Below are positions 1 to 64,000 of a stretch of 64,000 nucleotides of DNA, piece by piece. The notes below the pieces were generated by a model. That model was not told where the DNA came from and did not search any database. It saw only the letters and a program-made list of their open reading frames with translations. The number at the start of each line of letters is the position of its first letter. Positions within the stretch are counted from its first letter, which is position 1. Source of the stretch: an uncultured Pseudoxanthomonas sp. (GTDB lineage Bacteria; Pseudomonadota; Gammaproteobacteria; Xanthomonadales; Xanthomonadaceae); contig CBFGMR010000010.1 in NCBI GenBank assembly GCA_965650035.1, positions 2,593-66,592 of the forward strand, read 5' to 3'. The position numbers and the translations under genes were made by a program.

Positions 1-311
1 GAATCAGCACAAAAGACAGAATGAATGCGGGCATATCGCAATTATGCGCGAGATGGACGGCCCGTCAGAGCGACGGCGATGGCTGCACGGCGGCAATCGA
101 GGCGCCCTGCCCGGCATGCACACCGAAGGTGGCCGGCTGAGCGCGTCGACAACCCGGCATGCCTCGCGATCAAGGGCCGGCGCAGGATGACGACGATTAT
201 GCTGCGCCGCGACAACCGATAGTCGGCAAGGAAGAGGAGCCAACCGCCGGCGGGCCAGGAACCGCGCTATAGTTCGCGCGGTCAGTAATGTCCGCCAGAC
301 AGGAGTCTCCC

Positions 312-605
312 ATGCTGCGCCTCAGCCTAGCCTTGTTGTTGATCTGCGCCAGCGCACATGCCCTGGCCCAGAACGGACGTAATGCGCCGCCCAATCCCGG
401 TGCCTGCCAGGAAACCGAGGCGGTCGCTCGCGATGACGCGGCACAGGCCGGCGCTGCGCATCCCAAGGCCAGCGCCACGCGCAACAAGTACGCCAAGCCC
501 GCTTCGGCTTCCCCGGGCGGCGGTGGCGGCGGTAGCGATGACGACGCCCTGCAGCGCGTGCGCGGATCCAAGTGGCACAGTTTCCTGCCGGGCATGTTCC
601 GCTGA
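312..605 (+). CDS. Small secreted hypothetical protein (97 aa)
   Basis: AGGAG at 301-305 precedes ATG 312; signal peptide MLRLSLALLLICASAHALA; Gly-rich linker; ends KWHSFLPGMFR. Confidence 0.7.
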   Translation: MLRLSLALLLICASAHALAQNGRNAPPNPGACQETEAVARDDAAQAGAAHPKASATRNKYAKPASASPGGGGGGSDDDALQRVRGSKWHSFLPGMFR

Positions 606-1354
606 TCGGATCGTGGTTCGGCTGGCCCAAGCGCCGGCCCCATTCTGTCGACACCGCACTCTGGGCTGAAACCCGTCGCTCCGTTCCCCTATTGCACGGA
701 CTGGACGCCGCCCGCGACGCCGTCCTGCAGTCGCTGGTAGCGCGTTTCCTGCACGAGAAAACCATCACCCCGCTCGCCGGCCTGACCCTGGACGCATCGG
801 CGCGCATGCAGTTGGCGGCGCTTTGTTGCCTGCCCTTGATGGAGTTCGGAGAGCAGGGACTGCGCGGCTGGTCGCAGCTGTTGATCTACCCGGATGCTTT
901 TCGGGTGCAGCGCAGCCACCTGGATGCCGCAGGCGTGCTGCACGAGTTCGAGGACGAACTTACCGGCGAATCCTGGGAAGCCGGCCCGCTGGTCCTGTCC
1001 TGGGCCGACGTGCAGGCCGACCTGGCCGATCCCTTCGCCGGCTTCTGCGTGGCCATCCACGAAATGGCGCACAAGCTCGACGCGCTGGATGGCGCGATGG
1101 ACGGCACACCGCCGCTGCCGCGCGCCTGGCAACGCGAATGGGCTGCGGATTTCCAGCGCCAGTACGATGCGTTCTGCGAAGAAGTGGATAGTGGAGGCGA
1201 CACCGTCATCGATGCCTACGCTGCGGAATCGCCGGAAGAATTCTTCGCCGTGACCAGCGAATACCATTTCTCCGCGCCCGAGTTGCTGCTGGCGGAAATG
1301 CCGCAAGTAGCCGCGCATCTCCAACGTTTCTACGGCCTCGCGCGACACCCGTAG
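572..1354 (+). CDS. MtfA-family (DUF980) zinc-dependent peptidase
   Basis: HEXXH motif IHEMAHKLD, YAAESPEEFFAV motif typical of MtfA; true start uncertain (572 to about 602). Confidence 0.85.
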   Translation: MAQFPAGHVPLIGSWFGWPKRRPHSVDTALWAETRRSVPLLHGLDAARDAVLQSLVARFLHEKTITPLAGLTLDASARMQLAALCCLPLMEFGEQGLRGWSQLLIYPDAFRVQRSHLDAAGVLHEFEDELTGESWEAGPLVLSWADVQADLADPFAGFCVAIHEMAHKLDALDGAMDGTPPLPRAWQREWAADFQRQYDAFCEEVDSGGDTVIDAYAAESPEEFFAVTSEYHFSAPELLLAEMPQVAAHLQRFYGLARHP

Positions 1355-1413
1355 GAGCGCCCCATGGGCGCGAGATTTTTCAAGAAAGGCTCGCGCCCAT
1401 GGGGCGCTCCTAC
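1351..1413. repeat. GTAG-family REP doublet (REPIN-like)
   Basis: Perfect 23-bp inverted repeat GTAGGAGCGCCCCATGGGCGCGA (1351-1373) / TCGCGCCCATGGGGCGCTCCTAC (1391-1413) between convergent genes. Confidence 0.85.
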
Positions 1414-1431
1414 AAAAATTATTGCACCTGC

Positions 1432-2877
1432 CTACAAACCCTGCGGCAGGACAACTTCGAAGCGCGCTCCGCCCAGCTCCTGCGAACGCGTCACCTGCAG
1501 CTCGCCGCGATAGCCGCGTACCAGATCCTGCACGATCGCCAGGCCAATGCCGTGCCCTTGCACGCGTTCGTCGCCGCGCACGCCGCGCTGCAGAATATGC
1601 GCAACGTCTTCATCGGCGATTCCGGGACCATCGTCGTCCACCGCCAGCAGCAAACCGGCACGTCGGTTGCCCACGGTCTTGGTGGGCGTGGCGGTCAGCA
1701 GCACGCGCGAGCGCGCCCACTTGAACGCGTTCTCCAGCAGGTTGCCCATCAGTTCCTGCAGGTCGCCCGGTTCGCCGTGGAAGCGTGCGTCCGGATGGAT
1801 ATCGAATTCGCAGATCACGCCCTTGGCGGCATAGACCTTTTCCAGGCCGCGCACGATTTCTTCGGCGTTGGACTCGATGGGCACCGGCGCGGCGAACAGG
1901 GCATGGCCGCTCGAAGCCGCGCGCGCCAATTGATAGGACACCAGATTGTTCATGCGCTTCAGCTGCGTATCCAGTTCATCGCGCAGCGCGATGGCGTGGG
2001 TGCCTTCGTCCAGCTGCGAACGCAGTACCGCCAGCGGCGTCTTCAGACTGTGGGCAAGGTCGGCCAGCGTATTGCGCTGACGGTCCAGATTCTCGCGCTC
2101 GCTTTCGATGAAGGCATTGATGCTTTCGGTCAGCGGCTCCAGCTCGCGCGGGTGCCGCTCGGTCATGCGGCTGGCCTGTCCGCGTTGCACGCGGGTCAGT
2201 TCGTTGATCACGCGCTGCAATGGCCGCAGGCTCCAGTTGAGCACCGCTACCTGCAGCAGTAACAGGAACGCGCCCGCTGCTCCCAGATACACCCACAAGG
2301 CGCCGCGAAAAGTACGCAGCTGCGCACCCAGCACGCGCGAATCCTCCGACACGTAGATCGAATACGGAAACTCGCCTTCCGGCGCGCGGTTGGCGTAGAT
2401 GGTGCCCAATCCGAAGCGATACACGCCGCCTTCGTTGCCGTCGATCTGCCGCATCGGCACCGGGCCTTCGAAGGTTTCCTGCAGCGGCTTGAGCATGGCG
2501 GTCGCCGGCAAGGTAGGGCCCAGGGTGGAATCGGAACCCCAGCGCTCGTTGGGCAGCACTACCTCGGCGTAAAGGCCGCTACCGGGCTGGGTGAAACGCG
2601 GATCGACCGGCAGTTCGGGCGGAATCAGGGTGCCGTCGCGGCCGAATTCCAGCTTGTTGGCATAGGAAATCGCATAGCCCTTCAGGCGATTGCGCAAGTT
2701 GAGTTCGGCAGTGCTGACGAAGGCGCGGTCCAGCGCGTAGCCGGCCAGGAACAGGAAAGCGAGCAAGCCCACGCTGGCGGCAAGCAACTGCCGGGCGCGC
2801 AAAGAACGCGGGCGCCATCCCTGAAAAGGATCGCGCCCGCCTTGTACTGCACCCACGTCCGCCGCGCGCGGGGGCAT
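1432..2877 (-). CDS. phoQ: Sensor histidine kinase, PhoQ-like
   Basis: Two TM segments, HAMP, H-box LAHSLKTPL, N-box GNLLENAFKW, DDDGPG and GHGIGL boxes; ATG 2877 overlaps phoP stop (ATGA). Confidence 0.85.
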   Translation of the reverse strand: MPPRAADVGAVQGGRDPFQGWRPRSLRARQLLAASVGLLAFLFLAGYALDRAFVSTAELNLRNRLKGYAISYANKLEFGRDGTLIPPELPVDPRFTQPGSGLYAEVVLPNERWGSDSTLGPTLPATAMLKPLQETFEGPVPMRQIDGNEGGVYRFGLGTIYANRAPEGEFPYSIYVSEDSRVLGAQLRTFRGALWVYLGAAGAFLLLLQVAVLNWSLRPLQRVINELTRVQRGQASRMTERHPRELEPLTESINAFIESERENLDRQRNTLADLAHSLKTPLAVLRSQLDEGTHAIALRDELDTQLKRMNNLVSYQLARAASSGHALFAAPVPIESNAEEIVRGLEKVYAAKGVICEFDIHPDARFHGEPGDLQELMGNLLENAFKWARSRVLLTATPTKTVGNRRAGLLLAVDDDGPGIADEDVAHILQRGVRGDERVQGHGIGLAIVQDLVRGYRGELQVTRSQELGGARFEVVLPQGL

Positions 2878-3569
2878 CAGCCCTCGTGGTTGCGCGGGAT
2901 GGCGAAGCGGTAGCCGCGGCCGCGTACGGTCTCGATCGGCTTCAGTTCGCCTTCCGGATCCAGTTTCTTGCGCAGGCGGCCGATGAAGACCTCCAGCACG
3001 TTGGAGTCGCGGTCGAAGTCCTGCTGGTAGATGTGCTCGGTCAGATCGGCCTTGGACACCAGCTCGCCCGCGTGCATCATCAGATATTCCAGCACCTTGT
3101 ATTCGTAGCTGGTCAGGTCGATGTTGCCACCGTTGACGCTGACCGTCTGCGCGGCCAGATCCAGCGCGACCGGGCCGCATTCCAGAGTGGGCTTGCTCCA
3201 GCCGGCGGCGCGGCGCAGCAGCGCGTTGACGCGTGCCAGCAGCTCTTCCACATGGAAGGGCTTGACCAGATAGTCGTCGGCGCCCTGCTTGAGGCCTTCC
3301 ACTTTGTCCTGCCAGCTGGAACGCGCGGTCAGGATCAGCACGGGGAATTTCTTGCCCTCGTCGCGCAATGCCTTGATCAGCTCCATGCCGGACATCTTGG
3401 GCAGGCCCAGATCGATGATACCCACATCGAACGGCACTTCGCGGCCCATGTACAGGCCTTCCTCGCCATCTTGCGCCGCATCCACGGCAAAGCCTTCGCG
3501 TTTGAGGCGCGCAGCAAGGGTTTCGCGGAGGGGGGCTTCATCTTCGACCAGCAAAATACGCATGGACAC
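2877..3569 (-). CDS. phoP: OmpR-family response regulator PhoP
   Basis: MRILLVEDE receiver plus winged helix (IETVRGRGY); closely resembles Xanthomonas PhoP as recalled. Confidence 0.88.
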   Translation of the reverse strand: MSMRILLVEDEAPLRETLAARLKREGFAVDAAQDGEEGLYMGREVPFDVGIIDLGLPKMSGMELIKALRDEGKKFPVLILTARSSWQDKVEGLKQGADDYLVKPFHVEELLARVNALLRRAAGWSKPTLECGPVALDLAAQTVSVNGGNIDLTSYEYKVLEYLMMHAGELVSKADLTEHIYQQDFDRDSNVLEVFIGRLRKKLDPEGELKPIETVRGRGYRFAIPRNHEG

Positions 3570-3620
3570 TCCTGTGACTACTAGAACTGGCGGCCAGCAG
3601 GCCCCCGGGTAGGGAACATC

Positions 3621-4019
3621 TTACGGTCGGCGGGGGTTGTCGCCGCGTGCACGCGGCGGCGCATCCTCGCGCGGAAAGCCACGGTCGCGATCACGAGCAT
3701 TGCCTCGGCGCTGCGGATCGTCGTCCATGAAGCGGACGCGGCCACGATCGTCCATGACCTTGACCCGGTTGATCTCGCGGCCGTCGTACTGCACCCGTTC
3801 GGCGCCCAGAATCTGGCCGCCGGTCTCGCGTTGCGCGCGGCGCACCGAATCAGACAACGAAGCGGGATTGCGCTCCGGCGGCATCATGTTTTGGCGCGGC
3901 GGCGGCTCAGGACGCGGCGGCGGCTCTTGCTGCCCCGATTGAGCCCACGCGCCTGCCGCCACACCGGATAGGGCGAGCAATGCGCAGGCGGACAGCAGAA
4001 AGCGGGACAAGAATCTCAT
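3621..4019 (-). CDS. Secreted PepSY-like protein upstream of phoPQ
   Basis: Signal peptide; SLSDSVRRAQRETGGQILGAERVQYDGREINRVKVMDDRGRVR PepSY-like core. Confidence 0.65.
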   Translation of the reverse strand: MRFLSRFLLSACALLALSGVAAGAWAQSGQQEPPPRPEPPPRQNMMPPERNPASLSDSVRRAQRETGGQILGAERVQYDGREINRVKVMDDRGRVRFMDDDPQRRGNARDRDRGFPREDAPPRARGDNPRRP

Positions 4020-4168
4020 AACGGAATCGTAACGGTTTTCGGCTTCCCTGAATGAACGGGAGCCGACGCGGCCTAGTGGTTGATTAGGAAATGGATTCTG
4101 GCGCCGGGCGGTGAATTCGATCTGAATTTATCCACAGCCCGATTCGGCGCGTTCAGGTTCCTGGCTGC

Positions 4169-5080
4169 TCAGAAAACCTCGGCCACGCAGCAGCGGAGCG
4201 AGCCCCCGGCAGCCTCGATGGCCTCCAACGGCACGGCGCGCGGGGCAAAACCGGCTTCCCGCAAACGGCTGCGGGTACCCGGTGTCAGGGATGCCTCCGC
4301 GCCTGCGCTCATCCAGACCGACGCCTTGGACAACGCTATGGCATTACCTGCGAAGGCGGCGTGTTCGGCCGGCGACAGGAAAATACCGTGGGGCGCATAC
4401 AGCCCGGCTATGGCTTCGGGCACGGCGGCATCGGCGAATCCGCCCGCGCAAACCAGGGCCGCACGGCCGGCCAGCACCGCCAGCACCACGTTGGCGTGGT
4501 ATTCGCCGGGCGCCAGATCGAACATCAAGGTGGCGCGCAGGCCAAAGGCTTCGTGCAGCAGTGCGGCGCCTTCCTCGTCGCAGCGTTCGGACAGTCCGCA
4601 GAAGCCAAGGCCCCGCGCGCGGTCGATAACCAGCGCGCCGGTGAGTTCGCATGGATGCGGTTGCACCGACAGGTCGATTTCCTCGTAGCCCAGCAGATCG
4701 GTAAAGAAGCCGCGGATATCGTGGCGCGCGGCTTCGCGCTGACGTATTTCGTGGCGCATGCGCCCCACCACCAACCGGCCCGGTGCGGTGGCGAAGACAT
4801 TATTGGGAAACAGGGCGTCGGGCGTGGCCGGATCGCCGCTGAAGCACAGCACCGGCAACTCCGACGCCAGTGCGCGCTGCAGCTCCCGGTGTTGCGCCTG
4901 CGCCGCGCCCGCATCGAAAGCAGCTGCCTGCGCCATGTACAGGTTGTCGCGCGCCGATTGATCGGCCCGCGCAAACCCGTCCGGCGCCACCAGGAAGGCC
5001 GCACGCGCGGTGGCCGGGCCGAAATCGGGGGCGCTCTGATGCCCAAACTCCAGGAAGGCAGAAGTGTCGCGAGTAAGCAT
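4169..5080 (-). CDS. Amidinotransferase-fold (arginine deiminase-related) protein
   Basis: PDALFPNN, CELTGALV, YHANVVL and C-terminal GGSLRCC motifs of the pentein superfamily. Confidence 0.8.
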   Translation of the reverse strand: MLTRDTSAFLEFGHQSAPDFGPATARAAFLVAPDGFARADQSARDNLYMAQAAAFDAGAAQAQHRELQRALASELPVLCFSGDPATPDALFPNNVFATAPGRLVVGRMRHEIRQREAARHDIRGFFTDLLGYEEIDLSVQPHPCELTGALVIDRARGLGFCGLSERCDEEGAALLHEAFGLRATLMFDLAPGEYHANVVLAVLAGRAALVCAGGFADAAVPEAIAGLYAPHGIFLSPAEHAAFAGNAIALSKASVWMSAGAEASLTPGTRSRLREAGFAPRAVPLEAIEAAGGSLRCCVAEVF

Positions 5081-5257
5081 ACGGATGCCTTTTTAACCAC
5101 CGAAGCGGAAAGACTATCCCAGGACAAGGCTCCAGTTCGGCCTCTTGCTTTGAAGATCCTGCATTTTCAATTTCGATGCGTCCGGCAAACCGGTTTCAAG
5201 GATGGCCATGGCTGTGCGCTCCATTACAACCTGGGTGCCGCCGTCACTAACCTGTGT

Positions 5258-5836
5258 CTAGTCTTCAAGTATCAGGTACTCGCCTTGCGTTCCGGCCCGC
5301 TTGGGAGTCTTACCTACCTTCACGCAAAGCGCGTTGTCTTTTCCGCACCGGGTCAGACTGCCTGATTGGGTTGCGTGCAGAATGTCGGCGCCAAATTCCG
5401 CTCGCTCCAACTCTCGCATGTTCTTCCAGACGAGGTAACTACTGCCCCCGGCTGCAAGCAGCGAACCTATAGTCAGGGCTATCAGGCCCTTCCAGACGAG
5501 CAGGCTCTGGGTTCGCGCCAAAACCCTGTGTTGCTCCCGCATCATTTCTGCCGACGATTTTGCGCTGGCGGCGCTTTGCTGCAGCTCCGCGTTGAACTGA
5601 TGCACCGCCTGACCAGTGCCCTGCACGACGACATCGTGTGCTTGCTCGCCGACCAATCGTACCGCCTGACCCACGAATTGCTCGACATCAACATTGAATC
5701 GTTGCCTGCCTTGGTCCAACGCGCTCGCACTGCTCTCGATCCGCTGTACCGCTGCGGCGTTTCTTGCGTCCAGCTGATTGGCGATGGCCGCCAACTTGAC
5801 CAGCAACTGCTTGACTTCGTCGAGGTTCGAATCCAT
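5258..5836 (-). CDS. Coiled-coil plus single-TM protein (MobB/'relaxation protein'-like)
   Basis: Long Gln/Ala helical N-terminus, TM LLVWKGLIALTIGSLLAAGGSSYLVW, small C-terminal domain with two Cys; RBS AAGGGA; family call is from memory. Confidence 0.65.
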   Translation of the reverse strand: MDSNLDEVKQLLVKLAAIANQLDARNAAAVQRIESSASALDQGRQRFNVDVEQFVGQAVRLVGEQAHDVVVQGTGQAVHQFNAELQQSAASAKSSAEMMREQHRVLARTQSLLVWKGLIALTIGSLLAAGGSSYLVWKNMRELERAEFGADILHATQSGSLTRCGKDNALCVKVGKTPKRAGTQGEYLILED

Positions 5837-5865
5837 TCGTCTGTCCCTTGCGCTCTTCTAATACG

Positions 5866-7317
5866 TCACATCCGCATGGAATGCGGCTTCTGTGCAGGTG
5901 CCTCCGGCACTTGCTGCGCCAACAGCGGTTGCGCCTCGACCTGTTGCGCCTGTTCGTAGGCTTTGACTTCCTGCTGCCAGGATTGGCCTGCGGCTGAATC
6001 AAGAAACTGGTTGGTCGCCGCTTGCGATTCTTTCAGCGTGACTGCGTTATCAACATGCAGAGTTGCTGCGTAGAGTTGGTCGATGCTGGCGTCGAGCGGG
6101 CGGGGCTTCGATTGGACCTGAGCCGCGGGCCGCTGTTGCGGGTGGTCTACGGGAATCCAGGACTCAATGTCCTGCGGAAGCTTCGGCGTCGGCGCTATCG
6201 GCACGGCACGAAATTCCAGTTGCTCCTCCAACTCGGAATTGATCGGCTGGCGCGTGGCGCAGTCCCGGATCTCGCCCCGCTGGCAGAGCACGGAAGGACC
6301 CAGCTCATTGTGGCGGTCGCGAACGCCGTCGCGGTAACCGAAAGTGGTGTACAGCCCACCCATGTGCTGCTCCGACCGATGAATCACGCTCATGGCAGGA
6401 TCGTCCGGCACCGCCCGCTTCTGCAAGAATGGCTTGTCGCTTAACGCATTCAAATAGTCCACGCCCAGGTTGAAACTGCGGACGCCCAGACCATTGTGCC
6501 GGTAAGTATCGCCGATATCGCTATGGCACCCGGCAACGGTCAAGTTGAGCGACGTCATGCCATCGCTCCAACCCGCCGGAATATGATTGGTGGACTTGAA
6601 CGGATCCCGGGCCTCGTTCTCGGCCGTGATCTGCAGCACCGATACCACCGAAGGCGGCAAGCGTCGGTCGTGCTCTTTCACCCCAGTCGCCACCGGGTCA
6701 TAGAGCAGCACGGCCTGAATTGTTTTGCCCGGCGCCACCAAAGGAGGATTGCTGTACTTGACCTGCGTAACCAGATCCTCGCCATCCCGTACAACTCTGG
6801 CGCCTCGCGGATCCTGGATACCACGCTCCTCAATCATGCGAGCAAGCGCCGCAACCTCCTCCGCACCCCGACTGAAACCGATGCCCGCCACACGGATTTG
6901 TGCCTGGGGGTCTTCATCTATCCACTTTTTGGCTTGCTCACAGAACTGCATATATGCAGTTTCCACGCGCCTCTCAAAGGTAAATCCTGAAAAGCCATCG
7001 ATATTGCGCGTTACCGGGTTGTCTTGAGTAAAAGTACCTTCAACGTAACCCGTGGCGATGTTAGGCGACCCGGATAGCTCGATCTGCTTGTGGATCTTTG
7101 CAACCACGCTCCAGTTCTCTGGTGCGTCGTTCGACATACTGTTTCCAGTGCCGTCCAACGCAGCAACATAAAGTCGCTCATGCGGATTGGCAGCCTTCTG
7201 CAGCACCGGCACCTGCATCTTTCCGATTAATTCTTCAGCCTGCCGGTAACTATTAAGATCACTTTCATTCGCAAGTGGAGCGTCGACTCCATCAGGCTTG
7301 TTGTCTATCGTACCCAT
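5866..7317 (-). CDS. DUF2235 / Tle1-like alpha-beta hydrolase (putative phospholipase effector)
   Basis: ALDGTGN, GFSRG nucleophile elbow, LYDPV, GCHSDIG motifs; no signal peptide; Gln-rich tail ending PHSMRM. Confidence 0.85.
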   Translation of the reverse strand: MGTIDNKPDGVDAPLANESDLNSYRQAEELIGKMQVPVLQKAANPHERLYVAALDGTGNSMSNDAPENWSVVAKIHKQIELSGSPNIATGYVEGTFTQDNPVTRNIDGFSGFTFERRVETAYMQFCEQAKKWIDEDPQAQIRVAGIGFSRGAEEVAALARMIEERGIQDPRGARVVRDGEDLVTQVKYSNPPLVAPGKTIQAVLLYDPVATGVKEHDRRLPPSVVSVLQITAENEARDPFKSTNHIPAGWSDGMTSLNLTVAGCHSDIGDTYRHNGLGVRSFNLGVDYLNALSDKPFLQKRAVPDDPAMSVIHRSEQHMGGLYTTFGYRDGVRDRHNELGPSVLCQRGEIRDCATRQPINSELEEQLEFRAVPIAPTPKLPQDIESWIPVDHPQQRPAAQVQSKPRPLDASIDQLYAATLHVDNAVTLKESQAATNQFLDSAAGQSWQQEVKAYEQAQQVEAQPLLAQQVPEAPAQKPHSMRM

Positions 7318-7334
7318 CCCTAGTACTCCTTAGC

Positions 7335-7946
7335 TCAATAGGTGCGGCTAAACACTTTGATCAAATCATCGCGATAGTCGCTGTGTGGCCTATCGGCAAA
7401 CCTTGGTTCCTTCAAGAAAATCATCGCCCGCATGTAAATGTTGATGGTTCTATCATTGACCTCAAGGATGATTTCCGGGGTGGGGACATAGCTGGTTTCT
7501 GAAATATCCACACGTGCCACGTTGTGGCGAATAAGTTTGTCCTTGAATATCTCTCCAATATCGATTTCGGCCCTAAGAGGCGTGCCGTCCTTGGATTTCC
7601 AAGTAACGACGGCTGGTGGTGGGAAGTTGGGGATGGGACCACGGCCTGCCGTGAGCAGCTTCTCCAAAGGTATTCCATAAGATTCAACGGAAGGCCTGGG
7701 CTCGTCCGATCCATGAGGGAAGCCTCGATACAAAATCTCACAGCTTTGAGTATCGAAACACTGCACCCCGAAATTATGGGCAATAAACCATAGCGGCCAA
7801 TCGGCCACGGTACCCGTATAGGGCCCGTGCCCGGATGGCGGCGTCGTGTTGGTAGATGAAGACATGGCCGATTGGCATCCTGTTGATAACAAGCAAAGCA
7901 GCAGAACGATCGATGCAAGCTGCTGCTCACTGGAAAATATTCTCAT
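7335..7946 (-). CDS. Lipoprotein, putative immunity protein of the downstream DUF2235 effector
   Basis: Lipobox LSTGC; 17 bp upstream of the lipase; start may be 7946 or 7988. Confidence 0.7.
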   Translation of the reverse strand: MRIFSSEQQLASIVLLLCLLSTGCQSAMSSSTNTTPPSGHGPYTGTVADWPLWFIAHNFGVQCFDTQSCEILYRGFPHGSDEPRPSVESYGIPLEKLLTAGRGPIPNFPPPAVVTWKSKDGTPLRAEIDIGEIFKDKLIRHNVARVDISETSYVPTPEIILEVNDRTINIYMRAMIFLKEPRFADRPHSDYRDDLIKVFSRTY

Positions 7947-7994
7947 CTTTGCGTCCTGCACCCGCATCCTAAGACGAACCTGCTTCATCCCGCA

Positions 7995-8813
7995 TTATTG
8001 AGAAGCGGCACTATTGTCGGCCTTGCACTGCTGCAGGGAGGCAACCAGCTTATCCGCAAGCTTTCCCAGCCGATTCTCCAATGCGATTTCCGCTTCAGTG
8101 GTGTCGGATGCTTCCACATCCCCAAGCACCGCAACCTCGAACCGATTGGATCCTTTTACGAAAATTCTATGCGCCGAGTGCAAACGTTGCCCTTCGCGCC
8201 CACCAGAGTAAAAACCTCTGGACAAAGGAAAAGGTCCGGCAGGAGTGTTTTCCGCGATATCGGTAAGCTGCAGGCGTATCACTGGACCCCAGGCGGACTT
8301 CCCTGTTTCCATCCTATATCTATTGCCTGGAGGATCCGTGTTGACGGTACGTGCTGCGCGGTGTTCGTTGTCCAGCAGCGCCGCAAAATCCTGGGCTTCC
8401 GAACGTCCTTTCGGCACGGTAGAGGTGACGATGAAAGCTAGTATCGGGCCCTTGTAGGTGGCTCGAAAATAGGAAATTGCGTTCCCGTTTAGCAGACCTT
8501 CGTCTAGACGAGTAACAAATCCCGGATCGGGAAAATCAACGCAATACACATCTAAAAATGAATGGCGGCCGGGCCACCCGTTTCCCTCGAGAGTCACGCC
8601 ACTAGGTCCATACGAGAATTCGTACTCAGCCGCTGCCAAACCCTGGGGAGCAAACATAATCGCTGCAGCAAGAAGCGCTGAGCCAAAACCGGATAGAGAT
8701 AGCAAGAACCGACGTCCTGCCAGCCCAAAGTACAACAACGGCCTGGTCAGCACGGAACGAGTTGCTCCAGAACATCTTTCCATAATGGCATCCTGCCGAT
8801 TAGTCGAGTTCAA
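7995..8813 (-). CDS. Secreted hypothetical protein
   Basis: 272-codon ORF with hydrophobic leader ending GLAAA; AT-richer codon usage; no recognised family. Confidence 0.6.
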   Translation of the reverse strand: MNSTNRQDAIMERCSGATRSVLTRPLLYFGLAGRRFLLSLSGFGSALLAAAIMFAPQGLAAAEYEFSYGPSGVTLEGNGWPGRHSFLDVYCVDFPDPGFVTRLDEGLLNGNAISYFRATYKGPILAFIVTSTVPKGRSEAQDFAALLDNEHRAARTVNTDPPGNRYRMETGKSAWGPVIRLQLTDIAENTPAGPFPLSRGFYSGGREGQRLHSAHRIFVKGSNRFEVAVLGDVEASDTTEAEIALENRLGKLADKLVASLQQCKADNSAASQ

Positions 8814-8957
8814 TTTAGGCCATCAGCGGGCGACGTTCAACTCACATTTGCTTCCAACCCGTAAGCCCGGCTGTAGCCAATCAGCGGCTTCGCTCACACT
8901 CATGTTACTGGGCTCACATCTAAAGCAGCTGCTTGCGAAGTCAACCAGAACCTTGCA

Positions 8958-8985
8958 ATAAAAAAGCCCCGCGAGTGCGGGGCTT
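8958..8985 (-). terminator. Rho-independent terminator after the SLT/NlpC effector
   Basis: Stem AAGCCCCGC/GCGGGGCTT with 4-nt loop, followed on the minus strand by a T tract. Confidence 0.85.
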
Positions 8986-9007
8986 CTGTGGTGGGATGGA
9001 ATGGCGA

Positions 9008-10897
9008 TCAGATGCCCATCGTGCGCCGCTGCTCGCTTTCCTGCTGTGCTTGCGGCTGATTCTGCGTTTCCTGCTGCACTTGCGCCGTGCTTTTTTCGAT
9101 CGGCTCGGCGGTGGCCTGTGCCTTGTCCATATAGACACGGCGGTTGGCCGGATCACCGGGTTCGCCTTGCACCAGGAATACGCCGCTGCCGTTGGTGTTG
9201 GGCAGCACATGGTCGATCCGGGTCAGGCCGCTGGCCTTGGCTTCGAACACGCCGGCCGCCGCTGCGTTCTCCAGATCCTGTCGGCTCTTGAACGCCTGCG
9301 GGCCGAGTTGTTCCATGCCCTTGACCGTCTGTTGGAACAGCGCATTGTCCGGATGGCGCGTATCGGAAAGCAGCGGCGCTTCCCGGGATTTCTTCAACGC
9401 TTCCAGAGTCTGGGGTCCGACCAAGCCATCGGCCTTCAAGCCATGGGCTTGCTGGTAAGCCTGCAAGGATTCCTTGGTACGGTCGCCGAAACTGCCGTCT
9501 TCCTTCAGCGGACGGCCTTCCTTGTCGCGATAGCCGTAGCTGTTCAAGGTGTCTTGCAGTTTGCGGATTTCGTCGTTCTTTTCGTCGTGCTTCACCGCAC
9601 CGTCGGCTTGCTGCGGTTGCGGCTTCGTTTGTCCTTGCGTCTGTGTCTGGTGTTGCGTTTGCTGCTTGTCCTGCAGCAGCGTCCGCGCCTCGGCCAGCGG
9701 GTCCGTTGCGTAGAGCTTTACTCCATTGGCCTGCTTTCGCTCCAGGTACCTGTCCAGCGAACTCAATTCCACGCCTTCGCCACCGCGCGACTGGCTGATC
9801 ATCAGCTCGCCGCTCTTGGGATCCTTCACCACCATGGTGATGTGATCGATGCCTTTGTAGCGGCCACCGTCCCACTTGGTGGGGCCGTTGTCCTCGCCGA
9901 TGATCATGCCTTCCTTCAGCACGTCGCGGGTGACCGCCTTGCCTTCGATCATCACCCCAGAGCGCGCTTGCGCTTTATCGACGATCATCGCTGCGCCGTC
10001 GGTACCGGGTTTGAACAGCTCTCCTTTGTCGAACACCACACGACCGGCCTTCGCGTTTATCTCGGCCATCGTCGCATTCTGCATGGTCGTCACCCAGCCC
10101 GAGCAATCCACATAGCCCTGATCCGGGTGCTTGCCGTCGACGCCCGGGTATTTTCCGCTCATGGCGTACTTCACATGATCGTATTTCACGCTCAGGTCGT
10201 GGGCGGCGGTCAGCGCGATTCCTGTTGCCGGGGCAGTCTGCGTAGGCGTGGTCTGCGTCGGTGTGCTCTGAACCGGAGTGCTCTGGCGCGCATCGGTCGT
10301 CGGCTCTATCCCCTTTTCCGGAATGCGTACCCGATCGAACTTCGTATCCCAGTACTGCGTGAACGTCGTCGCCATGTCGCGATCCGACATGGTTCTGAAA
10401 TCGGCGTATTTCTGGCCCGTCACCGCTTCGAAATCGCGGGAACTGACGTTGTTGAGAATCTTGCTGCGCGTATCTTGACGGCCGAACTCGCCTGTAGCGA
10501 TGGCAGTCTGTACGGATCTATAACCCGCCGCGCCCTGCTGGTGCGCCAGGTACATATCCAAACCATCGGGTTCGGGCTTGCCTGACAAGTAGGGGCGACC
10601 ATCGTTCGCATGTCGATTGACCAATGCGTTTCGATTATCCAGGTACAAGCGGGCTGCCGCATCGGTGTTGACCACGGCATCCAATTCACGGCCGCGGATG
10701 CCATATTGATCCGCCGTGTCCGGAACGAACTGGAATAACCCCTTGGCCCCATGTGTCCCACGCGAGACCTGTTCGTCGAACGTACCTCCGGTCTCTATAT
10801 AGGCGAACCGCATGAAATCGTCGCGCGGGATGTTCCTTTCCTGCGCTTCCCGTTCGATGATGTCCAGTACTTCCTTCTTGCTGTAATCCTGCGCCAT
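9008..10897 (-). CDS. T4SS effector: lytic transglycosylase + NlpC/P60-like peptidase + PG-binding + XVIPCD
   Basis: SLT motifs IETGG, GLFQF, YLAHQQG; DCSG...IDHIT; PG-binding DG.FG..T...L.AYQ..HGL.ADG.VGPQT; XVIPCD LSDTRHPDNALF...GVFLVQG; no signal peptide. Confidence 0.88.
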   Translation of the reverse strand: MAQDYSKKEVLDIIEREAQERNIPRDDFMRFAYIETGGTFDEQVSRGTHGAKGLFQFVPDTADQYGIRGRELDAVVNTDAAARLYLDNRNALVNRHANDGRPYLSGKPEPDGLDMYLAHQQGAAGYRSVQTAIATGEFGRQDTRSKILNNVSSRDFEAVTGQKYADFRTMSDRDMATTFTQYWDTKFDRVRIPEKGIEPTTDARQSTPVQSTPTQTTPTQTAPATGIALTAAHDLSVKYDHVKYAMSGKYPGVDGKHPDQGYVDCSGWVTTMQNATMAEINAKAGRVVFDKGELFKPGTDGAAMIVDKAQARSGVMIEGKAVTRDVLKEGMIIGEDNGPTKWDGGRYKGIDHITMVVKDPKSGELMISQSRGGEGVELSSLDRYLERKQANGVKLYATDPLAEARTLLQDKQQTQHQTQTQGQTKPQPQQADGAVKHDEKNDEIRKLQDTLNSYGYRDKEGRPLKEDGSFGDRTKESLQAYQQAHGLKADGLVGPQTLEALKKSREAPLLSDTRHPDNALFQQTVKGMEQLGPQAFKSRQDLENAAAAGVFEAKASGLTRIDHVLPNTNGSGVFLVQGEPGDPANRRVYMDKAQATAEPIEKSTAQVQQETQNQPQAQQESEQRRTMGI

Positions 10898-11009
10898 GCT
10901 TGGCTCTCCTTTTTCAGGTTGATTTGCGGCACGAATTGCCGCGATGCGTCAACCGGATCCGTCCCTGGATCCTATGCAGTCAGTCAACAGTTGCTCTGCT
11001 TCTTGGGTC

Positions 11010-11915
11010 TTACTGGTACTGCTTCTTCTCCGGATCGTAACGATACTCATAGGTATCGCCAGAACCCAGTGTCCGCACCTTTCCAGCGGAAACAGTCTCC
11101 GTTCCACTGCGCTGCACTTTCAACAAGGGGAGGTTGCTTCCTTCTCGCGGTTCGAAGCTCAGCGTTCCGGTACTCTTCGCGCAGGCCTGCTTCGCACCTG
11201 GTGTTTCATCGCAGGCGGCACCGTTGTCGGTACCAATCACGATGTTCCCGAGGTAGTCCCAACGCTTTTCGTCTATCTTCAACTCGTGTGGATTGAACAA
11301 AAGCAGGTCGAATGTATTGACCTGAACGCCCGTAGCCAGATACCAGGTCGGCAGAGCTAGCAGAAGCTTGCCATCGGGGGTTCGGAAGGTCTGCGGTTTA
11401 CGCGTCTCGTCGATCTCGTTGCCTTTCTCGTACGCCCCAAACTCACCAACATCACGATCCGAGCCCTGGAAAGTCCAGGGATTTTCGGTCCCCGGCGCAG
11501 TCAGCACGAATGTGGATTGAGTAATGGTCGCTTTCGTCTCTGGCGCCGGGTCGCTTTCCTTTTCGGCTTTGCTGAACTTGAACGGCGTGTCGTAAGCGAA
11601 GCCGGTGTAGTACTGCTTACCGTCCAATTCGAACCGATAACCGTACCAGTACGTCGTCCAGCTGCCGTTTTCGACTTCATACGACAGGGCGCCATCGCCG
11701 TCTTTCTGATAGATGAAATACAGCACGCTGCTGGCCGACGGCGGCTGGACTTCGGCTACTTTCTGGGATTCGTTGTTCATGACTGGGACTTCCTTATCGG
11801 TCGGCTGGACGGGGGGATTGACTGCCTTCCCGGGGGCGTTCTCGGGCGTCTTAGCGTTACAGGCGCCTATCAGCAGCACCATCAGCATAAGGAGAAGTTT
11901 TCTTCCGTGTTTCAT
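11010..11915 (-). CDS. Lipoprotein, putative cognate immunity protein
   Basis: MKHGRKLLLMLMVLLIGAC lipobox; directly upstream of effector; beta-rich mature domain of unrecognised family. Confidence 0.75.
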   Translation of the reverse strand: MKHGRKLLLMLMVLLIGACNAKTPENAPGKAVNPPVQPTDKEVPVMNNESQKVAEVQPPSASSVLYFIYQKDGDGALSYEVENGSWTTYWYGYRFELDGKQYYTGFAYDTPFKFSKAEKESDPAPETKATITQSTFVLTAPGTENPWTFQGSDRDVGEFGAYEKGNEIDETRKPQTFRTPDGKLLLALPTWYLATGVQVNTFDLLLFNPHELKIDEKRWDYLGNIVIGTDNGAACDETPGAKQACAKSTGTLSFEPREGSNLPLLKVQRSGTETVSAGKVRTLGSGDTYEYRYDPEKKQYQ

Positions 11916-12048
11916 TGTAATTCCGACTCCATAGTTGGCATCAGTGTTTCCAGAATTTTGAGGGAAAACACTGGGTGACGCCCCTGCAGATATGTACAAG
12001 AATGCGGCCGCAACGCGCTTCCGCCGCTTCAATACAGACCAATTCGCC

Positions 12049-12669
12049 CTATCGATTGCGGACGGGCACGTCGAAAGGAGGGGCATAATATTCCAGCTTT
12101 ACCAAGGGCATGGTACCTGCCGCATCCCGATAAGGTTTTCCTGTGAAGGTCTTCTCATAAACGCATCGGACCCCTTGCTTTTTGCAGGAGGCGAGAACGT
12201 CATTTTTTGCCTTTCTCGGCGTCGCACCCCAACCAGACCATAGTGTTCCGTCCGATGCACGCGCGATCGCAATCGATGAATTGCTACCAGCTTTTGCAAT
12301 AGTACAGCCTTCACTCATCGCTACTGCACAGAGCCTCAACGCCCCTTCTTTCGCCTCTTCCTCAGAACGAGCATTCCATATCGCCCAGACATCGGAAGCA
12401 TCGGGATGCCACGCCACGGCAACATAATTGCTCGCCCAATAATAGTTATATTGCTGAGTTCGGGGGCCAGATTGTTGTGGTTCAGGCTCATCAACGTGTA
12501 TGCAAACGGGAATTGAGACCAGCCCGCTATTGCCTCCTCCGGTCATACCAACCTGCTGCTCTCCCGGACCAGCTCCGGCCGGACAAAGATAGTTTTGTGC
12601 CGACGCCGATTCTGAGGCCAAACCCATCGCCAACATGGCCAAAATAATTCCAATCCCAAAACGCAGCAT
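12049..12669 (-). CDS. DUF4189 protein (X-T4SS immunity-like)
   Basis: Signal peptide; YVAVAW...EEEAKEGALRLC...C...SIAIA...AK..VLASC..C repeat pattern. Confidence 0.8.
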   Translation of the reverse strand: MLRFGIGIILAMLAMGLASESASAQNYLCPAGAGPGEQQVGMTGGGNSGLVSIPVCIHVDEPEPQQSGPRTQQYNYYWASNYVAVAWHPDASDVWAIWNARSEEEAKEGALRLCAVAMSEGCTIAKAGSNSSIAIARASDGTLWSGWGATPRKAKNDVLASCKKQGVRCVYEKTFTGKPYRDAAGTMPLVKLEYYAPPFDVPVRNR

Positions 12670-12684
12670 GCCTATCCTCCTTGG

Positions 12685-13968
12685 CTAAATCGACATCGAA
12701 CGTCGTTGTTCGCGCTCTTGTTGCTGGGTATGTACTGCAGTCGCTGCCTCTTGCTGCGTCTGCGCTGTACTTTTTTCGATAGGCTCTGCCGCCGCTTGCG
12801 CCTTGTCCAGGTGGACGCGATGATGGGCGGGATCGTTGGGTGCGCCCTGCACTGCGAACAGACCTGTGCCGTTAGTGCTCTGCAGGACATGATCGATCCG
12901 CGTCAGACCGCTGGCCTTGGCTTCGAACACCGTCGCGCCTGCTGCGTTCTCCAGTTCCTGTCGATTCTTGAATGCTTGGGGGCCAAGTTGTTCCAGGCCT
13001 TTGACTGCCTGTTGGAACAACGCGCTGTCCGGATGGCGCGGATCGGAAAGAAGAGGGGCGGCTTGTGATTTCTTCAGCGCTTCCAAAGTCTGCGGACCCA
13101 CTACGCCATCGGCCTTCAGTCCGTGCGCTTTCTGATAGGCCTGCACCGCTTCCTTGGTGCGGTCACCAAAGCCACCATCCTCACGTAGCGCGCGGCCGTC
13201 CTTGTCGTGGTAGCCGTAGTTGTTCAGGGTGTCTTGTAGCTTGCGGATATCTTCACTTTTTTCGCCATGCTTTAACATCCCATCGGACATAGAGCCGGGC
13301 TGCGTCGATGGGTTCTTCGTCTGGTTGCTATGTTGCGCATCTTTCACAACGGTCAAGTCGTTTGCCAATGCAACCAAATCAGCTTTCTCGTTCTTGGCTC
13401 GCTCCAACAACCCTGGCCAGAGGCTGGGCGATTTACTAAACAGCTGACTGTTGTGAGCGATTTTGTAGTCCTGCACAGCTTCAACAATATCCTTGTCGGA
13501 CAGCTGGGACAGCTCGTAATTCTTTCCGAACTTTTCCTCTAACCCTTTTGAGAAAATGCCCGGCGTCAGATTTCTGAATTGAACCGAGGTGCTCCACAGC
13601 GCGTCCTGCACTGCTGGGCCTCGACCGGAAAGATCCAGTCCCCTGGCGGTCAATTTGTCGTTTTGGATATCGAAATGAGTAGCTTTGATGAATTCATGCT
13701 GGTCTTTGGCGAAACCAGGATCAGTTTTTGCAAGATCGCGCCATTTGGCATCGAACGCAGGAGTTGCGGGGGTTAGATCTTTGAACTGGTCCTTGTAGGG
13801 CGACTGATCCAAATATTCTTGCAACGTCCCCATTTTTGTGGAGAGCTGATAGGAACCATAGGAAACCCCGCCGCGGTCACCTCTTCCTGTAGAGATCGTC
13901 GCCGCCCCACGACCACCGGTTTCATACTTGGTTGAAGTCTGACCAAGATTCCAATCTTCGTTCGCCAT
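12685..13968 (-). CDS. T4SS effector: VgrG3-like muramidase domain + PG-binding + XVIPCD
   Basis: TSTKYETGGRGAATISTGRGDRGGVSYGSYQL resembles the VgrG3 C-terminal lysozyme-like domain; PG-binding and XVIPCD (LSDPRHPDSALF...GLFAVQG); GGAGG RBS before ATG 13968. Confidence 0.85.
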   Translation of the reverse strand: MANEDWNLGQTSTKYETGGRGAATISTGRGDRGGVSYGSYQLSTKMGTLQEYLDQSPYKDQFKDLTPATPAFDAKWRDLAKTDPGFAKDQHEFIKATHFDIQNDKLTARGLDLSGRGPAVQDALWSTSVQFRNLTPGIFSKGLEEKFGKNYELSQLSDKDIVEAVQDYKIAHNSQLFSKSPSLWPGLLERAKNEKADLVALANDLTVVKDAQHSNQTKNPSTQPGSMSDGMLKHGEKSEDIRKLQDTLNNYGYHDKDGRALREDGGFGDRTKEAVQAYQKAHGLKADGVVGPQTLEALKKSQAAPLLSDPRHPDSALFQQAVKGLEQLGPQAFKNRQELENAAGATVFEAKASGLTRIDHVLQSTNGTGLFAVQGAPNDPAHHRVHLDKAQAAAEPIEKSTAQTQQEAATAVHTQQQEREQRRSMSI

Positions 13969-14037
13969 CGCCACGTCCTCCATTACATGTCAATAAAGTC
14001 GCAAATCACGTGCTCTTTCTGAGCATAGCGCCAGCAG

Positions 14038-14538
14038 TCAACCCGCCATTGCTTCCAGCTCTTCCGCGCGTTTCGCGGTCATTTCCAAGAAGCAATCGTT
14101 CGCTTCAATTCGTTGTCCTTGTCCTTCTTCACTGGCGTCCCACCCGCATTTCGAATCTCGTTCCGCAAGCCATAGCTTTTGGCTTGATTCCAGCTCGATC
14201 TTCTTGCTTCCTTCTGATGCTTCCAGTAAGCGACGATATACGCCATTCAAGCGTGAATCCTGATATTCGAATTCCTCTTCTATGCACGCCTGCATCTCCG
14301 GTACAACACCTCCTGATGCCTTAATGCACTCGCCATATGAACTGCGCAACATGGAAACGTCTCCACTTGAGGGTTGATCGTGCTGGGTGTCTTTCGGAGC
14401 TGACTCGACGGCAGATTGTTGCATAGCAGCAGCGGAAGGGCTGGCGGCAAGCTCAGGGACGCTCTCGGGCGTCTTCGCATTACAAGCGCCGATCAGCATC
14501 AAGATCGGCACAATGAGAAACTTTCTTCCATGTTCCAT
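14038..14538 (-). CDS. LprI-family (DUF1311) lysozyme-inhibitor lipoprotein, putative immunity
   Basis: Lipobox LIGAC; MQAC...QDSRLNGVYRRL...SQKLWLAERDSKC...C pattern. Confidence 0.85.
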   Translation of the reverse strand: MEHGRKFLIVPILMLIGACNAKTPESVPELAASPSAAAMQQSAVESAPKDTQHDQPSSGDVSMLRSSYGECIKASGGVVPEMQACIEEEFEYQDSRLNGVYRRLLEASEGSKKIELESSQKLWLAERDSKCGWDASEEGQGQRIEANDCFLEMTAKRAEELEAMAG

Positions 14539-14564
14539 GGTGACCTCAATCCTCCATGCTGCTT

Positions 14565-15098
14565 CTAGAATTTCTTGAAATTAGGTTTAGTGCAATCCGA
14601 GTAAACAATTCGACAGTTAGCGCCGGCGCGTGAATTGCACTCCGAAAGAGCTAGTTGACTGGCGACTTCAATCGTCGGTCCGCTCTGCGTGGTCACGCTA
14701 GCTCCCACCACCGAAGGCCAAGCCACTACTCCACATTGGTTGTGGTATGACGTGACTTCACACTGTTTTGCACCATGCTTTGCGCAAAGTCTGGCTGCCT
14801 CACGCTTGGCTTCACGCTCAGTTCTCTTGCCCACTGCTGTTCCCATGTCTCCAACTACCGGGTCGACTGCAATTGCACCCCATGTAGTTTCCCACTTGCC
14901 TAGTGGTTTCGGAGAGCTTGGATTGGTTTGAGCCTGACTGCCATCTGTCCCTTGTTCAGCAGGTTCTCTTATACATCTGGGGTCATTCCAAGCCGCGCCT
15001 ACCGGACAAGTGTATTTTGTGTCTCCGACTACATACTGAGCAAACGCGCTATCGGCAACAAGCAACAAGCATATAGTCAACGCAGCCTTCCATTTCAT
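14565..15098 (-). CDS. DUF4189 protein (X-T4SS immunity-like)
   Basis: Signal peptide; WGAIA, AKREAARLC, C, NQCGVVAW, CRIVYSDC motifs. Confidence 0.88.
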   Translation of the reverse strand: MKWKAALTICLLLVADSAFAQYVVGDTKYTCPVGAAWNDPRCIREPAEQGTDGSQAQTNPSSPKPLGKWETTWGAIAVDPVVGDMGTAVGKRTEREAKREAARLCAKHGAKQCEVTSYHNQCGVVAWPSVVGASVTTQSGPTIEVASQLALSECNSRAGANCRIVYSDCTKPNFKKF

Positions 15099-15167
15099 AA
15101 CATCTCCTCCACATCTTTACTGTTAAACACTTGTCAACTTATCAGTGGACTTTAGAATTCGGCCTCA

Positions 15168-15449
15168 TTATCGGAAACTCTCGAAAACTGGTTTACTACA
15201 TTTGGAATAGACAATTTTGCATGCGCCTCCGCTACTCCGGGCACATTTTTGCAAGGCCGAATCATTGGCAGCATCAGTTGAATGGCCACCATCGGCTGTT
15301 ACCTTGGCGCCAACTGACGATGGCCAATCCAATGCGCTGCATTGATTTGAGTACACGAGCAGAAGCTCGCACTCTTTTGCACCATGCAGCTTGCATCGTT
15401 CTTCAGCAAGGCGCTTCGCTTTATTTTTTTGCTGCTCTCCACTAGTAGC
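15168..15449 (-). pseudogene. 5'-truncated DUF4189 remnant, in frame after the stop of the upstream DUF4189 gene
   Basis: Manual translation from 15449: ATSGEQQKNKAKRLAEERCKLHGAKECELLLVYSNQCSALDWPSSVGAK...CKIVYSKCSKPVFESFR, no start, signal peptide or WGAIA strand. Confidence 0.7.
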
Positions 15450-15986
15450 TCAATCTTGTAGAACCGGCTTCGTACAATCGGAATATACGATCTCACATTC
15501 TCCACTTCCGCTCTTGGCGCCGCACGCAGAAAGCGCCAGTTTACTTGCCACCTCAATAGAGGGACCACTTTGCGTAATCGCCGCGCCACCAACAGCCTGC
15601 CCATTCTCTGACGCCCACGCAATAACCGCGCATTGATGCTTATATGCTAGTTGCAGATCACATTTAGCGCTTCCCAATGCCTCACACTTTGATACGGCCT
15701 CACGTGTAGCTTCACGTTTTGAGTATTTTCCGACCGATGTTCCCACATCGCCGCCGCCGCCTCGACTCATTGCTATTGCGCCCCACGTAAGCTTCCATTG
15801 ACGTGATGGCGGGTTTGGCAAAGTTTCCATGTTCGCTCCCTCGCCAATAGGTTGCCGAGTACATCTTGGATCATTCCAATTCGTACCGACTGGACATGTG
15901 TAGTGGTATCCACCTATGTCGTATTGTGCGATTGCATTTCCACTAATCGCGAGCAGGAAAATGAGTACGAATAGCTTCACGTTCAT
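15450..15986 (-). CDS. DUF4189 protein (X-T4SS immunity-like), first gene after virB6
   Basis: Signal peptide MNVKLFVLIFLLAISGNAIA; WGAIA, HQCAVIAW, CEIVYSDC; start may extend to 16037. Confidence 0.88.
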   Translation of the reverse strand: MNVKLFVLIFLLAISGNAIAQYDIGGYHYTCPVGTNWNDPRCTRQPIGEGANMETLPNPPSRQWKLTWGAIAMSRGGGGDVGTSVGKYSKREATREAVSKCEALGSAKCDLQLAYKHQCAVIAWASENGQAVGGAAITQSGPSIEVASKLALSACGAKSGSGECEIVYSDCTKPVLQD

Positions 15987-16076
15987 ATGAACCTCTGTCG
16001 CTCCTATTAGCGTAAGCAGCTTGATTTTATATTTCACAACCCACGCTGACTGGATCTCATCTCAGGGAGATCACAA

Positions 16077-17228
16077 CTAAGAACTCGCGTCACTATTCTT
16101 GCTAGGGCCTTGAGCTGCCAATCCACGCTGCCCGACGGAGCCCTCTACTTGGGCTTGGCCAGCAATTCTTGGGCCAGAATTTGGCGTGTATGACGCAGTA
16201 GATGTCTGCGTTGTTGGCTGAGGCGGTGGCAGGTAACCGGGCTGACCAGGCTGTCTGCCGGATACATCGCGCATTCCACCCCCAGTCGCACCACCACTCA
16301 TACCAAATACCGATCCAGGCATGAAATGCCCCATCGTCCCCTGGAAGAACGCAGCCGCCATCGGCGGCGCACTGATGATCAGCATGGTGAGAATCAAACC
16401 CAGGCCGCCCTGCTGCATCGCGCGGCTGGTAATGCCCTCGGTGCCTGCACCGCCCATCAGGTCGCCCACCAGATCGCCGGCCCAGAACGAACCTGCAACT
16501 GCGATCACCATATCCATGGCCAGCGTCACCATCACACTCAATACCGCCAACGAGAACATCGTGCCGATGCCGTAGTAGAGCCACTTGCCGAACAACTGCT
16601 TGGTCTGCTCGAACAGCAGGCAGAGGATGAACAACGGCCCCAGGCCCACGAACAGCGCCATGGCGATCTTGTTCAGCAACAGCATGGTGCCGGCGGTGAC
16701 TGCCGGTCCGCCCGCGCCGATGCCGGTGAACCACATGGCCCGGTCTTTCTTGTCGTTGAGGATTTCGTCCCCGCCGACATCCAGCGAATCGATGCTGGTG
16801 AGCGCGATCTGCATCAGCGCCAGGCTTCTGTCGATACTGTCGTAAGGATCGTCGTCCTCGCCGGTAACGGTCTGGGTGATCACCGAACTCAAGCCTTCGG
16901 TCAACGTGTTGTAGATCGAAGTCGAACCGGCCGCCGCCCCAATGGCGATACCCACGATCAGCGAAGCGCGCAGCGAATTGGTGACCAGCGCCATCATCGA
17001 GTCGCGCGACTGCCCGGTCACGATGCGGTAACCCTGGATCAGCACCCAGATAGTCAAAAGAGAGAGGGCGGCAAACCCAAGGATGCCTGCCGTTCGCTCC
17101 AGCAGGTTGCCCATGAACTCGCCGATTTCATCGCGCAAGAATTCGTTGATCTGCTGGAAGAAGACCATGTTGCTGGCTTCTGTCCCGAGACCCTGCGCTT
17201 TCTGCACCCCTGCCAACAGATCTTGCAT
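16077..17228 (-). CDS. virB6: T4SS inner-membrane protein VirB6
   Basis: Polytopic; KIAMALFVGLGPLFILCLLFEQTKQLFGKW motif; low-complexity C-tail; start uncertain (17168-17267). Confidence 0.9.
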   Translation of the reverse strand: MQDLLAGVQKAQGLGTEASNMVFFQQINEFLRDEIGEFMGNLLERTAGILGFAALSLLTIWVLIQGYRIVTGQSRDSMMALVTNSLRASLIVGIAIGAAAGSTSIYNTLTEGLSSVITQTVTGEDDDPYDSIDRSLALMQIALTSIDSLDVGGDEILNDKKDRAMWFTGIGAGGPAVTAGTMLLLNKIAMALFVGLGPLFILCLLFEQTKQLFGKWLYYGIGTMFSLAVLSVMVTLAMDMVIAVAGSFWAGDLVGDLMGGAGTEGITSRAMQQGGLGLILTMLIISAPPMAAAFFQGTMGHFMPGSVFGMSGGATGGGMRDVSGRQPGQPGYLPPPQPTTQTSTASYTPNSGPRIAGQAQVEGSVGQRGLAAQGPSKNSDASS

Positions 17229-17350
17229 CGTGCCCACTGTATTGCCCCTATAGATTCCGTCCCACACACAGGCAGATATCTGCCTGCGGTTCCAACAATA
17301 CCCAGTCCAACCGACTTTTCATCTCGCATTTCGTTATTGCCGGAACGCCA

Positions 17351-17378
17351 GACAGCCCGCAATACGATGCGGGCTGTC
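17351..17378. other. GC-rich hairpin between virB5 and virB6
   Basis: Perfect 11-bp stem GACAGCCCGCA/TGCGGGCTGTC, 6-nt loop, no clear U tract. Confidence 0.6.
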
Positions 17379-17402
17379 CGGTCTTACATAAACGCAGATG
17401 CT

Positions 17403-18179
17403 TTAACGATCACGTTTGCGGGCGACATCAAGCGCCAGGCCCAAGCTTGCGCCACGTACCAGACCCGCCACCAGAGTGCCGTCCTTTTTGCGGCCTTCCA
17501 AGGCCTCGTCCGTACTTCTGGCTTGTTCTTGCTGCAAGGAAACAACTACGCTTTGATAGGCATCCAGCGTGGTTTTCGCATTCTGCATATCCAGCTGTGT
17601 GCGAGCCTGGAGAGATGCGATCTTGTTGGTGTTGTCCTGCAGCCTGCCGGGCTCGTCCTTTCTGATGCCTGCGCGCTCGGCGTAGATCGCCTCCAGCTCC
17701 TTGGTGCGCTTTTCTTCCAGTTCAAGCACATCGACCAACTGGTTGTACTGGTCGTTCTGGTAACGGACGATGCTCTTGCAGATGGCACGTTGACCTGGGA
17801 CGGGTGCCTTCTTCACTTCCGGGCAAGCGCTCTCCTCATTCAAATGACGGTCGCGCCGCGCCGGCAGTTCCGCCTTCTTCCCGGGCTTGCCGTTGTAGCC
17901 GCCGGTAGCGCCGATCTGAAGCTGACGCATCTGCTCAAGCTGTGCGTCGTACTGCTCCTTCAGCTTGTCGTACTGCTCCTTCAACTTCGTGAGCTGGTCC
18001 ACCTGCTCGCTGTAGTCGGCCAGCCAGCCCAACTTCGTCAAGAGCGTATGCGGTAGATCCACCACCGGCATTGCACTGGCCGCGCCGACCGCCAGTCCGC
18101 AGCCAAGCACCAGCCCGCTGGCGAAGTTGACGTACCTGGATTTCGCTTGCTTGGAACCTGCTGCTTTCTTCACGTTCAT
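17403..18179 (-). CDS. virB5: T4SS minor pilin VirB5 (Xanthomonadales type)
   Basis: Position between virB4 and virB6; signal then MPVVD; coiled coil; Cys pair. Confidence 0.8.
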   Translation of the reverse strand: MNVKKAAGSKQAKSRYVNFASGLVLGCGLAVGAASAMPVVDLPHTLLTKLGWLADYSEQVDQLTKLKEQYDKLKEQYDAQLEQMRQLQIGATGGYNGKPGKKAELPARRDRHLNEESACPEVKKAPVPGQRAICKSIVRYQNDQYNQLVDVLELEEKRTKELEAIYAERAGIRKDEPGRLQDNTNKIASLQARTQLDMQNAKTTLDAYQSVVVSLQQEQARSTDEALEGRKKDGTLVAGLVRGASLGLALDVARKRDR

Positions 18180-18289
18180 TCCTCACCTCCGTTATGAGCT
18201 GGTACCACCCTGACAATTACACCCCGGCCTGAACCGGGCCGTACAACCTGTTCGACAACCTCGTCACGATCCATATGCACCACCTGTTC

Positions 18290-20758
18290 TCATGCCTTGG
18301 CCATGCCGGTACGCGCGCCCGACCCTGACGGCTTGCCGCCACCCTTTCCTGAACCCTTACGCTGGGCGTAGAACTCGCTGAGCCATTGCTCGGGGCGCAA
18401 TTCGTTGGACAGGACGCCCTGGCTCCGCGCCTGCTCCTCCAGCACTTCATGCATGATCTCGATGTTGTCGGTGGATGCCGAAATCACCGCCAGCGCATCG
18501 TCCATTCCACGCAAATTGAGCTGGCAGACGCTGGACGCATGGCCCTGCTTGACCAGGAAGCAGCGCGAGCGTTCGTCCAGGCTGACCACGACCTGGTATT
18601 CGGCCTCGGTCAGCTTCAGACCGTTGATGTAGTCGTCGCGGCTGGCATTGGGATTGGGCAGCAGGATCATGGTTGCGGTCTGCTCGATCAGCGCCGCGGC
18701 GATGTCGCTGGCCAGCGCGTCTTCCGGGCTCTGGGTCGCGAAGATGCCCAGACCGTTCTGTTTACGGATGGTCTTCTGCTTGTTCTTGGCGAACTCCTTG
18801 AGCCCGCCCTTGCCGTCGAGGATCTTCCAGAATTCGTCCATCACGTAGATCAGGCGACGGCCGTCGATCAGCGCTTCAAGACGGTGCAGCAGATAGTTGA
18901 TGACCGGCACACGCACTTCGGGATTGTCGATGATGTCGGTGTAGTCGAAGCCGATGATGTTGGCTTTCTGCAGATCGATGGTGTCCACCGGGTTGTCGAA
19001 GACCCAACCATGCGAATTGCCCGCGGTCCACTTGCGCATGCGGGCGAACAGCCCGTCGTCGCCCATGTTGGGCAGGCTCTTCTGGAAATTGGTCATGCTG
19101 CGCAGGTGCATGGGAGTGTCGAGCATGTTCTCGACCGCGCGGAAGATGTCTTCTTCTTCGCGCGAGGTGTAGCTGGCCTTCCCACCCAGCACCTTCATCA
19201 GGTCGGCCAGGAACTGCGTATTGGCATCGTTGCGCTCGCACTGGAACGGATTGAAACCGGTAGGCCGGCCGTTCTCCAGCGCCAGATAATTGCCGCCGCA
19301 GGCGCGCACGAAGATTTCGGCGCCGCGGTCCTTGTCGAAGAAGAAAATGGTCGGGGCGGGATCCAGTTTCTGGACCTGGCTGAGCAGGAAGTTGATCAGC
19401 GCGGTCTTGCCGGTACCGGACTTGCCGATGACCATGGTATTGGCGATGGCCTTCTCGCCCAACGAGTTCTCCGCCGGATGGGTGGCGTGGAAATTGAAGT
19501 AGTAGGGCTGTCCGTTGGTGGTCTGCAGCGTGGTGACGCACTCGCCCCAGGGATTGTTTTCCTTCTTGCCGGACGCGAAGTTGTGCAACGGCGACAGGCC
19601 GAGGAAGTTGAGCGAGCTGATATTGGCCAGGCGGGTGCGGTTCTTCCAGTTGCCCGGAATCTGCGAATAGAACGAGGACGCTACCGCCAGGTCTTCCTTG
19701 GTGGAGACGAATCCGGCATTGGAAAGTTCCGCGCGCGCGGTGGCGGTGTTCTGCGAGAGCTTTTCCTGGGAATCGGCGTACAGCGCCAAAGTGAAGTGAT
19801 ACTCGCCCAGCACGAAGTTGCCCGAAGCCAGCTGATCCATCGCATGGTCCAGCTCCACGATCTGGCTGACCGCCTTGTCGCCGGAAGAAATCATCATGCC
19901 CTTGGTGCGGTCCAGCACCTTGAGCGCATCCTGGCGGCCGATCGGACTGAAGGAGTGGGTTATCACATAATCGAAGTCCAGGTACTTCAGTCCATTGAGA
20001 ATGCCCGGATAGGTACCGTCGGTGTATTCCTTGATATTGAGGATGGCGCCGAAATGATTGACGCCATTGGGCGTGTTGATGATGAAGTCGCCGGTCTTGT
20101 CAGAGAACATGTGCCGGCTGACCGGCAAATAGCCGTTCACCGGCGCGCTGAGCACCGGCACCGGCTCGTCGATGCGGTTCAGCAGATAGCCGAAGAATTC
20201 CAAAGCCTCGGAGAACACCACCCCGTTGCTGGCTTCGTACATGCCCAACCGGTAGGGCGAATAATCCTTGAGCACGGCTTCCAGATTGCCCGCCAGCTCC
20301 TGGATCTTGGCGATGGCCTGATCCTGTTCGGACTGCAGCTGGGCGATGTTGGTGGATTTTTCCACCAGCCGCTTACCCGTCACCACCGGCCGGTAGATCA
20401 TGGTCAGGTACAGCTCGTTCTGCATGATCTTCTGCGAGGACAGCGACTCGAAGTAAGCGTCCGACATGTCCTGATTGAAGGCCTGCCCGAACTTGCTGCG
20501 GTCGTTGATGCGCCGCTTGCGGCGCACGTCATGCACCCAGAACGCCAGGTTGGCGAAGTCCGGTGCGCGCAGGGTCTGCAGCATGCGGTTGAAGGTGTTG
20601 TGCCGGTGCTCGATCTCCCACTCGTCCCGGCCGACGAAAGGCAGCCCGCCCAGATGCCACACCAGCAGGTAATCGCCACCGGTGGTCTTGATCACCGAGG
20701 GCGATACGTGGGTGGAGAGCGGGATGAATTCGCTGATGGAGGTGTCGGGTGTGAACAT
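18290..20758 (-). CDS. virB4: T4SS ATPase VirB4
   Basis: 822 aa; Walker A GKSGTGKT, FDKDRG, Walker B YVMDEFW, RKQNG...ATQSP. Confidence 0.97.
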   Translation of the reverse strand: MFTPDTSISEFIPLSTHVSPSVIKTTGGDYLLVWHLGGLPFVGRDEWEIEHRHNTFNRMLQTLRAPDFANLAFWVHDVRRKRRINDRSKFGQAFNQDMSDAYFESLSSQKIMQNELYLTMIYRPVVTGKRLVEKSTNIAQLQSEQDQAIAKIQELAGNLEAVLKDYSPYRLGMYEASNGVVFSEALEFFGYLLNRIDEPVPVLSAPVNGYLPVSRHMFSDKTGDFIINTPNGVNHFGAILNIKEYTDGTYPGILNGLKYLDFDYVITHSFSPIGRQDALKVLDRTKGMMISSGDKAVSQIVELDHAMDQLASGNFVLGEYHFTLALYADSQEKLSQNTATARAELSNAGFVSTKEDLAVASSFYSQIPGNWKNRTRLANISSLNFLGLSPLHNFASGKKENNPWGECVTTLQTTNGQPYYFNFHATHPAENSLGEKAIANTMVIGKSGTGKTALINFLLSQVQKLDPAPTIFFFDKDRGAEIFVRACGGNYLALENGRPTGFNPFQCERNDANTQFLADLMKVLGGKASYTSREEEDIFRAVENMLDTPMHLRSMTNFQKSLPNMGDDGLFARMRKWTAGNSHGWVFDNPVDTIDLQKANIIGFDYTDIIDNPEVRVPVINYLLHRLEALIDGRRLIYVMDEFWKILDGKGGLKEFAKNKQKTIRKQNGLGIFATQSPEDALASDIAAALIEQTATMILLPNPNASRDDYINGLKLTEAEYQVVVSLDERSRCFLVKQGHASSVCQLNLRGMDDALAVISASTDNIEIMHEVLEEQARSQGVLSNELRPEQWLSEFYAQRKGSGKGGGKPSGSGARTGMAKA

Positions 20759-20827
20759 ACGTTAGCGGATCATGTGTCAGTGGATCTCGAAATTACGGGA
20801 GCACTCGGAAAAAATGGACTGCCAAGC

Positions 20828-21136
20828 CTAGCGGTCCTTCGCAGGCTTGGCACGGTAGCTGTTGGGCGAGAACACCCACATTCCCGAGTGATGCTTCAGG
20901 TTCCTGGCCTTGAACTTGAACTGCAGCCGCAAGCCCAGCATGCGGAAGATCATCTCGTCCCGCCTGGCCATCTGTCGCATGACGAAGATGACCGGTGGCA
21001 ACAGCATCAAACAGAACATGTTGATGTAGAAGGTCAGCAGGATGCACGTCCCGGCCGCGAGGAAGAACGGCATGTAGGGCACGCCCATGAACATGGCCGG
21101 GCGCGTGCAGCCCCTGAACAACACATTCTTATGCAT
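20828..21136 (-). CDS. virB3: T4SS protein VirB3
   Basis: LFRGCTRPAMFMGVP motif, two TM segments, overlaps virB2 stop. Confidence 0.92.
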   Translation of the reverse strand: MHKNVLFRGCTRPAMFMGVPYMPFFLAAGTCILLTFYINMFCLMLLPPVIFVMRQMARRDEMIFRMLGLRLQFKFKARNLKHHSGMWVFSPNSYRAKPAKDR

Positions 21137-21521
21137 AGAACATGAGGGCGTTGATCAGCATGCCGCCGGCCGGTGCTCCACCTTCTTCAAGCGTGTTGTC
21201 GCCCAGCAGCATTCTTGCGATCTGGGCCGCGGCGCCGATCAGAAAGCCGCCGATCAACACCGGCGCCACATCGGAAATTCGCTTGTGGGCGAAGGCGATC
21301 TGATAGCCCGCGAATATCACCGCGATGGTGACCACGGCGATCGAGGCGATGTTGAGCAGCGAATTGAGGTTTCCGAAGAACTCCTCGACTCTATCGGTCG
21401 CCTCCTGCGCCATGGCCATGCCCGGCATCGCCAGGACGGCGACGAACACCACTGCCATGAGCATCGGCGAGAGGATTTTCTTGGCCTGATCGCTGGAGGC
21501 CTTTGGGAATACGGGTTTCAT
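21129..21521 (-). CDS. virB2: T4SS major pilin VirB2
   Basis: TrbC/VirB2 pattern (IAVVTIAVIFAGYQIAF...VLIGGFLIGAA); AAGGAG 9 nt before ATG 21521. Confidence 0.9.
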   Translation of the reverse strand: MKPVFPKASSDQAKKILSPMLMAVVFVAVLAMPGMAMAQEATDRVEEFFGNLNSLLNIASIAVVTIAVIFAGYQIAFAHKRISDVAPVLIGGFLIGAAAQIARMLLGDNTLEEGGAPAGGMLINALMFYA

Positions 21522-21596
21522 TCGTGTCATCTCCTTGGGTTGATTGCTAAACAAAAACAAGCGGCGGGGGTATCCATGATTCCGCTATTGGGAACG

Positions 21597-22385
21597 CTAG
21601 AAAACGAATGCCGCATCGACCGCGGGCAATTCCGCTGCGGTCGTCTGGGAGACGGCAGGGCCGTCCGCGGCGACAGATACTTGGGCCGGTTGCGCACCGG
21701 CCTGCATGCTTTGCAGAACTATGGGCTGCTCCTGCGGAGTGGCCGATACGCGCATCAGGGCGGCCTGCGACGCGTCCGGCACCGCGATGGGCTGGGGCGC
21801 AATCTGGCGCGCAGGTGGGGCTGCGGCCGTCGCGGGAGCCTGGGCGGGCGCAGCGTATACGGGATAGCGGGTCACCCCGATCGTGCGCCGCGACGGCTTG
21901 CTGACCACGGGAATGGCCTGGCCCTGCGGTGCGCTGGCCGAGCCCGGCGCGGTCTGGCGCATCGAAGCGTAGATCTTCTGCACATAGCCGTGGCGATAGC
22001 CGGTAACGAAGTTGCCGGAGTAGTAGCAACTGAACGATTTTCCCCAGTCGCCGCCCGAGCGACCGTAGCACTCGGCCAGAATGCGCGAGCCCGCTTGCAG
22101 GTTGGGGCAGACCTCGAAAGCCTTCTCATAGGAGTTGAGGCCGTACTTGCCCAGGTTGTAGCGATTCACCTGGGCTACGCCCAGCGAGAAATTGAAACCG
22201 CGGCTCTCCAGCATGCGTACGGTGGCGAGCGCTTCCGGCAGGTTCTTCGGCTGCCGCACCAAGTGCCCGCCGACCACGCCGATGGCATACCGGTTGTGCG
22301 AGGATTCTACGCGCACGACGTGATGCATCACCTCCGGCGGAACCGCCAGTTCGGGGCAACTCATTAGCTCCATGCCAGGTAACAC
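21597..22385 (-). CDS. virB1: T4SS lytic transglycosylase VirB1
   Basis: VRVESSHN, SLGVAQVN, SCYYSG motifs; GGAGG RBS before GTG. Confidence 0.92.
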   Translation of the reverse strand: MLPGMELMSCPELAVPPEVMHHVVRVESSHNRYAIGVVGGHLVRQPKNLPEALATVRMLESRGFNFSLGVAQVNRYNLGKYGLNSYEKAFEVCPNLQAGSRILAECYGRSGGDWGKSFSCYYSGNFVTGYRHGYVQKIYASMRQTAPGSASAPQGQAIPVVSKPSRRTIGVTRYPVYAAPAQAPATAAAPPARQIAPQPIAVPDASQAALMRVSATPQEQPIVLQSMQAGAQPAQVSVAADGPAVSQTTAAELPAVDAAFVF

Positions 22386-22687
22386 CGCGTACTCCTCCGT
22401 TACACGCTTATCGCTATCCGACGATCATTCGACAAAGCATGTGGAGTTCCACAGCCTTTCGAGTTCATTGCCGATATCCCTGCGCCCATATTTCATGAGC
22501 ACCCTAGTGTTGTCAACTTAATGCAGCCGCAAAATTCTGTAGGAAAAAGATTACATATCTACTTGTTGTGTGCCTGCTCTCACCATAAAGGCGTCTGCTA
22601 TCGGTAGCATTTTCTGTTTCAGGAAAAAAATGCCAACCCAGGTAACCAATCGGCTAGAATTTAGAGACGGCGGACACATTTTTGGCG

Positions 22688-23725
22688 TTACTCGGCGAAC
22701 GTTCTCTCCGGATTGAAGTCGATGCCCGTGATGTTGCGCTGGCCCGCGTGAGCCTTGATGTGCACCAGGATGTCGATGGTCATCATGAGCAGGCGCTTGA
22801 TGATGGCGAACTCCAACCCGGCGCCTTCCGCGGAGGCTTTCACCATCAACGCCAGCTGGTCCCAGGTCTGGGTGGTGCTGCCGGCATGGCAGCTGGTGAT
22901 GGAGCCCGGATGGCCCGAGGCGCAGTTGCGTATGAAGTAGAAGGATTCGTCGCCGCGCAGCTCGGCCAGGATTATGCGGTCCGGCTTCATGCGCAGGCAG
23001 GCTTCCATGCAGCTCTTGGCGGTGACGTTGCTGGTGCTCTGCCCTCCCTTGGAATAGAGCAGGTGCACCGCATTGGGCTGGGTGATGAACAGTTCGCGCG
23101 CGTCTTCGATGGTGACCAGGCGCTCATCGGCGGGGATATGGTTGACCAGCGATTTCATGAAGGTGGTCTTGCCGCTGCCGGTGGCGCCGGAAACCACTAT
23201 GTTCTTCTTGTATAGAACCGCTTTCTTGAAGAACTCGGCGTAGTTGCGCGAATACTTCAGCTCCAGCAGTTCCCGGTCGTGCTCGCCCAGCGTGTGGCCC
23301 TGCTCCAGGATCTGGTCGAAGAAACCGTCTTCCTGGTATTGCTGCAGCGATTTGGTGTGCTTGGACGGCAGGCGGATGGTGATGGAAACCTTGCCGGCGT
23401 CGCAGGCGGGCGGAATCACGAACTGCGCGCGCTGGCCGGTGGGAAAGGTCAGCGATACGACCGGATCGGTGTCGGTGATGCGCTGGCCGGTATTGCTTTC
23501 ATTGACCACGGCGGTGCAGAACTGCCGGGCGCGTTCGAAATTCAGGCCCGGCACCTCGATGCGCTGCCAACCTTGCCGGGTTTCCAGATAGATTTCTCCC
23601 GGCTTGTTGATGCAGATTTCGGTGACCTCCGGGGAGCTCATGTACTCCAGGATTCCCAGCACTTCGTACTGGTAGTCCAGGAATTGGCTGGAGACCCGCG
23701 CTACCGGTGAGTTGTCGATGTCCAT
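22688..23725 (-). CDS. virB11: T4SS ATPase VirB11
   Basis: Walker A GATGSGKT, TIEDAREL, LRMKPDRIILAELRG, GHPGSITSCH. Confidence 0.97.
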   Translation of the reverse strand: MDIDNSPVARVSSQFLDYQYEVLGILEYMSSPEVTEICINKPGEIYLETRQGWQRIEVPGLNFERARQFCTAVVNESNTGQRITDTDPVVSLTFPTGQRAQFVIPPACDAGKVSITIRLPSKHTKSLQQYQEDGFFDQILEQGHTLGEHDRELLELKYSRNYAEFFKKAVLYKKNIVVSGATGSGKTTFMKSLVNHIPADERLVTIEDARELFITQPNAVHLLYSKGGQSTSNVTAKSCMEACLRMKPDRIILAELRGDESFYFIRNCASGHPGSITSCHAGSTTQTWDQLALMVKASAEGAGLEFAIIKRLLMMTIDILVHIKAHAGQRNITGIDFNPERTFAE

Positions 23726-23740
23726 GGCATAAGGCCCGCG

Positions 23741-25003
23741 TCAGTTGCGGGCCAGTACCCCGGTGAAGTCCACGTCCTTGGAAACGTAAACGTTGACTAC
23801 CGTGCCCTGGTTGATGGTGACCGTGGGCGGACGGTTGATGCTCTTGTCCAGCGCCTGGTTGGCCAGACGTTCCATGGTCCGCGCGGTGCTGCTTTCGAAA
23901 GGAGTCTCCAGCACGTTTCCGTTGGAGATGGTGGTGGTACGGGGACCGTTTTCGGCGGCCGCGTAGCTGAAGGCGTCGCTGATCAGGCTGATCATCAGCG
24001 CCGATGCGATGCGGCTGCCCCAGTGCGCGTTGTATTTGCCCGGATGGCCGGCACCGCCAAGATTGTCCACGCCGGGGCTGGCCATGTTGACGTCGATGCC
24101 GTTGGGAGTGGTGATGCGGTCCCAGATCACAGCGACCCGCGGCCCCGTGGCGCCGGCATTGTTGTATTTGCCGGAAATCTTGGAGCCCTTCGGCAGCAGC
24201 AGGCTGCGGCCGTTGATCGAGTAGACCGGCTCGGTGACCACGCACGAGGTGAAGCCAGGTATGTCGGTGACGATGCGGGTTTCAAGCACGCAACGGATGT
24301 AGGTGCCGCGAACCAGCAGGGCATCGGGCCGGTAGATGTATTGCGCCGAAGCGACCTCGTCCTGCGGGGGCGGTTGCGCGGCCGCCGGGTTGCCCGTCAT
24401 GCCGGCAGCCATCATGGCTTGCATATAGGCATCCTTCTTCGCGGCATCGCTGCCGCCTTCACCGCCGCCACTGCCTGCGCCGGCGCCGTTCATCATCCTG
24501 CGCTCCATCAAGGTCGGCTCGCGCGGCTGCGATTGCGCTCCGTATCCGTCCGATGGGTAAGCGCTGGGCTGTGCGGGCTCGGGCGGCAGCGGAGGCATCG
24601 CCGGTTCGGCGGCGTACTGTTCCATCGGGATCGGCGCGACCGGCTCGGCGCTTTGCGGCTCTGCGTTGCCGGGCAATTCGGGGATCACCACTTTTTCTTC
24701 CCGCGGCTTGGCGACTTCGTCCTTGCCGGAGGTAGCGCTCTTGAACATCCATACCGCAGCGACGATCAGCAGCAGGACGATGCCCCCCAGGAACAGCAAT
24801 GCCTTGCGGTTGAGCTTCTGCAGATCGTTGGACCGCAGCTGCGGGGCGTTCGCGTCGAGATCAGGCGCGGCGCTGCTTTGCTGGTTGGCGTAATAGGGAT
24901 TGCCGGCTTGCGCGGGCGCCTCCGTATCGCGATTGGGCTGCGGATCCGGATCGCCGTCGTCGTAAGGGCGGCCGGAGGAATTGGGCGGCAAATTCTGGTT
25001 CAT
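23741..25003 (-). CDS. virB10: T4SS core-complex protein VirB10
   Basis: TM, Pro-rich linker, LLVRGTYIRCVLET, LGGAG, TVTINQG TrbI motifs. Confidence 0.95.
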   Translation of the reverse strand: MNQNLPPNSSGRPYDDGDPDPQPNRDTEAPAQAGNPYYANQQSSAAPDLDANAPQLRSNDLQKLNRKALLFLGGIVLLLIVAAVWMFKSATSGKDEVAKPREEKVVIPELPGNAEPQSAEPVAPIPMEQYAAEPAMPPLPPEPAQPSAYPSDGYGAQSQPREPTLMERRMMNGAGAGSGGGEGGSDAAKKDAYMQAMMAAGMTGNPAAAQPPPQDEVASAQYIYRPDALLVRGTYIRCVLETRIVTDIPGFTSCVVTEPVYSINGRSLLLPKGSKISGKYNNAGATGPRVAVIWDRITTPNGIDVNMASPGVDNLGGAGHPGKYNAHWGSRIASALMISLISDAFSYAAAENGPRTTTISNGNVLETPFESSTARTMERLANQALDKSINRPPTVTINQGTVVNVYVSKDVDFTGVLARN

Positions 25004-25758
25004 TGTGCTTTGTTCCTACGCAGGCCGACGACATTCTTGCCGTGCCGGATGACCAAGAAGGGATAGGTGCCGTGCACGATCAGTGTGTTGTTTTCGACCG
25101 TGGTGTTGACCACGAAATCTTCGCCGCCTTCGCGTTCGCGGCCGAAGACCGCGGGGAAGTTTCCGGTAGGGAAGGCTTTCAGGTCGCTCATCTTGACGTA
25201 GGTGAATTGGCCGTCGTCGTAGACGTTGGTGGGAATCAGCCAGGCCTGCTTGGTACGCGTCGAATAGTCGTAGTCGAAGTTGTAGAGCCTGTCCTTGTCC
25301 AGCTTGGTGCTGAGTTGCGGCGCGCTTTCGTCCGCCTCGGCAGCGAACTCGATGTCGTTGGGGTAAGCGAAGGTGATCTTGTATTGCACGCCCGCCTGCT
25401 TGGCCTGGCTGAGCGCGGTCCAATCGGTGGCCACGACCTTCAGTTCGAAGATGTAGGAATGGGTGGCGGTGCGGATCACCATGTTGGTGTCCACGTCCAC
25501 GTTCTTCGGCTTGAGATAGAACACGTTCTCGCGACGTGTCAGGTCCCAGCCGGCGCTGAAACCGGTGCTGAAATCCAGAATCTTCTCGTTGGGGCTCAGC
25601 TCGATCTGGGTGGTGATGCCCAGACCGGTGCGCACTTCATAAATGCGGTCCGGCTCGTATTCGTACTGTTGCACGACCTGCGCGCTGGCCGGCAGCGCAG
25701 CGCCGATGATCGCCGCATGCAGGATCACTGCCAGGCAATGCTTGCTCAAGCGATTCAT
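25000..25758 (-). CDS. virB9: T4SS core-complex protein VirB9
   Basis: Signal peptide; TTQIELSP.E.I, VYDDGQFTY motifs; overlaps virB10 start. Confidence 0.95.
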   Translation of the reverse strand: MNRLSKHCLAVILHAAIIGAALPASAQVVQQYEYEPDRIYEVRTGLGITTQIELSPNEKILDFSTGFSAGWDLTRRENVFYLKPKNVDVDTNMVIRTATHSYIFELKVVATDWTALSQAKQAGVQYKITFAYPNDIEFAAEADESAPQLSTKLDKDRLYNFDYDYSTRTKQAWLIPTNVYDDGQFTYVKMSDLKAFPTGNFPAVFGREREGGEDFVVNTTVENNTLIVHGTYPFLVIRHGKNVVGLRRNKAQ

Positions 25759-26690
25759 TGGTTGATGGCCCCGTTGGCATTGTTGGAATTGGGAGCGGCG
25801 GCCGGCGGAGCGGCGGACGCGGGATTGCCTGGCTGGCCCGCCGGGTCGGCGGCCTCGGCGGGTATTGCACCGGCGTCCGCTGGTGGCGCGACAGGCAGCG
25901 CGGGATTGGGCGCCTGCGGCAGCGGCTGCGTTTCCGTTTCTTCCGGCGGTGTGGCGGTGAAGCCGCTGTCGTCGTAATCCCTGTCGACGCGGTAATTGGT
26001 GACCTGGAATCCGAGCGGATTCTCGATGCGGTATTTTTCTTCCATCTTCAGGTTCGACTTGTAGGTGAACTCCATGGTGGCGATGTTGCTGTCCAGCGGC
26101 TTGGCCGTGCCTGACGGCTTGTCATAAAGACTGCGCTGGAAGCGGACGGTCGCGCCCTTGGGCCATGTCTTGGCCGATCCGCCTATGAGCGAAATGCTGA
26201 GGATCTTGACCCGCACCGCCTTGTTCTTGCCGTAGACGTTGAACGGGCTGGTGGGGCTTTTCGGGTTGTGCAGGTTGGTATAGACCGCCGCCACGTCCGG
26301 CGAGGCCATGGTGTACACCGTGGTGCGGTCGCGCAGGTTCATCAACGCGACGTCGTAGGACTCCCGCGCGAGCAGGAAGTGGGCGACATTGCTGCGATTG
26401 ACCGCCTCTTTGGTAGTGATGCTGCGATGGTCGGCATCCTGGGTAAGGCGCGCTACCGAGCTGGTGCCGGTATAGGCGTCGGCCATGATCAGGTAGGGCA
26501 CTTTTTCCTTGAGCGGCAGCATGTAGAAATAGCCCGCCGCCAGGATAAGCGACAGGGCGATGGCGCCCGACGCCACCAACCAGGCCCTGCGCTCGCTACG
26601 CCTGGCCATGTCGGCCAGCGTGATCTCGAAATTGACCGCCTTGGAGACCGCGCTGTCGATCTGCGGCGATGAAGCTTTCTTCCCGAACAT
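25755..26690 (-). CDS. virB8: T4SS protein VirB8
   Basis: N-terminal TM, LPLKEKVPY, NPLGFQVTNYR motifs; Pro/Ala-rich tail. Confidence 0.95.
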   Translation of the reverse strand: MFGKKASSPQIDSAVSKAVNFEITLADMARRSERRAWLVASGAIALSLILAAGYFYMLPLKEKVPYLIMADAYTGTSSVARLTQDADHRSITTKEAVNRSNVAHFLLARESYDVALMNLRDRTTVYTMASPDVAAVYTNLHNPKSPTSPFNVYGKNKAVRVKILSISLIGGSAKTWPKGATVRFQRSLYDKPSGTAKPLDSNIATMEFTYKSNLKMEEKYRIENPLGFQVTNYRVDRDYDDSGFTATPPEETETQPLPQAPNPALPVAPPADAGAIPAEAADPAGQPGNPASAAPPAAAPNSNNANGAINQ

Positions 26691-26748
26691 CAATTTGATT
26701 CCTCGAAGCCGCTATGTGAACACCGATGCGAAAACATTCCGGCCATGC

Positions 26749-27183
26749 TCAGGGTGTGGTCGCCGAAGTGTCTTCGCCGGCCTGGGCCACGCGGACGACG
26801 ATCTGGTTGTCGCTGGCCGTGACCGATACCTGTTGTCCGGCATAGGCGGCGGTGAGTTGCGAAACCGCCGCCTGCAGGTCGTTGGTCTGGATCTGCGCCA
26901 CTGGTCCGTACAGCGTGAAATCCGAAGGATGCAGATACGACAAGGTCATTTTCGAGTCGGTCGCCCAGCGTGTAAGCATGTTCTTGAGCGTCCCGTCCAT
27001 GGGCGAGGAATGGAACACGTAGGACCGGTACAGAGGAATCGCTTCGGCCGACGTCGCGTAACGATTCACTGTTTTCCAGCGGCCGCCGAAATCCGGCGCC
27101 GGCCGTGTGGCGCATCCGGACAATGCAACAACCAGCAAGATCAACACGCACCAGCAGCGACCAGCCATATTCTTATGTTTCAC
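26749..27183 (-). CDS. virB7: T4SS lipoprotein VirB7 with N0 domain (Xanthomonadales type)
   Basis: LSGCATRPAPDFGGRWKTVNRY matches the long X-T4SS VirB7; N0-like GTLKNMLTRWA. Confidence 0.92.
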   Translation of the reverse strand: MKHKNMAGRCWCVLILLVVALSGCATRPAPDFGGRWKTVNRYATSAEAIPLYRSYVFHSSPMDGTLKNMLTRWATDSKMTLSYLHPSDFTLYGPVAQIQTNDLQAAVSQLTAAYAGQQVSVTASDNQIVVRVAQAGEDTSATTP

Positions 27184-27416
27184 GCTTCACCAACGGATGG
27201 GATTGAAAGGATCGACCGGCGCGACGATGCCGCTCCGCGGCCGGCATGGCTATGGGAACGACAGGCAAGCGAAAAGCGAGAACGCATGCGGTCTGAGTCC
27301 GCAGCGTGTTTTGAAAAGCGAATGGCAAAAGAACGGACCGGACGAGCAAGCCTGTCCTGTCGACAGACGCATCCCGAAACCGCATCGGCAATGACCGCAA
27401 AGGAATATCGCGACAT
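27180..27416 (-). CDS. Possible 78-aa upstream ORF coupled to virB7
   Basis: AGGGAGGTAGGGG before ATG 27416; TGA overlaps virB7 GTG (GTGA); peptide has no recognisable family. Confidence 0.3.
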   Translation of the reverse strand: MSRYSFAVIADAVSGCVCRQDRLARPVRSFAIRFSKHAADSDRMRSRFSLACRSHSHAGRGAASSRRSILSIPSVGEA

Positions 27417-27936
27417 TAGTACCCCTACCTCCCTGGCAGAACGCTCCCTGAAAATTTCCCCGTGGATTGCATCCCTATCCAGCTAGCGGAAGGCGATCAC
27501 GCCTAAGCAGGCGCATGAGCAATCAAGCGGAAAACTAGCTTGATACAACACACATAGTCAAGCACTACTATTGCGCGCATGTTGCATGCGTCGCAGTTCG
27601 AAGTAACCGATTGCGAATTTCGTTGACGAAAAAAGAGCGGTCGGCAACGCGGACACTGGAGTTTTCGTGTCGGATTGATGGGTGAATATCGGTAGCGCAT
27701 AGCTTCCGCACAACCCGAGATATAGGCATTTCAATGCTGAAAATCCATGACCAGCGCCTGCAAGTCATCTTGCGATTCACGACGAAACGCGTAAATGCAC
27801 AACTGTGCATTAGCTCTCACAAACACGAGATCGATAGTCCAGCGAAGCAACGGAAACCCAACCTTTTTCCATGCCGTTATTTTCACATGTACGCCGCTAA
27901 TGTGCCGTCGGTCTCTTTTTCAACCGGACACCGCGC

Positions 27937-28494
27937 ATGAAGAAATTCCGCAAAAGAGATTTCCCGACGGACCAGGTACGCCGCTTCCTGGAGCCAGGCC
28001 CCATCGTGCTGGTGAGTTCTGCGTGGAAGGAAGAGCGCAACGTCATGACCATGGGCTGGCACATGATGATGGGATTCGAGCCATCGCTATTGGCCTGCTA
28101 CATCTGGGATGAGAATCACAGTTTTGAAATGATCCGGCGCAGCAAGCAATGTGTGATCAATCTACCCACTCTGGATTTGGTGGATACGGTGGTGGGCATA
28201 GGCAACTGCAGCGGTGCCGATACCGACAAGTTCGCGAAATTCGGGCTCGCCGCGCGGCGCGCCAGCAAAGTGGATGCCCCGCTGCTGACGGAATGCCACT
28301 CCAACTTCGAGTGTCGGCTATACGACGGCAGCCAGGTGGGCAAGCACGGGCTCTTCATCTGGGAAGTAGTCAAGGCGCACGTCGCGGTCACCCCCGGAAT
28401 TCCACAGACCGTGCACTACCGCGGTGAAGGAAAATTCATGGTGTCGGGATCGGATATCTCGCGGCGCAGCCGCTTCAAGCCCGGCAATCTGTGA
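27937..28494 (+). CDS. Flavin reductase-like protein
   Basis: LEPGPIVLVSS, NVMTMGWHM, VINLPT, APLLTECHSNFEC, TVHYRG. Confidence 0.88.
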   Translation: MKKFRKRDFPTDQVRRFLEPGPIVLVSSAWKEERNVMTMGWHMMMGFEPSLLACYIWDENHSFEMIRRSKQCVINLPTLDLVDTVVGIGNCSGADTDKFAKFGLAARRASKVDAPLLTECHSNFECRLYDGSQVGKHGLFIWEVVKAHVAVTPGIPQTVHYRGEGKFMVSGSDISRRSRFKPGNL

Positions 28495-28619
28495 GCTTCA
28501 TTCGCTGCACCATTCCGCGCGATCCAAGAGGCTCATAGTCCTGCGCCAACAGTCGGCAAGCCATTGGCCCGCTGCTATGCGGTACGTAAAAACGGCTTCG
28601 CAACGCCACCTCCATCGCT

Positions 28620-28904
28620 TCATCGCTTTGCCTGTGCAGCAGGTGCGGCTGCATCCGTGTCTTTGGACGCTGGGGTGGATGCACCGTCGTCGTCCGCACC
28701 CGATGGCGGCAAGACTGCGCGTACCAGTTTGGGCGGTGGCGTAGAGGTCCGTACGCAGAGCTGCGGCGACGACGCATAGGCCGCCACAGGCGTGCCCGCC
28801 TCGGACAGCGGAGCCAGAAGATGCTGGGGCAACACGACCGTCAGCAACGCGAATAACCAGGCGAGCAGCTTGTGCAGGGAAAACAGGAAGTCGGTAATGC
28901 TCAT
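28620..28904 (-). CDS. Small hypothetical membrane/secreted protein
   Basis: Hydrophobic N-terminus LLAWLFALLTVVL; low-complexity tail; weak support. Confidence 0.4.
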   Translation of the reverse strand: MSITDFLFSLHKLLAWLFALLTVVLPQHLLAPLSEAGTPVAAYASSPQLCVRTSTPPPKLVRAVLPPSGADDDGASTPASKDTDAAAPAAQAKR

Positions 28905-29283
28905 GGTGGCACCCGGCCCGTGTGGAGTGCCGGCGAGAATAGTCGGCACTTTGCCGGTCTTGGCGGCGGCAGCGACGAGACGCGGGATGGCGCGACGAAA
29001 CCGGCGATTCGGGTACTGGAATCCGCCGTTCGAGTTGGACCGGACTCACGGGAGCGCGGGATCCGGCTCCCGCGGGCGTACCAAATTGGCGGCAGGGCGA
29101 GATCGACGCCGTCAAGAATGGCGAATCCATCGCCTCGACCAGGCGCTATGCGCGGTACCGATCAAGCTGCCTGAAGTTGCGTTCTGGCGAAAGCCGCATC
29201 CGCGTTTCTTCACACCGGGCAAGCCTCGGCTCGCGCATGTTGGCGGTGCGGCACGAGTTGCCGCAGCAACAGAGGAGAACGGC

Positions 29284-29475
29284 TTGAATCAGCACAACCC
29301 CAATCCCGGAGGACCTTTTCAGCCCCCTGCTCCGAGGCCCGGCGAAACACCGAATCCCGCGCGCGACACGCCGCCATGGCAACCCAGCGATCCGGTGTTC
29401 CCTCCCCCGCCCGATCCAGGTGTGGATCCCGAGGGCCCGCAGCCTACCGATCCTGCCCAACCCAGCGGGCCTTAG
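29284..29475 (+). CDS. Small proline-rich protein (63 aa, TTG start)
   Basis: GAGGAG RBS before TTG 29284; NQHNPNPGGPFQPPAPRPGETPNP...GP. Confidence 0.55.
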   Translation: MNQHNPNPGGPFQPPAPRPGETPNPARDTPPWQPSDPVFPPPPDPGVDPEGPQPTDPAQPSGP

Positions 29476-29515
29476 CAAAACGTCGGCTTTGAGCCGGCTC
29501 TTCAAAACAAGGTAC

Positions 29516-29543
29516 GCAACGCCCGCCCAGATGCGGGCGTTGC
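29516..29543. terminator. Hairpin between convergent genes (probable terminator)
   Basis: Perfect stem GCAACGCCCGC/GCGGGCGTTGC immediately after the GH13 stop. Confidence 0.6.
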
Positions 29544-31391
29544 CTATTCGATGCTGAGGATCGTCGCCGCGTTGCCCGCCAGCTGCAGCGTCGTTCCCAG
29601 CGCAATGGTCTTTCCGCTCATCGCATCGCGGCCCCTGCTGTCGGTTTTGATGAATCGGCCGAAGCGTTCCAGCGCCAACGGCGTGGGCCCGGCATTCCGG
29701 TTCAAGGCCACCATGACCGTGTTGTCGTTGTCATAGCGGAAGTAGACGTACACGCCATCGGCCGGTGCGAAGTGTTGCAGCTCGCCGTGCTGCACCACCG
29801 GCGTATTCCTGCGCCAACGGAGCAATCGACGCAGGTAGTCCTGCGCATCGCGCTCGGCCGCCGACAGACCGGCGCCGGTGAGGGCGTTGTTCGCATCGCC
29901 CGCCCAACCGCCGGGCAGGTCGGCGCGGATCTTCCCGTCCTCCCGCTCGCGCGGTCCTTCCATCAGTATTTCCGAGCCGTAGAAGAACTGCGGCGTACCG
30001 CGTACGGTGGCGAGGTAGGCCATCGCGATCTTGAACAGAGCGACGTCTCCCTTCACGGTGGCGAGCAGGCGGGTGGTGTCGTGGTTCTCGGCGAATACGA
30101 CCAGACGGTCCGCATCCGGATACAGGTAATCGTTGGCCAGCGCCTCGTACAGCCGTATCCAGCCCGTATCCCTGCCTTCCGGTTCGTTCAACGCGTCGCG
30201 CAACGCGGTGTGGACGGGGAAATCCATCATGCTGGGCATGTGCGGAACGTGGCCGTCCGGATTGACCTTGCCGCGCTGCCAGTGCGCGACCGTGGCAGGA
30301 TTGGCGCTCCATTCCTCGCCGACCATGCTGAAGTCCGGATACTCGTCCAGCACCGCTTTGCCCCACGCACTGAGGAATTCGGTATCGGCATAGCCGAACG
30401 TGTCTTCGCGGATACCGGACAGGCCGGCGTATTCGATCCACCACAGACTGTTCTGGATCAGATAAGTGGCCAGGTGCGGATTGCGCTGATTGAGGTCGGG
30501 CATGCCGGGCGAGAACCAGCCTTCCACGAAATCCGCGCGGTCCTGCGGCGCCGCATGCGGATCCTGCACTGTGGTGCGACGATGATTGGTGGGCGCGAAT
30601 TGGCTGCCATGGTTGATCCAGTCCGGCGCGGGCAGGTCGCGCATCCACCAGTGGCTGGAGCCTATATGGTTGAGCACCACGTCCATGATCAGACCAACGC
30701 CTTTGGCGCGCGCGCTGCGTGAAAGCGCGCGGTAGTCCTCGTTGCTGCCGAAGCGCGGATCGACGCGGTACAGATCGGTGATGGCATAGCCGTGATAAGA
30801 GAATTCCGGCTGGTCGTTTTCCAGCAGCGGCGTGGGCCAGAGTTGGGTAAAGCCCATGCCGGCGATGTAGTCGATGCTTTTCGAGATGCCCGCTATGTCG
30901 CCGCCGTGACGTCCATTGGGCGAAGTGCGATCAGCGGGCTCCCGCATGGCGGCGACAGTGTCGTTGCCGGGGTCGCCATTGGCGAAGCGGTCCGGGACGA
31001 TCAGGTAGATGGCATCGGAAGCATCGAAGCCCTTGCGCGATGCCGACCCTGGTTCGCGCGCGTCCAGGCGGAATGGACGACGGACGGCCACGCGATCGCC
31101 ATCGAGGAATTCGATATCGAACGTCCCGGGACTGGCGTTGTTCGCGATCTCCAGCGTGACGAACAGATAGTTGGGGTTTTCCACCCGCTGCACATCGACC
31201 ACGCTCACGCCAGGCCGGGAGAGCCGGGGCTTCAACGGTCCGATCGCGTTGCCGTGCACCATCAGTTCGACGCGGGAGTGCTTCATCCCCACCCACCAAC
31301 TGGCCGGTTCCAGGTGATCAATGGCGAAGTCGCGCGCGGACGCCGACGCGCTGAGCATCAGACCGAAACACAAGGCGATCGCTGCTTTCAT
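29544..31391 (-). CDS. GH13 cyclomaltodextrinase/neopullulanase-like alpha-glucanase, secreted
   Basis: Signal peptide; IDHLEPASWW N-domain; DRFANGD, DVVLNH, GIREDT, VGEEW, ENHD conserved regions. Confidence 0.92.
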   Translation of the reverse strand: MKAAIALCFGLMLSASASARDFAIDHLEPASWWVGMKHSRVELMVHGNAIGPLKPRLSRPGVSVVDVQRVENPNYLFVTLEIANNASPGTFDIEFLDGDRVAVRRPFRLDAREPGSASRKGFDASDAIYLIVPDRFANGDPGNDTVAAMREPADRTSPNGRHGGDIAGISKSIDYIAGMGFTQLWPTPLLENDQPEFSYHGYAITDLYRVDPRFGSNEDYRALSRSARAKGVGLIMDVVLNHIGSSHWWMRDLPAPDWINHGSQFAPTNHRRTTVQDPHAAPQDRADFVEGWFSPGMPDLNQRNPHLATYLIQNSLWWIEYAGLSGIREDTFGYADTEFLSAWGKAVLDEYPDFSMVGEEWSANPATVAHWQRGKVNPDGHVPHMPSMMDFPVHTALRDALNEPEGRDTGWIRLYEALANDYLYPDADRLVVFAENHDTTRLLATVKGDVALFKIAMAYLATVRGTPQFFYGSEILMEGPREREDGKIRADLPGGWAGDANNALTGAGLSAAERDAQDYLRRLLRWRRNTPVVQHGELQHFAPADGVYVYFRYDNDNTVMVALNRNAGPTPLALERFGRFIKTDSRGRDAMSGKTIALGTTLQLAGNAATILSIE

Positions 31392-31592
31392 GCGGTGCTT
31401 TTTCCCGAAGGCCGTCGAATGGCGGATGCATCGGCGGGACGCAGCGAGGCTACAAGCCGGAGCCGTTGGCGGGCAATGAATTCGTATGTACTGCGCCGCA
31501 ACAGTGGCCCGGCGCTTTGCCTCGACGACCCGCAAACAAAAACGGCGGCCTCACGGCCGCCGTCCTTCGTTACTGCAATCGCACTGGACGTA

Positions 31593-32255
31593 CTACTTGC
31601 CCTTGCCGTTGCCTTTTTCCTTTCCGCTTCCGTTGCCTTGGCCCTTGTCCTTGTCCTTACCCTTCCCCTTGCCGCCGCGATCGCCACTGTCGTGACCGGA
31701 CTTTCCCTTTCCATGGTCGGCCGCCGGACGCGGGGCGCTGCCTTTGCCTTGCAATTTGCCAGGACCATGCTTGGACCAGTCGACGTGCACGGCACGGTCG
31801 ACGACGACCGGATAGCCCCAGCGCCCGTAAGTGGACGCCGTACCGCGCTTCAAGGCATGGAAGGCCGGAGAGCCCGGCTTGATGCCGTAGTGCTTGGCCA
31901 CGTTGCCCCAGCCCAGGCCGGGATTACGGTCGTACTCGCGCACTACGTTCAAGCACGGAATGCCCAACGAATGGGCCAATGCGCAGGCGTAATAAACGTC
32001 GGCCGGCGCCCAGCCGCGGCGATCGAGCAACTCGACGATCAGGCTGCGCGGCGCACCGTAATAACCGGTCATCTCGCCCACGAACGGATCGCGGTAGCGC
32101 CGGCCGTAGTCGTTGATCTCGCCTAGACGCGTATCCACCCACACATCGCCGGTACGGATGTTGTAACCCACCGTCTGCGCCGAAGCCGCTGCGCCGATGC
32201 CCAGACCCACCGCCAGGGCGGCCGTCAGGCCGATCTTCTTCAATGTCTTCATCAC
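31593..32255 (-). CDS. Secreted hypothetical protein with Gly/Lys-rich tail
   Basis: Signal peptide; GWGNVAKHYGIKPGSPAFHALK core; GKGKGK repeats. Confidence 0.75.
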   Translation of the reverse strand: MMKTLKKIGLTAALAVGLGIGAAASAQTVGYNIRTGDVWVDTRLGEINDYGRRYRDPFVGEMTGYYGAPRSLIVELLDRRGWAPADVYYACALAHSLGIPCLNVVREYDRNPGLGWGNVAKHYGIKPGSPAFHALKRGTASTYGRWGYPVVVDRAVHVDWSKHGPGKLQGKGSAPRPAADHGKGKSGHDSGDRGGKGKGKDKDKGQGNGSGKEKGNGKGK

Positions 32256-32389
32256 TTGTCCCTCCCTGTGAAAAGTGGGACAAGTGTCGGCGCCGCCGGG
32301 TGAATCGAGCCTTACGGAATCGTTATCCGTTCATCGCCCACGGGACGGGGTAAGCGAGCCACCCCGTTCATCCCCTTGTTCTTTATCTC

Positions 32390-33382
32390 TTAATAAGGAG
32401 AACCACCGGCCTGGGAGGAGCCGAGCACGCCGGCTTCGACGGACACGGTATAAGTGGTCCCGCCTGCCGGTATCCAGTTGAGGAGATCGAAACCGTCGCC
32501 GGCGGCGATGCGCGCGACGCCGATATTGCGATAGGTCAGCGGCGTCTTGGCTGCACAAACCTGGGGGAGTCCCGGCGCCTGCAGGAAATACACCTTGCCC
32601 GAGCCCACCACACTGGCGTAGCCACCGTTCGCCACCAGCAGCGCGGTCATTTCGTCCACGGCGATGCCACGCGGCGCGGCGCTCCAGCCATAGGCCGCCA
32701 CTCGGCACAGGAAGGCGATGTCGCGGCCCATGCGATCGCGCGCGGCGAAGTGCGGATCTCCTATAACGCCCTGCAGCAACGGCACGCTGGCGAAATCGCG
32801 ATCGAAAGTCATGTAGCGGTTGAACGGATCCGCCACCGCCTGGCTACTGGTCACGCCCTGACTGGCCTGCGCGGTGTAGACGAACTGCGTCAGCACATTG
32901 AGCCCGGCACTGGTTCCACCCACCGGCACGCCCTGCGCGATGCGCGTGTTGAGCGTGGACTGCACCGGTGTGTTCTTCCAGAAGCCGATGTAGTTGGACT
33001 GGTCGCCGCCAGCGATCCATACCACCTCGGCCTTGGCGATGATCGCCGCCACCGCCGGCAGATTGGCGGCCGCGGCGCTGGGAATGATCAGCGTGGCCAC
33101 CGAGTTGGCGTTCGGGCACAGATCGCGCACATACGGATTGTAGGCATCGGTGCCGGTGGCGCGGATCACCAGGAAATCGCCGTTTCCACCCAGGCCGCAC
33201 AGCCATTGGAAAGCCTGATCGACATCGGTGCCCCCGCCCATCAACGCCACGCCAGGAGTAGTAGCGGGCGCCACGTCGGCGGTATTGCCAACGCGCAGAT
33301 AGGTATAAGGCGGAGCTTTTGCGGCCAACGCAGGAGCGGCCAGGACGAAAGCGGACAAGAGCACCAGCAGGCAACGCAGCAT
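32390..33382 (-). CDS. Secreted cyanophycinase-like peptidase (S51)
   Basis: Signal peptide; ALMGGG, IAGGDQS, GGTSAG, DPHF...RMGR, AVDE motifs. Confidence 0.85.
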   Translation of the reverse strand: MLRCLLVLLSAFVLAAPALAAKAPPYTYLRVGNTADVAPATTPGVALMGGGTDVDQAFQWLCGLGGNGDFLVIRATGTDAYNPYVRDLCPNANSVATLIIPSAAAANLPAVAAIIAKAEVVWIAGGDQSNYIGFWKNTPVQSTLNTRIAQGVPVGGTSAGLNVLTQFVYTAQASQGVTSSQAVADPFNRYMTFDRDFASVPLLQGVIGDPHFAARDRMGRDIAFLCRVAAYGWSAAPRGIAVDEMTALLVANGGYASVVGSGKVYFLQAPGLPQVCAAKTPLTYRNIGVARIAAGDGFDLLNWIPAGGTTYTVSVEAGVLGSSQAGGSPY

Positions 33383-33509
33383 GGAACACCTCGTAGTTGG
33401 AGCAATCCACGCCGGAGTGTGCATAGATCGCCATGACGGTACAAGCTGCGTTGCGGGGTAGTCCATCAGCTATCGTCCGACTCTGTGCGAATCGCCTCGA
33501 ACAATGCGA

Positions 33510-33992
33510 TCACCATTCGATCAAATGGGAGCGATCCCATACCGCGATCTCGCGGTCTGTGCTTTGTTCGTAAATCGAGAACTTGAGGGTCCTGGATTCG
33601 TCGCCGGACAGAAAAAAGCAGGCGGTGTCGCGCGCCAGGGACTCCTTGTCTTTGGCTGGACTCCGCTGCCAGGCCGGTCCCACCCAGAGTACGGGGCGGC
33701 CGTTATCGGCGGAGGCATTGATCACCATTCCCGTAGGGATGCCCGCCTCGAGTTTGGCGCGGCACTCCTGCATGCGTGCCGCGGTCCTGACCGGATCGGG
33801 CGCCGCAACCTTCGCGGTGGACGCCGGCGTCGCGGCGGGCGTTGTGGGGGCGTCAGCCGCCGGCGAACACCCGCCAAGCAGCAACATCAACGACAGCAGA
33901 ACCACCCTTCCACCCGCCTCCAGCGCTTCGTCCGAGGCCGAGCACATGCGCGACATCGCATCGCCTGCGGCTTGCCATTGCTTGCTTTCCAT
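33510..33992 (-). CDS. Hypothetical lipoprotein
   Basis: Lipobox LLLGGC, Ala/Pro linker, globular C-terminal domain; start uncertain. Confidence 0.65.
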   Translation of the reverse strand: MESKQWQAAGDAMSRMCSASDEALEAGGRVVLLSLMLLLGGCSPAADAPTTPAATPASTAKVAAPDPVRTAARMQECRAKLEAGIPTGMVINASADNGRPVLWVGPAWQRSPAKDKESLARDTACFFLSGDESRTLKFSIYEQSTDREIAVWDRSHLIEW

Positions 33993-34053
33993 ACCCTCTC
34001 CCTTGCAGTGGCTGCATCCTGACCAAGGCACTCCGATGATTCAAGCCTGCCGC

Positions 34054-34452
34054 TCAGTCGACCCGCGCAGCGAGTTTCTTCGGCGCCAGTAAACGATAAC
34101 TGCCGGCCAGCAGATCGGTTACTTCGTCCCAATCGGTATGCACATCGATCGCCATGCCGGCGATATCCGGCCACCACACCGGTTTGAAGAAGGGCGCCTT
34201 CGAAAACCGGGGCGCATCGAGCCGTGCGCTGGACCGGAAAGTCAGCACCGTCAACGGCCCTTCGGATTTCGCGGCGCGGGCATAGGCGGGCGGCCAAGCG
34301 GATTCGATTGCCAGCACATGAGCGAAATTCTTCTTGCGGATCATCCAGCGGGTACCCACCCAGGCCTGTTCTTCGCAGGCTTCCGGAAACTCCAGGCAGA
34401 TAGCGCGCAAGCGGGAAACGACTGGTTCGGAGACGGTGGCGTGGGTGTTCAC
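34054..34452 (-). CDS. MmcQ/YjbR family protein
   Basis: RLRAICLEFPEACEEQAWVG, KKNFAHV, DWDEVTDLLAGSYRLLAPKKL; GTG start inferred. Confidence 0.8.
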   Translation of the reverse strand: MNTHATVSEPVVSRLRAICLEFPEACEEQAWVGTRWMIRKKNFAHVLAIESAWPPAYARAAKSEGPLTVLTFRSSARLDAPRFSKAPFFKPVWWPDIAGMAIDVHTDWDEVTDLLAGSYRLLAPKKLAARVD

Positions 34453-34610
34453 TTCTCTTGCCCTCCGGAGAAACCCGACTGCGACTATAACTTTTGCAGG
34501 CAACCTCAAAAAGCTTCGTTTTGCGCAAATTGTCCGCTTGCTGCCCGCCTCTTGGAGCCACCCACCCAATCGGATACGGTCGGACGGACGACTCCGGGGA
34601 CAAGAACGAA

Positions 34611-35087
34611 ATGACCTACCGACTGTACGCATTGGCTTGCGCCGCCCTGCTGGCGGTCGTCCCTGTCGCCAGAGCCGCCGATACGCCGACGCAGTCCGCG
34701 GACATCCTTGCCCGGCAGCAGACGATCCGCGCCGACATGAAGGCCAAGCGGGAGCGCTACGCGAACCTGCCGCGCGATGTGCAGACATCCGTTCTGGCGG
34801 ACCAGGAAAAACTGGGAAAACTGCTGGAAGGCACAACCGATACTTCGCAGCTCGCCCCTACCGATCAGGCCGAGGTCCGCAGATTGATGGCGCGGATCGA
34901 AGCGACCATCAAGAACAACCAGGACCAACGCCTGGTCTGTACGCAGGAGGCGAGGACCGGTAGCAATTACGTCACCCGCGTCTGCCGTACGGCCACCGAG
35001 ATCCGCGAACGCAAGGAGGCCGACGAGAAGCTGCTCAAAGACGAGAACTCGCGAATCAAGTGCACGAACGCCAACGGCTGCGTCTGA
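34611..35087 (+). CDS. Secreted hypothetical protein
   Basis: Signal peptide; helical core; C-terminal VCTQEARTGSNYVTRVCRT motif. Confidence 0.75.
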   Translation: MTYRLYALACAALLAVVPVARAADTPTQSADILARQQTIRADMKAKRERYANLPRDVQTSVLADQEKLGKLLEGTTDTSQLAPTDQAEVRRLMARIEATIKNNQDQRLVCTQEARTGSNYVTRVCRTATEIRERKEADEKLLKDENSRIKCTNANGCV

Positions 35088-35191
35088 GGCAGCTGCGCCC
35101 GCAACCGCCGCCCGCGTCAATTTGCGCCTGGCGGAGCGGGCGACGTTAAACTGTGCCCTGTCTGGGTAGCCAGGCGGCTCACAGGACGGAC

Positions 35192-35671
35192 ATGATCAAC
35201 AACGATGTGATGCGCAGCATCCGCTACATGCTGGATCTCGGCGACGGCAAGGTGGCCGAGATCATCCAGCTGGCCGATGCGGATTTCCCAATAGAAAAGG
35301 CGCAGGTGCACGCGTTGCTGAAGAAGGAGGAGGAAGACGGGTTCGCAGTCTGCAGCGACCGCGTGCTCGCGCATTTCCTGGATGGCCTGGTCTTCTACTA
35401 TCGCGGCCGGGACGAAAGCCTGCCGCCGCGGCCCGTGGAAACGCGGATCACCAACAACGTGGTGCTGAAGAAGTTGCGCGTCGCCTTCCAGCTGAAGGAC
35501 GTGGACATGCATGAGGTATTCGCTGCGGCGGGGTTCCCCCTCACCAAACCGGAACTCACCGCTCTGTTCCGCCAGGCCGACCATAAGCACTATCGTCCTT
35601 GCGGCGACCAGATACTGCGCAATTTCCTCAAGGGATTGACGGTGCGTTTCCGGGGCGACGGGGGAAGGTGA
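35192..35671 (+). CDS. DUF1456 / YehS family protein
   Basis: MINNDVMRSIRYMLDL, TNNVVLKKLRVAF, YRPCGDQILRNFLKGL. Confidence 0.9.
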   Translation: MINNDVMRSIRYMLDLGDGKVAEIIQLADADFPIEKAQVHALLKKEEEDGFAVCSDRVLAHFLDGLVFYYRGRDESLPPRPVETRITNNVVLKKLRVAFQLKDVDMHEVFAAAGFPLTKPELTALFRQADHKHYRPCGDQILRNFLKGLTVRFRGDGGR

Positions 35672-35675
35672 CGCC

Positions 35676-36041
35676 TTGGACACGAAGCGACTTAAAGAAT
35701 TCTGCGCGCGCCTTCCCGGCGCTGCTGTGCAGTTGCATGGTGAGCCTGCGAATATCCTGGTCTATAGCGTGGATGGAAAGCGCTTCGCCCATTTCAAGAC
35801 CAGCCAGCCCGAGCAGTGGCGTTTCAGCATCAAGGTTTCATCGGAACGCTTCCTGGAATTGACCGACGTCCCCGGCATCAAACCCGCGCGCTGGCTGGCG
35901 CGTTTCCATTGGATCACGATAGTGGACGTGCGCAGCGTGCCGGACGGCTATCTGCGCGAACTGGTGCAATGGTCGTACCGCAAGGCGCTGGATTCGTTGA
36001 GCAAGAAGCGCAGGATCGCGCTGCTGTCGTCCGCGTCCTGA
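35676..36041 (+). CDS. MmcQ/YjbR family protein
   Basis: KEFCARLPGA, YSVDGKRFA, PARWLARFHW, LRELVQWSY. Confidence 0.85.
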   Translation: MDTKRLKEFCARLPGAAVQLHGEPANILVYSVDGKRFAHFKTSQPEQWRFSIKVSSERFLELTDVPGIKPARWLARFHWITIVDVRSVPDGYLRELVQWSYRKALDSLSKKRRIALLSSAS

Positions 36042-36112
36042 AAGCGGTATGCGGATCCACTGCAGGCAGCGTGATGAATCTGTGCGTGAAGGGAAACGAA
36101 AGAGACAACAAG

Positions 36113-36140
36113 CCGGCCACAGGCATGTGCCTGTGACCGG
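36113..36140 (-). terminator. Rho-independent terminator of TonB receptor gene
   Basis: Minus-strand stem CCGGTCACAGGC/GCCTGTGGCCGG (one G-U pair) followed by T-rich CTTGTTGTCTCTTTCGTTT. Confidence 0.7.
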
Positions 36141-36157
36141 GATCCCTTTTCATGCCA

Positions 36158-38962
36158 TTACAGCTTGTAGCGGAAGCCCAGCATGTACTGGCGACCGTAC
36201 TCGGTGTATTCCTCGGGGAAGAACAGGCCGAGCTGGTTCGAATCGCTGACTTCGGTGCGGAAAGGTTCGTTGTTCAAGTTGTTGACCTGGAACATCAACG
36301 ACAGACCGCCCAGCTTGCTGGATTCGGGGAAGTCGTAGCTCACCTGCATATCGATCGTGCGTTCGTTCAGCGTGTAGCGATAGCTGCGCTGACCGAAGAT
36401 ATAGCTGTACTCGCCGCGGTACGGATCGCGGAAGCGCTGACTCACGCGCGCCGAGAACCCGTTTTTCTCGTAGTAAAGCGTGGCATTGGCGACGATCTTC
36501 GACAGTCCCGGAAACGTGTCGGTGCCGCTACCCTGGTCCGGACCGTCGGGGTCGATCGACGACTCGGTGTAGGACGCATTGAGCAACAGGCCGAACCCAT
36601 CCAGCACCGGATGCAGCAGATCGCCACTCAGCGCACTGCCGAACTCCACGCCGCGCATGTAGCCGCCAGTGCCATTGGCCGGGCTGGAGAAGGTGCCCCA
36701 GTCAGAAGCCGGTGGCACGGGTCCTTCGTAATCGTAGCCCGCGAAATTCCATGGGATGGTCCGGGTGTAGATATACGAATCCAGGTCTTTGTAAAACACC
36801 GCCACCGCCACGTAGCTCGAATTGGATTCGCCAAAGTACTTCTCCACCGACAGGTCCACGGCATTGGCGCGGTAAGGCTCAAGCTGCGGATTCCCACCGC
36901 TGCCGGTCCATTCGCCCCTACCATCGGTGACAGCCACCCCGACGCTGCCATACGCACCCATGTCGTTGATGCGTGGGCGCATCAGTTCGCGGGCAGCACC
37001 AAAGCGCACATTCCAACCGTTACCGAAATCGGCCACAAGATTCAGGCTGGGCAGGATATCGCCGTACGAAGCACCTCCCGTTCCCGCCACAAGCACATTT
37101 TCGTTCTCATGCTGTTCGATAACCACACCGCTCGAGGCTTGTTCGGTGCGAATGTACTGCACGCCCACATTACCGCGCAGGCGCACTGAGTCGGTCAGAT
37201 CCATATCGAGGTTGGCCTTCGCATAAAACGTGCGAATCTCTTCCTCGATACTCTGGTCCTTCTGCAGGTCGTCGTTGCTCTCGCTCAGATACACGTTGTA
37301 GTACCGACCAAGCAGCTCGCGCGGGTCGAAACTGATCACGTTGCCCATACCCGCGAAGCCGAGGCTGGTGGGCGCGGACAGCAGGGAGGGATCGATCAGG
37401 GTCGGTTCGCGGTCCGGCAGATCGGCGAAATAGACCTGCGCGCTCTTGTCCTTGGTGCGTTTGCTGAAGTTGAAGCCCACGTCATAGCTGCGCAGGAAAT
37501 CAGAAGATTCCACCAGGCGGTTCAGGTCCAGCCGGAATGACTTGAGCGTGTCTTTCTGCTGCGAATCCTCCATGCGTCCGTCATGACCCCATACCTGCGG
37601 GTCGCTCAGGTAAACCGAATTCGGATCGGACAAATCGGGCAGAGCGTAGTTGGCATAGCCTGCCGTCAACGGAATTTCAAAGTCCACGTCCAGTCCGCCC
37701 AGCATGCCTGCGTAGGTCTCCAACGCGGACTGCTCGCGCTCGGCGCGCGAATAGCTGGCATCGGCGGTCAGCGTGTACACATCCCACTTGAACTCATTGT
37801 TCCAGCCGATCGCGGACAGCTTGTCTTCGCGCTCGTTATCGTCGTTGCGCACTACAGGCTGGATTCCGCTCAGGGTGCCGCTGGTGACCACCGGTACGCC
37901 GTGATACATCGTCGTGTTGGCGGCGGTATAGGTCGCCGCCCCGCCGTTCCACCACGGATCGTTGGTCCACATCGCACCGCGCATCCATTCCTGCTGCTCG
38001 AACTTGGAGTGGTACATATCCAGCACACTGTGCCAGGTGTCGTTGGGCTTGAATTCCAGCACCGCCATGACGCCGTCGCGGGTCATGTCTCTGGATTTCA
38101 CCCAGCCTTCGGCGCCCTGCAAGGCGATCGCATCGGCGGGTTTGGCGCCTTGCGGCGTGCCCCACAAGTCGGTGTTGGCCCACCACCATGATTTATAGTG
38201 CTTTTCCTGGAATGGCGAGCTGAGGCGTGCGACGCCGACGGCGACACCGATGGTGTTATCGGCAAACTGGTCCACATAGGAAGCCGAGAGTCGGTAGCCT
38301 TTATCCTTGCCCCCCGCCGTCAAGTCGCCGAGTGAGTTGTACTCGCCTTGGCCGCTGAACACGATGCGGCGCTCGCCGAAGTCCAGCGGACGAATGGTCT
38401 GCATGTCGACCGTCCCCGAGAGACCCTGCCCCACCAGCGAAGCATCGGGCGTCTTGTAGACGACTACGGCATTGATCAGTTCGGCTGGATACTGGTCGAA
38501 CTCGACACCGCGGCTATCGCCGGTGCTGACCTGTTCGCGGCCATTGAGCAACGTACCGGCAAACTGCTCGGACATGCCGCGGATGTGGATGACCTGCCCG
38601 CGCCCATCAACGCGCTGCATGGTCAGACCCGGCAGGCGCGAGATCGAGTCGGCGATGCTGATGTCGGGCAGCTTGCCGATGTCTTCGGCCGAGATCGCTT
38701 CCACGATCGAGCTCGATTCGTTTTTTACCTCCACCGACTTGGCGATACTCTGCCGGATACCCGTCACCACCACCGCATCCAGGGTGTTGACGTCCTGCTC
38801 CTGCGCAGGACTCTCATTGGCCGTCGTTGTCTGCTGCTCCTGCGCTTGCGCCCATTGCGCGGCGAACAGTCCCAGACAACAGGCGGTAACCAGAATTCGT
38901 TTGCGCGGACCCGCTTGGCGCGCGCTGGAAATCGTCACCGAACCTTTTTTTGCATGAATCAT
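36158..38962 (-). CDS. TonB-dependent receptor (glycan-type)
   Basis: Signal peptide; LDAVVVTGIR, AEDIGKLPD.SIADSISRLPG plug; barrel ending YMLGFRYKL. Confidence 0.95.
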   Translation of the reverse strand: MIHAKKGSVTISSARQAGPRKRILVTACCLGLFAAQWAQAQEQQTTTANESPAQEQDVNTLDAVVVTGIRQSIAKSVEVKNESSSIVEAISAEDIGKLPDISIADSISRLPGLTMQRVDGRGQVIHIRGMSEQFAGTLLNGREQVSTGDSRGVEFDQYPAELINAVVVYKTPDASLVGQGLSGTVDMQTIRPLDFGERRIVFSGQGEYNSLGDLTAGGKDKGYRLSASYVDQFADNTIGVAVGVARLSSPFQEKHYKSWWWANTDLWGTPQGAKPADAIALQGAEGWVKSRDMTRDGVMAVLEFKPNDTWHSVLDMYHSKFEQQEWMRGAMWTNDPWWNGGAATYTAANTTMYHGVPVVTSGTLSGIQPVVRNDDNEREDKLSAIGWNNEFKWDVYTLTADASYSRAEREQSALETYAGMLGGLDVDFEIPLTAGYANYALPDLSDPNSVYLSDPQVWGHDGRMEDSQQKDTLKSFRLDLNRLVESSDFLRSYDVGFNFSKRTKDKSAQVYFADLPDREPTLIDPSLLSAPTSLGFAGMGNVISFDPRELLGRYYNVYLSESNDDLQKDQSIEEEIRTFYAKANLDMDLTDSVRLRGNVGVQYIRTEQASSGVVIEQHENENVLVAGTGGASYGDILPSLNLVADFGNGWNVRFGAARELMRPRINDMGAYGSVGVAVTDGRGEWTGSGGNPQLEPYRANAVDLSVEKYFGESNSSYVAVAVFYKDLDSYIYTRTIPWNFAGYDYEGPVPPASDWGTFSSPANGTGGYMRGVEFGSALSGDLLHPVLDGFGLLLNASYTESSIDPDGPDQGSGTDTFPGLSKIVANATLYYEKNGFSARVSQRFRDPYRGEYSYIFGQRSYRYTLNERTIDMQVSYDFPESSKLGGLSLMFQVNNLNNEPFRTEVSDSNQLGLFFPEEYTEYGRQYMLGFRYKL

Positions 38963-38983
38963 CTGATCTCTCCACCCCGTTGC

Positions 38984-38997
38984 TGACAGCGCTGTCA
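38984..38997. promoter_or_regulatory. LacI-family operator (perfect palindrome)
   Basis: TGACAGCGCTGTCA, central GCGC typical of LacI sites, in the divergent TBDR/GH30 promoter region. Confidence 0.8.
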
Positions 38998-39006
38998 TAT
39001 AATCGC

Positions 39007-39021
39007 TGAAAGCGCTTGTCA
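39007..39021. promoter_or_regulatory. Degenerate second LacI-like operator
   Basis: TGAAAGCGCTTGTCA, 9/10 match in left half, one extra base in right half. Confidence 0.5.
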
Positions 39022-39078
39022 ACAATCGGTTAAGAATGCGCAGAGTTTTCCGCGTAGATCCCGCGATTGCGAGAGCTT

Positions 39079-39098
39079 CGATAGCGACAACGCTATCG
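39079..39098. promoter_or_regulatory. Third operator-like palindrome near GH30 promoter
   Basis: CGATAGCG-ACAA-CGCTATCG; internal 14-mer matches the perfect operator at 10/14. Confidence 0.45.
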
Positions 39099-39166
39099 TT
39101 TCGTTGCGACGCAGCACGCAAGCGCGTGCATGTAACGTTACACAACACCTCCTCCGAGGAGAATGG

Positions 39167-40651
39167 ATGAACGTTCCGGACCTTCGTCGCCATGCGCAAC
39201 CGAGAGCGGTTTTATTGTCTTTCTCATTCGCGCTGATCGGCGCCGCCTGCGCCAGCCAACCGCGATTGCCGGATTCCAGCGCCGCAAGCGGTGCCGCGGA
39301 AGTCCAAGCCTGGGTCACCACTGCCGATCACAGTTGGGCGCTGAAGCCCGTGGAAGTGCATGCGGAATCGGCCGATGCGGTGGCAGAGATCCAAGTGGAT
39401 ACCGGCAAGCGGTATCAGCGCATGCTCGGTTTCGGCGCCTCCATCACCGACTCTTCCGCCTGGCTGATCCAACACAAGATGACCTCCGCTCAGCGACAGG
39501 CGCTGCTGCAGGAATTGTTCGGGCGCTCGGGTGACGGCATCGGCCTTGAATTCACGCGCTTGACCATCGGCGCATCGGATTTCTCGCGGCACCACTACAG
39601 CCTGGACGATCCGCCCAACGGCGAAGCGGATCCGCAACTGCAGCATTTCAGTATCGCCCCCAATCTGTCCGACGTGGTGCCGGTGACGCGCCAGGCGCTT
39701 GCGGTCAATCCACGTCTGCAGGTGATGGCGTCACCGTGGAGCGCGCCCGCCTGGATGAAGGACAGCGACAGCCTGATCAAAGGCAGCCTTCGCCCCGAGT
39801 ATTACGGCGCTTTCGCTCGCTACCTGCTCAAGTACGTCGACGCTTACGCGGCAGAAGGCATTCCCATCTTCGCGCTTACCGTGCAGAACGAACCCGATTT
39901 CGAGCCCGCCGATTACCCGGGCATGCGTCTTAACGCACCGGCACGCGCGCGACTGATAGGCGATCATCTGGGCCCACTGATTGCCGCACGCGGAAAAGGT
40001 CCTTTGATTTTCGATTGGGACCACAACTGGGACAAACCCCAGGAACCCGGCGCTGTCTTGTCCGACCCTGCGGCAGGCCCTTACGTAGCTGCGGTGGCTT
40101 GGCATTGCTATGGCGGCGACCCTTCCGCGCAGTCGACCGTGCATGCGGCGTTCCCGGACAAGGACGTCTATATGACCGAGTGTTCGGACGGCACCTGGGA
40201 ACCGGTGCGCAGCGGTGGCCTGCCTCTGCAGGCGAAGCAATTGATCGTGCAGGCCACCCGCGACTGGGCCCGTGGCGTGCTGTTCTGGAACCTGGCCCTC
40301 GACGAACGTGGCGGTCCGCATGCGGGCGGCTGCGATACCTGTATCGGAGTGGTGACGATCGACTCGGCAACCGGCCGTGTCAGCCGCAACAACGGCTACT
40401 ACGCGCTCGCCCACGCCAGCCGCTTCGTGCGCCGCGATGCGTATCGCATCGCTTCCACCGCGACCGGCGACGGACTGGATAACGTCGCTTTTCAGAATAC
40501 CGATGACGGGTCGGTAGTACTGATCGTCACCAATACCGGCTCCAAACAGCGCGGCTTTTCCGTACGCCAGCAAGAACGGCGCTTCGGCTACACGCTTCCG
40601 GCCAAAAGCATAGCCACCTTCCGTTGGCCGGGCTCCGCCAGCCAGCCATGA
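39167..40651 (+). CDS. GH30 glycoside hydrolase lipoprotein (beta-1,6-glucanase-like)
   Basis: Lipobox IGAAC; GFGASIT, IGASDFS, SPWSAPAWMK, acid/base VQNEP, nucleophile MTECS, WNLALDERGGP. Confidence 0.9.
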   Translation: MNVPDLRRHAQPRAVLLSFSFALIGAACASQPRLPDSSAASGAAEVQAWVTTADHSWALKPVEVHAESADAVAEIQVDTGKRYQRMLGFGASITDSSAWLIQHKMTSAQRQALLQELFGRSGDGIGLEFTRLTIGASDFSRHHYSLDDPPNGEADPQLQHFSIAPNLSDVVPVTRQALAVNPRLQVMASPWSAPAWMKDSDSLIKGSLRPEYYGAFARYLLKYVDAYAAEGIPIFALTVQNEPDFEPADYPGMRLNAPARARLIGDHLGPLIAARGKGPLIFDWDHNWDKPQEPGAVLSDPAAGPYVAAVAWHCYGGDPSAQSTVHAAFPDKDVYMTECSDGTWEPVRSGGLPLQAKQLIVQATRDWARGVLFWNLALDERGGPHAGGCDTCIGVVTIDSATGRVSRNNGYYALAHASRFVRRDAYRIASTATGDGLDNVAFQNTDDGSVVLIVTNTGSKQRGFSVRQQERRFGYTLPAKSIATFRWPGSASQP

Positions 40652-40756
40652 ACGAGAGCAAGCGCGGATATGCCAATCGCCTCTTACGCTGGCAGAATCG
40701 CTTGACCCAAACCGGCCGTCCAGGGACTGGTTTACATCAGGAGCGGGACACGGAAT

Positions 40757-41785
40757 ATGCGTAGTCGTATCGAGGATGTGGCCGCCGCCGCCGGCGTGTC
40801 GATGAAAACGGTCTCGCGCGTGCTCAACCACGAACCCAATGTGCGCGAAGAAACGCGCGATCGCGTCATGCGCGCGGTCGATCAGTTGCAGTACAAGCCG
40901 AACCTTTCCGCCCGCAGCCTGGCCGGACAGCGCTCCTGCATGGTGGCGCTCGTCTACAACAATCCCTCGCGCAATTACCTGATGGAGATCCAAAGCGGCA
41001 TGCTGGAAGCCTGTCGCGTCAACCATTACAACCTGGTCCTGGCTCCCGTGGGTGCGGGCAAGCAACGCATCGCGGACGATATCAAGGGGTTTTTCGAATC
41101 CTTCGGTCCCGACGGCGTAGTGCTGATTCCTCCGCTGACCGATAACAGCGTGGTGCTGGATTATCTGGAAGAGCACGAGGTACCGTTCGTCTGCATCGCT
41201 CCGCGAAACCCGCAGGCGCGCATCGGCGTGATGATGGAGGAAACCGCTGCCGTGGTGGAGCTCATGGCCGGATTGATAGCGCTGGGGCACAGGCGCATCG
41301 GCCACATCAAGGGTCCGCGGTTGCACGGTGCCTGTCAGTGGCGCCACACCGGGTATCGCGAAGCTTTGCGTAAAGCCGGTATCGCCTACGACGCGGCACT
41401 GGTGACTCAGGGCGAATTCTCATTCGAGTCGGGCATAGGCGGGGCGAACCGATTGCTCGACCTGGCCGACCCGCCTACCGCGATCTTCGCCGCCAACGAC
41501 GACATGGCCGCCGGTGTGATCCGCGCGGCCGGCGAGCGCGGGCTGGCCGTGCCGCGCGACTTGTCGGTCTGCGGTTTCGACGACACGCCCATTGCGCGCC
41601 ATATCTACCCTGCCCTGACCACGGTGCGCCAGCCGACTGCGGAAATGGGCCGGCTCGCGACTCTGCAATTGCTGGAGCGGATCCGTACGCCGGGTGCCGG
41701 CCGCATGGTCCACGTCGAACACACCCTGTTGTTCCGCGAATCGACCAGACCGCCGAAGCAACCTGCACCGGTTACGGTACGCTGA
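40757..41785 (+). CDS. LacI-family transcriptional regulator
   Basis: IEDVAAAAGVSMKTVSRVLN HTH; PTAIFAANDDMA, SVCGFDD, LTTVRQP. Confidence 0.95.
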   Translation: MRSRIEDVAAAAGVSMKTVSRVLNHEPNVREETRDRVMRAVDQLQYKPNLSARSLAGQRSCMVALVYNNPSRNYLMEIQSGMLEACRVNHYNLVLAPVGAGKQRIADDIKGFFESFGPDGVVLIPPLTDNSVVLDYLEEHEVPFVCIAPRNPQARIGVMMEETAAVVELMAGLIALGHRRIGHIKGPRLHGACQWRHTGYREALRKAGIAYDAALVTQGEFSFESGIGGANRLLDLADPPTAIFAANDDMAAGVIRAAGERGLAVPRDLSVCGFDDTPIARHIYPALTTVRQPTAEMGRLATLQLLERIRTPGAGRMVHVEHTLLFRESTRPPKQPAPVTVR

Positions 41786-41789
41786 GCCC

Positions 41790-43034
41790 ATGCACGCAAT
41801 TATTGCTGCCGCCGCCGATGCGCTGATCTTCATCCTTCTCGCATGGACGCTATGGCGTTTGCTCGGTCGCTCGATACCGATAGCGGTGATTCCGATCATC
41901 ATCGGGCTGGTATTGGCGGCCACCGGGGGGTTGCCGGCCTCACTGGGCGTGCCGTCGGTGATTGGCGACAAGATCGGCTGGATCGGCGTGTTGCTGCTGG
42001 CCTTTACCGCCGGTCTGGAGACGCGGCAGTCCGCGCATATCGATTCCCCGGCGGATCTACCGGTCGCAGCGCGCAGGCCGGTATTCCGGTTCGTAGCCAG
42101 CGCGGCGCTCGCGTTGTTGTTGCCTTTCGTGGTCGGCACACTGGCCGCATACCACTACTTCGCAGCGTTGCCGAACTGGGCGGCGCCTAACGGCGATCGC
42201 GCGCTGGGCGCGATCGCCATCGGCTTGTGCGTTGCGGTCAGCGCGTTACCGGTATTGATCGGCATTGTCCGCGAGCTGGGACCACTGCATCGCCCCCTTA
42301 GCCAGATGGCAGTACGTATCGCCGTAATCGACGACGCGGTGCTGTGGATCGGCTTGGCCCTGCTTCTGCTGGTCGCCGATGGCAATGCCGCACTGTCCGG
42401 TGGATCGTCGCTGCAGTTGTTGGCGCTCGCGGTGCCGGTGGCGATGGTGGCGTTGGGTTCCATGAGCCGCCGCAGGAATTCTGTGCCGCCCGGATGGACG
42501 GTCTGGCTGATGCTGCCCCTCTATCTGATAGCCGGTTCCTGGGCGAGTTCGCAGTTGGGTCTGCACGCCTTGCTGGGTGCCTATTTTGCCGGTGCGGTGA
42601 TTCCGCCTGCATGGGCGCGCCGACTGCCCGTCGAGCGCATCGGCCAGTTCGCGTTGCTCGGTCTGGCTCCTTTGTTTTTCGGGCATAGCGGCCTGAAGAT
42701 CGATGGGGACGCACTCGGCTGGGCTTCGTTGCAGGCTTCCTTGGCATTGCTGGCCATCTCGGTCGCGGCCAAACTCGCTGCCGTATTGATCTGTCCGCCA
42801 GCTTCTCCGTTGTCCCGACGGGAATCGCTGGCCATCGGCGCGCTTCTGCAATGCAAGGGCTTGATGGAGATCGTGGCCGCCACGATCCTGCGCGACAAGG
42901 GGCTGCTCTCCGAACATGCCTTCGCAGCCCTGGTCACGCTTGCCGTGCTATCCACTCTTCTCACTGGTCCGTTCTTTCGTTTTCTCTTGAGGCGCAGGGC
43001 GGAATTGCCGGAATCGGGCAGTCAATCCATCTGA
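41790..43034 (+). CDS. Cation:proton antiporter (CPA2/Kef-type membrane domain)
   Basis: About 12 TM; SALPVL, VIDDAVLW, PLFFGHSGL, LLQCKGLMEIV motifs. Confidence 0.85.
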   Translation: MHAIIAAAADALIFILLAWTLWRLLGRSIPIAVIPIIIGLVLAATGGLPASLGVPSVIGDKIGWIGVLLLAFTAGLETRQSAHIDSPADLPVAARRPVFRFVASAALALLLPFVVGTLAAYHYFAALPNWAAPNGDRALGAIAIGLCVAVSALPVLIGIVRELGPLHRPLSQMAVRIAVIDDAVLWIGLALLLLVADGNAALSGGSSLQLLALAVPVAMVALGSMSRRRNSVPPGWTVWLMLPLYLIAGSWASSQLGLHALLGAYFAGAVIPPAWARRLPVERIGQFALLGLAPLFFGHSGLKIDGDALGWASLQASLALLAISVAAKLAAVLICPPASPLSRRESLAIGALLQCKGLMEIVAATILRDKGLLSEHAFAALVTLAVLSTLLTGPFFRFLLRRRAELPESGSQSI

Positions 43035-43135
43035 AATCCTTTTGTAGAGCCGAGAATTCCGAGTCAAAACCTTGTGAAGGAAATTGCGTGGGCCAATGCC
43101 TACTATTCCTTTCCCCTGAGTGAGCAGGAGTTCTT

Positions 43136-43564
43136 ATGGAAACCCAGGAACTGCATCGCGGACGATTGATCGACCACATTCAACTCGTAGTGGAAGACCT
43201 GGAGGCCAGCCGACGGTTTTACGAAGCCGTATTTGGAGAGCTCAACATTCCCATGGCCGGTTCGGGCAAAGATTTCTTCTGGGCCGACGAGTTGTTCGTC
43301 TCCACTCCGGACAGCGAAGCGGCCCAGGGCGAACTTACCGGCCGCCACCACCTGGCCTTTCAAGCGAGGGACCGGACCATGGTCGACGATTTCTACAAGG
43401 CCGCATTGAAGAACGGGGGACGCGACAACGGCGCACCCGGCGTGCGCCCCTACCATCCGGGCTACTACGGCGCCTTCGTGCTGGATCCGGACGGCAACAA
43501 TATAGAAGCCGTGTACCACGGCGAAGCCCAACGAAGCGCGCCTTCGGTCAAGGTGACGTTCTGA
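43136..43564 (+). CDS. VOC/glyoxalase family protein
   Basis: IDHIQLVVEDLEASRRFY, HLAFQA, YYGAFVLDPDGNNIEAV. Confidence 0.92.
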   Translation: METQELHRGRLIDHIQLVVEDLEASRRFYEAVFGELNIPMAGSGKDFFWADELFVSTPDSEAAQGELTGRHHLAFQARDRTMVDDFYKAALKNGGRDNGAPGVRPYHPGYYGAFVLDPDGNNIEAVYHGEAQRSAPSVKVTF

Positions 43565-43786
43565 ATCGTCCTGGTCATCGCGGACTGCGCGCACTCACGC
43601 CGTGGTTCACGATGGGTGCCCGTGCTCGACTCGACGCTACCGTGCGCACCAGTCATGGAGTCGTGATGTAGGAGTGCGAGCTGCGGGACTGCGAACCATC
43701 GCTTTTCGGTTACGGAACAATGACACTTCATCCTGACGATGCTTGTACTAGACTCCGGATACCTACTGGCCGCTTCGGGTGATCGC

Positions 43787-44680
43787 ATGTCCCTGCTCCT
43801 TCGCGCTCCGCGCAAACGCCGCAGTACCGCCAGCAATCGGATCCGGCGGTGGTTGACGATCGGACTGGCGATCGGTTTGCTGGTCTGTGGGCCGGCGATG
43901 GCGCAGCCGCTTCGAGTGATGACTTTCAATGTGCGTCTGCTGACGGACAGCGATGGCGCCAACCGCTGGGAAGCCAGGCGTGCGTTGGCAGCGACGATGG
44001 TGGCGCAGGAAAATCCCGACCTCATCGGAACGCAAGAGTTGTTCAAGCGCCAAGGCGACGAACTGGTGGCGCGGTTGCCGCAGTACGCGTGGTTCGGTCA
44101 GGGTCGCCGTGGCGGCGATGGGGACGAACACATGGGCGTTTTCTATCGCAAGGACCGTCTGCGGGTGCTGGCGACCGGCGATTTCTGGTTGTCCGATACG
44201 CCCGAGACGGTGGGCAGCATCAGCTGGGGAAACCTGTACCCGCGCATGGTGACCTGGGCGCGCTTCCAGCGCATCGCCGATGGCGCGACCTTCGTCCTCT
44301 ACAACACCCACCTTCCCTACCGCGAGGAAGACGAACCCGCCCGCGAACGCGGCGCCGCGCTCATTCTGGCGCGCTTGCGGCAACTGTCGGCCGATGAGCC
44401 GGTCATTGTCACCGGCGACTTCAACACCGCGCCGGACGGTCCCACGCATACCCTGTTGACCAGCGTGCTGACCGATGCCTGGACGGCTGCACCGCAACGT
44501 CTTGGCCCGCCGGCCACGTTCCACGACTTCACCGGTAAAGCGGACGGGCGCATCGACTGGATCCTGTTCCGCGGACTGCAGGTCAAATCGGCCAAGACCG
44601 TAACCACCCACCGCCGCAGCCGCTATCCTTCGGACCATTTCCCGGTGGTGGTGGACTTCGAATTTACCGCCCGAAAGTAG
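43787..44680 (+). CDS. Endonuclease/exonuclease/phosphatase family protein, secreted
   Basis: LRVMTFNVR, GTQE, NTHL, TGDFN, RIDWI, PSDHFPV. Confidence 0.92.
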   Translation: MSLLLRAPRKRRSTASNRIRRWLTIGLAIGLLVCGPAMAQPLRVMTFNVRLLTDSDGANRWEARRALAATMVAQENPDLIGTQELFKRQGDELVARLPQYAWFGQGRRGGDGDEHMGVFYRKDRLRVLATGDFWLSDTPETVGSISWGNLYPRMVTWARFQRIADGATFVLYNTHLPYREEDEPARERGAALILARLRQLSADEPVIVTGDFNTAPDGPTHTLLTSVLTDAWTAAPQRLGPPATFHDFTGKADGRIDWILFRGLQVKSAKTVTTHRRSRYPSDHFPVVVDFEFTARK

Positions 44681-44749
44681 ATCGCACGAGGCGGACCTGA
44701 CGACGGCGGCTGCATTCATCGCCTATGACGCCTGCGCGATAACCGAGCT

Positions 44750-45217
44750 TCAGTTACGCATCAGGCCGGGAGGGTCGTCGGTCTGCGACGTCGAAGCGGG
44801 GTGCGACCAAACCGGTACGGCTTTCGTTCCCCGGTCCATCGGCTCCGGGCATTTGCCGTCGCCTCTGCCGGTGAATCCGCCCGAAGGATTGCAGATCTCG
44901 GTTCCGCCCGCGTCGAACAACGGGTTGTACTGATCGCAACAGGGCGAATACAAATAGTAGGCAGCCTGACCATTGTGGGTGATCCGCCAGATGCCGAGCG
45001 GCGCGCGATCGGCCGGCAACGCTTCGTACTGCCCGATCTTGACGCGGAGCCATTCGGGCAACGAAGTGGATGATGGCGAAGACTGCGACGTTGAGGCGGC
45101 CGAAGAAGAAGGCGACGGTTGCGGACGCGCGTCGCCCGCGGCGCACCCTGCGCACAACGCCGCCAGAAGCAGTGTGATGGTCGGAACAAAGCGGGCAGCG
45201 GAATCCAGTCGTTTCAT
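44750..45217 (-). CDS. DUF6970-like lipoprotein
   Basis: Lipobox CAGC; PCCDQYNPLFD...ICNPSGGFTGRGDGKC motif. Confidence 0.75.
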   Translation of the reverse strand: MKRLDSAARFVPTITLLLAALCAGCAAGDARPQPSPSSSAASTSQSSPSSTSLPEWLRVKIGQYEALPADRAPLGIWRITHNGQAAYYLYSPCCDQYNPLFDAGGTEICNPSGGFTGRGDGKCPEPMDRGTKAVPVWSHPASTSQTDDPPGLMRN

Positions 45218-45262
45218 ACGTCCCTCATACAAACAGCGATACAGGGATTGTAACGACGGCAT

Positions 45263-45289
45263 GGAAGGGCGGGTGCCGCCCGCCCTTCC
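45263..45289. terminator. Hairpin downstream of glycine-zipper gene
   Basis: Perfect stem GGAAGGGCGGG/CCCGCCCTTCC, 5-nt loop. Confidence 0.55.
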
Positions 45290-45328
45290 CTGATGCAACC
45301 GCTGGCCATGGGACTCCGGCGTTGGAAC

Positions 45329-45688
45329 TCAGCGGTAAACGCGCTCGCATTGGCGCTCGACCACGCGGTCGCCCTTCTTTTCCTGGGCGTTGCCCTGCAC
45401 CTTGCGTCCTATCAGGCCGCCGGCCACCGCACCGCCGACCGTCGCCGCTTTCTTGCCGTTGCCCTTGCCGACCTGATTGCCGAGCAGGCCTCCCACCACC
45501 GCGCCGGTGGCGGTGCCCAGGATGCGGTTGGAATCCTTGCTGCTGCGCTGGACCTCGACGTTCTTGCACACCACTTTGCTGCCGTCGTTGAAACGGCGGC
45601 CTTCGTCCTGCGGGCCGTATTGCTGCGCGAAGGCGGTGGCCGAGAGCAGCATCGCGCCGGCCAACAGAGTCGTACGTATCGTCTTCAT
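45329..45688 (-). CDS. Glycine zipper 2TM domain protein
   Basis: Signal peptide; GTATGAVVGGLLGNQVGKGNGKKAATVGGAVAGG. Confidence 0.9.
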   Translation of the reverse strand: MKTIRTTLLAGAMLLSATAFAQQYGPQDEGRRFNDGSKVVCKNVEVQRSSKDSNRILGTATGAVVGGLLGNQVGKGNGKKAATVGGAVAGGLIGRKVQGNAQEKKGDRVVERQCERVYR

Positions 45689-46067
45689 GTCGGAACCTCG
45701 CCACTTGGGTACGAAACCGTATTGTTGGTCCGCAATCGACAACGGCACGTGAAAAACGGCCTGTGCGTCGCCGCGTCGCGGGAAAGGTTCAGTTGATGTC
45801 GATTTTCGCGGCCCCCGCTCGTCGCAAGAGAAAGCAGCATTCGAAAACCGGCCGCAGAGCGGTCAAGGCGTCCGTTGCCCGACTTTTGAGCATCTGTCAT
45901 GCCGAAAATGATATTCGTGAGCCTTGCCGTCAGAGACCCCCGATGCCGCAATGGCCTATGACCGATGAGCGTGACCCTTTCCGCCAAGCTCGGTGACGCA
46001 TGGCAAGAGAGTCAACCATGGTTCCCCACAACAGCGGCTGCGACATACCTGAAGGAGCAAACGTCCG

Positions 46068-46622
46068 ATGACACAGATCACTCTGCTCGCCTGCGCTTGC
46101 GGGAAAGTCCAGCTTGAGGCACTACGCGCGCCCATCGTCAGCACCGAGTGCCATTGCAGCAGTTGCCGCGCAGCCGGCGCCAAGCTGGAGGCCGTCGCTG
46201 CTTGTTCCATTCTGGAAGCGAACGGCGGAACCCGCTTCATCCTCTACCGCAAGGACAGGGTTCGCTTCCTCAAAGGCGCCGAATTGCTGAGAGAATTCCG
46301 CCTGACTTCCCAGTCCCCTACCCGCAGGGTGGTCGCCGGCTGCTGCAGTACGCCGATGTTTCTTGAATTCGAGAACGGCCACTGGCTCAGCCTGTACAGC
46401 GGCCTATGGCCACGGGACACTCTGCCGCCGCTCGACTTGCGGACAATGACCAGCGACCTCGCCAACCCCGCGGCGCTTACCGACGATGTGCCGAGCGGAA
46501 GACGGCAAACGGCGCTGTTCTACGCCAAGCTTCTTCGTGCGTGGATCGCGATGGGTTTCAAAAGCCCGAGAATCACCGTCAATGGAACTTTCCATGCGGA
46601 CAATGCTGGATCGATGTGCTGA
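46068..46622 (+). CDS. GFA family (Zn-binding CxCx-CHCxxC) protein
   Basis: LACACGKV, ECHCSSCR, RRVVAGCCSTPMF. Confidence 0.8.
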   Translation: MTQITLLACACGKVQLEALRAPIVSTECHCSSCRAAGAKLEAVAACSILEANGGTRFILYRKDRVRFLKGAELLREFRLTSQSPTRRVVAGCCSTPMFLEFENGHWLSLYSGLWPRDTLPPLDLRTMTSDLANPAALTDDVPSGRRQTALFYAKLLRAWIAMGFKSPRITVNGTFHADNAGSMC

Positions 46623-46694
46623 CTCTGCCGGTGGTTTCCGACAGCCCGCGATGCGCAAGGCCGGCGATCCGGCGCGTCTTGCGAACGTCGATCG

Positions 46695-47939
46695 TCAGGA
46701 TGATTCGCAGGCCACCGAATCGGACGGCGCGTCGGCAAGCACGCGCGCCGCGTGCGCAGTCTTGCTGGCCCATACATAGATCAGCAGTCCGACCACCGCG
46801 GTGGCGGCGCCGACATAGCCGGTCGATGTCCAGCCATAACCGGCGGTGATCGCCATTCCGCCCAACCAGGGCCCCAGCGCATTGGCGGTGTTGAACGCGG
46901 CGTGATGCGAAGCCGCCGCCAGCGTCTGCGCATCGCCGGCCACGTCCATCAGCTGCGATTGCAGGATAGGCCCCAGTGCGCCCATCAGTCCTATGGCGAC
47001 CGTCGCCAGCAGCAAGGTCGGCAGCCACTGCGCCATCAACGGGAACAGCAACAACATCGCCAAGGCCCACGCCAGCACCACCCAGGCGCCACGCAATTTG
47101 AAGCGATCGGACAGCCAGCCGCCGGCGAAATTGCCGATCACCCCGCCGACGCCGAACCCCACCAGTCCCAGCGGAATCCACGCCGCCGATACCCGCGTCA
47201 CTTCCAGCATCGTCGGCGCCAGATAGCTGAAAACGGCGAACATGCCGGCGAAGCCAATCGCGCCGATGCCCAGCGCCTGCCATACCGGCAAACGGTTGAA
47301 TGCACGCAGTTCGTCCAGCGGTTTGGCCTTGGGACCATCCACATGGGCTGGCAGCCACACCGCCAGCAGCACCGCTGTGGCGACGGCGATCATCGACACC
47401 GCAGCGTAGATCCAGCGCCAATCGACCAGCTGCCCCACCCACGTCGCCAGCGGATTGCCGATCAGGATCGCCAGGGTCAGGCCCAGCATCACGATGCTGA
47501 TTGCACGGCCACGCCGGTGAGGCGGACTGATCGCTACCGCCGTCAACGCCGCCACGCCGAAATAGGCGCCGTGCGGCAGGCCGGCGATGAAGCGGAACAG
47601 CAACAGGCTGTGATATGTCGGGCCCAACGCACTGGCGAGGTTGCCAAGCGCGTAGAAGCCCATCAGCGACAGAAGTAATGTCTTGCGTGTCCAACCCGCG
47701 CCCAGGATGGCGAGCAATGGCGCCCCCACCACCACGCCCAGCGCGTAGGCGCTGATCAGATGGCCCACTTGCGGCTCGGACACGCCCAGCGAGGCCACCA
47801 TGTTGGGCATCAGGCCCATGCTGGCGAACTCGCTGGTGCCGATGGCGAAACCGCCCAGGGTCAGCGCGAACAGGATCAGCGCCACTTGGCGCGGCGTCAG
47901 ATCTGCGTTGGTATTGGGAATGGGGGAAACATAGGCCAT
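46695..47939 (-). CDS. MFS transporter (DHA1/AraJ-like)
   Basis: FAIGTSEFASMGL, AYALGVVVGAP, RFIAGLPHGAYFG, AFNTANALG. Confidence 0.93.
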   Translation of the reverse strand: MAYVSPIPNTNADLTPRQVALILFALTLGGFAIGTSEFASMGLMPNMVASLGVSEPQVGHLISAYALGVVVGAPLLAILGAGWTRKTLLLSLMGFYALGNLASALGPTYHSLLLFRFIAGLPHGAYFGVAALTAVAISPPHRRGRAISIVMLGLTLAILIGNPLATWVGQLVDWRWIYAAVSMIAVATAVLLAVWLPAHVDGPKAKPLDELRAFNRLPVWQALGIGAIGFAGMFAVFSYLAPTMLEVTRVSAAWIPLGLVGFGVGGVIGNFAGGWLSDRFKLRGAWVVLAWALAMLLLFPLMAQWLPTLLLATVAIGLMGALGPILQSQLMDVAGDAQTLAAASHHAAFNTANALGPWLGGMAITAGYGWTSTGYVGAATAVVGLLIYVWASKTAHAARVLADAPSDSVACESS

Positions 47940-48095
47940 ACCACATTATGCTGCATCGCAGCAAAGCGGTCGAGCGCGCTGTTGGAACGCTGCATTGAAG
48001 CGACGGCCAAGATTCCGCCGAGATCGCCCGCAGAGATCGCCCGCCGAACGGCGATCTCCGCGCAAAAACGCTGCCTCGCTCACTGGTTTTTGTAT

Positions 48096-48536
48096 TCAGC
48101 GATGCTGTTCCGCATGCAGCCGCAATACTTCCAGCGTGCCTCTCCAATACAGCTCCATGTGCCGATAGATGCTTTCGGTGGGGAAGCCGGTGATCGCCAA
48201 GGTCAGCGAAGTCGCATCGCCCGCGGGCGTCAGGCCGAACCCCAGCGTGGTGTAGTTCGCCTCTTCATCGGCCGGAAGCCGCGATAGCGAACTCAGATGG
48301 GTGTAGCCGAGCCGAGCTTGCGGAACGAACTCCAACACCACACCACGGTTCTCGAACGGCACATGGTGATGCCCACGGATCACGATGGGACCGCCTACGT
48401 TCCAATCGGTATCTATCCCGATTCCCAATTCCGGTTCGCCCATCCATGCCTTCATCCGTTCGGGAATCACCAGGCTGTCCCAGACAACCTCAATCGGAGC
48501 GTCGATGAGGATGGCCTGTTGGAAAGTTTGAGTCAT
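48096..48536 (-). CDS. SRPBCC/AHSA1 domain protein
   Basis: ILIDAPIEVVWDSL, TDWNVGGPI, helix-grip pattern. Confidence 0.85.
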   Translation of the reverse strand: MTQTFQQAILIDAPIEVVWDSLVIPERMKAWMGEPELGIGIDTDWNVGGPIVIRGHHHVPFENRGVVLEFVPQARLGYTHLSSLSRLPADEEANYTTLGFGLTPAGDATSLTLAITGFPTESIYRHMELYWRGTLEVLRLHAEQHR

Positions 48537-48676
48537 CAGCGAATCGAATAAGGTGCTGTGGGGCGGGCTTCAACCCGCGTTAGGATCGGTTCCAGTCCAA
48601 GCTGCATCCTAACGACGGATATCGCTTCGCTCAACCCATCCTACGGCCAAGAGAGGCTTGAACAACTCTTGTTCTG

Positions 48677-48736
48677 CCCGAGCGTAGCGAGGGATCCGCT
48701 GCTTTGCAGGGAAGCAGATCCCTCGCTACGCTCGGG
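48677..48736. repeat. REP-like inverted repeat pair
   Basis: Perfect 20-bp IR CCCGAGCGTAGCGAGGGATC / GATCCCTCGCTACGCTCGGG with 20-nt spacer; right arm continues ATGAC. Confidence 0.8.
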
Positions 48737-48763
48737 ATGACAGTCGAGTTGCTCGCAAGTTCC

Positions 48764-49222
48764 CTAGTTCCAGTTATCGATCTTGATGTCGTCGGGCGAA
48801 GGCCTGCCTTTTCCTGTTTCCACCAGTTCCTTCAGGCTCAACAGGAAGATCGCCCACTTCATGCTGCAGTGCTCGGTGAACTCGACCGCTTCGCGCCAGT
48901 TCCTGTGCCCGAAATGGACGATGGTGTAGTCGTCCTGCTGCTCCAGCTTGAAGACCACGTCGGTGCCTATCCATTCTTCCGGCCCCACCGTGCAGCGCCA
49001 ATGCACCTGCTTGTCAGGATCAAGACTGATCACTTGCATGGTCATGGCACCGATTCGTTCCCCGTCCAGGGTGAGGAATTCGAAGTTGATCGTTTCGCCG
49101 GGTTTGGAAACTCCGTTCGTCGCCGTCGTCCACCAACCCGCTACGCCTTCGATCGTCGACAGCGCCGCATAGACCTTCGACAAGGGCGCCTTTATTCCGA
49201 CGCGATGAATGATGTCGATCAT
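48764..49222 (-). CDS. SRPBCC/AHSA1 domain protein
   Basis: DIIHRVGIKAP..KVYAALST.EG..GWW, WIGTDVVF, CSMKWAIFLLSLKELVETGKG.P.P. Confidence 0.88.
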   Translation of the reverse strand: MIDIIHRVGIKAPLSKVYAALSTIEGVAGWWTTATNGVSKPGETINFEFLTLDGERIGAMTMQVISLDPDKQVHWRCTVGPEEWIGTDVVFKLEQQDDYTIVHFGHRNWREAVEFTEHCSMKWAIFLLSLKELVETGKGRPSPDDIKIDNWN

Positions 49223-49259
49223 TTTCCTACTCCTTGTTATTGAACTCGAATAAGCGCGA

Positions 49260-49937
49260 TCACGCGGCGACGGCTTTTGGACGGCGCACGGCGCGGACGT
49301 TTCCACTGCCTCCACCGCCGCAATAGAAAAGACCGGCGCCGTCCGACTCCAGGCCGCTGATGCCGGTCCCCGACGGCATTTCCAGCCGTTCGAGCACTTC
49401 GCCGCTGCCGGGATTTATCCGGCGCAGTTCGCTCTCTTCGCCTTCCCAGGTGCCGTGCCACAGCTCGCCGTCTACCCAGGTCACGCCGGTGACGAAGCGA
49501 TTGGATTCGATGGTGCGCTTGACCGCACCGGTGTCCGGATCTATCTGGTGAATCTTGCGGTCCCGGTACTGACCCACCCACAGGCTGCCTTCGGCCCAGG
49601 TGAGTCCGGAATCGGAGCCATGGCCAGGCGCGGGAATCGAGGACACCACCTTGCCGGTGGCCGCATCGATCTTGTCGATGCGCGCTTCGGCGATCTGATA
49701 GAGGTGGGTGCCATCGAACGCGGTGCCGGCGTCGCAGGCGACGTCCAGCGTGCGTGTGGGCTCACCGCTTTCGGGATCGAAGCCGACCAGCTTGGCGCCG
49801 GTGGCGGCCCAGACGCGCTGGCCGTCGTGGGTCACGCCGTTCACTTTCCCGCTTTCGCTGAAGGGTCCGTACTCGCGGACGATTTCCGCCGCGCGCGGCG
49901 CGGGCTGCTGGGCGGCTTTGTTTGCGGAACTTGTCAT
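49260..49937 (-). CDS. Glutaminyl-cyclase-like / PQQ-like beta-propeller protein
   Basis: Repeated blades GVTHDG, GTAFDG, GLTWAEG, GVTWVDG, GLESDG; start 49937 or 49979. Confidence 0.8.
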   Translation of the reverse strand: MTSSANKAAQQPAPRAAEIVREYGPFSESGKVNGVTHDGQRVWAATGAKLVGFDPESGEPTRTLDVACDAGTAFDGTHLYQIAEARIDKIDAATGKVVSSIPAPGHGSDSGLTWAEGSLWVGQYRDRKIHQIDPDTGAVKRTIESNRFVTGVTWVDGELWHGTWEGEESELRRINPGSGEVLERLEMPSGTGISGLESDGAGLFYCGGGGSGNVRAVRRPKAVAA

Positions 49938-49981
49938 CGTTGTCTCCTGAGGCCGCTCTGGATCGGCGGTGTGGGACAACT

Positions 49982-51202
49982 CTATTCAATCGGCAGCGAA
50001 GCAGGGAGTAACAAGATCGTCGTGAATCCCGCCAGCGGCGGGGCCAGCCAGCGACGCGCCCGCGCGCGACCGATCGAGCGCACGCGTTCGGCGGCCTCCA
50101 GTTCGACCAGCGCGCGCTGGACCGTACGCTGGCTGTCGCCCAGAGCCAACGCCAGTGCGGAGGTCGACCACGCCGCGCCATCGGAGAGCAACGCCAGCAA
50201 CGAAGCCTGATCGCCGTCGATCGGTGGCGCCAACACGGCGACGTCCTGCGCGTCGTCGGGAACCAGGATGAAACCTCGAGGCGTGGCTTCGATGCGCGCC
50301 ATCCCCCGGGCCAACGCGCGCAAGCGGCCGATCTCCACGCGCAAGCGCGCGCGATGCGTGTCATCGGGGCGCCGCGTGCGGAACGCATCTGCGATCAGGC
50401 TTTCCCGATCGGCATCGTCCGGCCAGGCTTCGGCAAGCATGCGCGCCAGTGCGAACAGCACTGGCCGACGCGCAAGCGACCGCCATTGCACGCCCGCGCG
50501 CAGGCCGCGACGGCAACCGTCGACCACCAGCGCACCGGAGGCCAGCAAGGTCGCGACTTCGTCCAGCCGCAACGCCTGCTCGCCGTTGGCGGACAGGCGC
50601 CGGGCGGCGGGACGATCGAGCGTAGTGCGCGCTTCGGCCACTTCGGACAGGAGTGCCGGTACGCGCGCGCGCTCGGCCGCTTCACGCGCTCTGGCCAGCG
50701 CCGCCAGCGCCGGGCCGATGCGCAGCGAACGCAGCGCCAATTCCGCCTGGGTCAACTCGGCCACTGCCGCCAGCGCCGGCGGCAAGCCACGCGCATCGAT
50801 CCGTGCCATGGCGGCTTCGGCATCATGCAGGCGGCCCAACAGCAACAGCCGGCGTGTTGCGATCACGTGCGCCTGCAGCGCATTGGCGTGATCGGCGCGC
50901 GCCTCGAGCGTGGCCGACGCCGCCGTCAGCGCGCGTGGCGAACCGCCCAGGTCGCGCATGGCCAGCGCCACCTCTGCTTCGGCAACGACGCAGCGCGCAC
51001 GCGCCAGCGCTTCGTGCGCGCCGAAGCCGCGCGCGGCGCGGCGCAGCAATTCGCGCGCACGCGGGTGCTCGCCCAGCTGGGCCATGGCGATGCCACGCAG
51101 GGCCAGCGCGGGAGGATCTTCGCGCAGGGCGATCCGCTTGAGCGCACCCAGGGCGTCGCCTGCGGAAAGGGCGCGTGCGGCGGCGGCGATCAGGGAATCC
51201 AT
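49982..51202 (-). CDS. Helical-repeat plus HTH putative transcriptional regulator
   Basis: Ala-rich TPR-like N-terminus; winged-helix segment; C-terminal HTH WSTSALALALGDSQRTVQRAL. Confidence 0.7.
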   Translation of the reverse strand: MDSLIAAAARALSAGDALGALKRIALREDPPALALRGIAMAQLGEHPRARELLRRAARGFGAHEALARARCVVAEAEVALAMRDLGGSPRALTAASATLEARADHANALQAHVIATRRLLLLGRLHDAEAAMARIDARGLPPALAAVAELTQAELALRSLRIGPALAALARAREAAERARVPALLSEVAEARTTLDRPAARRLSANGEQALRLDEVATLLASGALVVDGCRRGLRAGVQWRSLARRPVLFALARMLAEAWPDDADRESLIADAFRTRRPDDTHRARLRVEIGRLRALARGMARIEATPRGFILVPDDAQDVAVLAPPIDGDQASLLALLSDGAAWSTSALALALGDSQRTVQRALVELEAAERVRSIGRARARRWLAPPLAGFTTILLLPASLPIE

Positions 51203-51286
51203 GGCGACAGGCTACACCGCTGTCCCCATGACATCCCGGGAATGAAGAAACCAGGACCGACTTGCGGCTGTTTCCCGAACGAATGC

Positions 51287-51321
51287 GACGAAGGCAGTCA
51301 AGTCGCTTGACTGCCTTCGTC
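51287..51321. terminator. Hairpin downstream of TonB receptor (probable terminator)
   Basis: Perfect 16-bp stem GACGAAGGCAGTCAAG/CTTGACTGCCTTCGTC. Confidence 0.65.
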
Positions 51322-51358
51322 ATTCTTCAGAGAGTTTCCGCCCGTTCCGGCGACCGCA

Positions 51359-54319
51359 TCAGTCGAATCTGTACACCACCTCCGCCGCCACTTCGCGACC
51401 TACCGGGTTGGCCACGCAGAAGGCGAAGCCGCCGCACCACTTGTCCTGGAAGTGATCGTCCAGAATGTTGTTGACGTAGAGGTTCAGGCGCAGCGCTTCG
51501 TTGAACTGGTAGCCGACGCTGGCGTTCCAGTAGATCTTGTCCTGGTTGTAGAAGTCCACCAGCTCGCTCTGCTGTCCGTAACTGATGCTCTGCTCGCCCA
51601 GTTCGTTCACACGCAGATCGGTGCAATCGGTGGCCACATCCGGGCGGAAACCGTTGGGTAGTGCAGCGCAACCGCCGTTGCGGTCGCTGCGGGTACCCGC
51701 GGTCCAGTCCACGTACAGCACCGCGGTCCAGGGATCCATCGTCCAGGTGGCGCTGGCGCGGCCGCGATAGCGTATCTGCCGATCCTGGTCGCGGGTGTTT
51801 TCGAACAGGTCGCCTTCGAACTGGGCGATTTTATAGGTCAGCTGCTGGGTGTAGTTCAGCGCGAAATCGAACGTTCCCCAGTTCGCGGTCTGCCACTGAT
51901 AGCGCGAAGCCACATCGATGCCGCTCACGCTCTGCTTGGCGCGGTTGATCGGACCGATTTCGACGCGGGTGACGACGCCGTTGGCGTCGCGGGTGACGCG
52001 GCTGAGCTGCAGGTCGCACAGCGCCTGGCTGGGCGGAGTGCGGTGCGGCTTGTCGGCGGGCGATTGCCCGGTCAGGCAATAGGCCTCGTCAAGCAGCACC
52101 TGGTCGGCGCTGACGTCATCGATCGCATTGTCGATATTGACCCGCCAGTAGTCGGCGCTGAGCGAGAAGCCCTCGAACGCATCCCAGACGAAGCCGTAAG
52201 TGAACGAATCGCCGGTTTCGTACAGCAGGTCTTCGGTGCCCTGCCGGGCGATCAGAGGATTGTCGATGTGATACGGGTCGCCATCACCGCCGGGGCAATT
52301 GCTGGTCTGCCGGTTGGGATCGGTCAGGCAGGCCAGGTAATCGACCTGATCGGCAACGCTTTCGCTGGGATCGGCGTAGACGAAGTGCATGTCCGGGGCG
52401 CGGAAGCTGGTGGCGTAGCTGCTGCGCAGGAGCAAGTTGGAGAACGGACGCCACTCCAGACCCACGTTGTAGGTGGTAGCCGCATCGTCGGCGACGGCGT
52501 CGTAGCGATCGTAGCGACCGGCGGTGGACAGCGTCAGGCTCTTGAGCAACGGAATCTTGAATTCCACGCCCGCCGCGTAGCGGTTGCGTTCGCCGCCGCC
52601 TGTTTCGATGTTGCCGAACGGTGTGAAGTAAACCGGATTGGTGCCCATGGTGTTCGGGTCGGGGTACAGCTTGTAGCCCTGTTTTGCGGCTTCCAGAACG
52701 CCGGCAAAGCCGATTGGACCGGCCCAGCCTTCGAACAGATCGCCGCTGAGCACGAAGCTGCCCTGGGTGAGCCAGGTACGCGCCTTCTTGTCGCCCACCG
52801 CACGGACGCTGTCGTAGTCGCTTTGCGACACGGGGTTCCAAAGCCTGTTGTAGTCGGGAGCATGGATTTCCAGGCCGCTCGCCGCGTCGATACCCAGCGA
52901 TGGGCCCAGGAAGAATTCCGCGGCACGCGCCTCGTGGATGGTCGGGAAGCGTTCCCGCACTTCGTACTCGGCGCGGCCAATCATGACATCCCAGTCGAAG
53001 CGGTCGTTGAAGATCCTTCCGCGCAGGCCGGCGTTGACATCCCAGTTCGTTTCCTCCGACAGGGTCAGCGCGCGGTCGACGCCGCCGATCTCGCTCGGTA
53101 CGAAATAACGCAGCAGGCTGCGCTCCTGGCCGCTGTCGCGGTCTATGTAGTTGGAACTGGCCCAGGCCGGCATGAAGGTGTTGCTCTCGCCGGTGGATTT
53201 CCAGTAGCCGGCGGTCGCCCAGGCTTCGACGTTGCCGAACTGCTTGGTGCCGTACAGATAGGCCGAAAGATCCTCGCTGCCGTTGCGCAGGGTCCAGTGT
53301 TCGAACACGGCGCGGTGGGCGCATTGCCAGCCGGTATCGGTCTGCGAGCCGTCGAAATCGTTGTACAGGATGCGGTTGTGCAGGAAGAAGTCGCCGTCGA
53401 ATTGCTCGCAGGCACCCTCCGGCGGCATCAGCCGTTGACCGTTGGTCGCGTCGAACAAACGGATGCCGACGCTGGGGGTATTGGTCGCCACGCCCTGCTG
53501 CACGCCACCGTAGTTCCAGGTGCGGCGCGGCCCGTCGAATTCCGAATCCATCCACGGCCGGTCGTGCGCCCACAGCGGCTTGCGGTTGAAGTACTGCACG
53601 GTGTAGGCCACGCTCCAATCTTCGCCGTGCCTGCCGCCGGACCAGGAAACGTCGGTCACCGCGCGTCCGCCCTCGGTGGTGGTGCCGTAGCGCGCACGCA
53701 GGGTGTCGCCGTCGATGTCCTTCTTCAGGATGACGTTGACCACGCCGGCCACCGCGTCGGAGCCGTAGATCGCAGAGGCGCCGCTGGTAAGCACCTCGAT
53801 GCGGTCGACGATGCCGGTGGGGATGTTGTTGTAGTTGGCGAAGTTGCTCTTGCCCGTATAAGGCATGGGGTAGTCGGCCACGCGGTGGCCGTTGATCAGC
53901 AGCAGGCTGCGGCCGGGGCCCAGGTTGCGCAGGTTGAGCGGACTGGCGTTGACCGAACTCTGGCCCCAGTCGTAGTCGTTCTGCACGGTGCCGGTGACTT
54001 CGGTCAGCGAGCTGAGCGCTTCGTAGATGGTGGTGAAGCCTTCCTTCCTGATCTGATCGCCGGTGATGACCGTCACTGGCGCGGGGCCTTCGACTTCCGC
54101 GCGCTTGATGCGCGAGCCGGTGACCGTGATCGCGTCGAGCGTCTTGGCGCTTTTGCCGGACTCGGTGGGAGCAGGTTCGGTCTGGGCGGGGTCGACCGTC
54201 GTCTGTTCTGCCGGTGGTGGCTGCTGTGTCTGCTCCTGGGCCAGCGCCGCGAACGACGGGAACAGCGCCAATGCGAGCGCGCTCGCCAAGGCGTTGCGGT
54301 GAAAAATTGAGTACTGCAT
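51359..54319 (-). CDS. TonB-dependent receptor
   Basis: Signal peptide; LDAITVTGSRI, LRNLGPGRSLLLING, DRIEVLTSGASAIYGSDAVAGVVN plug; barrel ending YRFD. Confidence 0.95.
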   Translation of the reverse strand: MQYSIFHRNALASALALALFPSFAALAQEQTQQPPPAEQTTVDPAQTEPAPTESGKSAKTLDAITVTGSRIKRAEVEGPAPVTVITGDQIRKEGFTTIYEALSSLTEVTGTVQNDYDWGQSSVNASPLNLRNLGPGRSLLLINGHRVADYPMPYTGKSNFANYNNIPTGIVDRIEVLTSGASAIYGSDAVAGVVNVILKKDIDGDTLRARYGTTTEGGRAVTDVSWSGGRHGEDWSVAYTVQYFNRKPLWAHDRPWMDSEFDGPRRTWNYGGVQQGVATNTPSVGIRLFDATNGQRLMPPEGACEQFDGDFFLHNRILYNDFDGSQTDTGWQCAHRAVFEHWTLRNGSEDLSAYLYGTKQFGNVEAWATAGYWKSTGESNTFMPAWASSNYIDRDSGQERSLLRYFVPSEIGGVDRALTLSEETNWDVNAGLRGRIFNDRFDWDVMIGRAEYEVRERFPTIHEARAAEFFLGPSLGIDAASGLEIHAPDYNRLWNPVSQSDYDSVRAVGDKKARTWLTQGSFVLSGDLFEGWAGPIGFAGVLEAAKQGYKLYPDPNTMGTNPVYFTPFGNIETGGGERNRYAAGVEFKIPLLKSLTLSTAGRYDRYDAVADDAATTYNVGLEWRPFSNLLLRSSYATSFRAPDMHFVYADPSESVADQVDYLACLTDPNRQTSNCPGGDGDPYHIDNPLIARQGTEDLLYETGDSFTYGFVWDAFEGFSLSADYWRVNIDNAIDDVSADQVLLDEAYCLTGQSPADKPHRTPPSQALCDLQLSRVTRDANGVVTRVEIGPINRAKQSVSGIDVASRYQWQTANWGTFDFALNYTQQLTYKIAQFEGDLFENTRDQDRQIRYRGRASATWTMDPWTAVLYVDWTAGTRSDRNGGCAALPNGFRPDVATDCTDLRVNELGEQSISYGQQSELVDFYNQDKIYWNASVGYQFNEALRLNLYVNNILDDHFQDKWCGGFAFCVANPVGREVAAEVVYRFD

Positions 54320-54491
54320 GGAGCCCCCTCCTGATGTTGAATTGGCTAATGGTCCGACCGCGATGGACAGACTTGGATTTCAGAACCACCGCGTTCGCTT
54401 CGGCTTGCCGAGGATGTCAGCCGTGTGACATCGATCCCTCAGTGCGACCATACGCGACAAAATCGATCTAAATATGCGGCTTGGATCACCA

Positions 54492-54509
54492 TTTTAGAAC
54501 GATCTAAAA
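54492..54509. promoter_or_regulatory. Operator-like palindrome between divergent TBDR and hydrolase
   Basis: TTTTAGA-ACGA-TCTAAAA; related half-site CGATCTAAA at about 54464-54472. Confidence 0.5.
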
Positions 54510-54790
54510 AAGTGTTTTTCTTGAAGGCCATCGAAGCGATTCGCAGAAATCATTCCAATCACGCGACGTAGACGGACAGGACGTGCAATCTATGTCGTTG
54601 CGCCGCATTCGATGCCTTGTTTTTTTACGCCGCCTCTCACCAGCGCGGCCGGCATGCGGCGGCCTGGAACGATGTTTTGGCAATCCGCACCGGCGTACGG
54701 GCGAATATCGAAAATCCAAATTACGTTTCGCTCGCGCTTCTGCGCCATCGCCTCCTTCCCCTGGTTTCCAGCGACTGCCTCGGAGGAAAA

Positions 54791-55657
54791 ATGTCCAAGA
54801 ACAAGCCTGAGACCGTTGCAGTGGGTCCTATTGAGCTGGGATTCCGCGCTGCAGGCACCAACGAAAATCCAGCGCTCGTTCTGTTGCATGGCTGGCCGCA
54901 CTGCAGCGCTCTCTATGAGGGAGTCCTTGAGGAACTGGCGGCGGACAGGTTCGTTCTGGCGTTCGATCTGCCCGCAGTGGGCGCTTCACGCGGCGCACCA
55001 TCGTCGGCAGAGAAGACCGCATTGGCCGATATCGTCTTGCAAGCCGCTGAAACGCTGGGCGCCAGGTCCATCGCGATCGCCGGACTGGATATCGGCGGCA
55101 TGATCGCCTTCGCTGCGGCACGCGACCACGCCGATCGCATCGCCGGCGCTGTCGTCATGAATACCGTGATCCCCGGCCTGGATCCCTGGTCCAGATTGAT
55201 CGCCGATCCACGCATCTGGCATTTCGCCTTTCATGCCATTCCCGGGTTGCCCGAAACCATGGTGGCCGGCCGCGAGCGCCCGTATTTCGATTTTTTCATC
55301 GACATTCTGGCTGGAGACCCCAAAAAGATAACCGAGCCTATGCGCGCGGCATTTGTCGATGCGTACACGCGGCCGGACGCGCTGAAGGCGGGATTCGATT
55401 GGTATCGTTCCCTTGAACCCGACGCCGAACGGAATGCGGTAGCGAAGTCGATACGCACGCCCATGCTGTACCTCCGCGGCGACGCGGATGCGAAACAGAT
55501 CGACGACTACCTGCAGGGCCTCAGGCATGCCGGTGTTTCGGAACTGGAGCATGCGGTGATTCCGGGCGGCGAGTTTTCGCCACTGGAAGCGCCAAAGGAG
55601 TTCGTGGCAACGCTGGGAAATTTCTGTCGACGCTGCGATGCGTCTATTGGCCGGTGA
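54791..55657 (+). CDS. Alpha/beta hydrolase (epoxide hydrolase/dehalogenase-like)
   Basis: GGAGG RBS; LLHGWP oxyanion motif, GLDIGG nucleophile Asp, WHFAFH; expected catalytic His replaced by Glu (GGEFSPLEAP). Confidence 0.85.
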   Translation: MSKNKPETVAVGPIELGFRAAGTNENPALVLLHGWPHCSALYEGVLEELAADRFVLAFDLPAVGASRGAPSSAEKTALADIVLQAAETLGARSIAIAGLDIGGMIAFAAARDHADRIAGAVVMNTVIPGLDPWSRLIADPRIWHFAFHAIPGLPETMVAGRERPYFDFFIDILAGDPKKITEPMRAAFVDAYTRPDALKAGFDWYRSLEPDAERNAVAKSIRTPMLYLRGDADAKQIDDYLQGLRHAGVSELEHAVIPGGEFSPLEAPKEFVATLGNFCRRCDASIGR

Positions 55658-55731
55658 GGAAACCAACCCGGCCTATGCTCTTGTCCAACCCGTATTGACT
55701 GTGGTGGTCGTGGCACCGGCGTTCAGAGCTA

Positions 55732-56238
55732 TCAGGATGATTCGCTGAGCTGTGGCGAATAGGCGAAGGTCGCTTTGACGCGTTTGGACACCAGGAAGTA
55801 CGGCACCCAGACCAGCATCGCCAGGGCCGCGCGAACCAGTACGGCGAGGCTCTCGTAGCCGGTCCCTTGGCCCGCAATCGAGGGGACCTGCGCCGCCAGG
55901 AAATAATTGGCGGCAGCCACCGCGAAACTTGCCATCAACAAGCCGATGGAAAACTTCGGGGCATACGAGGAACGGACGACCAGCAACGCAAGAGCGATCA
56001 TGGCCATGGCGCCAATGACGATATGGCCGGCCAGTTCGAAAAGAAGGACGCGTTCCCACAGGGGATGGTAGGCAGGCGAATCCGGACTGGTAAGCGCATG
56101 CCAGTTGTCGCCGCTAAACAGGGGCAGGAAAGTGGAAGCGATCAGGAAGCCGATCCTGACAATCTTCAGAATCACAAATCCGGTGAAGAGCAGCAGCCAT
56201 CCCCACAGGCCGTCCAACTCGTTTACTTCTTCGTCCAC
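55732..56238 (-). CDS. DUF2569-like membrane protein
   Basis: GLWGWLL start, four TM, WVPYFLVSKRVKATF end. Confidence 0.75.
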   Translation of the reverse strand: MDEEVNELDGLWGWLLLFTGFVILKIVRIGFLIASTFLPLFSGDNWHALTSPDSPAYHPLWERVLLFELAGHIVIGAMAMIALALLVVRSSYAPKFSIGLLMASFAVAAANYFLAAQVPSIAGQGTGYESLAVLVRAALAMLVWVPYFLVSKRVKATFAYSPQLSESS

Positions 56239-56334
56239 TTCAGCCCCCCGGCCTTTTCCCACCCGCCTAGTGTGCCCGATGAGACAGCAGACCGCGTTAA
56301 ACCAAGGGGAGAAATTCGTGTTGAGGGGAGAAAA

Positions 56335-56973
56335 TCAGGCCGGCACCGGCGGCAATGGGGGCGCATCCAGTCCCTTGAACGGATCGCGCCACGCGTCGAT
56401 GGCTTCAAGCTGGCCATACCACCGCTTGAGCGACGGGTATTCGCTCAGCGGCAGTCCTGCGACGTCGTTGAAGGGCAGGAACGCGGCCATCCGGAAGTCG
56501 GCATAGGACACCGACTCCCCAACCACCCATGCCCGCCTGGAAAGCTCGGCATCGAGGATTGCAGCAGCCGTGCCGAAGCGCCTCAAACCCTCCTCCACCT
56601 GCTGCTGATCCAACGGGCCAAGCCCGTACCGCTGCTTTGTGCCGCGTTCGAAATGCACCATGTCGCAGGCTCTGGCGAAATTCTCCTTGCCCCAACTGAT
56701 CCATTGCACCATCTCCGGCTCGTCGTCGTCGGTGCGCCAGAAATCCGAACGCATGTCGCGCGACAGCCGGCAGGCGATCGCGTCGGCTTCCCAGAGGTTC
56801 TTGCCCGGGACCACCAGTATGGGCAACAGCAAATTCGGATTCAGCGCGCGATACCGCTCGCTTTGGCCCGGAGCCTGCGGCGCGGCGAACTCGAACTCGA
56901 CTTCAGCTTCCAGGTGGCGTGCCACCGCCACTGCAAGGCGTGGGTTGGGGTTGCGGCTGAAGAGCAGTTTCAT
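56335..56973 (-). CDS. Glutathione S-transferase family protein
   Basis: ALNPNLLLPIL, LWEADAIACRL, SYADF. Confidence 0.88.
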   Translation of the reverse strand: MKLLFSRNPNPRLAVAVARHLEAEVEFEFAAPQAPGQSERYRALNPNLLLPILVVPGKNLWEADAIACRLSRDMRSDFWRTDDDEPEMVQWISWGKENFARACDMVHFERGTKQRYGLGPLDQQQVEEGLRRFGTAAAILDAELSRRAWVVGESVSYADFRMAAFLPFNDVAGLPLSEYPSLKRWYGQLEAIDAWRDPFKGLDAPPLPPVPA

Positions 56974-57038
56974 TGCGTGTGGTCCTTCGAAACAGAGGCC
57001 AGGAGGCACGAAAGAAAATGCATTCTGAGCCAGTCTGG

Positions 57039-57656
57039 TCAGTCGTGCGTTTCCCCGGACAAGGGAGTCGCGCGCATCGATGCTCTCTCCTGAAACGCGT
57101 CGACCCACGCCGCCAAACGCGGACGCCCGGCCCGGAAGTCCGGAAGCTCGCGGAACTCCAACCAGCTCAAGGTCGTCGCCAGCGCGATATGCCCCACGTG
57201 GACCGGGGAGTCGGCATCCAGCTCCCGCTCCAACCAGTCATAGCTGGTCGTCAGCTTTTCCACATAGCCATCGCGCAACGGCGCGTAGCGCAACGGCTCC
57301 GGGCGGCGCACCGTTTCCCAGCGCACCGCGATGCCGGCATCGGCCATGCCTTGCGCAATGGCCTGAACCTTCAGCGCCTGCCATCGTGTTTCCCCATGGC
57401 CCGGTATCAGCGCGGGCCCGTCATGCAAGGTGTCCAGGTAAGCGCAGATGACGTCCGAGTCGAAGATCGGCGCCATGCCCGGGCGTAAAAGCACCGGAAC
57501 TTTTCCCAATGGATTCTCGCCGAACACCTGCTCGTTTCGCTGGGTCGGGCTTGTTTCATGATGCACGACCTCGATCCGGCCGGCGATTCCGGCCTCATGA
57601 GCGAACACGAGTGCTTTACGCGCATACGGAGAATGGGTCTGGTACAGGAGCTTCAT
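57039..57656 (-). CDS. Glutathione S-transferase family protein
   Basis: SPYARK, NPLGKVPVL, FDSDVICAYLD. Confidence 0.92.
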   Translation of the reverse strand: MKLLYQTHSPYARKALVFAHEAGIAGRIEVVHHETSPTQRNEQVFGENPLGKVPVLLRPGMAPIFDSDVICAYLDTLHDGPALIPGHGETRWQALKVQAIAQGMADAGIAVRWETVRRPEPLRYAPLRDGYVEKLTTSYDWLERELDADSPVHVGHIALATTLSWLEFRELPDFRAGRPRLAAWVDAFQERASMRATPLSGETHD

Positions 57657-57678
57657 AGGTCTCTCTTGGATGGATCAT

Positions 57679-57748
57679 GCTTTGAAAGGGCGGCTTTGAA
57701 AGGGCGGCTTTGAAAGGGCGGCTTTGGAAGGGCGGCTTTGGAAGGGCC
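57679..57748. repeat. 14-bp tandem repeat x5 (VNTR)
   Basis: GCTTTGAAAGGGCG x3, GCTTTGGAAGGGCG, GCTTTGGAAGGGCC, no spacers. Confidence 0.9.
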
Positions 57749-57751
57749 GGG

Positions 57752-59170
57752 TCATTCCGAAGATACAGTCGCCGCTTCATGAAGAAGATGCGCCACCACC
57801 GCCGTGATCCGCTTGGCGGTCGGCAGGTGCAGGAACTCGTTCGGACCATGGGCATTGGACTGCGGCCCCAGTACGCCGGTAACCACGAACTGCGCGTCCG
57901 GGAAGCGCTCACCCAGCATCGCCAGGAAGGGTATTCCCCCACCTCCTCCGATCAGCGCGGCAGGATATCCGAACGCGTTGCGTGAGGCCGTGTCCAGGCT
58001 GGCCTGCAACCAAGGCTTCATCGGACGCGCATTCCAGCCCTTCGATGCCTGATCGATCTGGAAAGTCACTTCGCTGCCATACGGAGGATCTGTCTCCAGC
58101 AGCGATTTCATACGGTGGGCCGCCGCGTCGGGATCGACGGTCGGCGGCAATCGCAGACTGAGCTTGAGCGCTGTAGCCGGCTGCATGACTGCCGCGGCAT
58201 CGATCACGGCCGGCAGACCGTCCAGGCCGGTGACGGCGAGTTGAGGACGCCATGTCCGATTCAAGGCGAGTTCGGCGAGGTCGTCGGTCACCGGACGCGC
58301 GTCGGGCACAAACGGCAGCAGGCCGAACAGGCCGTCGCCCAATGCAGTGGCCGCAGCGCCTGCCTGCAGCATCCTTGCCTCTGGTATGAGGGTATGGAAG
58401 TCCGCTACGACCTCTCCTGTTTGCGGATTTTCGAGCCGCGACAGCAGATGGCGGGCAATCCGGAAACTCGCCGGCACAATGCCCGACGCCTCGCCCGAAT
58501 GTATGCCTTCCCGCAGCACCCGGACCGTCAACGTGCCGGCGGCTTGCCCGCGCAAGGAGGTGGTCAGCCAAAGTTGGTCGTAATTTCCGCAGCCCGCATC
58601 GAGCGCCACGATCACCGCCGGGACGCCGAGCCGGAGAGCCAGATGCTCCACGTAGTACGGTAGGTCGGCGCTGCCGGACTCCTCGCATGCCTCGATCATG
58701 AGGATGCAGCGAGCATGCGGCAGATTCTGCTCGCGTAATGCCAGCAGGGCGGTGATCGCGCTGAACAGAGCATAGCCATCGTCGGCTCCACCACGGCCAT
58801 ACAGCCGGTCGCCTTCCAGGTTCGGCATCCATGCGCTTCGGCCCGCGCTCCACCCGTCCATCGCAGGCTGCTTGTCGAGATGGCCGTAAATCAGCACCGG
58901 CGCTCGCACCTCGCCGGGTACGTCCACCAGAAGCAGCGGCGTGCGCCCGGGCAGACGGACGACTTCGACCGTAGCGCCCGTTAACGCATCGATTCGCGCA
59001 CGCATCCATTCGACCATCAGCTCCACTGCCTGGTCCATGTGCCCGCTGCCGGCCCAATCCGGATCGAACGCGGGCGATTCGCAGGGGATGGCGATGTATT
59101 CAAGCAACGCGGGCATGACGTCGGTCTCCCACGTATGCTCGACGAAGCCCCTGAGACGATTGAGATCCAC
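57752..59170 (-). CDS. M20/M25/M40 metallo-hydrolase (dipeptidase-like)
   Basis: YGHLDKQP, GRGGADDG, EACEESGS, HSG, NAHGPNE; GTG start inferred. Confidence 0.92.
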   Translation of the reverse strand: MDLNRLRGFVEHTWETDVMPALLEYIAIPCESPAFDPDWAGSGHMDQAVELMVEWMRARIDALTGATVEVVRLPGRTPLLLVDVPGEVRAPVLIYGHLDKQPAMDGWSAGRSAWMPNLEGDRLYGRGGADDGYALFSAITALLALREQNLPHARCILMIEACEESGSADLPYYVEHLALRLGVPAVIVALDAGCGNYDQLWLTTSLRGQAAGTLTVRVLREGIHSGEASGIVPASFRIARHLLSRLENPQTGEVVADFHTLIPEARMLQAGAAATALGDGLFGLLPFVPDARPVTDDLAELALNRTWRPQLAVTGLDGLPAVIDAAAVMQPATALKLSLRLPPTVDPDAAAHRMKSLLETDPPYGSEVTFQIDQASKGWNARPMKPWLQASLDTASRNAFGYPAALIGGGGGIPFLAMLGERFPDAQFVVTGVLGPQSNAHGPNEFLHLPTAKRITAVVAHLLHEAATVSSE

Positions 59171-59285
59171 TAGCCGGCCTCCAGATGGAAACTGGAATGC
59201 TAGGGGCACAAGCGCGGTTGTTTCGCGCGATTTCCGGTCCTGTTTTGCGGTTTTTCCCCGATCGCCAAAGGTAGAGTGCGTTGCA

Positions 59286-59759
59286 ATGGAACTAGACCGC
59301 TTCGACCGCCAGCTGCTCAACCTGATCCAGGAGGACGCGTCCCGCACCGCGGAGCAATTGGCCGAACAGGTGCACCTCTCGCCTTCTGCGGTACAGCGGC
59401 GCCTGCGCCGCATGCGCGCGCAGGGGGTTATCGCCCGGGAAACCGTGATCCTGGATCCCAACAAGATCGGCCGCCCCACTTTCTTCGTCGTCTCGCTGCA
59501 AGTCGAGCGGGAGCGGCCCGAGCTCCTGTCGCAACTGCGCGTGTGGCTGACCGCGCAGGACCATATCCAGCAGGCTTTCTATGTGACCGGGGAAGCCGAC
59601 TTCGTCTTGATCATCACCGCGCCCGATACCGAGACCTACGACGCGCTCATGTCGCGCCTGGTCAGCGAGAACCCCAACGTGCATCGCTTTACGACCAATG
59701 TCGCGCTTGGCGTGGTCAAGCGTGGGCTGACCATTCCTGTGCCGCTCGATGTCGACTAG
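59286..59759 (+). CDS. Lrp/AsnC family regulator
   Basis: LDRFDRQLLNLIQED, HLSPSAVQRRLRRM, YVTGEADF. Confidence 0.93.
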   Translation: MELDRFDRQLLNLIQEDASRTAEQLAEQVHLSPSAVQRRLRRMRAQGVIARETVILDPNKIGRPTFFVVSLQVERERPELLSQLRVWLTAQDHIQQAFYVTGEADFVLIITAPDTETYDALMSRLVSENPNVHRFTTNVALGVVKRGLTIPVPLDVD

Positions 59760-59863
59760 CGCCGGCTGATCCAGCGGCGGCCTTCCGTGGATGCGCCGTT
59801 TGCCTGCATCGACGGCGCGCCGATTGCGGCCATTCGGCACGGCCTGTCGGCAACACTGGCCGC

Positions 59864-60916
59864 ATGAACGACCTCTCACCCGATCTGCCTGAAATCCACC
59901 GCCTGTGGCCGGACTATCGCCCCACTCCATTGATCGATCTGCCCGAGCTTGCGCGCATGGCGGAAGTGGGACGCGTCCTGGTGAAAGTCGAGGCGGCGCG
60001 TCCCCTTGGCAACTTCAAGGTGCTGGGAGGAATGGTCGCGGGGTTACGGGCGCTTGCGCGATACGCCAGCGTCGAGTTGGCGGATCTGCTCGATAGCCGG
60101 TCTTCGCAGGCGTCACTGCCGCGGCTTATCTGCGCCAGCGACGGCAATCATGGCTTGGCCGTAGCTGCCGCGGCGCAACGGGTTGGCGCCCAGGCTTCGA
60201 TCTTTCTGCCGGTAAGCGTCAGCCCCGCACGCGCACGCCGCATCGAAGCCTGCGGTGGCGAGATCGTCTGGGTGCGCGGAACCTATGACGACGCCGTGGG
60301 CGCAGCCGCGGCAACCGCGGCGCTCGGCGGCAGTTTGTTGATCGCGGACACCAGCGCCGATCCAAACGACCCGGTGATCAGGGACGTAATGGCCGGCTAC
60401 GCGTTGATGGCACAGGAGCTTGGTTCGCAGTTTCGGGACGACATCAGAGACTCCCCCAGCCATTTATTCGTTCAAGCCGGCGTGGGTGGACTCGCGGCCG
60501 CGTTGGCGGATGGGTTGAAGGAAGTGATGCGGGCACCAGGCCGAGTCGTGGTGGTTGAACCGGAATCGGCCGCGTGCGTGACGCGGGGCCTGGCCCTTGG
60601 ACGTCCGGAGCGCGTACCGGGCGATCTGGGCACGTCGGCCGAGATGCTGTCGTGCGGCGTCGCTTCGGCTACGGCGCTGGAAATTCTGCGCCGGCACAAT
60701 GTGGGAACCGTGCTGGTCGGGGAGCACGGATTGAATAATGCGAAGGATATTCTTCTACATACCGGCGGGCCTCAGACCACGGAGTCGGGAGCGGCGGGCC
60801 TGGCAGGGTTGCTTCGTGTCGCACGAGACCCACATCTGCGCTCGCTTTACGAACTGACCGTAACGAGCCGCGTATTGCTGGTGGCGACAGAAGGGCCTTC
60901 ACCACAGACCGCATAG
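59864..60916 (+). CDS. Diaminopropionate ammonia-lyase-like PLP enzyme (fold type II)
   Basis: YRPTPL, GNFKVLGG (PLP Lys), ASDGNHG, QAGVGGLA. Confidence 0.82.
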   Translation: MNDLSPDLPEIHRLWPDYRPTPLIDLPELARMAEVGRVLVKVEAARPLGNFKVLGGMVAGLRALARYASVELADLLDSRSSQASLPRLICASDGNHGLAVAAAAQRVGAQASIFLPVSVSPARARRIEACGGEIVWVRGTYDDAVGAAAATAALGGSLLIADTSADPNDPVIRDVMAGYALMAQELGSQFRDDIRDSPSHLFVQAGVGGLAAALADGLKEVMRAPGRVVVVEPESAACVTRGLALGRPERVPGDLGTSAEMLSCGVASATALEILRRHNVGTVLVGEHGLNNAKDILLHTGGPQTTESGAAGLAGLLRVARDPHLRSLYELTVTSRVLLVATEGPSPQTA

Positions 60917-60973
60917 GGTGAGTGTTGACCCGCCAGCCGGGAGTTGGGCAGGTGTGCAGCCATTAAAATGGTT

Positions 60974-61378
60974 TTAACCCACCTTACGCAGGTTGTTGTC
61001 GAAAGCGGCTTGCAGAGCCACGCTGTCGCCCACAAGCGCGCCACGCATTCGCTCTTCGGTCAACGGCCGTATGACCCAGGCAAACCGGGCTCGCCATGCG
61101 CTCTCCAAGTTTGCGATGGCGACGAAATAGGACGGTCCCGGTCCCACGCAATAGAAGAAGCCGGTCGTCGGAGAGGCTCCAAGATCCTGTCCCGTACTCT
61201 CCAGGACTTCCTTCACCACCCGCATCTTGGCCCCTGTTACCGATCCTTCCGGAGTCTGGAAGACGAGCGCAGCGAATGAGTCGCGCATGGATCGGTTCGC
61301 TTTCAGACTGAAGTAGAGTGCCACCGCCAAGACGGCCGCGAATGCGGACCAGAACACCGCCGTGAAGAATGAGTCCAT
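60974..61378 (-). CDS. Hypothetical single-TM protein
   Basis: N-terminal TM; 134-codon ORF; no family recognised. Confidence 0.6.
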   Translation of the reverse strand: MDSFFTAVFWSAFAAVLAVALYFSLKANRSMRDSFAALVFQTPEGSVTGAKMRVVKEVLESTGQDLGASPTTGFFYCVGPGPSYFVAIANLESAWRARFAWVIRPLTEERMRGALVGDSVALQAAFDNNLRKVG

Positions 61379-61670
61379 CGATCAGCGCCAAGAGGGGTGG
61401 AAAGGCAGTTTACCGTTGGTGGTCTCGTTATTTCGCGGCACCCACGGTCCGAACCACGTTGTGTCCGAGTCTGATGAATATCCAGTTGCCTGCAAGCGAT
61501 CCGTGTAGACCATCCCCGGCGGTCAATCGCGGTACTCGACGCCGCACGAATGCTTCGAGCCCAAGGGCCCCCTTGCCCTCTAGGAACACGTACTTCGACC
61601 CTGTTCTCCGCCGTCCTTTGCGTCACGCGTGTGACATAAGCGATTCCTAGACTCCCGCATAGCGGGTGGC

Positions 61671-62126
61671 ATGGGCCACGACGGGACCTCCGACATCGAA
61701 ATTTTCCTGTGGAGCGTGTTCGCCATAGTAATGGGCTCAGTCCTGGTGGCCGGCGTGTCGGTGGTGATCGTCGCCACGCGCGAGAACCGCATCTATTCCG
61801 CCGAAGCCAATATCTGGCGGCGCCTTGAATACAGCGGCGTTCCGATTCAAGCCGAGATCGAGTCGCTCAAACGCTCGGAGCATGGATTGACGCGCGGCGG
61901 CACGCATGGCCAGAAGGTGCATGCGGTCGAACTCTCGCTAAAGGTATTCGAGGACGCAGGCTCTTCGTACTCCGCAGCGGTGCGCACGCTCATCGATGAT
62001 GCGCTGCTGCCGCAGTTCTGCGTAGCCGGTACCCAGGTGCATCTTCTGCGCGATCCCGGCGATGCGTCCATCCTGGCGGTAAACCGTGCGCGTACGCCGC
62101 TTGAGATTCCATCTGCCGGCAGCTGA
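61671..62126 (+). CDS. Hypothetical single-TM protein with OB-like C-domain
   Basis: TM IFLWSVFAIVMGSVLVAGVSVVIV; beta-rich C-terminus ending in V.LLRDP.D. Confidence 0.6.
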   Translation: MGHDGTSDIEIFLWSVFAIVMGSVLVAGVSVVIVATRENRIYSAEANIWRRLEYSGVPIQAEIESLKRSEHGLTRGGTHGQKVHAVELSLKVFEDAGSSYSAAVRTLIDDALLPQFCVAGTQVHLLRDPGDASILAVNRARTPLEIPSAGS

Positions 62127-62298
62127 TCGCGGGTGGAGGAATCGTGGGGAAGACGACGCAGCGGCGTCGATGACGCTTTCGTTCCGTGAAACGCGATTTC
62201 TCGTCAGCATACGGGTTCTTAACGATGGCGGGAGTAAGACTTCGATCCCGCAACATCGCGTCCGGAAAATTATTTCCGCAATCTGGAAAGGGATCGGC

Positions 62299-62793
62299 AT
62301 GAACGACAGTCAGCTCAAACAGCCGCCGGTTGCAAAGACGGGCATGCTTATCCGCAAGCCTGTTGCCGAAGTGTTTGCGGCTTTCATCGACCCGGAGGTC
62401 ACGACCAGATTCTGGTTCACCAGGAGCAGTGGCCGACTTGAAGCGGGCAAACAGGTCAAATGGGAATGGGAGATGTATGGTGCGTCGACGCAAGTGGCGG
62501 TCAAGGCGATCGAGCCCGACAAGCGCATCGTCATCGAGTGGGACGGTTATAGCGGCCGCACCACCGTGGAATGGAAGTTCGCGCCGCAATCAGGTGGCAC
62601 GACTTTCGTCAGCATCGCCGAATCCGGCTGGACCGGCGACGCCGACGAGCTTGTTCAGTATGTGTCCAGTGCAGGCCAAGGATTCACATGGACGCTGGCG
62701 GGCCTCAAAGCGCTTCTTGAGCACGGCATCGAGTTGAATCTGGTAGCGGATCGTTTTCCGAACGGGCCGCAGGATCCGTATCCCGATCAATGA
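62299..62793 (+). CDS. SRPBCC family protein (YndB-like)
   Basis: MLIRKPVAEVFAAFIDP..TTRFWFT.SSGRL, GFTWTLAGLKALLEHGI. Confidence 0.9.
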   Translation: MNDSQLKQPPVAKTGMLIRKPVAEVFAAFIDPEVTTRFWFTRSSGRLEAGKQVKWEWEMYGASTQVAVKAIEPDKRIVIEWDGYSGRTTVEWKFAPQSGGTTFVSIAESGWTGDADELVQYVSSAGQGFTWTLAGLKALLEHGIELNLVADRFPNGPQDPYPDQ

Positions 62794-62805
62794 TCGTGAT
62801 GGAGC

Positions 62806-62834
62806 GCTGGGTTGGTGAAGCCAACCCAGCCTAC
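62806..62834 (-). repeat. GTAG-type REP singlet / hairpin between convergent genes
   Basis: Minus strand GTAG-GCTGGGTTGG-CTTCA-CCAACCCAGC, perfect 10-bp stem. Confidence 0.6.
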
Positions 62835-62839
62835 GGTCC

Positions 62840-63376
62840 TTACCGCAGCCTCACCGCCGGAAAATCCACGGGCACCGAGAACGCGACGTTGACGTAGTTC
62901 GTGAACAGATTGAGCGCCACATGCGCCAGGATCTCGACGGTCTCTTCGTCGCCGTAGCCGGCAGAGCGCAACGCCTGCACATCGGCATCGGCGATCTGGC
63001 CCCGGTTTTCAACCACAGCGAGCGCGAAAGCGAGCGCAGCGGCGGTCTTGGGATCTTCGGATTTTCCTTCCTGGGCGGCCGTCATCTCCCGGCTTTCCGC
63101 ACCCGCCTTGCGGCCAAGCGCCGTATGCGCGGCAAGGCAGTATTCGCACGAATTGCGATTCGCAATGGCCACCGCGATCTGTTCGCCGAGTTTGGCGGGA
63201 ATCACGCCGGCGCCCAGAGCGGCAAATGAGCCCCACATGCTCTTCAAAGCAGCGGGAGAGTTGGCGACCGTCTTGAACATGTTCGGCGTGGCGCCGAAGG
63301 CTGCGTGGATGTCCGACAAGATGGCTTTGCGATCGGCGGTAGTGTCGTTTGGATTGACGAGAGGGATACGGGACAT
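62840..63376 (-). CDS. AhpD/carboxymuconolactone decarboxylase family peroxidase-related protein
   Basis: PNMFKTVANSP, EQIAVAIANRNSCEYCLAAH (CxxC), NYVN. Confidence 0.9.
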   Translation of the reverse strand: MSRIPLVNPNDTTADRKAILSDIHAAFGATPNMFKTVANSPAALKSMWGSFAALGAGVIPAKLGEQIAVAIANRNSCEYCLAAHTALGRKAGAESREMTAAQEGKSEDPKTAAALAFALAVVENRGQIADADVQALRSAGYGDEETVEILAHVALNLFTNYVNVAFSVPVDFPAVRLR

Positions 63377-63490
63377 GCTGATGGCTCCAGTTGGGATAGG
63401 GGCGCTCGGTGAGCGCCTGATTGCCATCTTAGGGAGCCAGTTAGGACTTTAAGTTGTGTTTTGTCTTTAAAACATGTCTAATCGTCCCGC

Positions 63491-64000
63491 ATGAAGCCAG
63501 CCACGCCTGCGCGCCCCCTACAGTCAATCGATCGCCTGACCTCTCTGCTGGACAGGTTTCGGGTAAGAGCATCGCTGTTCCATACGGGGCCATTGTGCGG
63601 ACTCCGCGTTTTCGAAGAAGCGCCAGGCCAGGCTTTCATGCATGTGCTACGGCGCGGCGAAATGGAAGTGCGTCATCAAGGTGCGCAAGGTCTGGTGCGA
63701 ACGCATCTTGTGCGTCCAACGCTGTTGCTGCTCCCCAGACCCGTCTATCACGAACTCGTCAATCCGCCGGTCGATGGGCCCGACTTCACATGCGCCACGC
63801 TGGATTTCGATGGAGGAGACCGGAACCCTATCGTGCAGTCTCTTCCGCCGGCAGTGCTGATCCCTCTGGATGAGATGGAGGGAATAGAACCCACCCTTGC
63901 GTTGCTGTTCTCCGAGGCCGACAGAACACGTTGCGGGTCACGGCTTCTGGTCGATCGACTTTTTGAGGTCGTGTTGATACAGGTCTTGCGGTGGATCATC
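63491..64000 (+). CDS. AraC-family regulator with cupin sensor (RclR-like), truncated by window end
   Basis: Manual translation: IDRLTSLLDRFRVRASLFHTGPLCG...CATLDF...EADRTRCGSRLLVDRLFEVVLIQVLRWII; no stop in window. Confidence 0.85.
   Translation, partial: MKPATPARPLQSIDRLTSLLDRFRVRASLFHTGPLCGLRVFEEAPGQAFMHVLRRGEMEVRHQGAQGLVRTHLVRPTLLLLPRPVYHELVNPPVDGPDFTCATLDFDGGDRNPIVQSLPPAVLIPLDEMEGIEPTLALLFSEADRTRCGSRLLVDRLFEVVLIQVLRWII

Follow-up and report, generated by a model that had tools for sequence, protein, structure and literature searches.

A Tle1-like lipase encoded beside an X-T4SS carries a non-XVIPCD three-helix tail linked to its own membrane-protein gene, a candidate recruitment partner

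Within the window, i.e., the whole stretch of 64,000 nucleotides that was analyzed, three minus-strand open reading frames form a compact unit with gaps of 17 and 29 bp between the genes (Table 1). They encode a putative immunity lipoprotein (P0001), a lipase (P0002), and a protein with a coiled coil and a single transmembrane (TM) segment (P0003; 5258-5836). The first-pass annotation had described this tight trio and placed it at the distal end of a T4SS effector array, and both statements were borne out: along the minus strand, the virB block is followed by two effectors with a PF20410 XVIPCD and then by the trio. In the virB block, Pfam matches were obtained for VirB8, CagX/VirB9, TrbI/VirB10, T2SSE/VirB11, SLT/VirB1, TrbC/VirB2, VirB3, CagE/VirB4, and TrbL/VirB6. 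VirB5 and VirB7 in the window were assigned by position only, and a Pfam search of the candidate VirB7 for the N0 domain gave no match. The one VirD4 of the window's genome lies outside the VirB block and spans the junction between the end of contig C7 and the start of contig C41. With four PF20410 effectors found by Pfam, the genome offers the background typical of effectors of the bacteria-killing, Xanthomonadales-like T4SS (X-Tfes), namely a chromosomal X-T4SS, VirD4, and other XVIPCD effectors. A promoter and terminator scan performed no better than chance level.

Table 1. Positions of the features in the window, with the evidence for each.
Feature	Position	Strand	Evidence
P0003 C-terminal beta mini-domain, about 55 aa, Cys164/Cys171, predicted periplasmic, plus stop codon	5258..5428	-	alignment, AF2
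P0003 single TM segment, residues 117-136, GLIALTIGSLLAAGGSSYLV	5429..5488	-	conserved hydrophobicity, alignment A2
P0003 N-terminal helical/coiled-coil region, residues 1-116, predicted cytoplasmic	5489..5836	-	AF2, charge bias
Lipase effector P0002, 483 aa, whole gene	5866..7317	-	ORF, PF09994
P0002 residues 462-483, Gln-rich and disordered, with the C-terminal end ...AQKPHSMRM	5869..5934	-	AF2, composition
P0002 three-helix module, residues about 407-461	5935..6099	-	AF2, alignment consensus
P0002 Tle1/DUF2235-like phospholipase domain, residues 1-385	6163..7317	-	PF09994, catalytic residues
Putative immunity lipoprotein P0001, 217 aa, 5' of lipase	7335..7988	-	translation, homologue context
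Neighboring canonical X-Tfe, 629 aa, PG_binding_1 + XVIPCD	9008..10897	-	PF20410 E=3.6e-29
Neighboring canonical X-Tfe, 432 aa, VgrG3-like_C + PG_binding_1 + XVIPCD	12685..13983	-	PF21277 E=5.9e-72, PF20410 E=8.1e-31
X-T4SS genes virB7(?)-B8-B9-B10-B11-B1-B2-B3-B4-B5(?)-B6	16077..27151	-	Pfam

The lipase P0002 matched PF09994 (T6SS_Tle1-like_cat) with E=8.5e-14 and 52 bits (cut-off 27) over model positions 4-131 of 287, and it combines this catalytic domain with the GxSxG nucleophile motif of the Tle1/DUF2235 family. As had been read from the sequence, the motif GFSRG is intact (residues 147-151) and a signal peptide is missing, with no hydrophobic signal at the N-terminus. Over 90% of the 115 homologues compared retain the residues G147, S149, and G151 as well as D207 and H265. 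With the T6SS effectors of the Tle1/DUF2235 type and their Tli lipoproteins, the locus shares PF09994, GxSxG, a lipoprotein gene for immunity, and a presumed target in the periplasm. However, the T6SS sheath gene TssC (PF05943) was not found in the 99.8%-complete genome, no VgrG, PAAR, or adaptor genes lie beside the lipase, and P0002 has a T4SS-style tail instead. Secretion by a T6SS, which the first-pass annotation had named as an outcome that would speak against its T4SS proposal, therefore does not apply to a genome without the sheath gene.

The lipoprotein P0001 carries a lipobox-type sequence (LLSTG↓C) in its signal peptide, and no family was assigned to it in Pfam, NCBIfam, or PDB-sequence searches. 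Its homologues share the motif NFPPPA.V.W.SKDGTPL.AE.D..EIFKD...ILEVNDRTINVYMRA...DLIK.FSRTY and precede lipase homologues in eight loci (L007, L008, L009, L013, L015, L016, L020, and L024), where they are at times duplicated, with and without lipobox.

Rather than an XVIPCD, P0002 has at its C-terminus a modular domain of a separate kind. In the HMM search that had been proposed for it, PF20410 gave no match to the tail even at E<=10 and matched none of 42 family tails, and an hhalign comparison of the tail alignment with 27 XVIPCDs yielded a probability of 4.3%, with just the last 9 columns aligned. The AF2 model of an 88-aa fragment, calculated with a 42-sequence tail alignment, contained helices at fragment residues 12-25, 29-45, and 47-66 (block-mean pLDDT 87-96 across residues 31-60), so that the tail is predicted to be all-alpha, whereas the XVIPCD is alpha-alpha-beta-beta-beta. 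The earlier statement that the tail lacks an XVIPCD core thus held. The three-helix module follows the consensus D..h[DE]RL..AA...DD.A......YL.SP.GQ.W; Pfam, NCBIfam, and PDB-sequence searches returned no family for the tail, and a Foldseek search of the model against the PDB gave no meaningful fold match. The Gln-rich stretch follows the three helices and is disordered, with low pLDDT and without secondary structure in the AF2 model.

At its extreme end (...QQVPEAPAQKPHSMRM), P0002 shows the features of X-Tfes, that is, a Gln-rich tail with an Arg/hydrophobic/small, acid-free terminus. The likeness in terminal style to the two neighboring X-Tfes was confirmed, with ...QKPHSMRM in P0002 and ...RRSMSI and ...RRTMGI in the neighbors. 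Among the family tails, R or K was present in the last 8 residues in 85 of 92 and Met in the last 6 residues in 76 of 92, and D or E occurred among the last 6 residues in just 4 of 92. In X-Tfes, the last ~6 residues, which are Arg/hydrophobic/small and acid-free, are needed for translocation (PMC8740702).

A profile search with the tail retrieved 204 representative protein clusters (E<=1e-3). The tail is restricted to the C-termini of antibacterial toxin-type proteins: among the 147 best clusters, it ends within 12 residues of the C-terminus in 136, and only 26 contain a Tle1-like domain. The other N-terminal domains were Lipase_3, PG_binding_1, Zeta_toxin, the DUF6782 metallopeptidase, and unknown domains. 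X-Tfes have the same repertoire of N-terminal domains, and DUF2235 is already known among them (PMC6536674). In two hybrid effectors (L059 and L060), the helical module stands in tandem with a canonical XVIPCD. The GatB/YqeY-like protein L021 had been picked up falsely by the tail profile and was discarded, and L022 is a marginal match at best.

The third protein of the unit, P0003, comprises 192 aa with two long predicted helices, one TM segment, and a small Cys-containing beta domain. Its AF2 model, which is of low confidence (pLDDT 65.6), shows helices at residues 3-69 and 74-157 and four short strands in the C-terminal domain. Across 28 homologues, the net charge of the TM flanks is about +2.9 on the N-terminal side vs about 0 on the C-terminal side, a bias from which we infer a bitopic protein with a cytoplasmic N-terminus and a periplasmic beta domain. 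Conservation among the homologues is highest in this domain, which reads AEFG.DIL.AT.SG.LTRCG...LCVKVG..P.R.G..GEYLLL, with L161, C164, L170, and C171 invariant. No family was found for P0003 in Pfam, NCBIfam, or PDB-sequence searches; a Foldseek search of the model against the PDB gave nothing meaningful either, which is weak evidence because of the low model confidence. PF28006 is annotated on some P0003 homologues, and no mention of it was found in the literature.

The resemblance of P0003 to MobB-type relaxation proteins of plasmids, suggested in the first-pass annotation, did not survive. A tblastn search of 72,556 plasmids in PLSDB gave no match at E<=0.01, and with no match on plasmids the idea was rejected. 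All of the approximately 60 homologues are named hypothetical and none MobB or relaxation protein. Five chromosomal loci (L007, L009, L056, L057, and L058) were free of relaxase families and of an oriT context; in these, the partner gene was always located 3' of the toxin gene. At most, plasmid MobB-type accessory proteins are a loose analogy, as small membrane-associated helpers of T4SS substrates.

The linkage of the P0003 gene to the tail holds across unrelated toxin domains. A partner homologue is located directly downstream of 15 out of 17 clear tails, at a ratio of one partner to one tail, and these tails include those of the non-lipase effectors L014, L017, L018, L019, L023, and L056. 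The partner gene also follows both hybrids. The partner thus goes with the helical module and not with the lipase, as would be expected if it were dedicated to that module. Downstream of canonical XVIPCD effectors in the examined genomes, no partner gene was found. Two tail-bearing lipases have no partner gene nearby, L008 with an intact tail and L020 with a Gln-rich part that looks decayed, and one partner homologue (L065) has no effector upstream. Since the hybrids keep the XVIPCD together with module and partner, the partner is not simply a substitute for VirD4-AAD recognition, and the three-helix module may be an add-on domain for partner binding rather than a strictly alternative signal. 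The proposal of an alternative or minimal translocation signal is hence retained in part: the tail is a module of its own, different from the XVIPCD, that keeps the Gln-rich/Arg-Met end, but the hybrids call the word alternative, taken strictly, into question.

A homologue of the partner was present in 15 of 301 sampled genomes of the order (about 5%) and also in some Burkholderiales. With XVIPCD presence as a proxy for the X-T4SS, 14 of the 15 partner genomes (p=3e-13) and 8 of 10 tail genomes (p=1e-6) were positive, compared with 38 of 301 genomes of the order overall, and at the genus level the figures were 10/10 vs 16/87 (p=2e-9). Tail and partner divergence were correlated (Mantel r=0.72, p=2e-4), although this correlation is confounded by phylogeny; since the module is found for the most part within a single order, shared ancestry inflates the co-occurrence and Mantel statistics alike. 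The single partner genome without a PF20410 match was G291, and a Variovorax genome (G301) has the trio as well as 4 XVIPCD matches. Occurrence mostly in genomes without an X-T4SS, which the first-pass annotation had named as an outcome against its proposal, did not apply within the order, where the module was found mainly in XVIPCD-positive genomes. In a class-level sample, none of about 400 other genomes contained the partner and the window's own genome was the sole carrier, so that this sample adds nothing on co-occurrence outside the order.

Compared with described X-Tfes (PF20410; Souza 2015, Oka 2022), P0002 is alike in its N-terminal antibacterial domain (DUF2235, Lipase_3, PG hydrolases, and zeta toxin in X-Tfes), in its C-terminal delivery region with Gln-rich disorder and an acid-free end of Arg, Met, and small residues, in the adjacent immunity gene, and in the X-T4SS of its genome. 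The differences are that X-Tfes have a folded core that binds the all-alpha domain of VirD4 where P0002 has the three-helix module, and that the P0002 gene is followed by a cognate membrane-protein gene. No such partner gene was found in the X-Tfe literature consulted, nor was an earlier description of the tail module with its partner. The BID domain of Bartonella also is a helical bundle with a positively charged tail, but it has four helices and ~100 aa compared with the three short helices of P0002, no homology or Foldseek match was detected, and it serves another subtype of secretion system than the X-T4SS.

T4SS chaperones and adaptors such as Helicobacter pylori CagF for CagA, Agrobacterium tumefaciens VirE1 for VirE2, and Legionella IcmS/IcmW/LvgA on DotL are small cognate proteins that are encoded next to or with their substrate, bind near its C-terminal signal, and aid recruitment to the coupling protein. 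P0003 would follow the same concept, but no similarity in sequence or fold was found in Pfam, NCBIfam, PDB-sequence, and Foldseek searches. Unlike these chaperones, P0003 appears to be a bitopic membrane protein with a predicted periplasmic Cys-pair domain, and there is one paralogue per effector.

Taken together, a tail module with its own membrane-protein gene points to an undescribed effector-recruitment partner. We regard it as moderately probable that the unit is an X-T4SS effector cassette in which the partner is an effector-specific membrane adaptor or chaperone engaging the three-helix module. The cassette would encode a periplasmic lipoprotein immunity protein, a Tle1-like phospholipase effector made in the cytoplasm, and a cognate bitopic inner-membrane partner. 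The cytoplasmic coiled-coil domain of the partner would bind the three-helix module of the effector encoded with it, and its membrane anchor and its Cys-pair mini-domain in the periplasm would position both proteins at the inner membrane, next to VirD4 and the VirB channel. The C-terminal tail of the effector would then engage the machine, with the partner serving as effector-specific adaptor or chaperone. More tentatively, and with somewhat less confidence than would make it probable, we propose a second, adaptor-dependent recruitment route of the X-T4SS, in which bitopic partners recognize three-helix modules by their cytoplasmic coiled coil, also employ the periplasmic Cys-pair domain, and hand effectors to VirD4 or the VirB channel, so that the XVIPCD core would be dispensable.

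The Gln-rich/Arg-Met end alone, or the helical module acting directly on VirD4, might also suffice, in which case the partner would have another module-tied job than recruitment, e.g., keeping the effector anchored or silent at the inner membrane and so preventing cis-intoxication, or stabilizing it. This is unlikely but deserves serious consideration, as the hybrids retain a full XVIPCD next to the helical module and partner, the intact tail of L008 has no partner gene nearby, and protection from cis-intoxication is a known issue for X-Tfes (PMC6536674; PMC10933484). Against this reading, the upstream genes already provide dedicated immunity proteins, for some of which cytosolic paralogues exist. 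Moreover, the partner tracks the tail module over unrelated toxin activities and therefore cannot directly inhibit their different active sites. That module and partner form a pair acting in the target cell, or a toxin and its antidote (e.g., a membrane-active tail neutralized by the partner), is distinctly improbable. One-to-one, adjacent, and co-diverging genes do resemble a toxin-immunity organization, and the partner is a membrane protein, but the module, with a structured part of just ~55 residues, lacks hydrophobic character and precedes a secretion-type disordered tail. In the hybrids it stands upstream of the XVIPCD like a delivery-related domain, and separate toxin domains and immunity genes exist.

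A highly divergent XVIPCD with ordinary VirD4 recognition and an unrelated downstream gene would account for the Gln-rich stretch and terminal style common to both tail types. Yet this very improbable reading is already contradicted by the PF20410 and hhalign results, the all-alpha predicted fold, the tandem of both domains in L059 and L060, and the linkage of the downstream gene to the module. That P0002 is a Tle1 effector of the T6SS type, or belongs to an orphan toxin-immunity module, and lies next to the T4SS by coincidence is hardly credible. PF09994 is named for T6SS Tle1 and trios elsewhere are dispersed and distant from T4SS genes, but canonical X-Tfes are dispersed too and are known to bear DUF2235 domains, the genome lacks TssC and the lipase any VgrG, PAAR, or adaptor neighbor, and the enrichment in XVIPCD-positive genomes is strong.

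In the literature consulted, X-T4SS effector repertoires are predicted by XVIPCD searches, and a 2019 review expected further recognition signals beyond the XVIPCD (PMC6536674). The three-helix module and the Gln/Arg-Met tail, together with their cognate membrane partner, constitute a candidate for such a signal that is defined by sequence. Its carriers, which comprise lipases, cell-wall hydrolases, zeta toxins, and proteins with unknown domains, escape XVIPCD searches, and the resulting profiles allow the annotation of several hundred unannotated proteins. If an effector-specific membrane adaptor indeed recruits them, effector sets based on XVIPCD HMMs would be systematically incomplete. This opens the questions of how a T4SS coupling protein accepts substrates without the known recognition domain, and whether minimized T4SSs employ membrane-anchored, effector-specific adaptors.

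The lipase gene under study, encoding the Tle1/DUF2235 effector P0002, forms a compact trio with those of a putative immunity lipoprotein (P0001) and a downstream coiled-coil/TM partner (P0003), with intergenic gaps of 17 and 29 bp. In P0002, GFSRG occupies residues 147-151, and Ser149, Asp207 and His265 fall in alignment columns that are more than 90% conserved across 115 homologues. The trio is the final element of an X-T4SS island with the gene order virB8-B9-B10-B11-B1-B2-B3-B4-(B5)-B6, followed by two canonical XVIPCD effector genes. Between window positions 5000 and 28000, the G+C content of the island is 0.49-0.61 (lipase trio 0.51-0.60) against approximately 0.65 in the flanks, consistent with horizontal acquisition of the T4SS/effector island. 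An additional 272-aa ORF next to the trio could encode a second immunity or accessory protein. No T6SS sheath gene is present in the window's genome, which is 99.8% complete. The first-pass annotation had thus described the trio, its coordinates and its place at the island end correctly in all checkable details.

Features of the island, of related loci and of tail effectors with an immediately downstream partner gene
Feature	Position	Strand	Description
P0001	window 7335-7988	minus	217 aa; signal peptide ending in lipobox-type LLSTG|C
P0002	window 5866-7317	minus	483 aa; Tle1-like catalytic domain PF09994 (E=8.5e-14); without signal peptide
P0003	window 5258-5836	minus	192 aa
XVIPCD effector	window 12685-13983		canonical; after virB genes
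XVIPCD effector	window 9008-10897		canonical, 629 aa; after virB genes
ORF, 272 aa	window 7995-8813	minus	hydrophobic N-terminal segment; no family match; between 629-aa effector and trio
Lipase_3-like effector	G000 (window's genome) C7:131889-133424	minus	512 aa; adjoins virD4 at C7-end/C41-start junction; outside window
P0330	L055 711-1754		chimeric ORF; metagenome contig Ga0679453_0014910
Immunity gene duplication	L007:8711-9964		5' of lipase homologue
Immunity gene duplication	L009:8758-9984		5' of lipase homologue
L014			tail effector, 276 aa, domain without known identity
L017			Lipase_3-like tail effector
L018			848-aa tail effector
L019			HExxH tail protein; partner divergent, recognised by eye
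L023	G120:C107 ~8281-9273	minus	tail effector
L056			PG_binding_1 tail protein, 630 aa
L005 (window), L007, L009, L013, L015, L016, L024, L057, L058			tail-bearing lipases

The C-terminal tail of P0002 had been described as lacking the XVIPCD core motifs, and the profile searches bear this out. PF20410, the XVIPCD family, did not match the tail even at E<=10, nor any member of a diverse set of 42 tails from the lipase family. Against the window's genome translated in six frames it matched at least four proteins, all other than P0002. This count is a minimum, since PF20410 did not report the 512-aa effector beside virD4, which by eye carries a divergent XVIPCD (HPDYALY...VDLATPPP...Gln-rich...GISMALG). 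The virD4 gene itself lies outside the island and is interrupted between two contigs; as the contig ends overlap, this is an assembly break only. A profile-profile comparison of the tails with 27 XVIPCDs from the window's genome and related genomes gave a probability of 4.3%, with an alignment confined to the last nine residues. AlphaFold2 on the tail alignment predicted three helices followed by approximately 20 disordered residues (block-mean pLDDT 87-96 over fragment residues 31-60), and Foldseek found no PDB match for this model. The XVIPCD fold differs from this: it is alpha-alpha-beta-beta-beta and binds VirD4's all-alpha domain (AAD) (PMC8740702). The P0002 tail and X-T4SS effectors (X-Tfes) agree in their Gln-rich stretch and at the very C-terminal end. 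At X-Tfe positions -6 to -1, Oka et al. reported Arg, no acidic residues and more Met, Pro, Leu and small residues; these positions are essential for translocation and dispensable for VirD4-AAD binding (PMC8740702). Of 92 complete tails, 85 have R/K within the last eight residues, 76 have Met within the last six (commonest ending MRM), and only four have D/E there.

The tail is found on many antibacterial toxins. Variants of it, and never PF20410, occur in every lipase homologue of 460-500 aa; these homologues belong to Pseudoxanthomonas, Lysobacter, Luteimonas, Vulcaniibacterium, Variovorax and Noviherbaspirillum. A HMMER search of 1.84 billion representatives with the tail profile returned 204 proteins at E<=1e-3 (53 at E<=1e-10). 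Among the best 147 of these, which are approximately 200 to 750 aa long, the match ends within 12 residues of the C-terminus in 136, and only 26 have a Tle1-like domain. The other N-terminal domains on tail proteins include Lipase_3, PG_binding_1 with hydrolase-like regions, Zeta_toxin and a DUF6782 metallopeptidase, besides several recurrent ones without identification; this repertoire is that catalogued for X-Tfes (PMC6536674).

Co-occurrence was assessed in 301 genomes spread evenly over the order, with PF20410 as a proxy for the X-T4SS. The per-genome search scored limited candidates, so genome counts are minima, and the statistics treat genomes as independent of phylogeny. At least 38 of the 301 genomes encode PF20410 effectors. 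The tail (E<=1e-5) occurred in at least ten genomes, eight of them XVIPCD-positive (Fisher p=1.2e-6, kinship ignored), and the partner (E<1e-7) in at least 15, of which 14 were positive (p=3e-13, kinship ignored). At genus level, partner genera were XVIPCD-positive in 10/10 cases vs 16/87 (p=2e-9). A Variovorax genome with the trio likewise has four XVIPCD matches, and beyond the order the partner is rare, being found in none of approximately 400 other class-level genomes. One of the two tail genomes without XVIPCD was a false positive. In the other, G220, neither an XVIPCD match nor a partner gene was found; its lipase (L020, G220:C10) keeps the helical module while the Gln-rich part and typical terminus are gone (...RGWLQEDATQRMPAVLEPQR), and its delivery tail may have decayed after T4SS loss. 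Trios are mostly scattered among housekeeping genes, as canonical X-Tfe genes are (PMC6536674). Among the sampled genera, the two with the most XVIPCD effectors (g3, and g9 with nine matches per genome) had no genome with the partner, which may explain why it has been overlooked so far, if model genera are among them.

The partner gene lies directly 3' of the tail effector in 15 of 17 clear tails (see table), across effectors whose toxin domains are unrelated; it was not found there at L008 (Vulcaniibacterium) and L020. Further tail/partner pairs (L061-L064 and L066) have weaker tail scores. The ratio is 1:1, with one of each in the window's genome and, in G120, two tail effectors that each have their own partner gene. 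Most telling are two hybrid effectors, L060 (761 aa) and L059 (888 aa), in which a canonical XVIPCD comes right after the three-helix module; a partner gene follows each. Ordinary XVIPCD effectors in the genomes examined have no partner; G142, for example, encodes eight of these and a single partner, beside its one tail. Thus, it is with the helical module, and not with the lipase, that the partner co-occurs. Effectors with different toxins, e.g., L017 and L024, have common tail and partner subtypes. Across 24 pairs, sequence divergence of the tail is correlated with that of the partner (Mantel r=0.72, p=2e-4), a correlation to which shared ancestry contributes. At L023, the tail effector (...SRGPVMVM) and partner share one 1340-aa open frame with no intervening stop; natural fusion, loss of the stop codon or a mistake in the 310-contig draft could each account for this.

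P0003 has no family match in Pfam or NCBIfam, and its approximately 60 homologues are all annotated as hypothetical. In this family the N-terminal half is helical, there is a single TM segment, and the strongly conserved C-terminal part (approximately 55 residues) contains Cys164 and Cys171, both invariant. The net charge flanking the TM segment (+2.9 on the N-side, approximately 0 on the C-side) fits an N-in/C-out orientation by the positive-inside rule, and the coiled coil is therefore predicted to be cytoplasmic and the Cys pair periplasmic. A low-confidence AlphaFold2 model (pLDDT 65.6) consists of a pair of long helices and a mini-domain with four strands, without a PDB match. PF28006.1 appears in the precomputed annotation of about one third of the homologues (P0131, P0132, P0142 and others), not of P0003 itself; a DUF-type family for this protein may already exist in a newer version of Pfam. 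The earlier likening of P0003 to plasmid MobB 'relaxation proteins' is not supported, as no plasmid match, no homologue so named and no relaxase context were found; at most, a distant parallel in function is left.

Two further observations concern the neighboring genes. P0330 combines a VirB8 (residues 1-223; 88% identical to that of the window) in one reading frame with a P0003 homologue, of which it has residues 68-192 (74% identical). Behind it come DDAH, response-regulator and kinase genes, in agreement with the left flank of the window. Barring a chimeric assembly of this contig, the whole ~20-kb T4SS/effector island between virB8 and the partner gene thus seems to have been lost in a relative. 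The duplicated immunity genes, a lipoprotein copy adjoining one without signal peptide at L009 and two copies joined in one 417-aa ORF at L007, recall the cytosolic X-Tfi (immunity protein) variants discussed for protection from cis-intoxication.

Taken together, the tail is very probably a distinct modular delivery-associated domain tied to X-T4SS genomes, with the partner functionally linked to its helical module. In the best-supported reading, the trio would be an X-T4SS effector cassette: the three-helix module of P0002 would take the place of the VirD4-AAD-binding core and be recognised by its cognate membrane-anchored partner, and P0002 would retain a generic C-terminal translocation tail. 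The role of P0003 as a recruitment adaptor or chaperone is predicted from sequence with slightly better than even confidence. The chief alternative gives the partner a role in tethering, stabilising or silencing the effector instead of recruiting it; the hybrids L059 and L060 are compatible with this.

Module and partner did not come up in full-text searches of the literature on XVIPCD, DUF2235 and T4SS effectors or in the key papers. 'Atypical T4Es' are T4E homologues without XVIPCD that were found by BLASTP and assayed for toxicity and a role in defence, and that work describes neither an alternative tail nor a partner gene (PMC10989847). Further recognition signals were predicted in a 2019 review (PMC6536674). 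While the secretion system that they would serve is already known, the putative recognition module and its partner are new.

Follow-up and report, generated by a model that had tools for sequence, protein, structure and literature searches.

[quoted passage not shown] Exchangeable toxin/immunity modules are also a feature of polymorphic toxin systems, as in CdiA-CT/CdiI of CDI, Rhs-CT/RhsI and orphan cassettes; these are said to have been treated by Zhang and Aravind in 2012 and in the CDI literature. X-Tfe/X-Tfi pairs such as XAC2609/XAC2610 and TfcB are known from Xanthomonas citri and Stenotrophomonas maltophilia (Sgro 2019, PMC6536674; Oka 2022, PMC8740702; PMC11253643). In X. citri the layout is virB6, DUF4189, X-Tfi, X-Tfe (XAC2611-2610-2609), and units are separated by truncated virB6 copies (bioRxiv 10.64898/2026.05.09.723464). 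According to the same preprint, XAC2611 and Smlt2994/2996 are trans-intoxication protection factors (Tpf), and it is only for these proteins that VirB5 binding and a block of sibling intoxication are known.

To this background we compared a window of 64,000 nucleotides from an uncultured Pseudoxanthomonas sp. A Xanthomonadales-type VirB system is present between 16077 and 26693, with Pfam matches to virB1, B3, B4, B6 and B8-B11. The genes virB8, B9, B10, B11, B1, B3 and B4 are located at 18290-26693, upstream of virB6 (16077-17267; TrbL/VirB6, PF04610, E=1.6e-30), the last structural gene of the X-T4SS. There is no VirD4 gene within the window; the genome has a VirD4-type gene outside it, at the end of a contig. 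The array begins directly downstream of virB6, and its genes, virB6 itself and the gene closing the array are all on the minus strand.

Two consecutive units follow virB6, each with the order DUF4189, lipoprotein and effector. Unit B consists of dufB (14565-15098), lipB (14038-14538) and effB (12685-13983), unit A of dufA (12049-12669), lipA (11010-11915) and effA (9008-10897). ORFs and Pfam matches agree with an earlier note on this DNA, which had described the same gene order in two neighbouring units, and the matches to XVIPCD, PG_binding_1, VgrG3-like_C, LprI and DUF4189 are all well above the Pfam cut-offs. The order virB6, DUF4189, X-Tfi, X-Tfe matches that of XAC2611-2610-2609. The locus is an accessory array of the X-T4SS and as such of an already described type; what its relatives show is the exchange of antidote plus toxin head onto a conserved secretion tail. 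By homology the array would be composed of Tpf-type DUF4189 kin-protection genes and X-Tfi/X-Tfe immunity/effector pairs, and the toxicity, immunity, secretion and Tpf activity of its proteins are likewise predicted from homology. Our main reading, to which we give a probability of roughly 80%, is that of an X-T4SS toxin/immunity/Tpf array changing by block replacement, leader exchange and the gain and loss of units.

In nearly all relatives the variable array is closed by a DDAH/amidinotransferase-like gene (4169-5080), which is 72-92% identical and adjoins the last effector in 9 genomes of the genus; its counterpart in contigs L058-L063 matches PF19420. The distal array end of the window holds a further variable unit (5258-8813). 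It comprises x0 (7995-8813), the lipoprotein gene lip0 (7335-7988), eff0 (5866-7317), which encodes a Tle1/DUF2235-like lipase (PF09994, E=8.5e-14) with no XVIPCD match in Pfam, and p5258 (5258-5836). Among the relatives examined only Pseudoxanthomonas sp. CF125 (here referred to as G062) has this unit; in several others the last effector abuts the DDAH-like gene in its place.

Both effectors carry an N-terminal warhead and a constant tail of PG_binding_1 and XVIPCD, the latter full length and C-terminal in either protein. The warhead of effB (aa 1-233; 13285-13983) is a VgrG3-like C-terminal muramidase domain (PF21277, E=5.9e-72), homologous to the C-terminal domain of Vibrio cholerae VgrG3 known with TsiV3 (PDB 4nso, 4noo; E=2e-53). 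VgrG3 is a T6SS spike with TsiV3 as its partner, whereas the effB warhead is located on an XVIPCD tail with predicted T4SS delivery and is partnered by an LprI-family lipoprotein. The effB tail (aa 234-432; 12685-13284; PF01471 E=1.1e-18, PF20410 E=8.1e-31) matches the XVIPCD structure PDB 7mu9 (E=1.6e-27). The warhead of effA (aa 1-431; 9605-10897) has no confident Pfam match at its N-terminus, where a weak SLT-like lytic transglycosylase match is found (PF01464 E=0.022; PDB lytic transglycosylases at E about 0.04), followed by a Thr/Pro/Gln linker and then another domain, which shows a Cys/His pattern and matches no family. The warhead is conserved at 68-92% in 11 genomes of the genus and is followed by its tail (aa 432-629; 9008-9604; PF01471 E=2e-16, PF20410 E=3.6e-29). 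Both proteins are putative secreted peptidoglycan-degrading effectors (X-Tfe), whose XVIPCD would be recognised by the VirD4 coupling protein.

At the protein level the two warheads cannot be aligned, and the C-termini share 66% identity over 246 aa. The corresponding DNA (9069-9592 and 12749-13272) is 78% identical over 526 nt (E=5e-119), so that the PG_binding_1 and XVIPCD stretch is clearly alignable as noted earlier, with a length of 526 nt instead of about 580 nt. Since the other two XVIPCD effectors of the genome are just 33-37% identical to effA and effB, the likeness of these two exceeds the family background. Many of the differences are indeed synonymous (dS=1.37, dN=0.126, omega=0.09 over 180 codons). 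The tails differ by 22-25% and have no identical stretch longer than 23 nt, which makes them a poor substrate for homologous recombination within the window. The two units are an old, stably maintained pair, and exchange between their copies is now unlikely.

Old paralogous tails under purifying selection and a repeated layout are also what would be left by plain tandem duplication of one DUF4189-lipoprotein-effector unit, with drifted middles, selected ends and no block exchange. This explanation is contradicted by the families involved, VgrG3-like_C and LprI in one unit versus an SLT-like two-domain warhead and an unrelated 267-aa immunity domain in the other. Together with the GH19, M23 and glucosaminidase warheads found elsewhere on the same tail clade and with a sharp mosaic junction in the relative L059, both discussed below, this leaves very little room for duplication alone, and we prefer an array in which blocks are replaced.

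The lipoproteins lipB and lipA both have an L-I-G-A-C lipobox and lie immediately upstream of an effector, their ends being 54 nt and 112 nt from its start codon, respectively. They are predicted to be periplasmic lipoprotein immunity proteins (X-Tfi). In lipB a leader (14458-14538) and a linker precede the LprI domain (PF07007, E=5e-19). The true start of lipA (301 aa) is MKHGRK and not that of the longer ORF; its leader is MKHGRKLLLMLMVLLIGAC (11835-11915) and its mature domain has no Pfam match and no known fold. We found 93 homologues of lipA, located beside effA-type effectors wherever the gene context was examined.

The two leaders are 80% identical over 86 nt (11833-11918 and 14456-14541; E=2e-17) and 59% identical over 34 aa, and nothing is alignable between the proteins beyond them. 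A common N-terminus followed by unrelated domains had been described before and is confirmed here. The leader motif is found nowhere else in the genome and on no other of its lipoproteins. Across 401 genomes of the family Xanthomonadaceae the sole match besides the two copies in the window is a lipA-type gene in G013, and among the GTDB species representatives and JGI metagenomes true matches are restricted to lipA- and LprI-type lipoproteins; a distribution over many unrelated lipoproteins, raised earlier as a possible objection, was seen in none of these sets. As the constant left end of a cassette the leader stands for these two immunity families only; the leaders of all other immunity lipoproteins of the arrays are unrelated.

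Homologues of the LprI family have two leader types. The clade containing the LprI of the window bears the lipA leader, and a distant clade carries another leader on a 70%-identical mature domain. Where context is available (the window, L058, L059/L060 and L063), lipA is located in the next unit downstream of an LprI with the lipA leader, and in L059 the LprI leader matches that of the neighbouring lipA at 25/26 residues. That the leader arose by convergence, for example through a need in Lol sorting or translation initiation, instead of being inherited or exchanged as DNA, is highly improbable: signal peptides are short and compositionally constrained, and the leader dS of about 0.5 is drawn from 26-34 codons with about 17-24 synonymous sites, but the nucleotide identity, the narrow distribution of the motif, the different leader of the distant LprI clade and the near-identity in L059 all argue against it. 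Under our main reading, leaders would occasionally be exchanged between adjacent immunity genes.

Across Pseudoxanthomonas one tail clade carries at least 7 peptidoglycan-hydrolase warhead architectures, including VgrG3-like, GH19, lysozyme-like with or without M23, M23-PGB-lysozyme-like, glucosaminidase and the effA type. Each warhead domain has a matching immunity domain adjacent to it in the loci whose sequences were read, and G077_e2, an effector with two warheads, has an immunity protein of two domains as its partner. Relatives show alternative middles; the same fixed pairs throughout, which the earlier note had regarded as speaking against exchange, were not seen. Orphan immunity genes or toxin remnants are present in L062 and G070, and LprI is retained in L059.

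In the tail tree three different warheads of G014 group together, as do two of G076. The G014 tails are 85-89% identical at the nucleotide level, compared to 78% for orthologous effB tails. AU tests, for which the groups were defined after the first tree had been seen, reject monophyly of the tails by warhead (GH19 p=7e-44, VgrG3-like p=2.7e-6, lysozyme-like p=2.5e-5).

The junction itself is found in L059, a metagenomic relative. In the slot of the LprI/VgrG3-like pair of the window it carries a fusion of LprI with a GH19 immunity domain and a GH19 effector. The warhead of this effector is 82-90% identical to other GH19 effectors; its tail falls inside a clade with the effB tails (support 100/99) and shares 90-98% identity with the effB-type tail in contig L063. 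Breakpoint analysis, as had been proposed, placed a sharp switch from warhead to tail in a stretch of about 60 nt of the linker that precedes PG_binding_1, and the next 1.4 kb of L059 and L063 are 94% identical. The right-hand constant end of PG_binding_1 and XVIPCD is therefore a real recombination joint, and the immunity domain travelled with the warhead in this exchange. The whole lipoprotein gene of L059 shares only 78% identity with its counterpart in L063, so the event may have been more complex than one double crossover. From the position of the junction we infer homologous recombination rather than illegitimate joining at a domain linker. Replacement of immunity-domain-plus-warhead blocks, with the right-hand crossover where the conserved tail begins, is a demonstrated step of the main reading.

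Complete lipoprotein-effector units come and go as well, and the boundaries of these changes fall at or within DUF4189 genes. The segment 12478-14560 of the window is absent from G062, its edges being at the dufB stop and inside dufA, of which the 5' ~190 nt belong to the missing segment. In G014, G076 and G073 units are set apart by truncated copies of virB6, similar to X. citri (bioRxiv 10.64898/2026.05.09.723464). Gain and loss of units with DUF4189 edges, the remaining step of the main reading, is shown for G000 versus G062.

Whole genes or pairs might also be all that moves, through DUF4189 or truncated virB6 repeats, while the likeness of tails reflects constraint by VirD4 and peptidoglycan binding. 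The clean presence or absence of lipB-effB, the truncated virB6 copies and the distal lipase unit, present or absent as a whole, fit this well. Constraint alone yields an XVIPCD identity of 33-37% in this genome and not 66-95%, the tails of three G014 warheads resemble each other more than orthologous tails do between species, the mosaic of L059 lies inside one ORF and common descent of tail and warhead is rejected in the AU tests. We regard this explanation as unlikely and favour block replacement with movement of units in addition. Accordingly, the swap cassette proposed earlier holds for the exchange of immunity/warhead blocks onto the tail, but the leader is limited to two families, DUF4189 is not a fixed member and whole units move as well.

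Compared to the described X-Tfe/X-Tfi pairs, the array is alike in the C-terminal XVIPCD, in PG_binding_1 and peptidoglycan-hydrolase warheads including GH19, in the lipoprotein immunity gene immediately upstream and in the position directly after virB6 and DUF4189. It differs in the genus, in having 2-4 tandem pairs with unusually similar PG_binding_1 and XVIPCD tails (66-95% versus a background of about 35%) and in warheads that include a VgrG3-like muramidase paired with LprI. Block exchange with explicit mosaic junctions was not found described in the X-T4SS literature searched.

The array evolves like polymorphic toxin systems, with which it shares a conserved delivery module, a variable toxin domain with tightly linked cognate immunity, replacement through recombination at the border of this module and leftover orphan immunity genes and toxin remnants. 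It is not a member: CDI and Rhs have N-terminal delivery, a C-terminal toxin and downstream immunity, and we rejected membership because the order is reversed here, with immunity upstream, the toxin N-terminal and the conserved module C-terminal. The delivery system would be a T4SS, and every toxin found is a predicted cell-wall enzyme. With the immunity gene upstream and the warhead N-terminal, the variable immunity domain and the warhead are adjacent in the DNA, and a conserved tail of about 600 nt comes after them; this mirrored geometry allows the block to be bracketed by homology on both sides. We lean slightly towards a mirror-image mechanism in which homologous recombination in the PG_binding_1-XVIPCD tail provides the right-hand crossover, the common lipoprotein leader or a Tpf gene the left homology, and the contiguous block is replaced in one step. 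Displaced immunity domains could be kept as fusions, and strains would accumulate protection while changing weapons.

The DUF4189 genes are to be placed outside the toxin cassette and are members of the Tpf family, kin-protection factors that bind VirB5. By homology to XAC2611 their products may block delivery from sibling cells via VirB5 binding. With described Tpf they share the DUF4189 domain (dufA, dufB and dufC), a signal peptide, an N-terminal Cys pair and six core Cys, the site immediately downstream of virB6, the occurrence in multiple copies, some truncated, and highly variable sequences, accompanied by a variable VirB5. In the present array, copies lie in between effector pairs (dufA between effB and lipA) and form the edges of unit-level insertions and deletions. 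They occur in 1-3 copies, and this count does not follow that of the effector pairs, contrary to a fixed cassette member.

In dufB (177 aa; PF13827, E=5.6e-20) the signal peptide, the N-terminal Cys pair and 6 Cys in the globular part can be read from the sequence; it is 87% identical to its G062 orthologue. The dufA protein (206 aa; PF13827, E=5.6e-16) is only 26% identical to dufB. A third full gene, dufC (15450-16037; 195 aa, PF13827, E=6e-17), encodes a Tpf-type periplasmic protein 47% identical to dufB in pairwise comparison and is missing from the closest relative G062. With this gene and an additional fragment, a three-gene cassette overstates the regularity of the array. The fragment (15168-15467) matches residues 80-177 of dufB in tblastn (44%), the C-terminal half only, contains merely a 62-aa ORF and is probably a pseudogene.

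All genes of the array are encoded on the minus strand. Pfam matches upstream of the array comprised VirB8, CagX/VirB9, TrbI/VirB10, a VirB11-type ATPase, SLT/VirB1, VirB3, VirB4 and TrbL/VirB6. The VirB5-position gene (17403-18179), which had no Pfam match, is located between virB4 (18290-20758) and virB6 (16077-17267). These are followed by dufC (15450-16037), a truncated DUF4189 copy (about 15168-15467) consisting of the C-terminal half only, and two units of three genes each: dufB (14565-15098), lipB (14038-14538) and effB (12685-13983) form unit B, and dufA (12049-12669), lipA (11010-11915) and effA (9008-10897) form unit A. A distal unit (5258-8813) carries x0, the lipoprotein gene lip0, a Tle1/DUF2235-like lipase and p5258 (192 aa), and a conserved DDAH-like gene (4169-5080) closes the array.

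The functions of all proteins of the array are predicted ones. According to Pfam, dufA, dufB and dufC encode DUF4189 proteins, lipB an LprI lipoprotein and effB an effector composed of VgrG3-like_C, PG_binding_1 and XVIPCD. The effector effA carries PG_binding_1 and XVIPCD as well; for the lipoprotein lipA and the second effA domain Pfam gave nothing at E up to 1, and the effA head showed a weak lytic-transglycosylase signal only. In a structure-database comparison the effB head resembled the solved VgrG3 C-terminal domain (E=2e-53) and its tail a solved XVIPCD structure (E=1.6e-27). The lipase of the distal unit was without a Pfam XVIPCD match. The G+C content was 0.49-0.61 over 7001-16000 compared to about 0.65 in the flanks, with the minimum over the DUF4189 genes (0.489 at 15001-16000). 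A promoter and terminator scan of 4000-17500 yielded counts not above those of shuffled sequence. No virD4 was seen beside virB7/B8 within the window; matches to VirD4/TraG-type coupling proteins were located outside of it (C41:5-1036 and C7:134084-134392), one of them at a contig end.

Comparison of both units confirmed the repeated layout with alike ends and unlike middles described in the earlier note. The effector tails (PG_binding_1 and XVIPCD) shared 526 nt at 78% identity (9069-9592 versus 12749-13272) and the lipoprotein leaders 86 nt at 80% (11833-11918 versus 14456-14541), starting 3 nt before the start codons. Besides these two stretches nothing alike was found between the units at the DNA level. 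On the protein level identity was 66% for the tails (246 aa) and 59% for the leaders (34 aa); dufA and dufB shared 26% only. Since the two other XVIPCD effectors of the genome were only 33-37% identical to effA and effB, the likeness of the two tails exceeds ordinary family resemblance. The lipoproteins of these other effectors had unrelated leaders. The aligned tail codons (n=180) gave dS=1.37, dN=0.126 and omega=0.09; the duplication is accordingly old and the tail under purifying selection, as proposed earlier. Recent gene conversion between the tails is ruled out by this dS and by the absence of identical runs longer than 23 nt. An assembly artefact is unlikely, given a 22% difference between the copies and the fact that the layout recurs on the independent metagenomic contigs L058 and L063.

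The vir locus of X. citri (XAC2611, XAC2610, XAC2609) has the same order of virB6, DUF4189 gene, lipoprotein and XVIPCD effector as the window. Apart from the N-terminal enzymatic domain, which is clear for effB and only weakly indicated for effA, the testable features of the locus agreed with the effectors (X-Tfe), immunity proteins (X-Tfi) and kin-protection factors (Tpf) of the Xanthomonadales antibacterial T4SS (X-T4SS), and in itself it is a known kind of system. Pseudoxanthomonas is thereby added as a further genus whose antibacterial T4SS arsenal is well populated. The locus also behaves like CDI and Rhs polymorphic toxins, but its gene order is the mirror image, so the order defining those systems was not found.

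XAC2611, the DUF4189 protein of X. citri, is a periplasmic trans-intoxication protection factor (Tpf) which binds VirB5 (bioRxiv 10.64898/2026.05.09.723464), and by homology the DUF4189 genes of the window belong to this family. The arrays of the relatives held 1 to 3 DUF4189 genes each, plus fragments, and these counts did not correspond to those of effector pairs, which ranged from 1 to 4. For both reasons the DUF4189 genes are functionally outside the toxin cassette, of which they had been considered fixed members. The truncated copy at 15168-15467 recalls the truncated, non-protective Smlt2995 of the Tpf preprint (bioRxiv 10.64898/2026.05.09.723464). The VirB5-position protein was far more variable than its neighbours: it was 82% identical in the closest relative, Pseudoxanthomonas sp. 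CF125, where VirB4 reached 98%, and at most 37% identical or undetected in the other genomes of the genus. This variability fits a co-variation with the variable Tpf proteins.

A search with the effB tail over 78 genus genomes found relatives in 22, several of them with tandem tail copies, in open frames of 387 to 690 aa. Array layouts were taken from annotated fetched loci between virB6 and the DDAH-like gene. Strain CF125 carried dufB, a DUF4189 fragment, dufA, lipA, effA and the lipase unit and lacked lipB-effB. It had no counterpart of window positions 12478-14560. This segment comprises lipB, effB and about 190 nt at the start of dufA, and its edges are the stop codon of dufB and an internal position of dufA; 528 nt with the DUF4189 fragment were found in its place. 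Window positions 15068-16224 (dufC and the fragment) had no counterpart in CF125 either. Genome G014 carried four units (GH19, effB type, lysozyme-like plus M23, effA type) with a partial virB6 inside. An effA unit and an M23-PG_binding_1-lysozyme-like unit were present in G077 and G052, and a glucosaminidase unit and a lysozyme-like unit with a partial virB6 between them in G076. G013, G039 and G004 had an effA unit only, behind one to three full-length DUF4189 genes, with a short extra copy in G039. L058 and L063 showed the layout of the window (duf, lipB, effB, dufA, lipA, effA, DDAH-like gene). Units were also present or absent as a whole: among the relatives examined, the distal lipase unit (5258-8813) was found only in the genome of the window and in CF125. 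In several relatives without it the last effector directly adjoined the DDAH-like gene.

When the effector heads were clustered, seven architectures emerged, all attached to tails of one clade; where sequences were read, each warhead domain was accompanied by its matching immunity domain, so alternative middles do exist in relatives. The pairing of heads and immunity domains was fixed. LprI was the partner of VgrG3-like heads and lipA that of effA-type heads; three novel domains accompanied, one each, the GH19, lysozyme-like and M23 heads, and Pfam gave nothing for these three at E up to 1. In G077 (L038/L039) the partner of a two-headed effector is a 288-aa lipoprotein in which the lysozyme-cognate and M23-cognate immunity domains are fused; in G014 (i3a/i3b/e3) the two domains reside on separate lipoproteins. 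The immunity proteins are modular in parallel with the effectors. Because immunity domains follow warhead domains and seven architectures share a tail clade, the warhead-immunity pairs are fixed and the association of a pair with a given tail is not.

Tails and heads were incongruent. In a maximum-likelihood tail tree the three different warheads of G014 clustered together, as did the two of G076; effA-type tails mostly grouped by warhead. The G014 tails shared 85-89% DNA identity with identical runs up to 70 nt, compared to 78% between the orthologous effB tails of the window and G014. AU tests, for which metagenomic arrays were added and groups were named after the first tree had been seen, rejected tail clades per warhead (GH19 p=7e-44, VgrG3-like p=2.7e-6, lysozyme-like p=2.5e-5).

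One precise mosaic junction was located on the metagenomic contigs L059/L060 (contigs L058-L063 were found via LprI homologues). Here the lipB-effB slot is occupied by a 335-aa lipoprotein, in which a lipA-type leader precedes a complete LprI domain with a GH19-immunity domain fused to it, and then by a GH19-PG_binding_1-XVIPCD effector. The first 600 nt of the L059 effector were 82-90% identical to the GH19 effector of G014 and could not be aligned to effB. The remainder from about nt 720 onwards was 90-98% identical to the effB tail of L063, and 94% identity between both contigs goes on 1.4 kb past the effector, through dufA into lipA. The switch lies in the linker directly before PG_binding_1. 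In the tree this tail belonged to a 100/99-supported clade with effB tails, and its protein identity to the window effB tail was 94%. At the left junction, a sliding window over the lipoprotein gene gave 84-91% for the leader, about 60% for the linker and 67-87% for the LprI domain.

Since the junction falls on the first base at which the effectors become homologous, the right-hand crossover would come from homologous recombination in the tail; leaders or Tpf genes may provide homology on the left. Exchange could take place between the two resident tails of the window, whose longest identical stretch is 23 bases and which are for this reason the less plausible partners, or with incoming DNA from such relatives as have tails of at least 90% identity. 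The exchange with relatives' DNA is much more plausible. The linker before PG_binding_1 is a natural joint at which various cell-wall-degrading heads are placed onto one secretion tail. This joint explains the turnover of the arsenal between species, and it marks the smallest tail that nature handles as a portable secretion module.

The leader motif occurred in the 4.06-Mb genome at lipA and lipB only. The lipA orthologues of close relatives (G062, i.e. CF125, G013, G039 and the metagenomic contigs) carried the leader M[KR]HGR[KR][LF]LL.LMVLLIGACNAKTPEN, and distant orthologues (G014, G077, G052) diverged versions of it. LprI homologues 84-90% identical to lipB had a lipA-type leader; those about 55% identical overall had MDCGKPLLLMAITTFLVACSPQSPEG-type leaders, though their LprI core was about 70% identical. 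Where the context was available in the first group (window, L058, L059/L060, L063), lipA was located in the next unit downstream. In the second group, L061 and L062 were without lipA, and in G014 it was two units away. The LprI leader of L059 was identical to the neighbouring lipA leader in 25 of 26 residues. On the simplest reading, the LprI gene would have taken over the leader of its neighbour lipA.

All other immunity lipoproteins of these arrays had unrelated leaders. Scans with degenerate DNA patterns, run over 401 genomes from 64 genera (control 0), over GTDB representatives and over JGI metagenomes, found no third immunity family with the leader. The remaining matches are not leaders; they arose by chance in Oscillibacter-like contigs from the gut and in a single GC-rich MAG. 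As the scans gave lipA- and LprI-type genes only, the leader is specific to the X-T4SS array system, and it forms a constant left end for two immunity families only. The swap cassette of the earlier note is thus partly supported. Alternative heads on a conserved tail and exchange at its right-hand end, with the L059 junction in the linker, stand; the leader is absent from unrelated lipoproteins in all scans but is no general left end, and the DUF4189 gene drops out as a member.

It is well known that XVIPCD tails carry modular N-terminal heads. In a limited search, cassette exchange for X-T4SS effectors was not described in the 2019 review or in the literature on XVIPCD and recombination, and we consider the evolutionary reading a moderately novel addition. 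Uncharacterised effector/immunity pairs are the effA/lipA family, VgrG3-like with LprI, and the lysozyme-like domain with its own immunity fold. Immunity domains that were kept or fused, together with the Tpf copies interleaved in the array, are relevant to the question how kin/non-kin discrimination evolves alongside the weapons.

Remnants of effectors were found as well. In L062 (3114-4486) an orphan LprI gene lies beside a 240-aa PG_binding_1-XVIPCD stub with the VgrG3-like head deleted, and in G070 (L052) a 123-aa XVIPCD-only fragment adjoins the DDAH-like gene. The window contained no partial virB6 copy. In G014 (L035/L036), G076 (L042) and G073 (L053) a partial virB6 was located between effector units, each time followed by new DUF4189 genes. 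XAC2607/2608 of X. citri show the same pattern, and this species is described as having truncated virB6 genes as well as another DUF4189 gene behind the effector (bioRxiv 10.64898/2026.05.09.723464).
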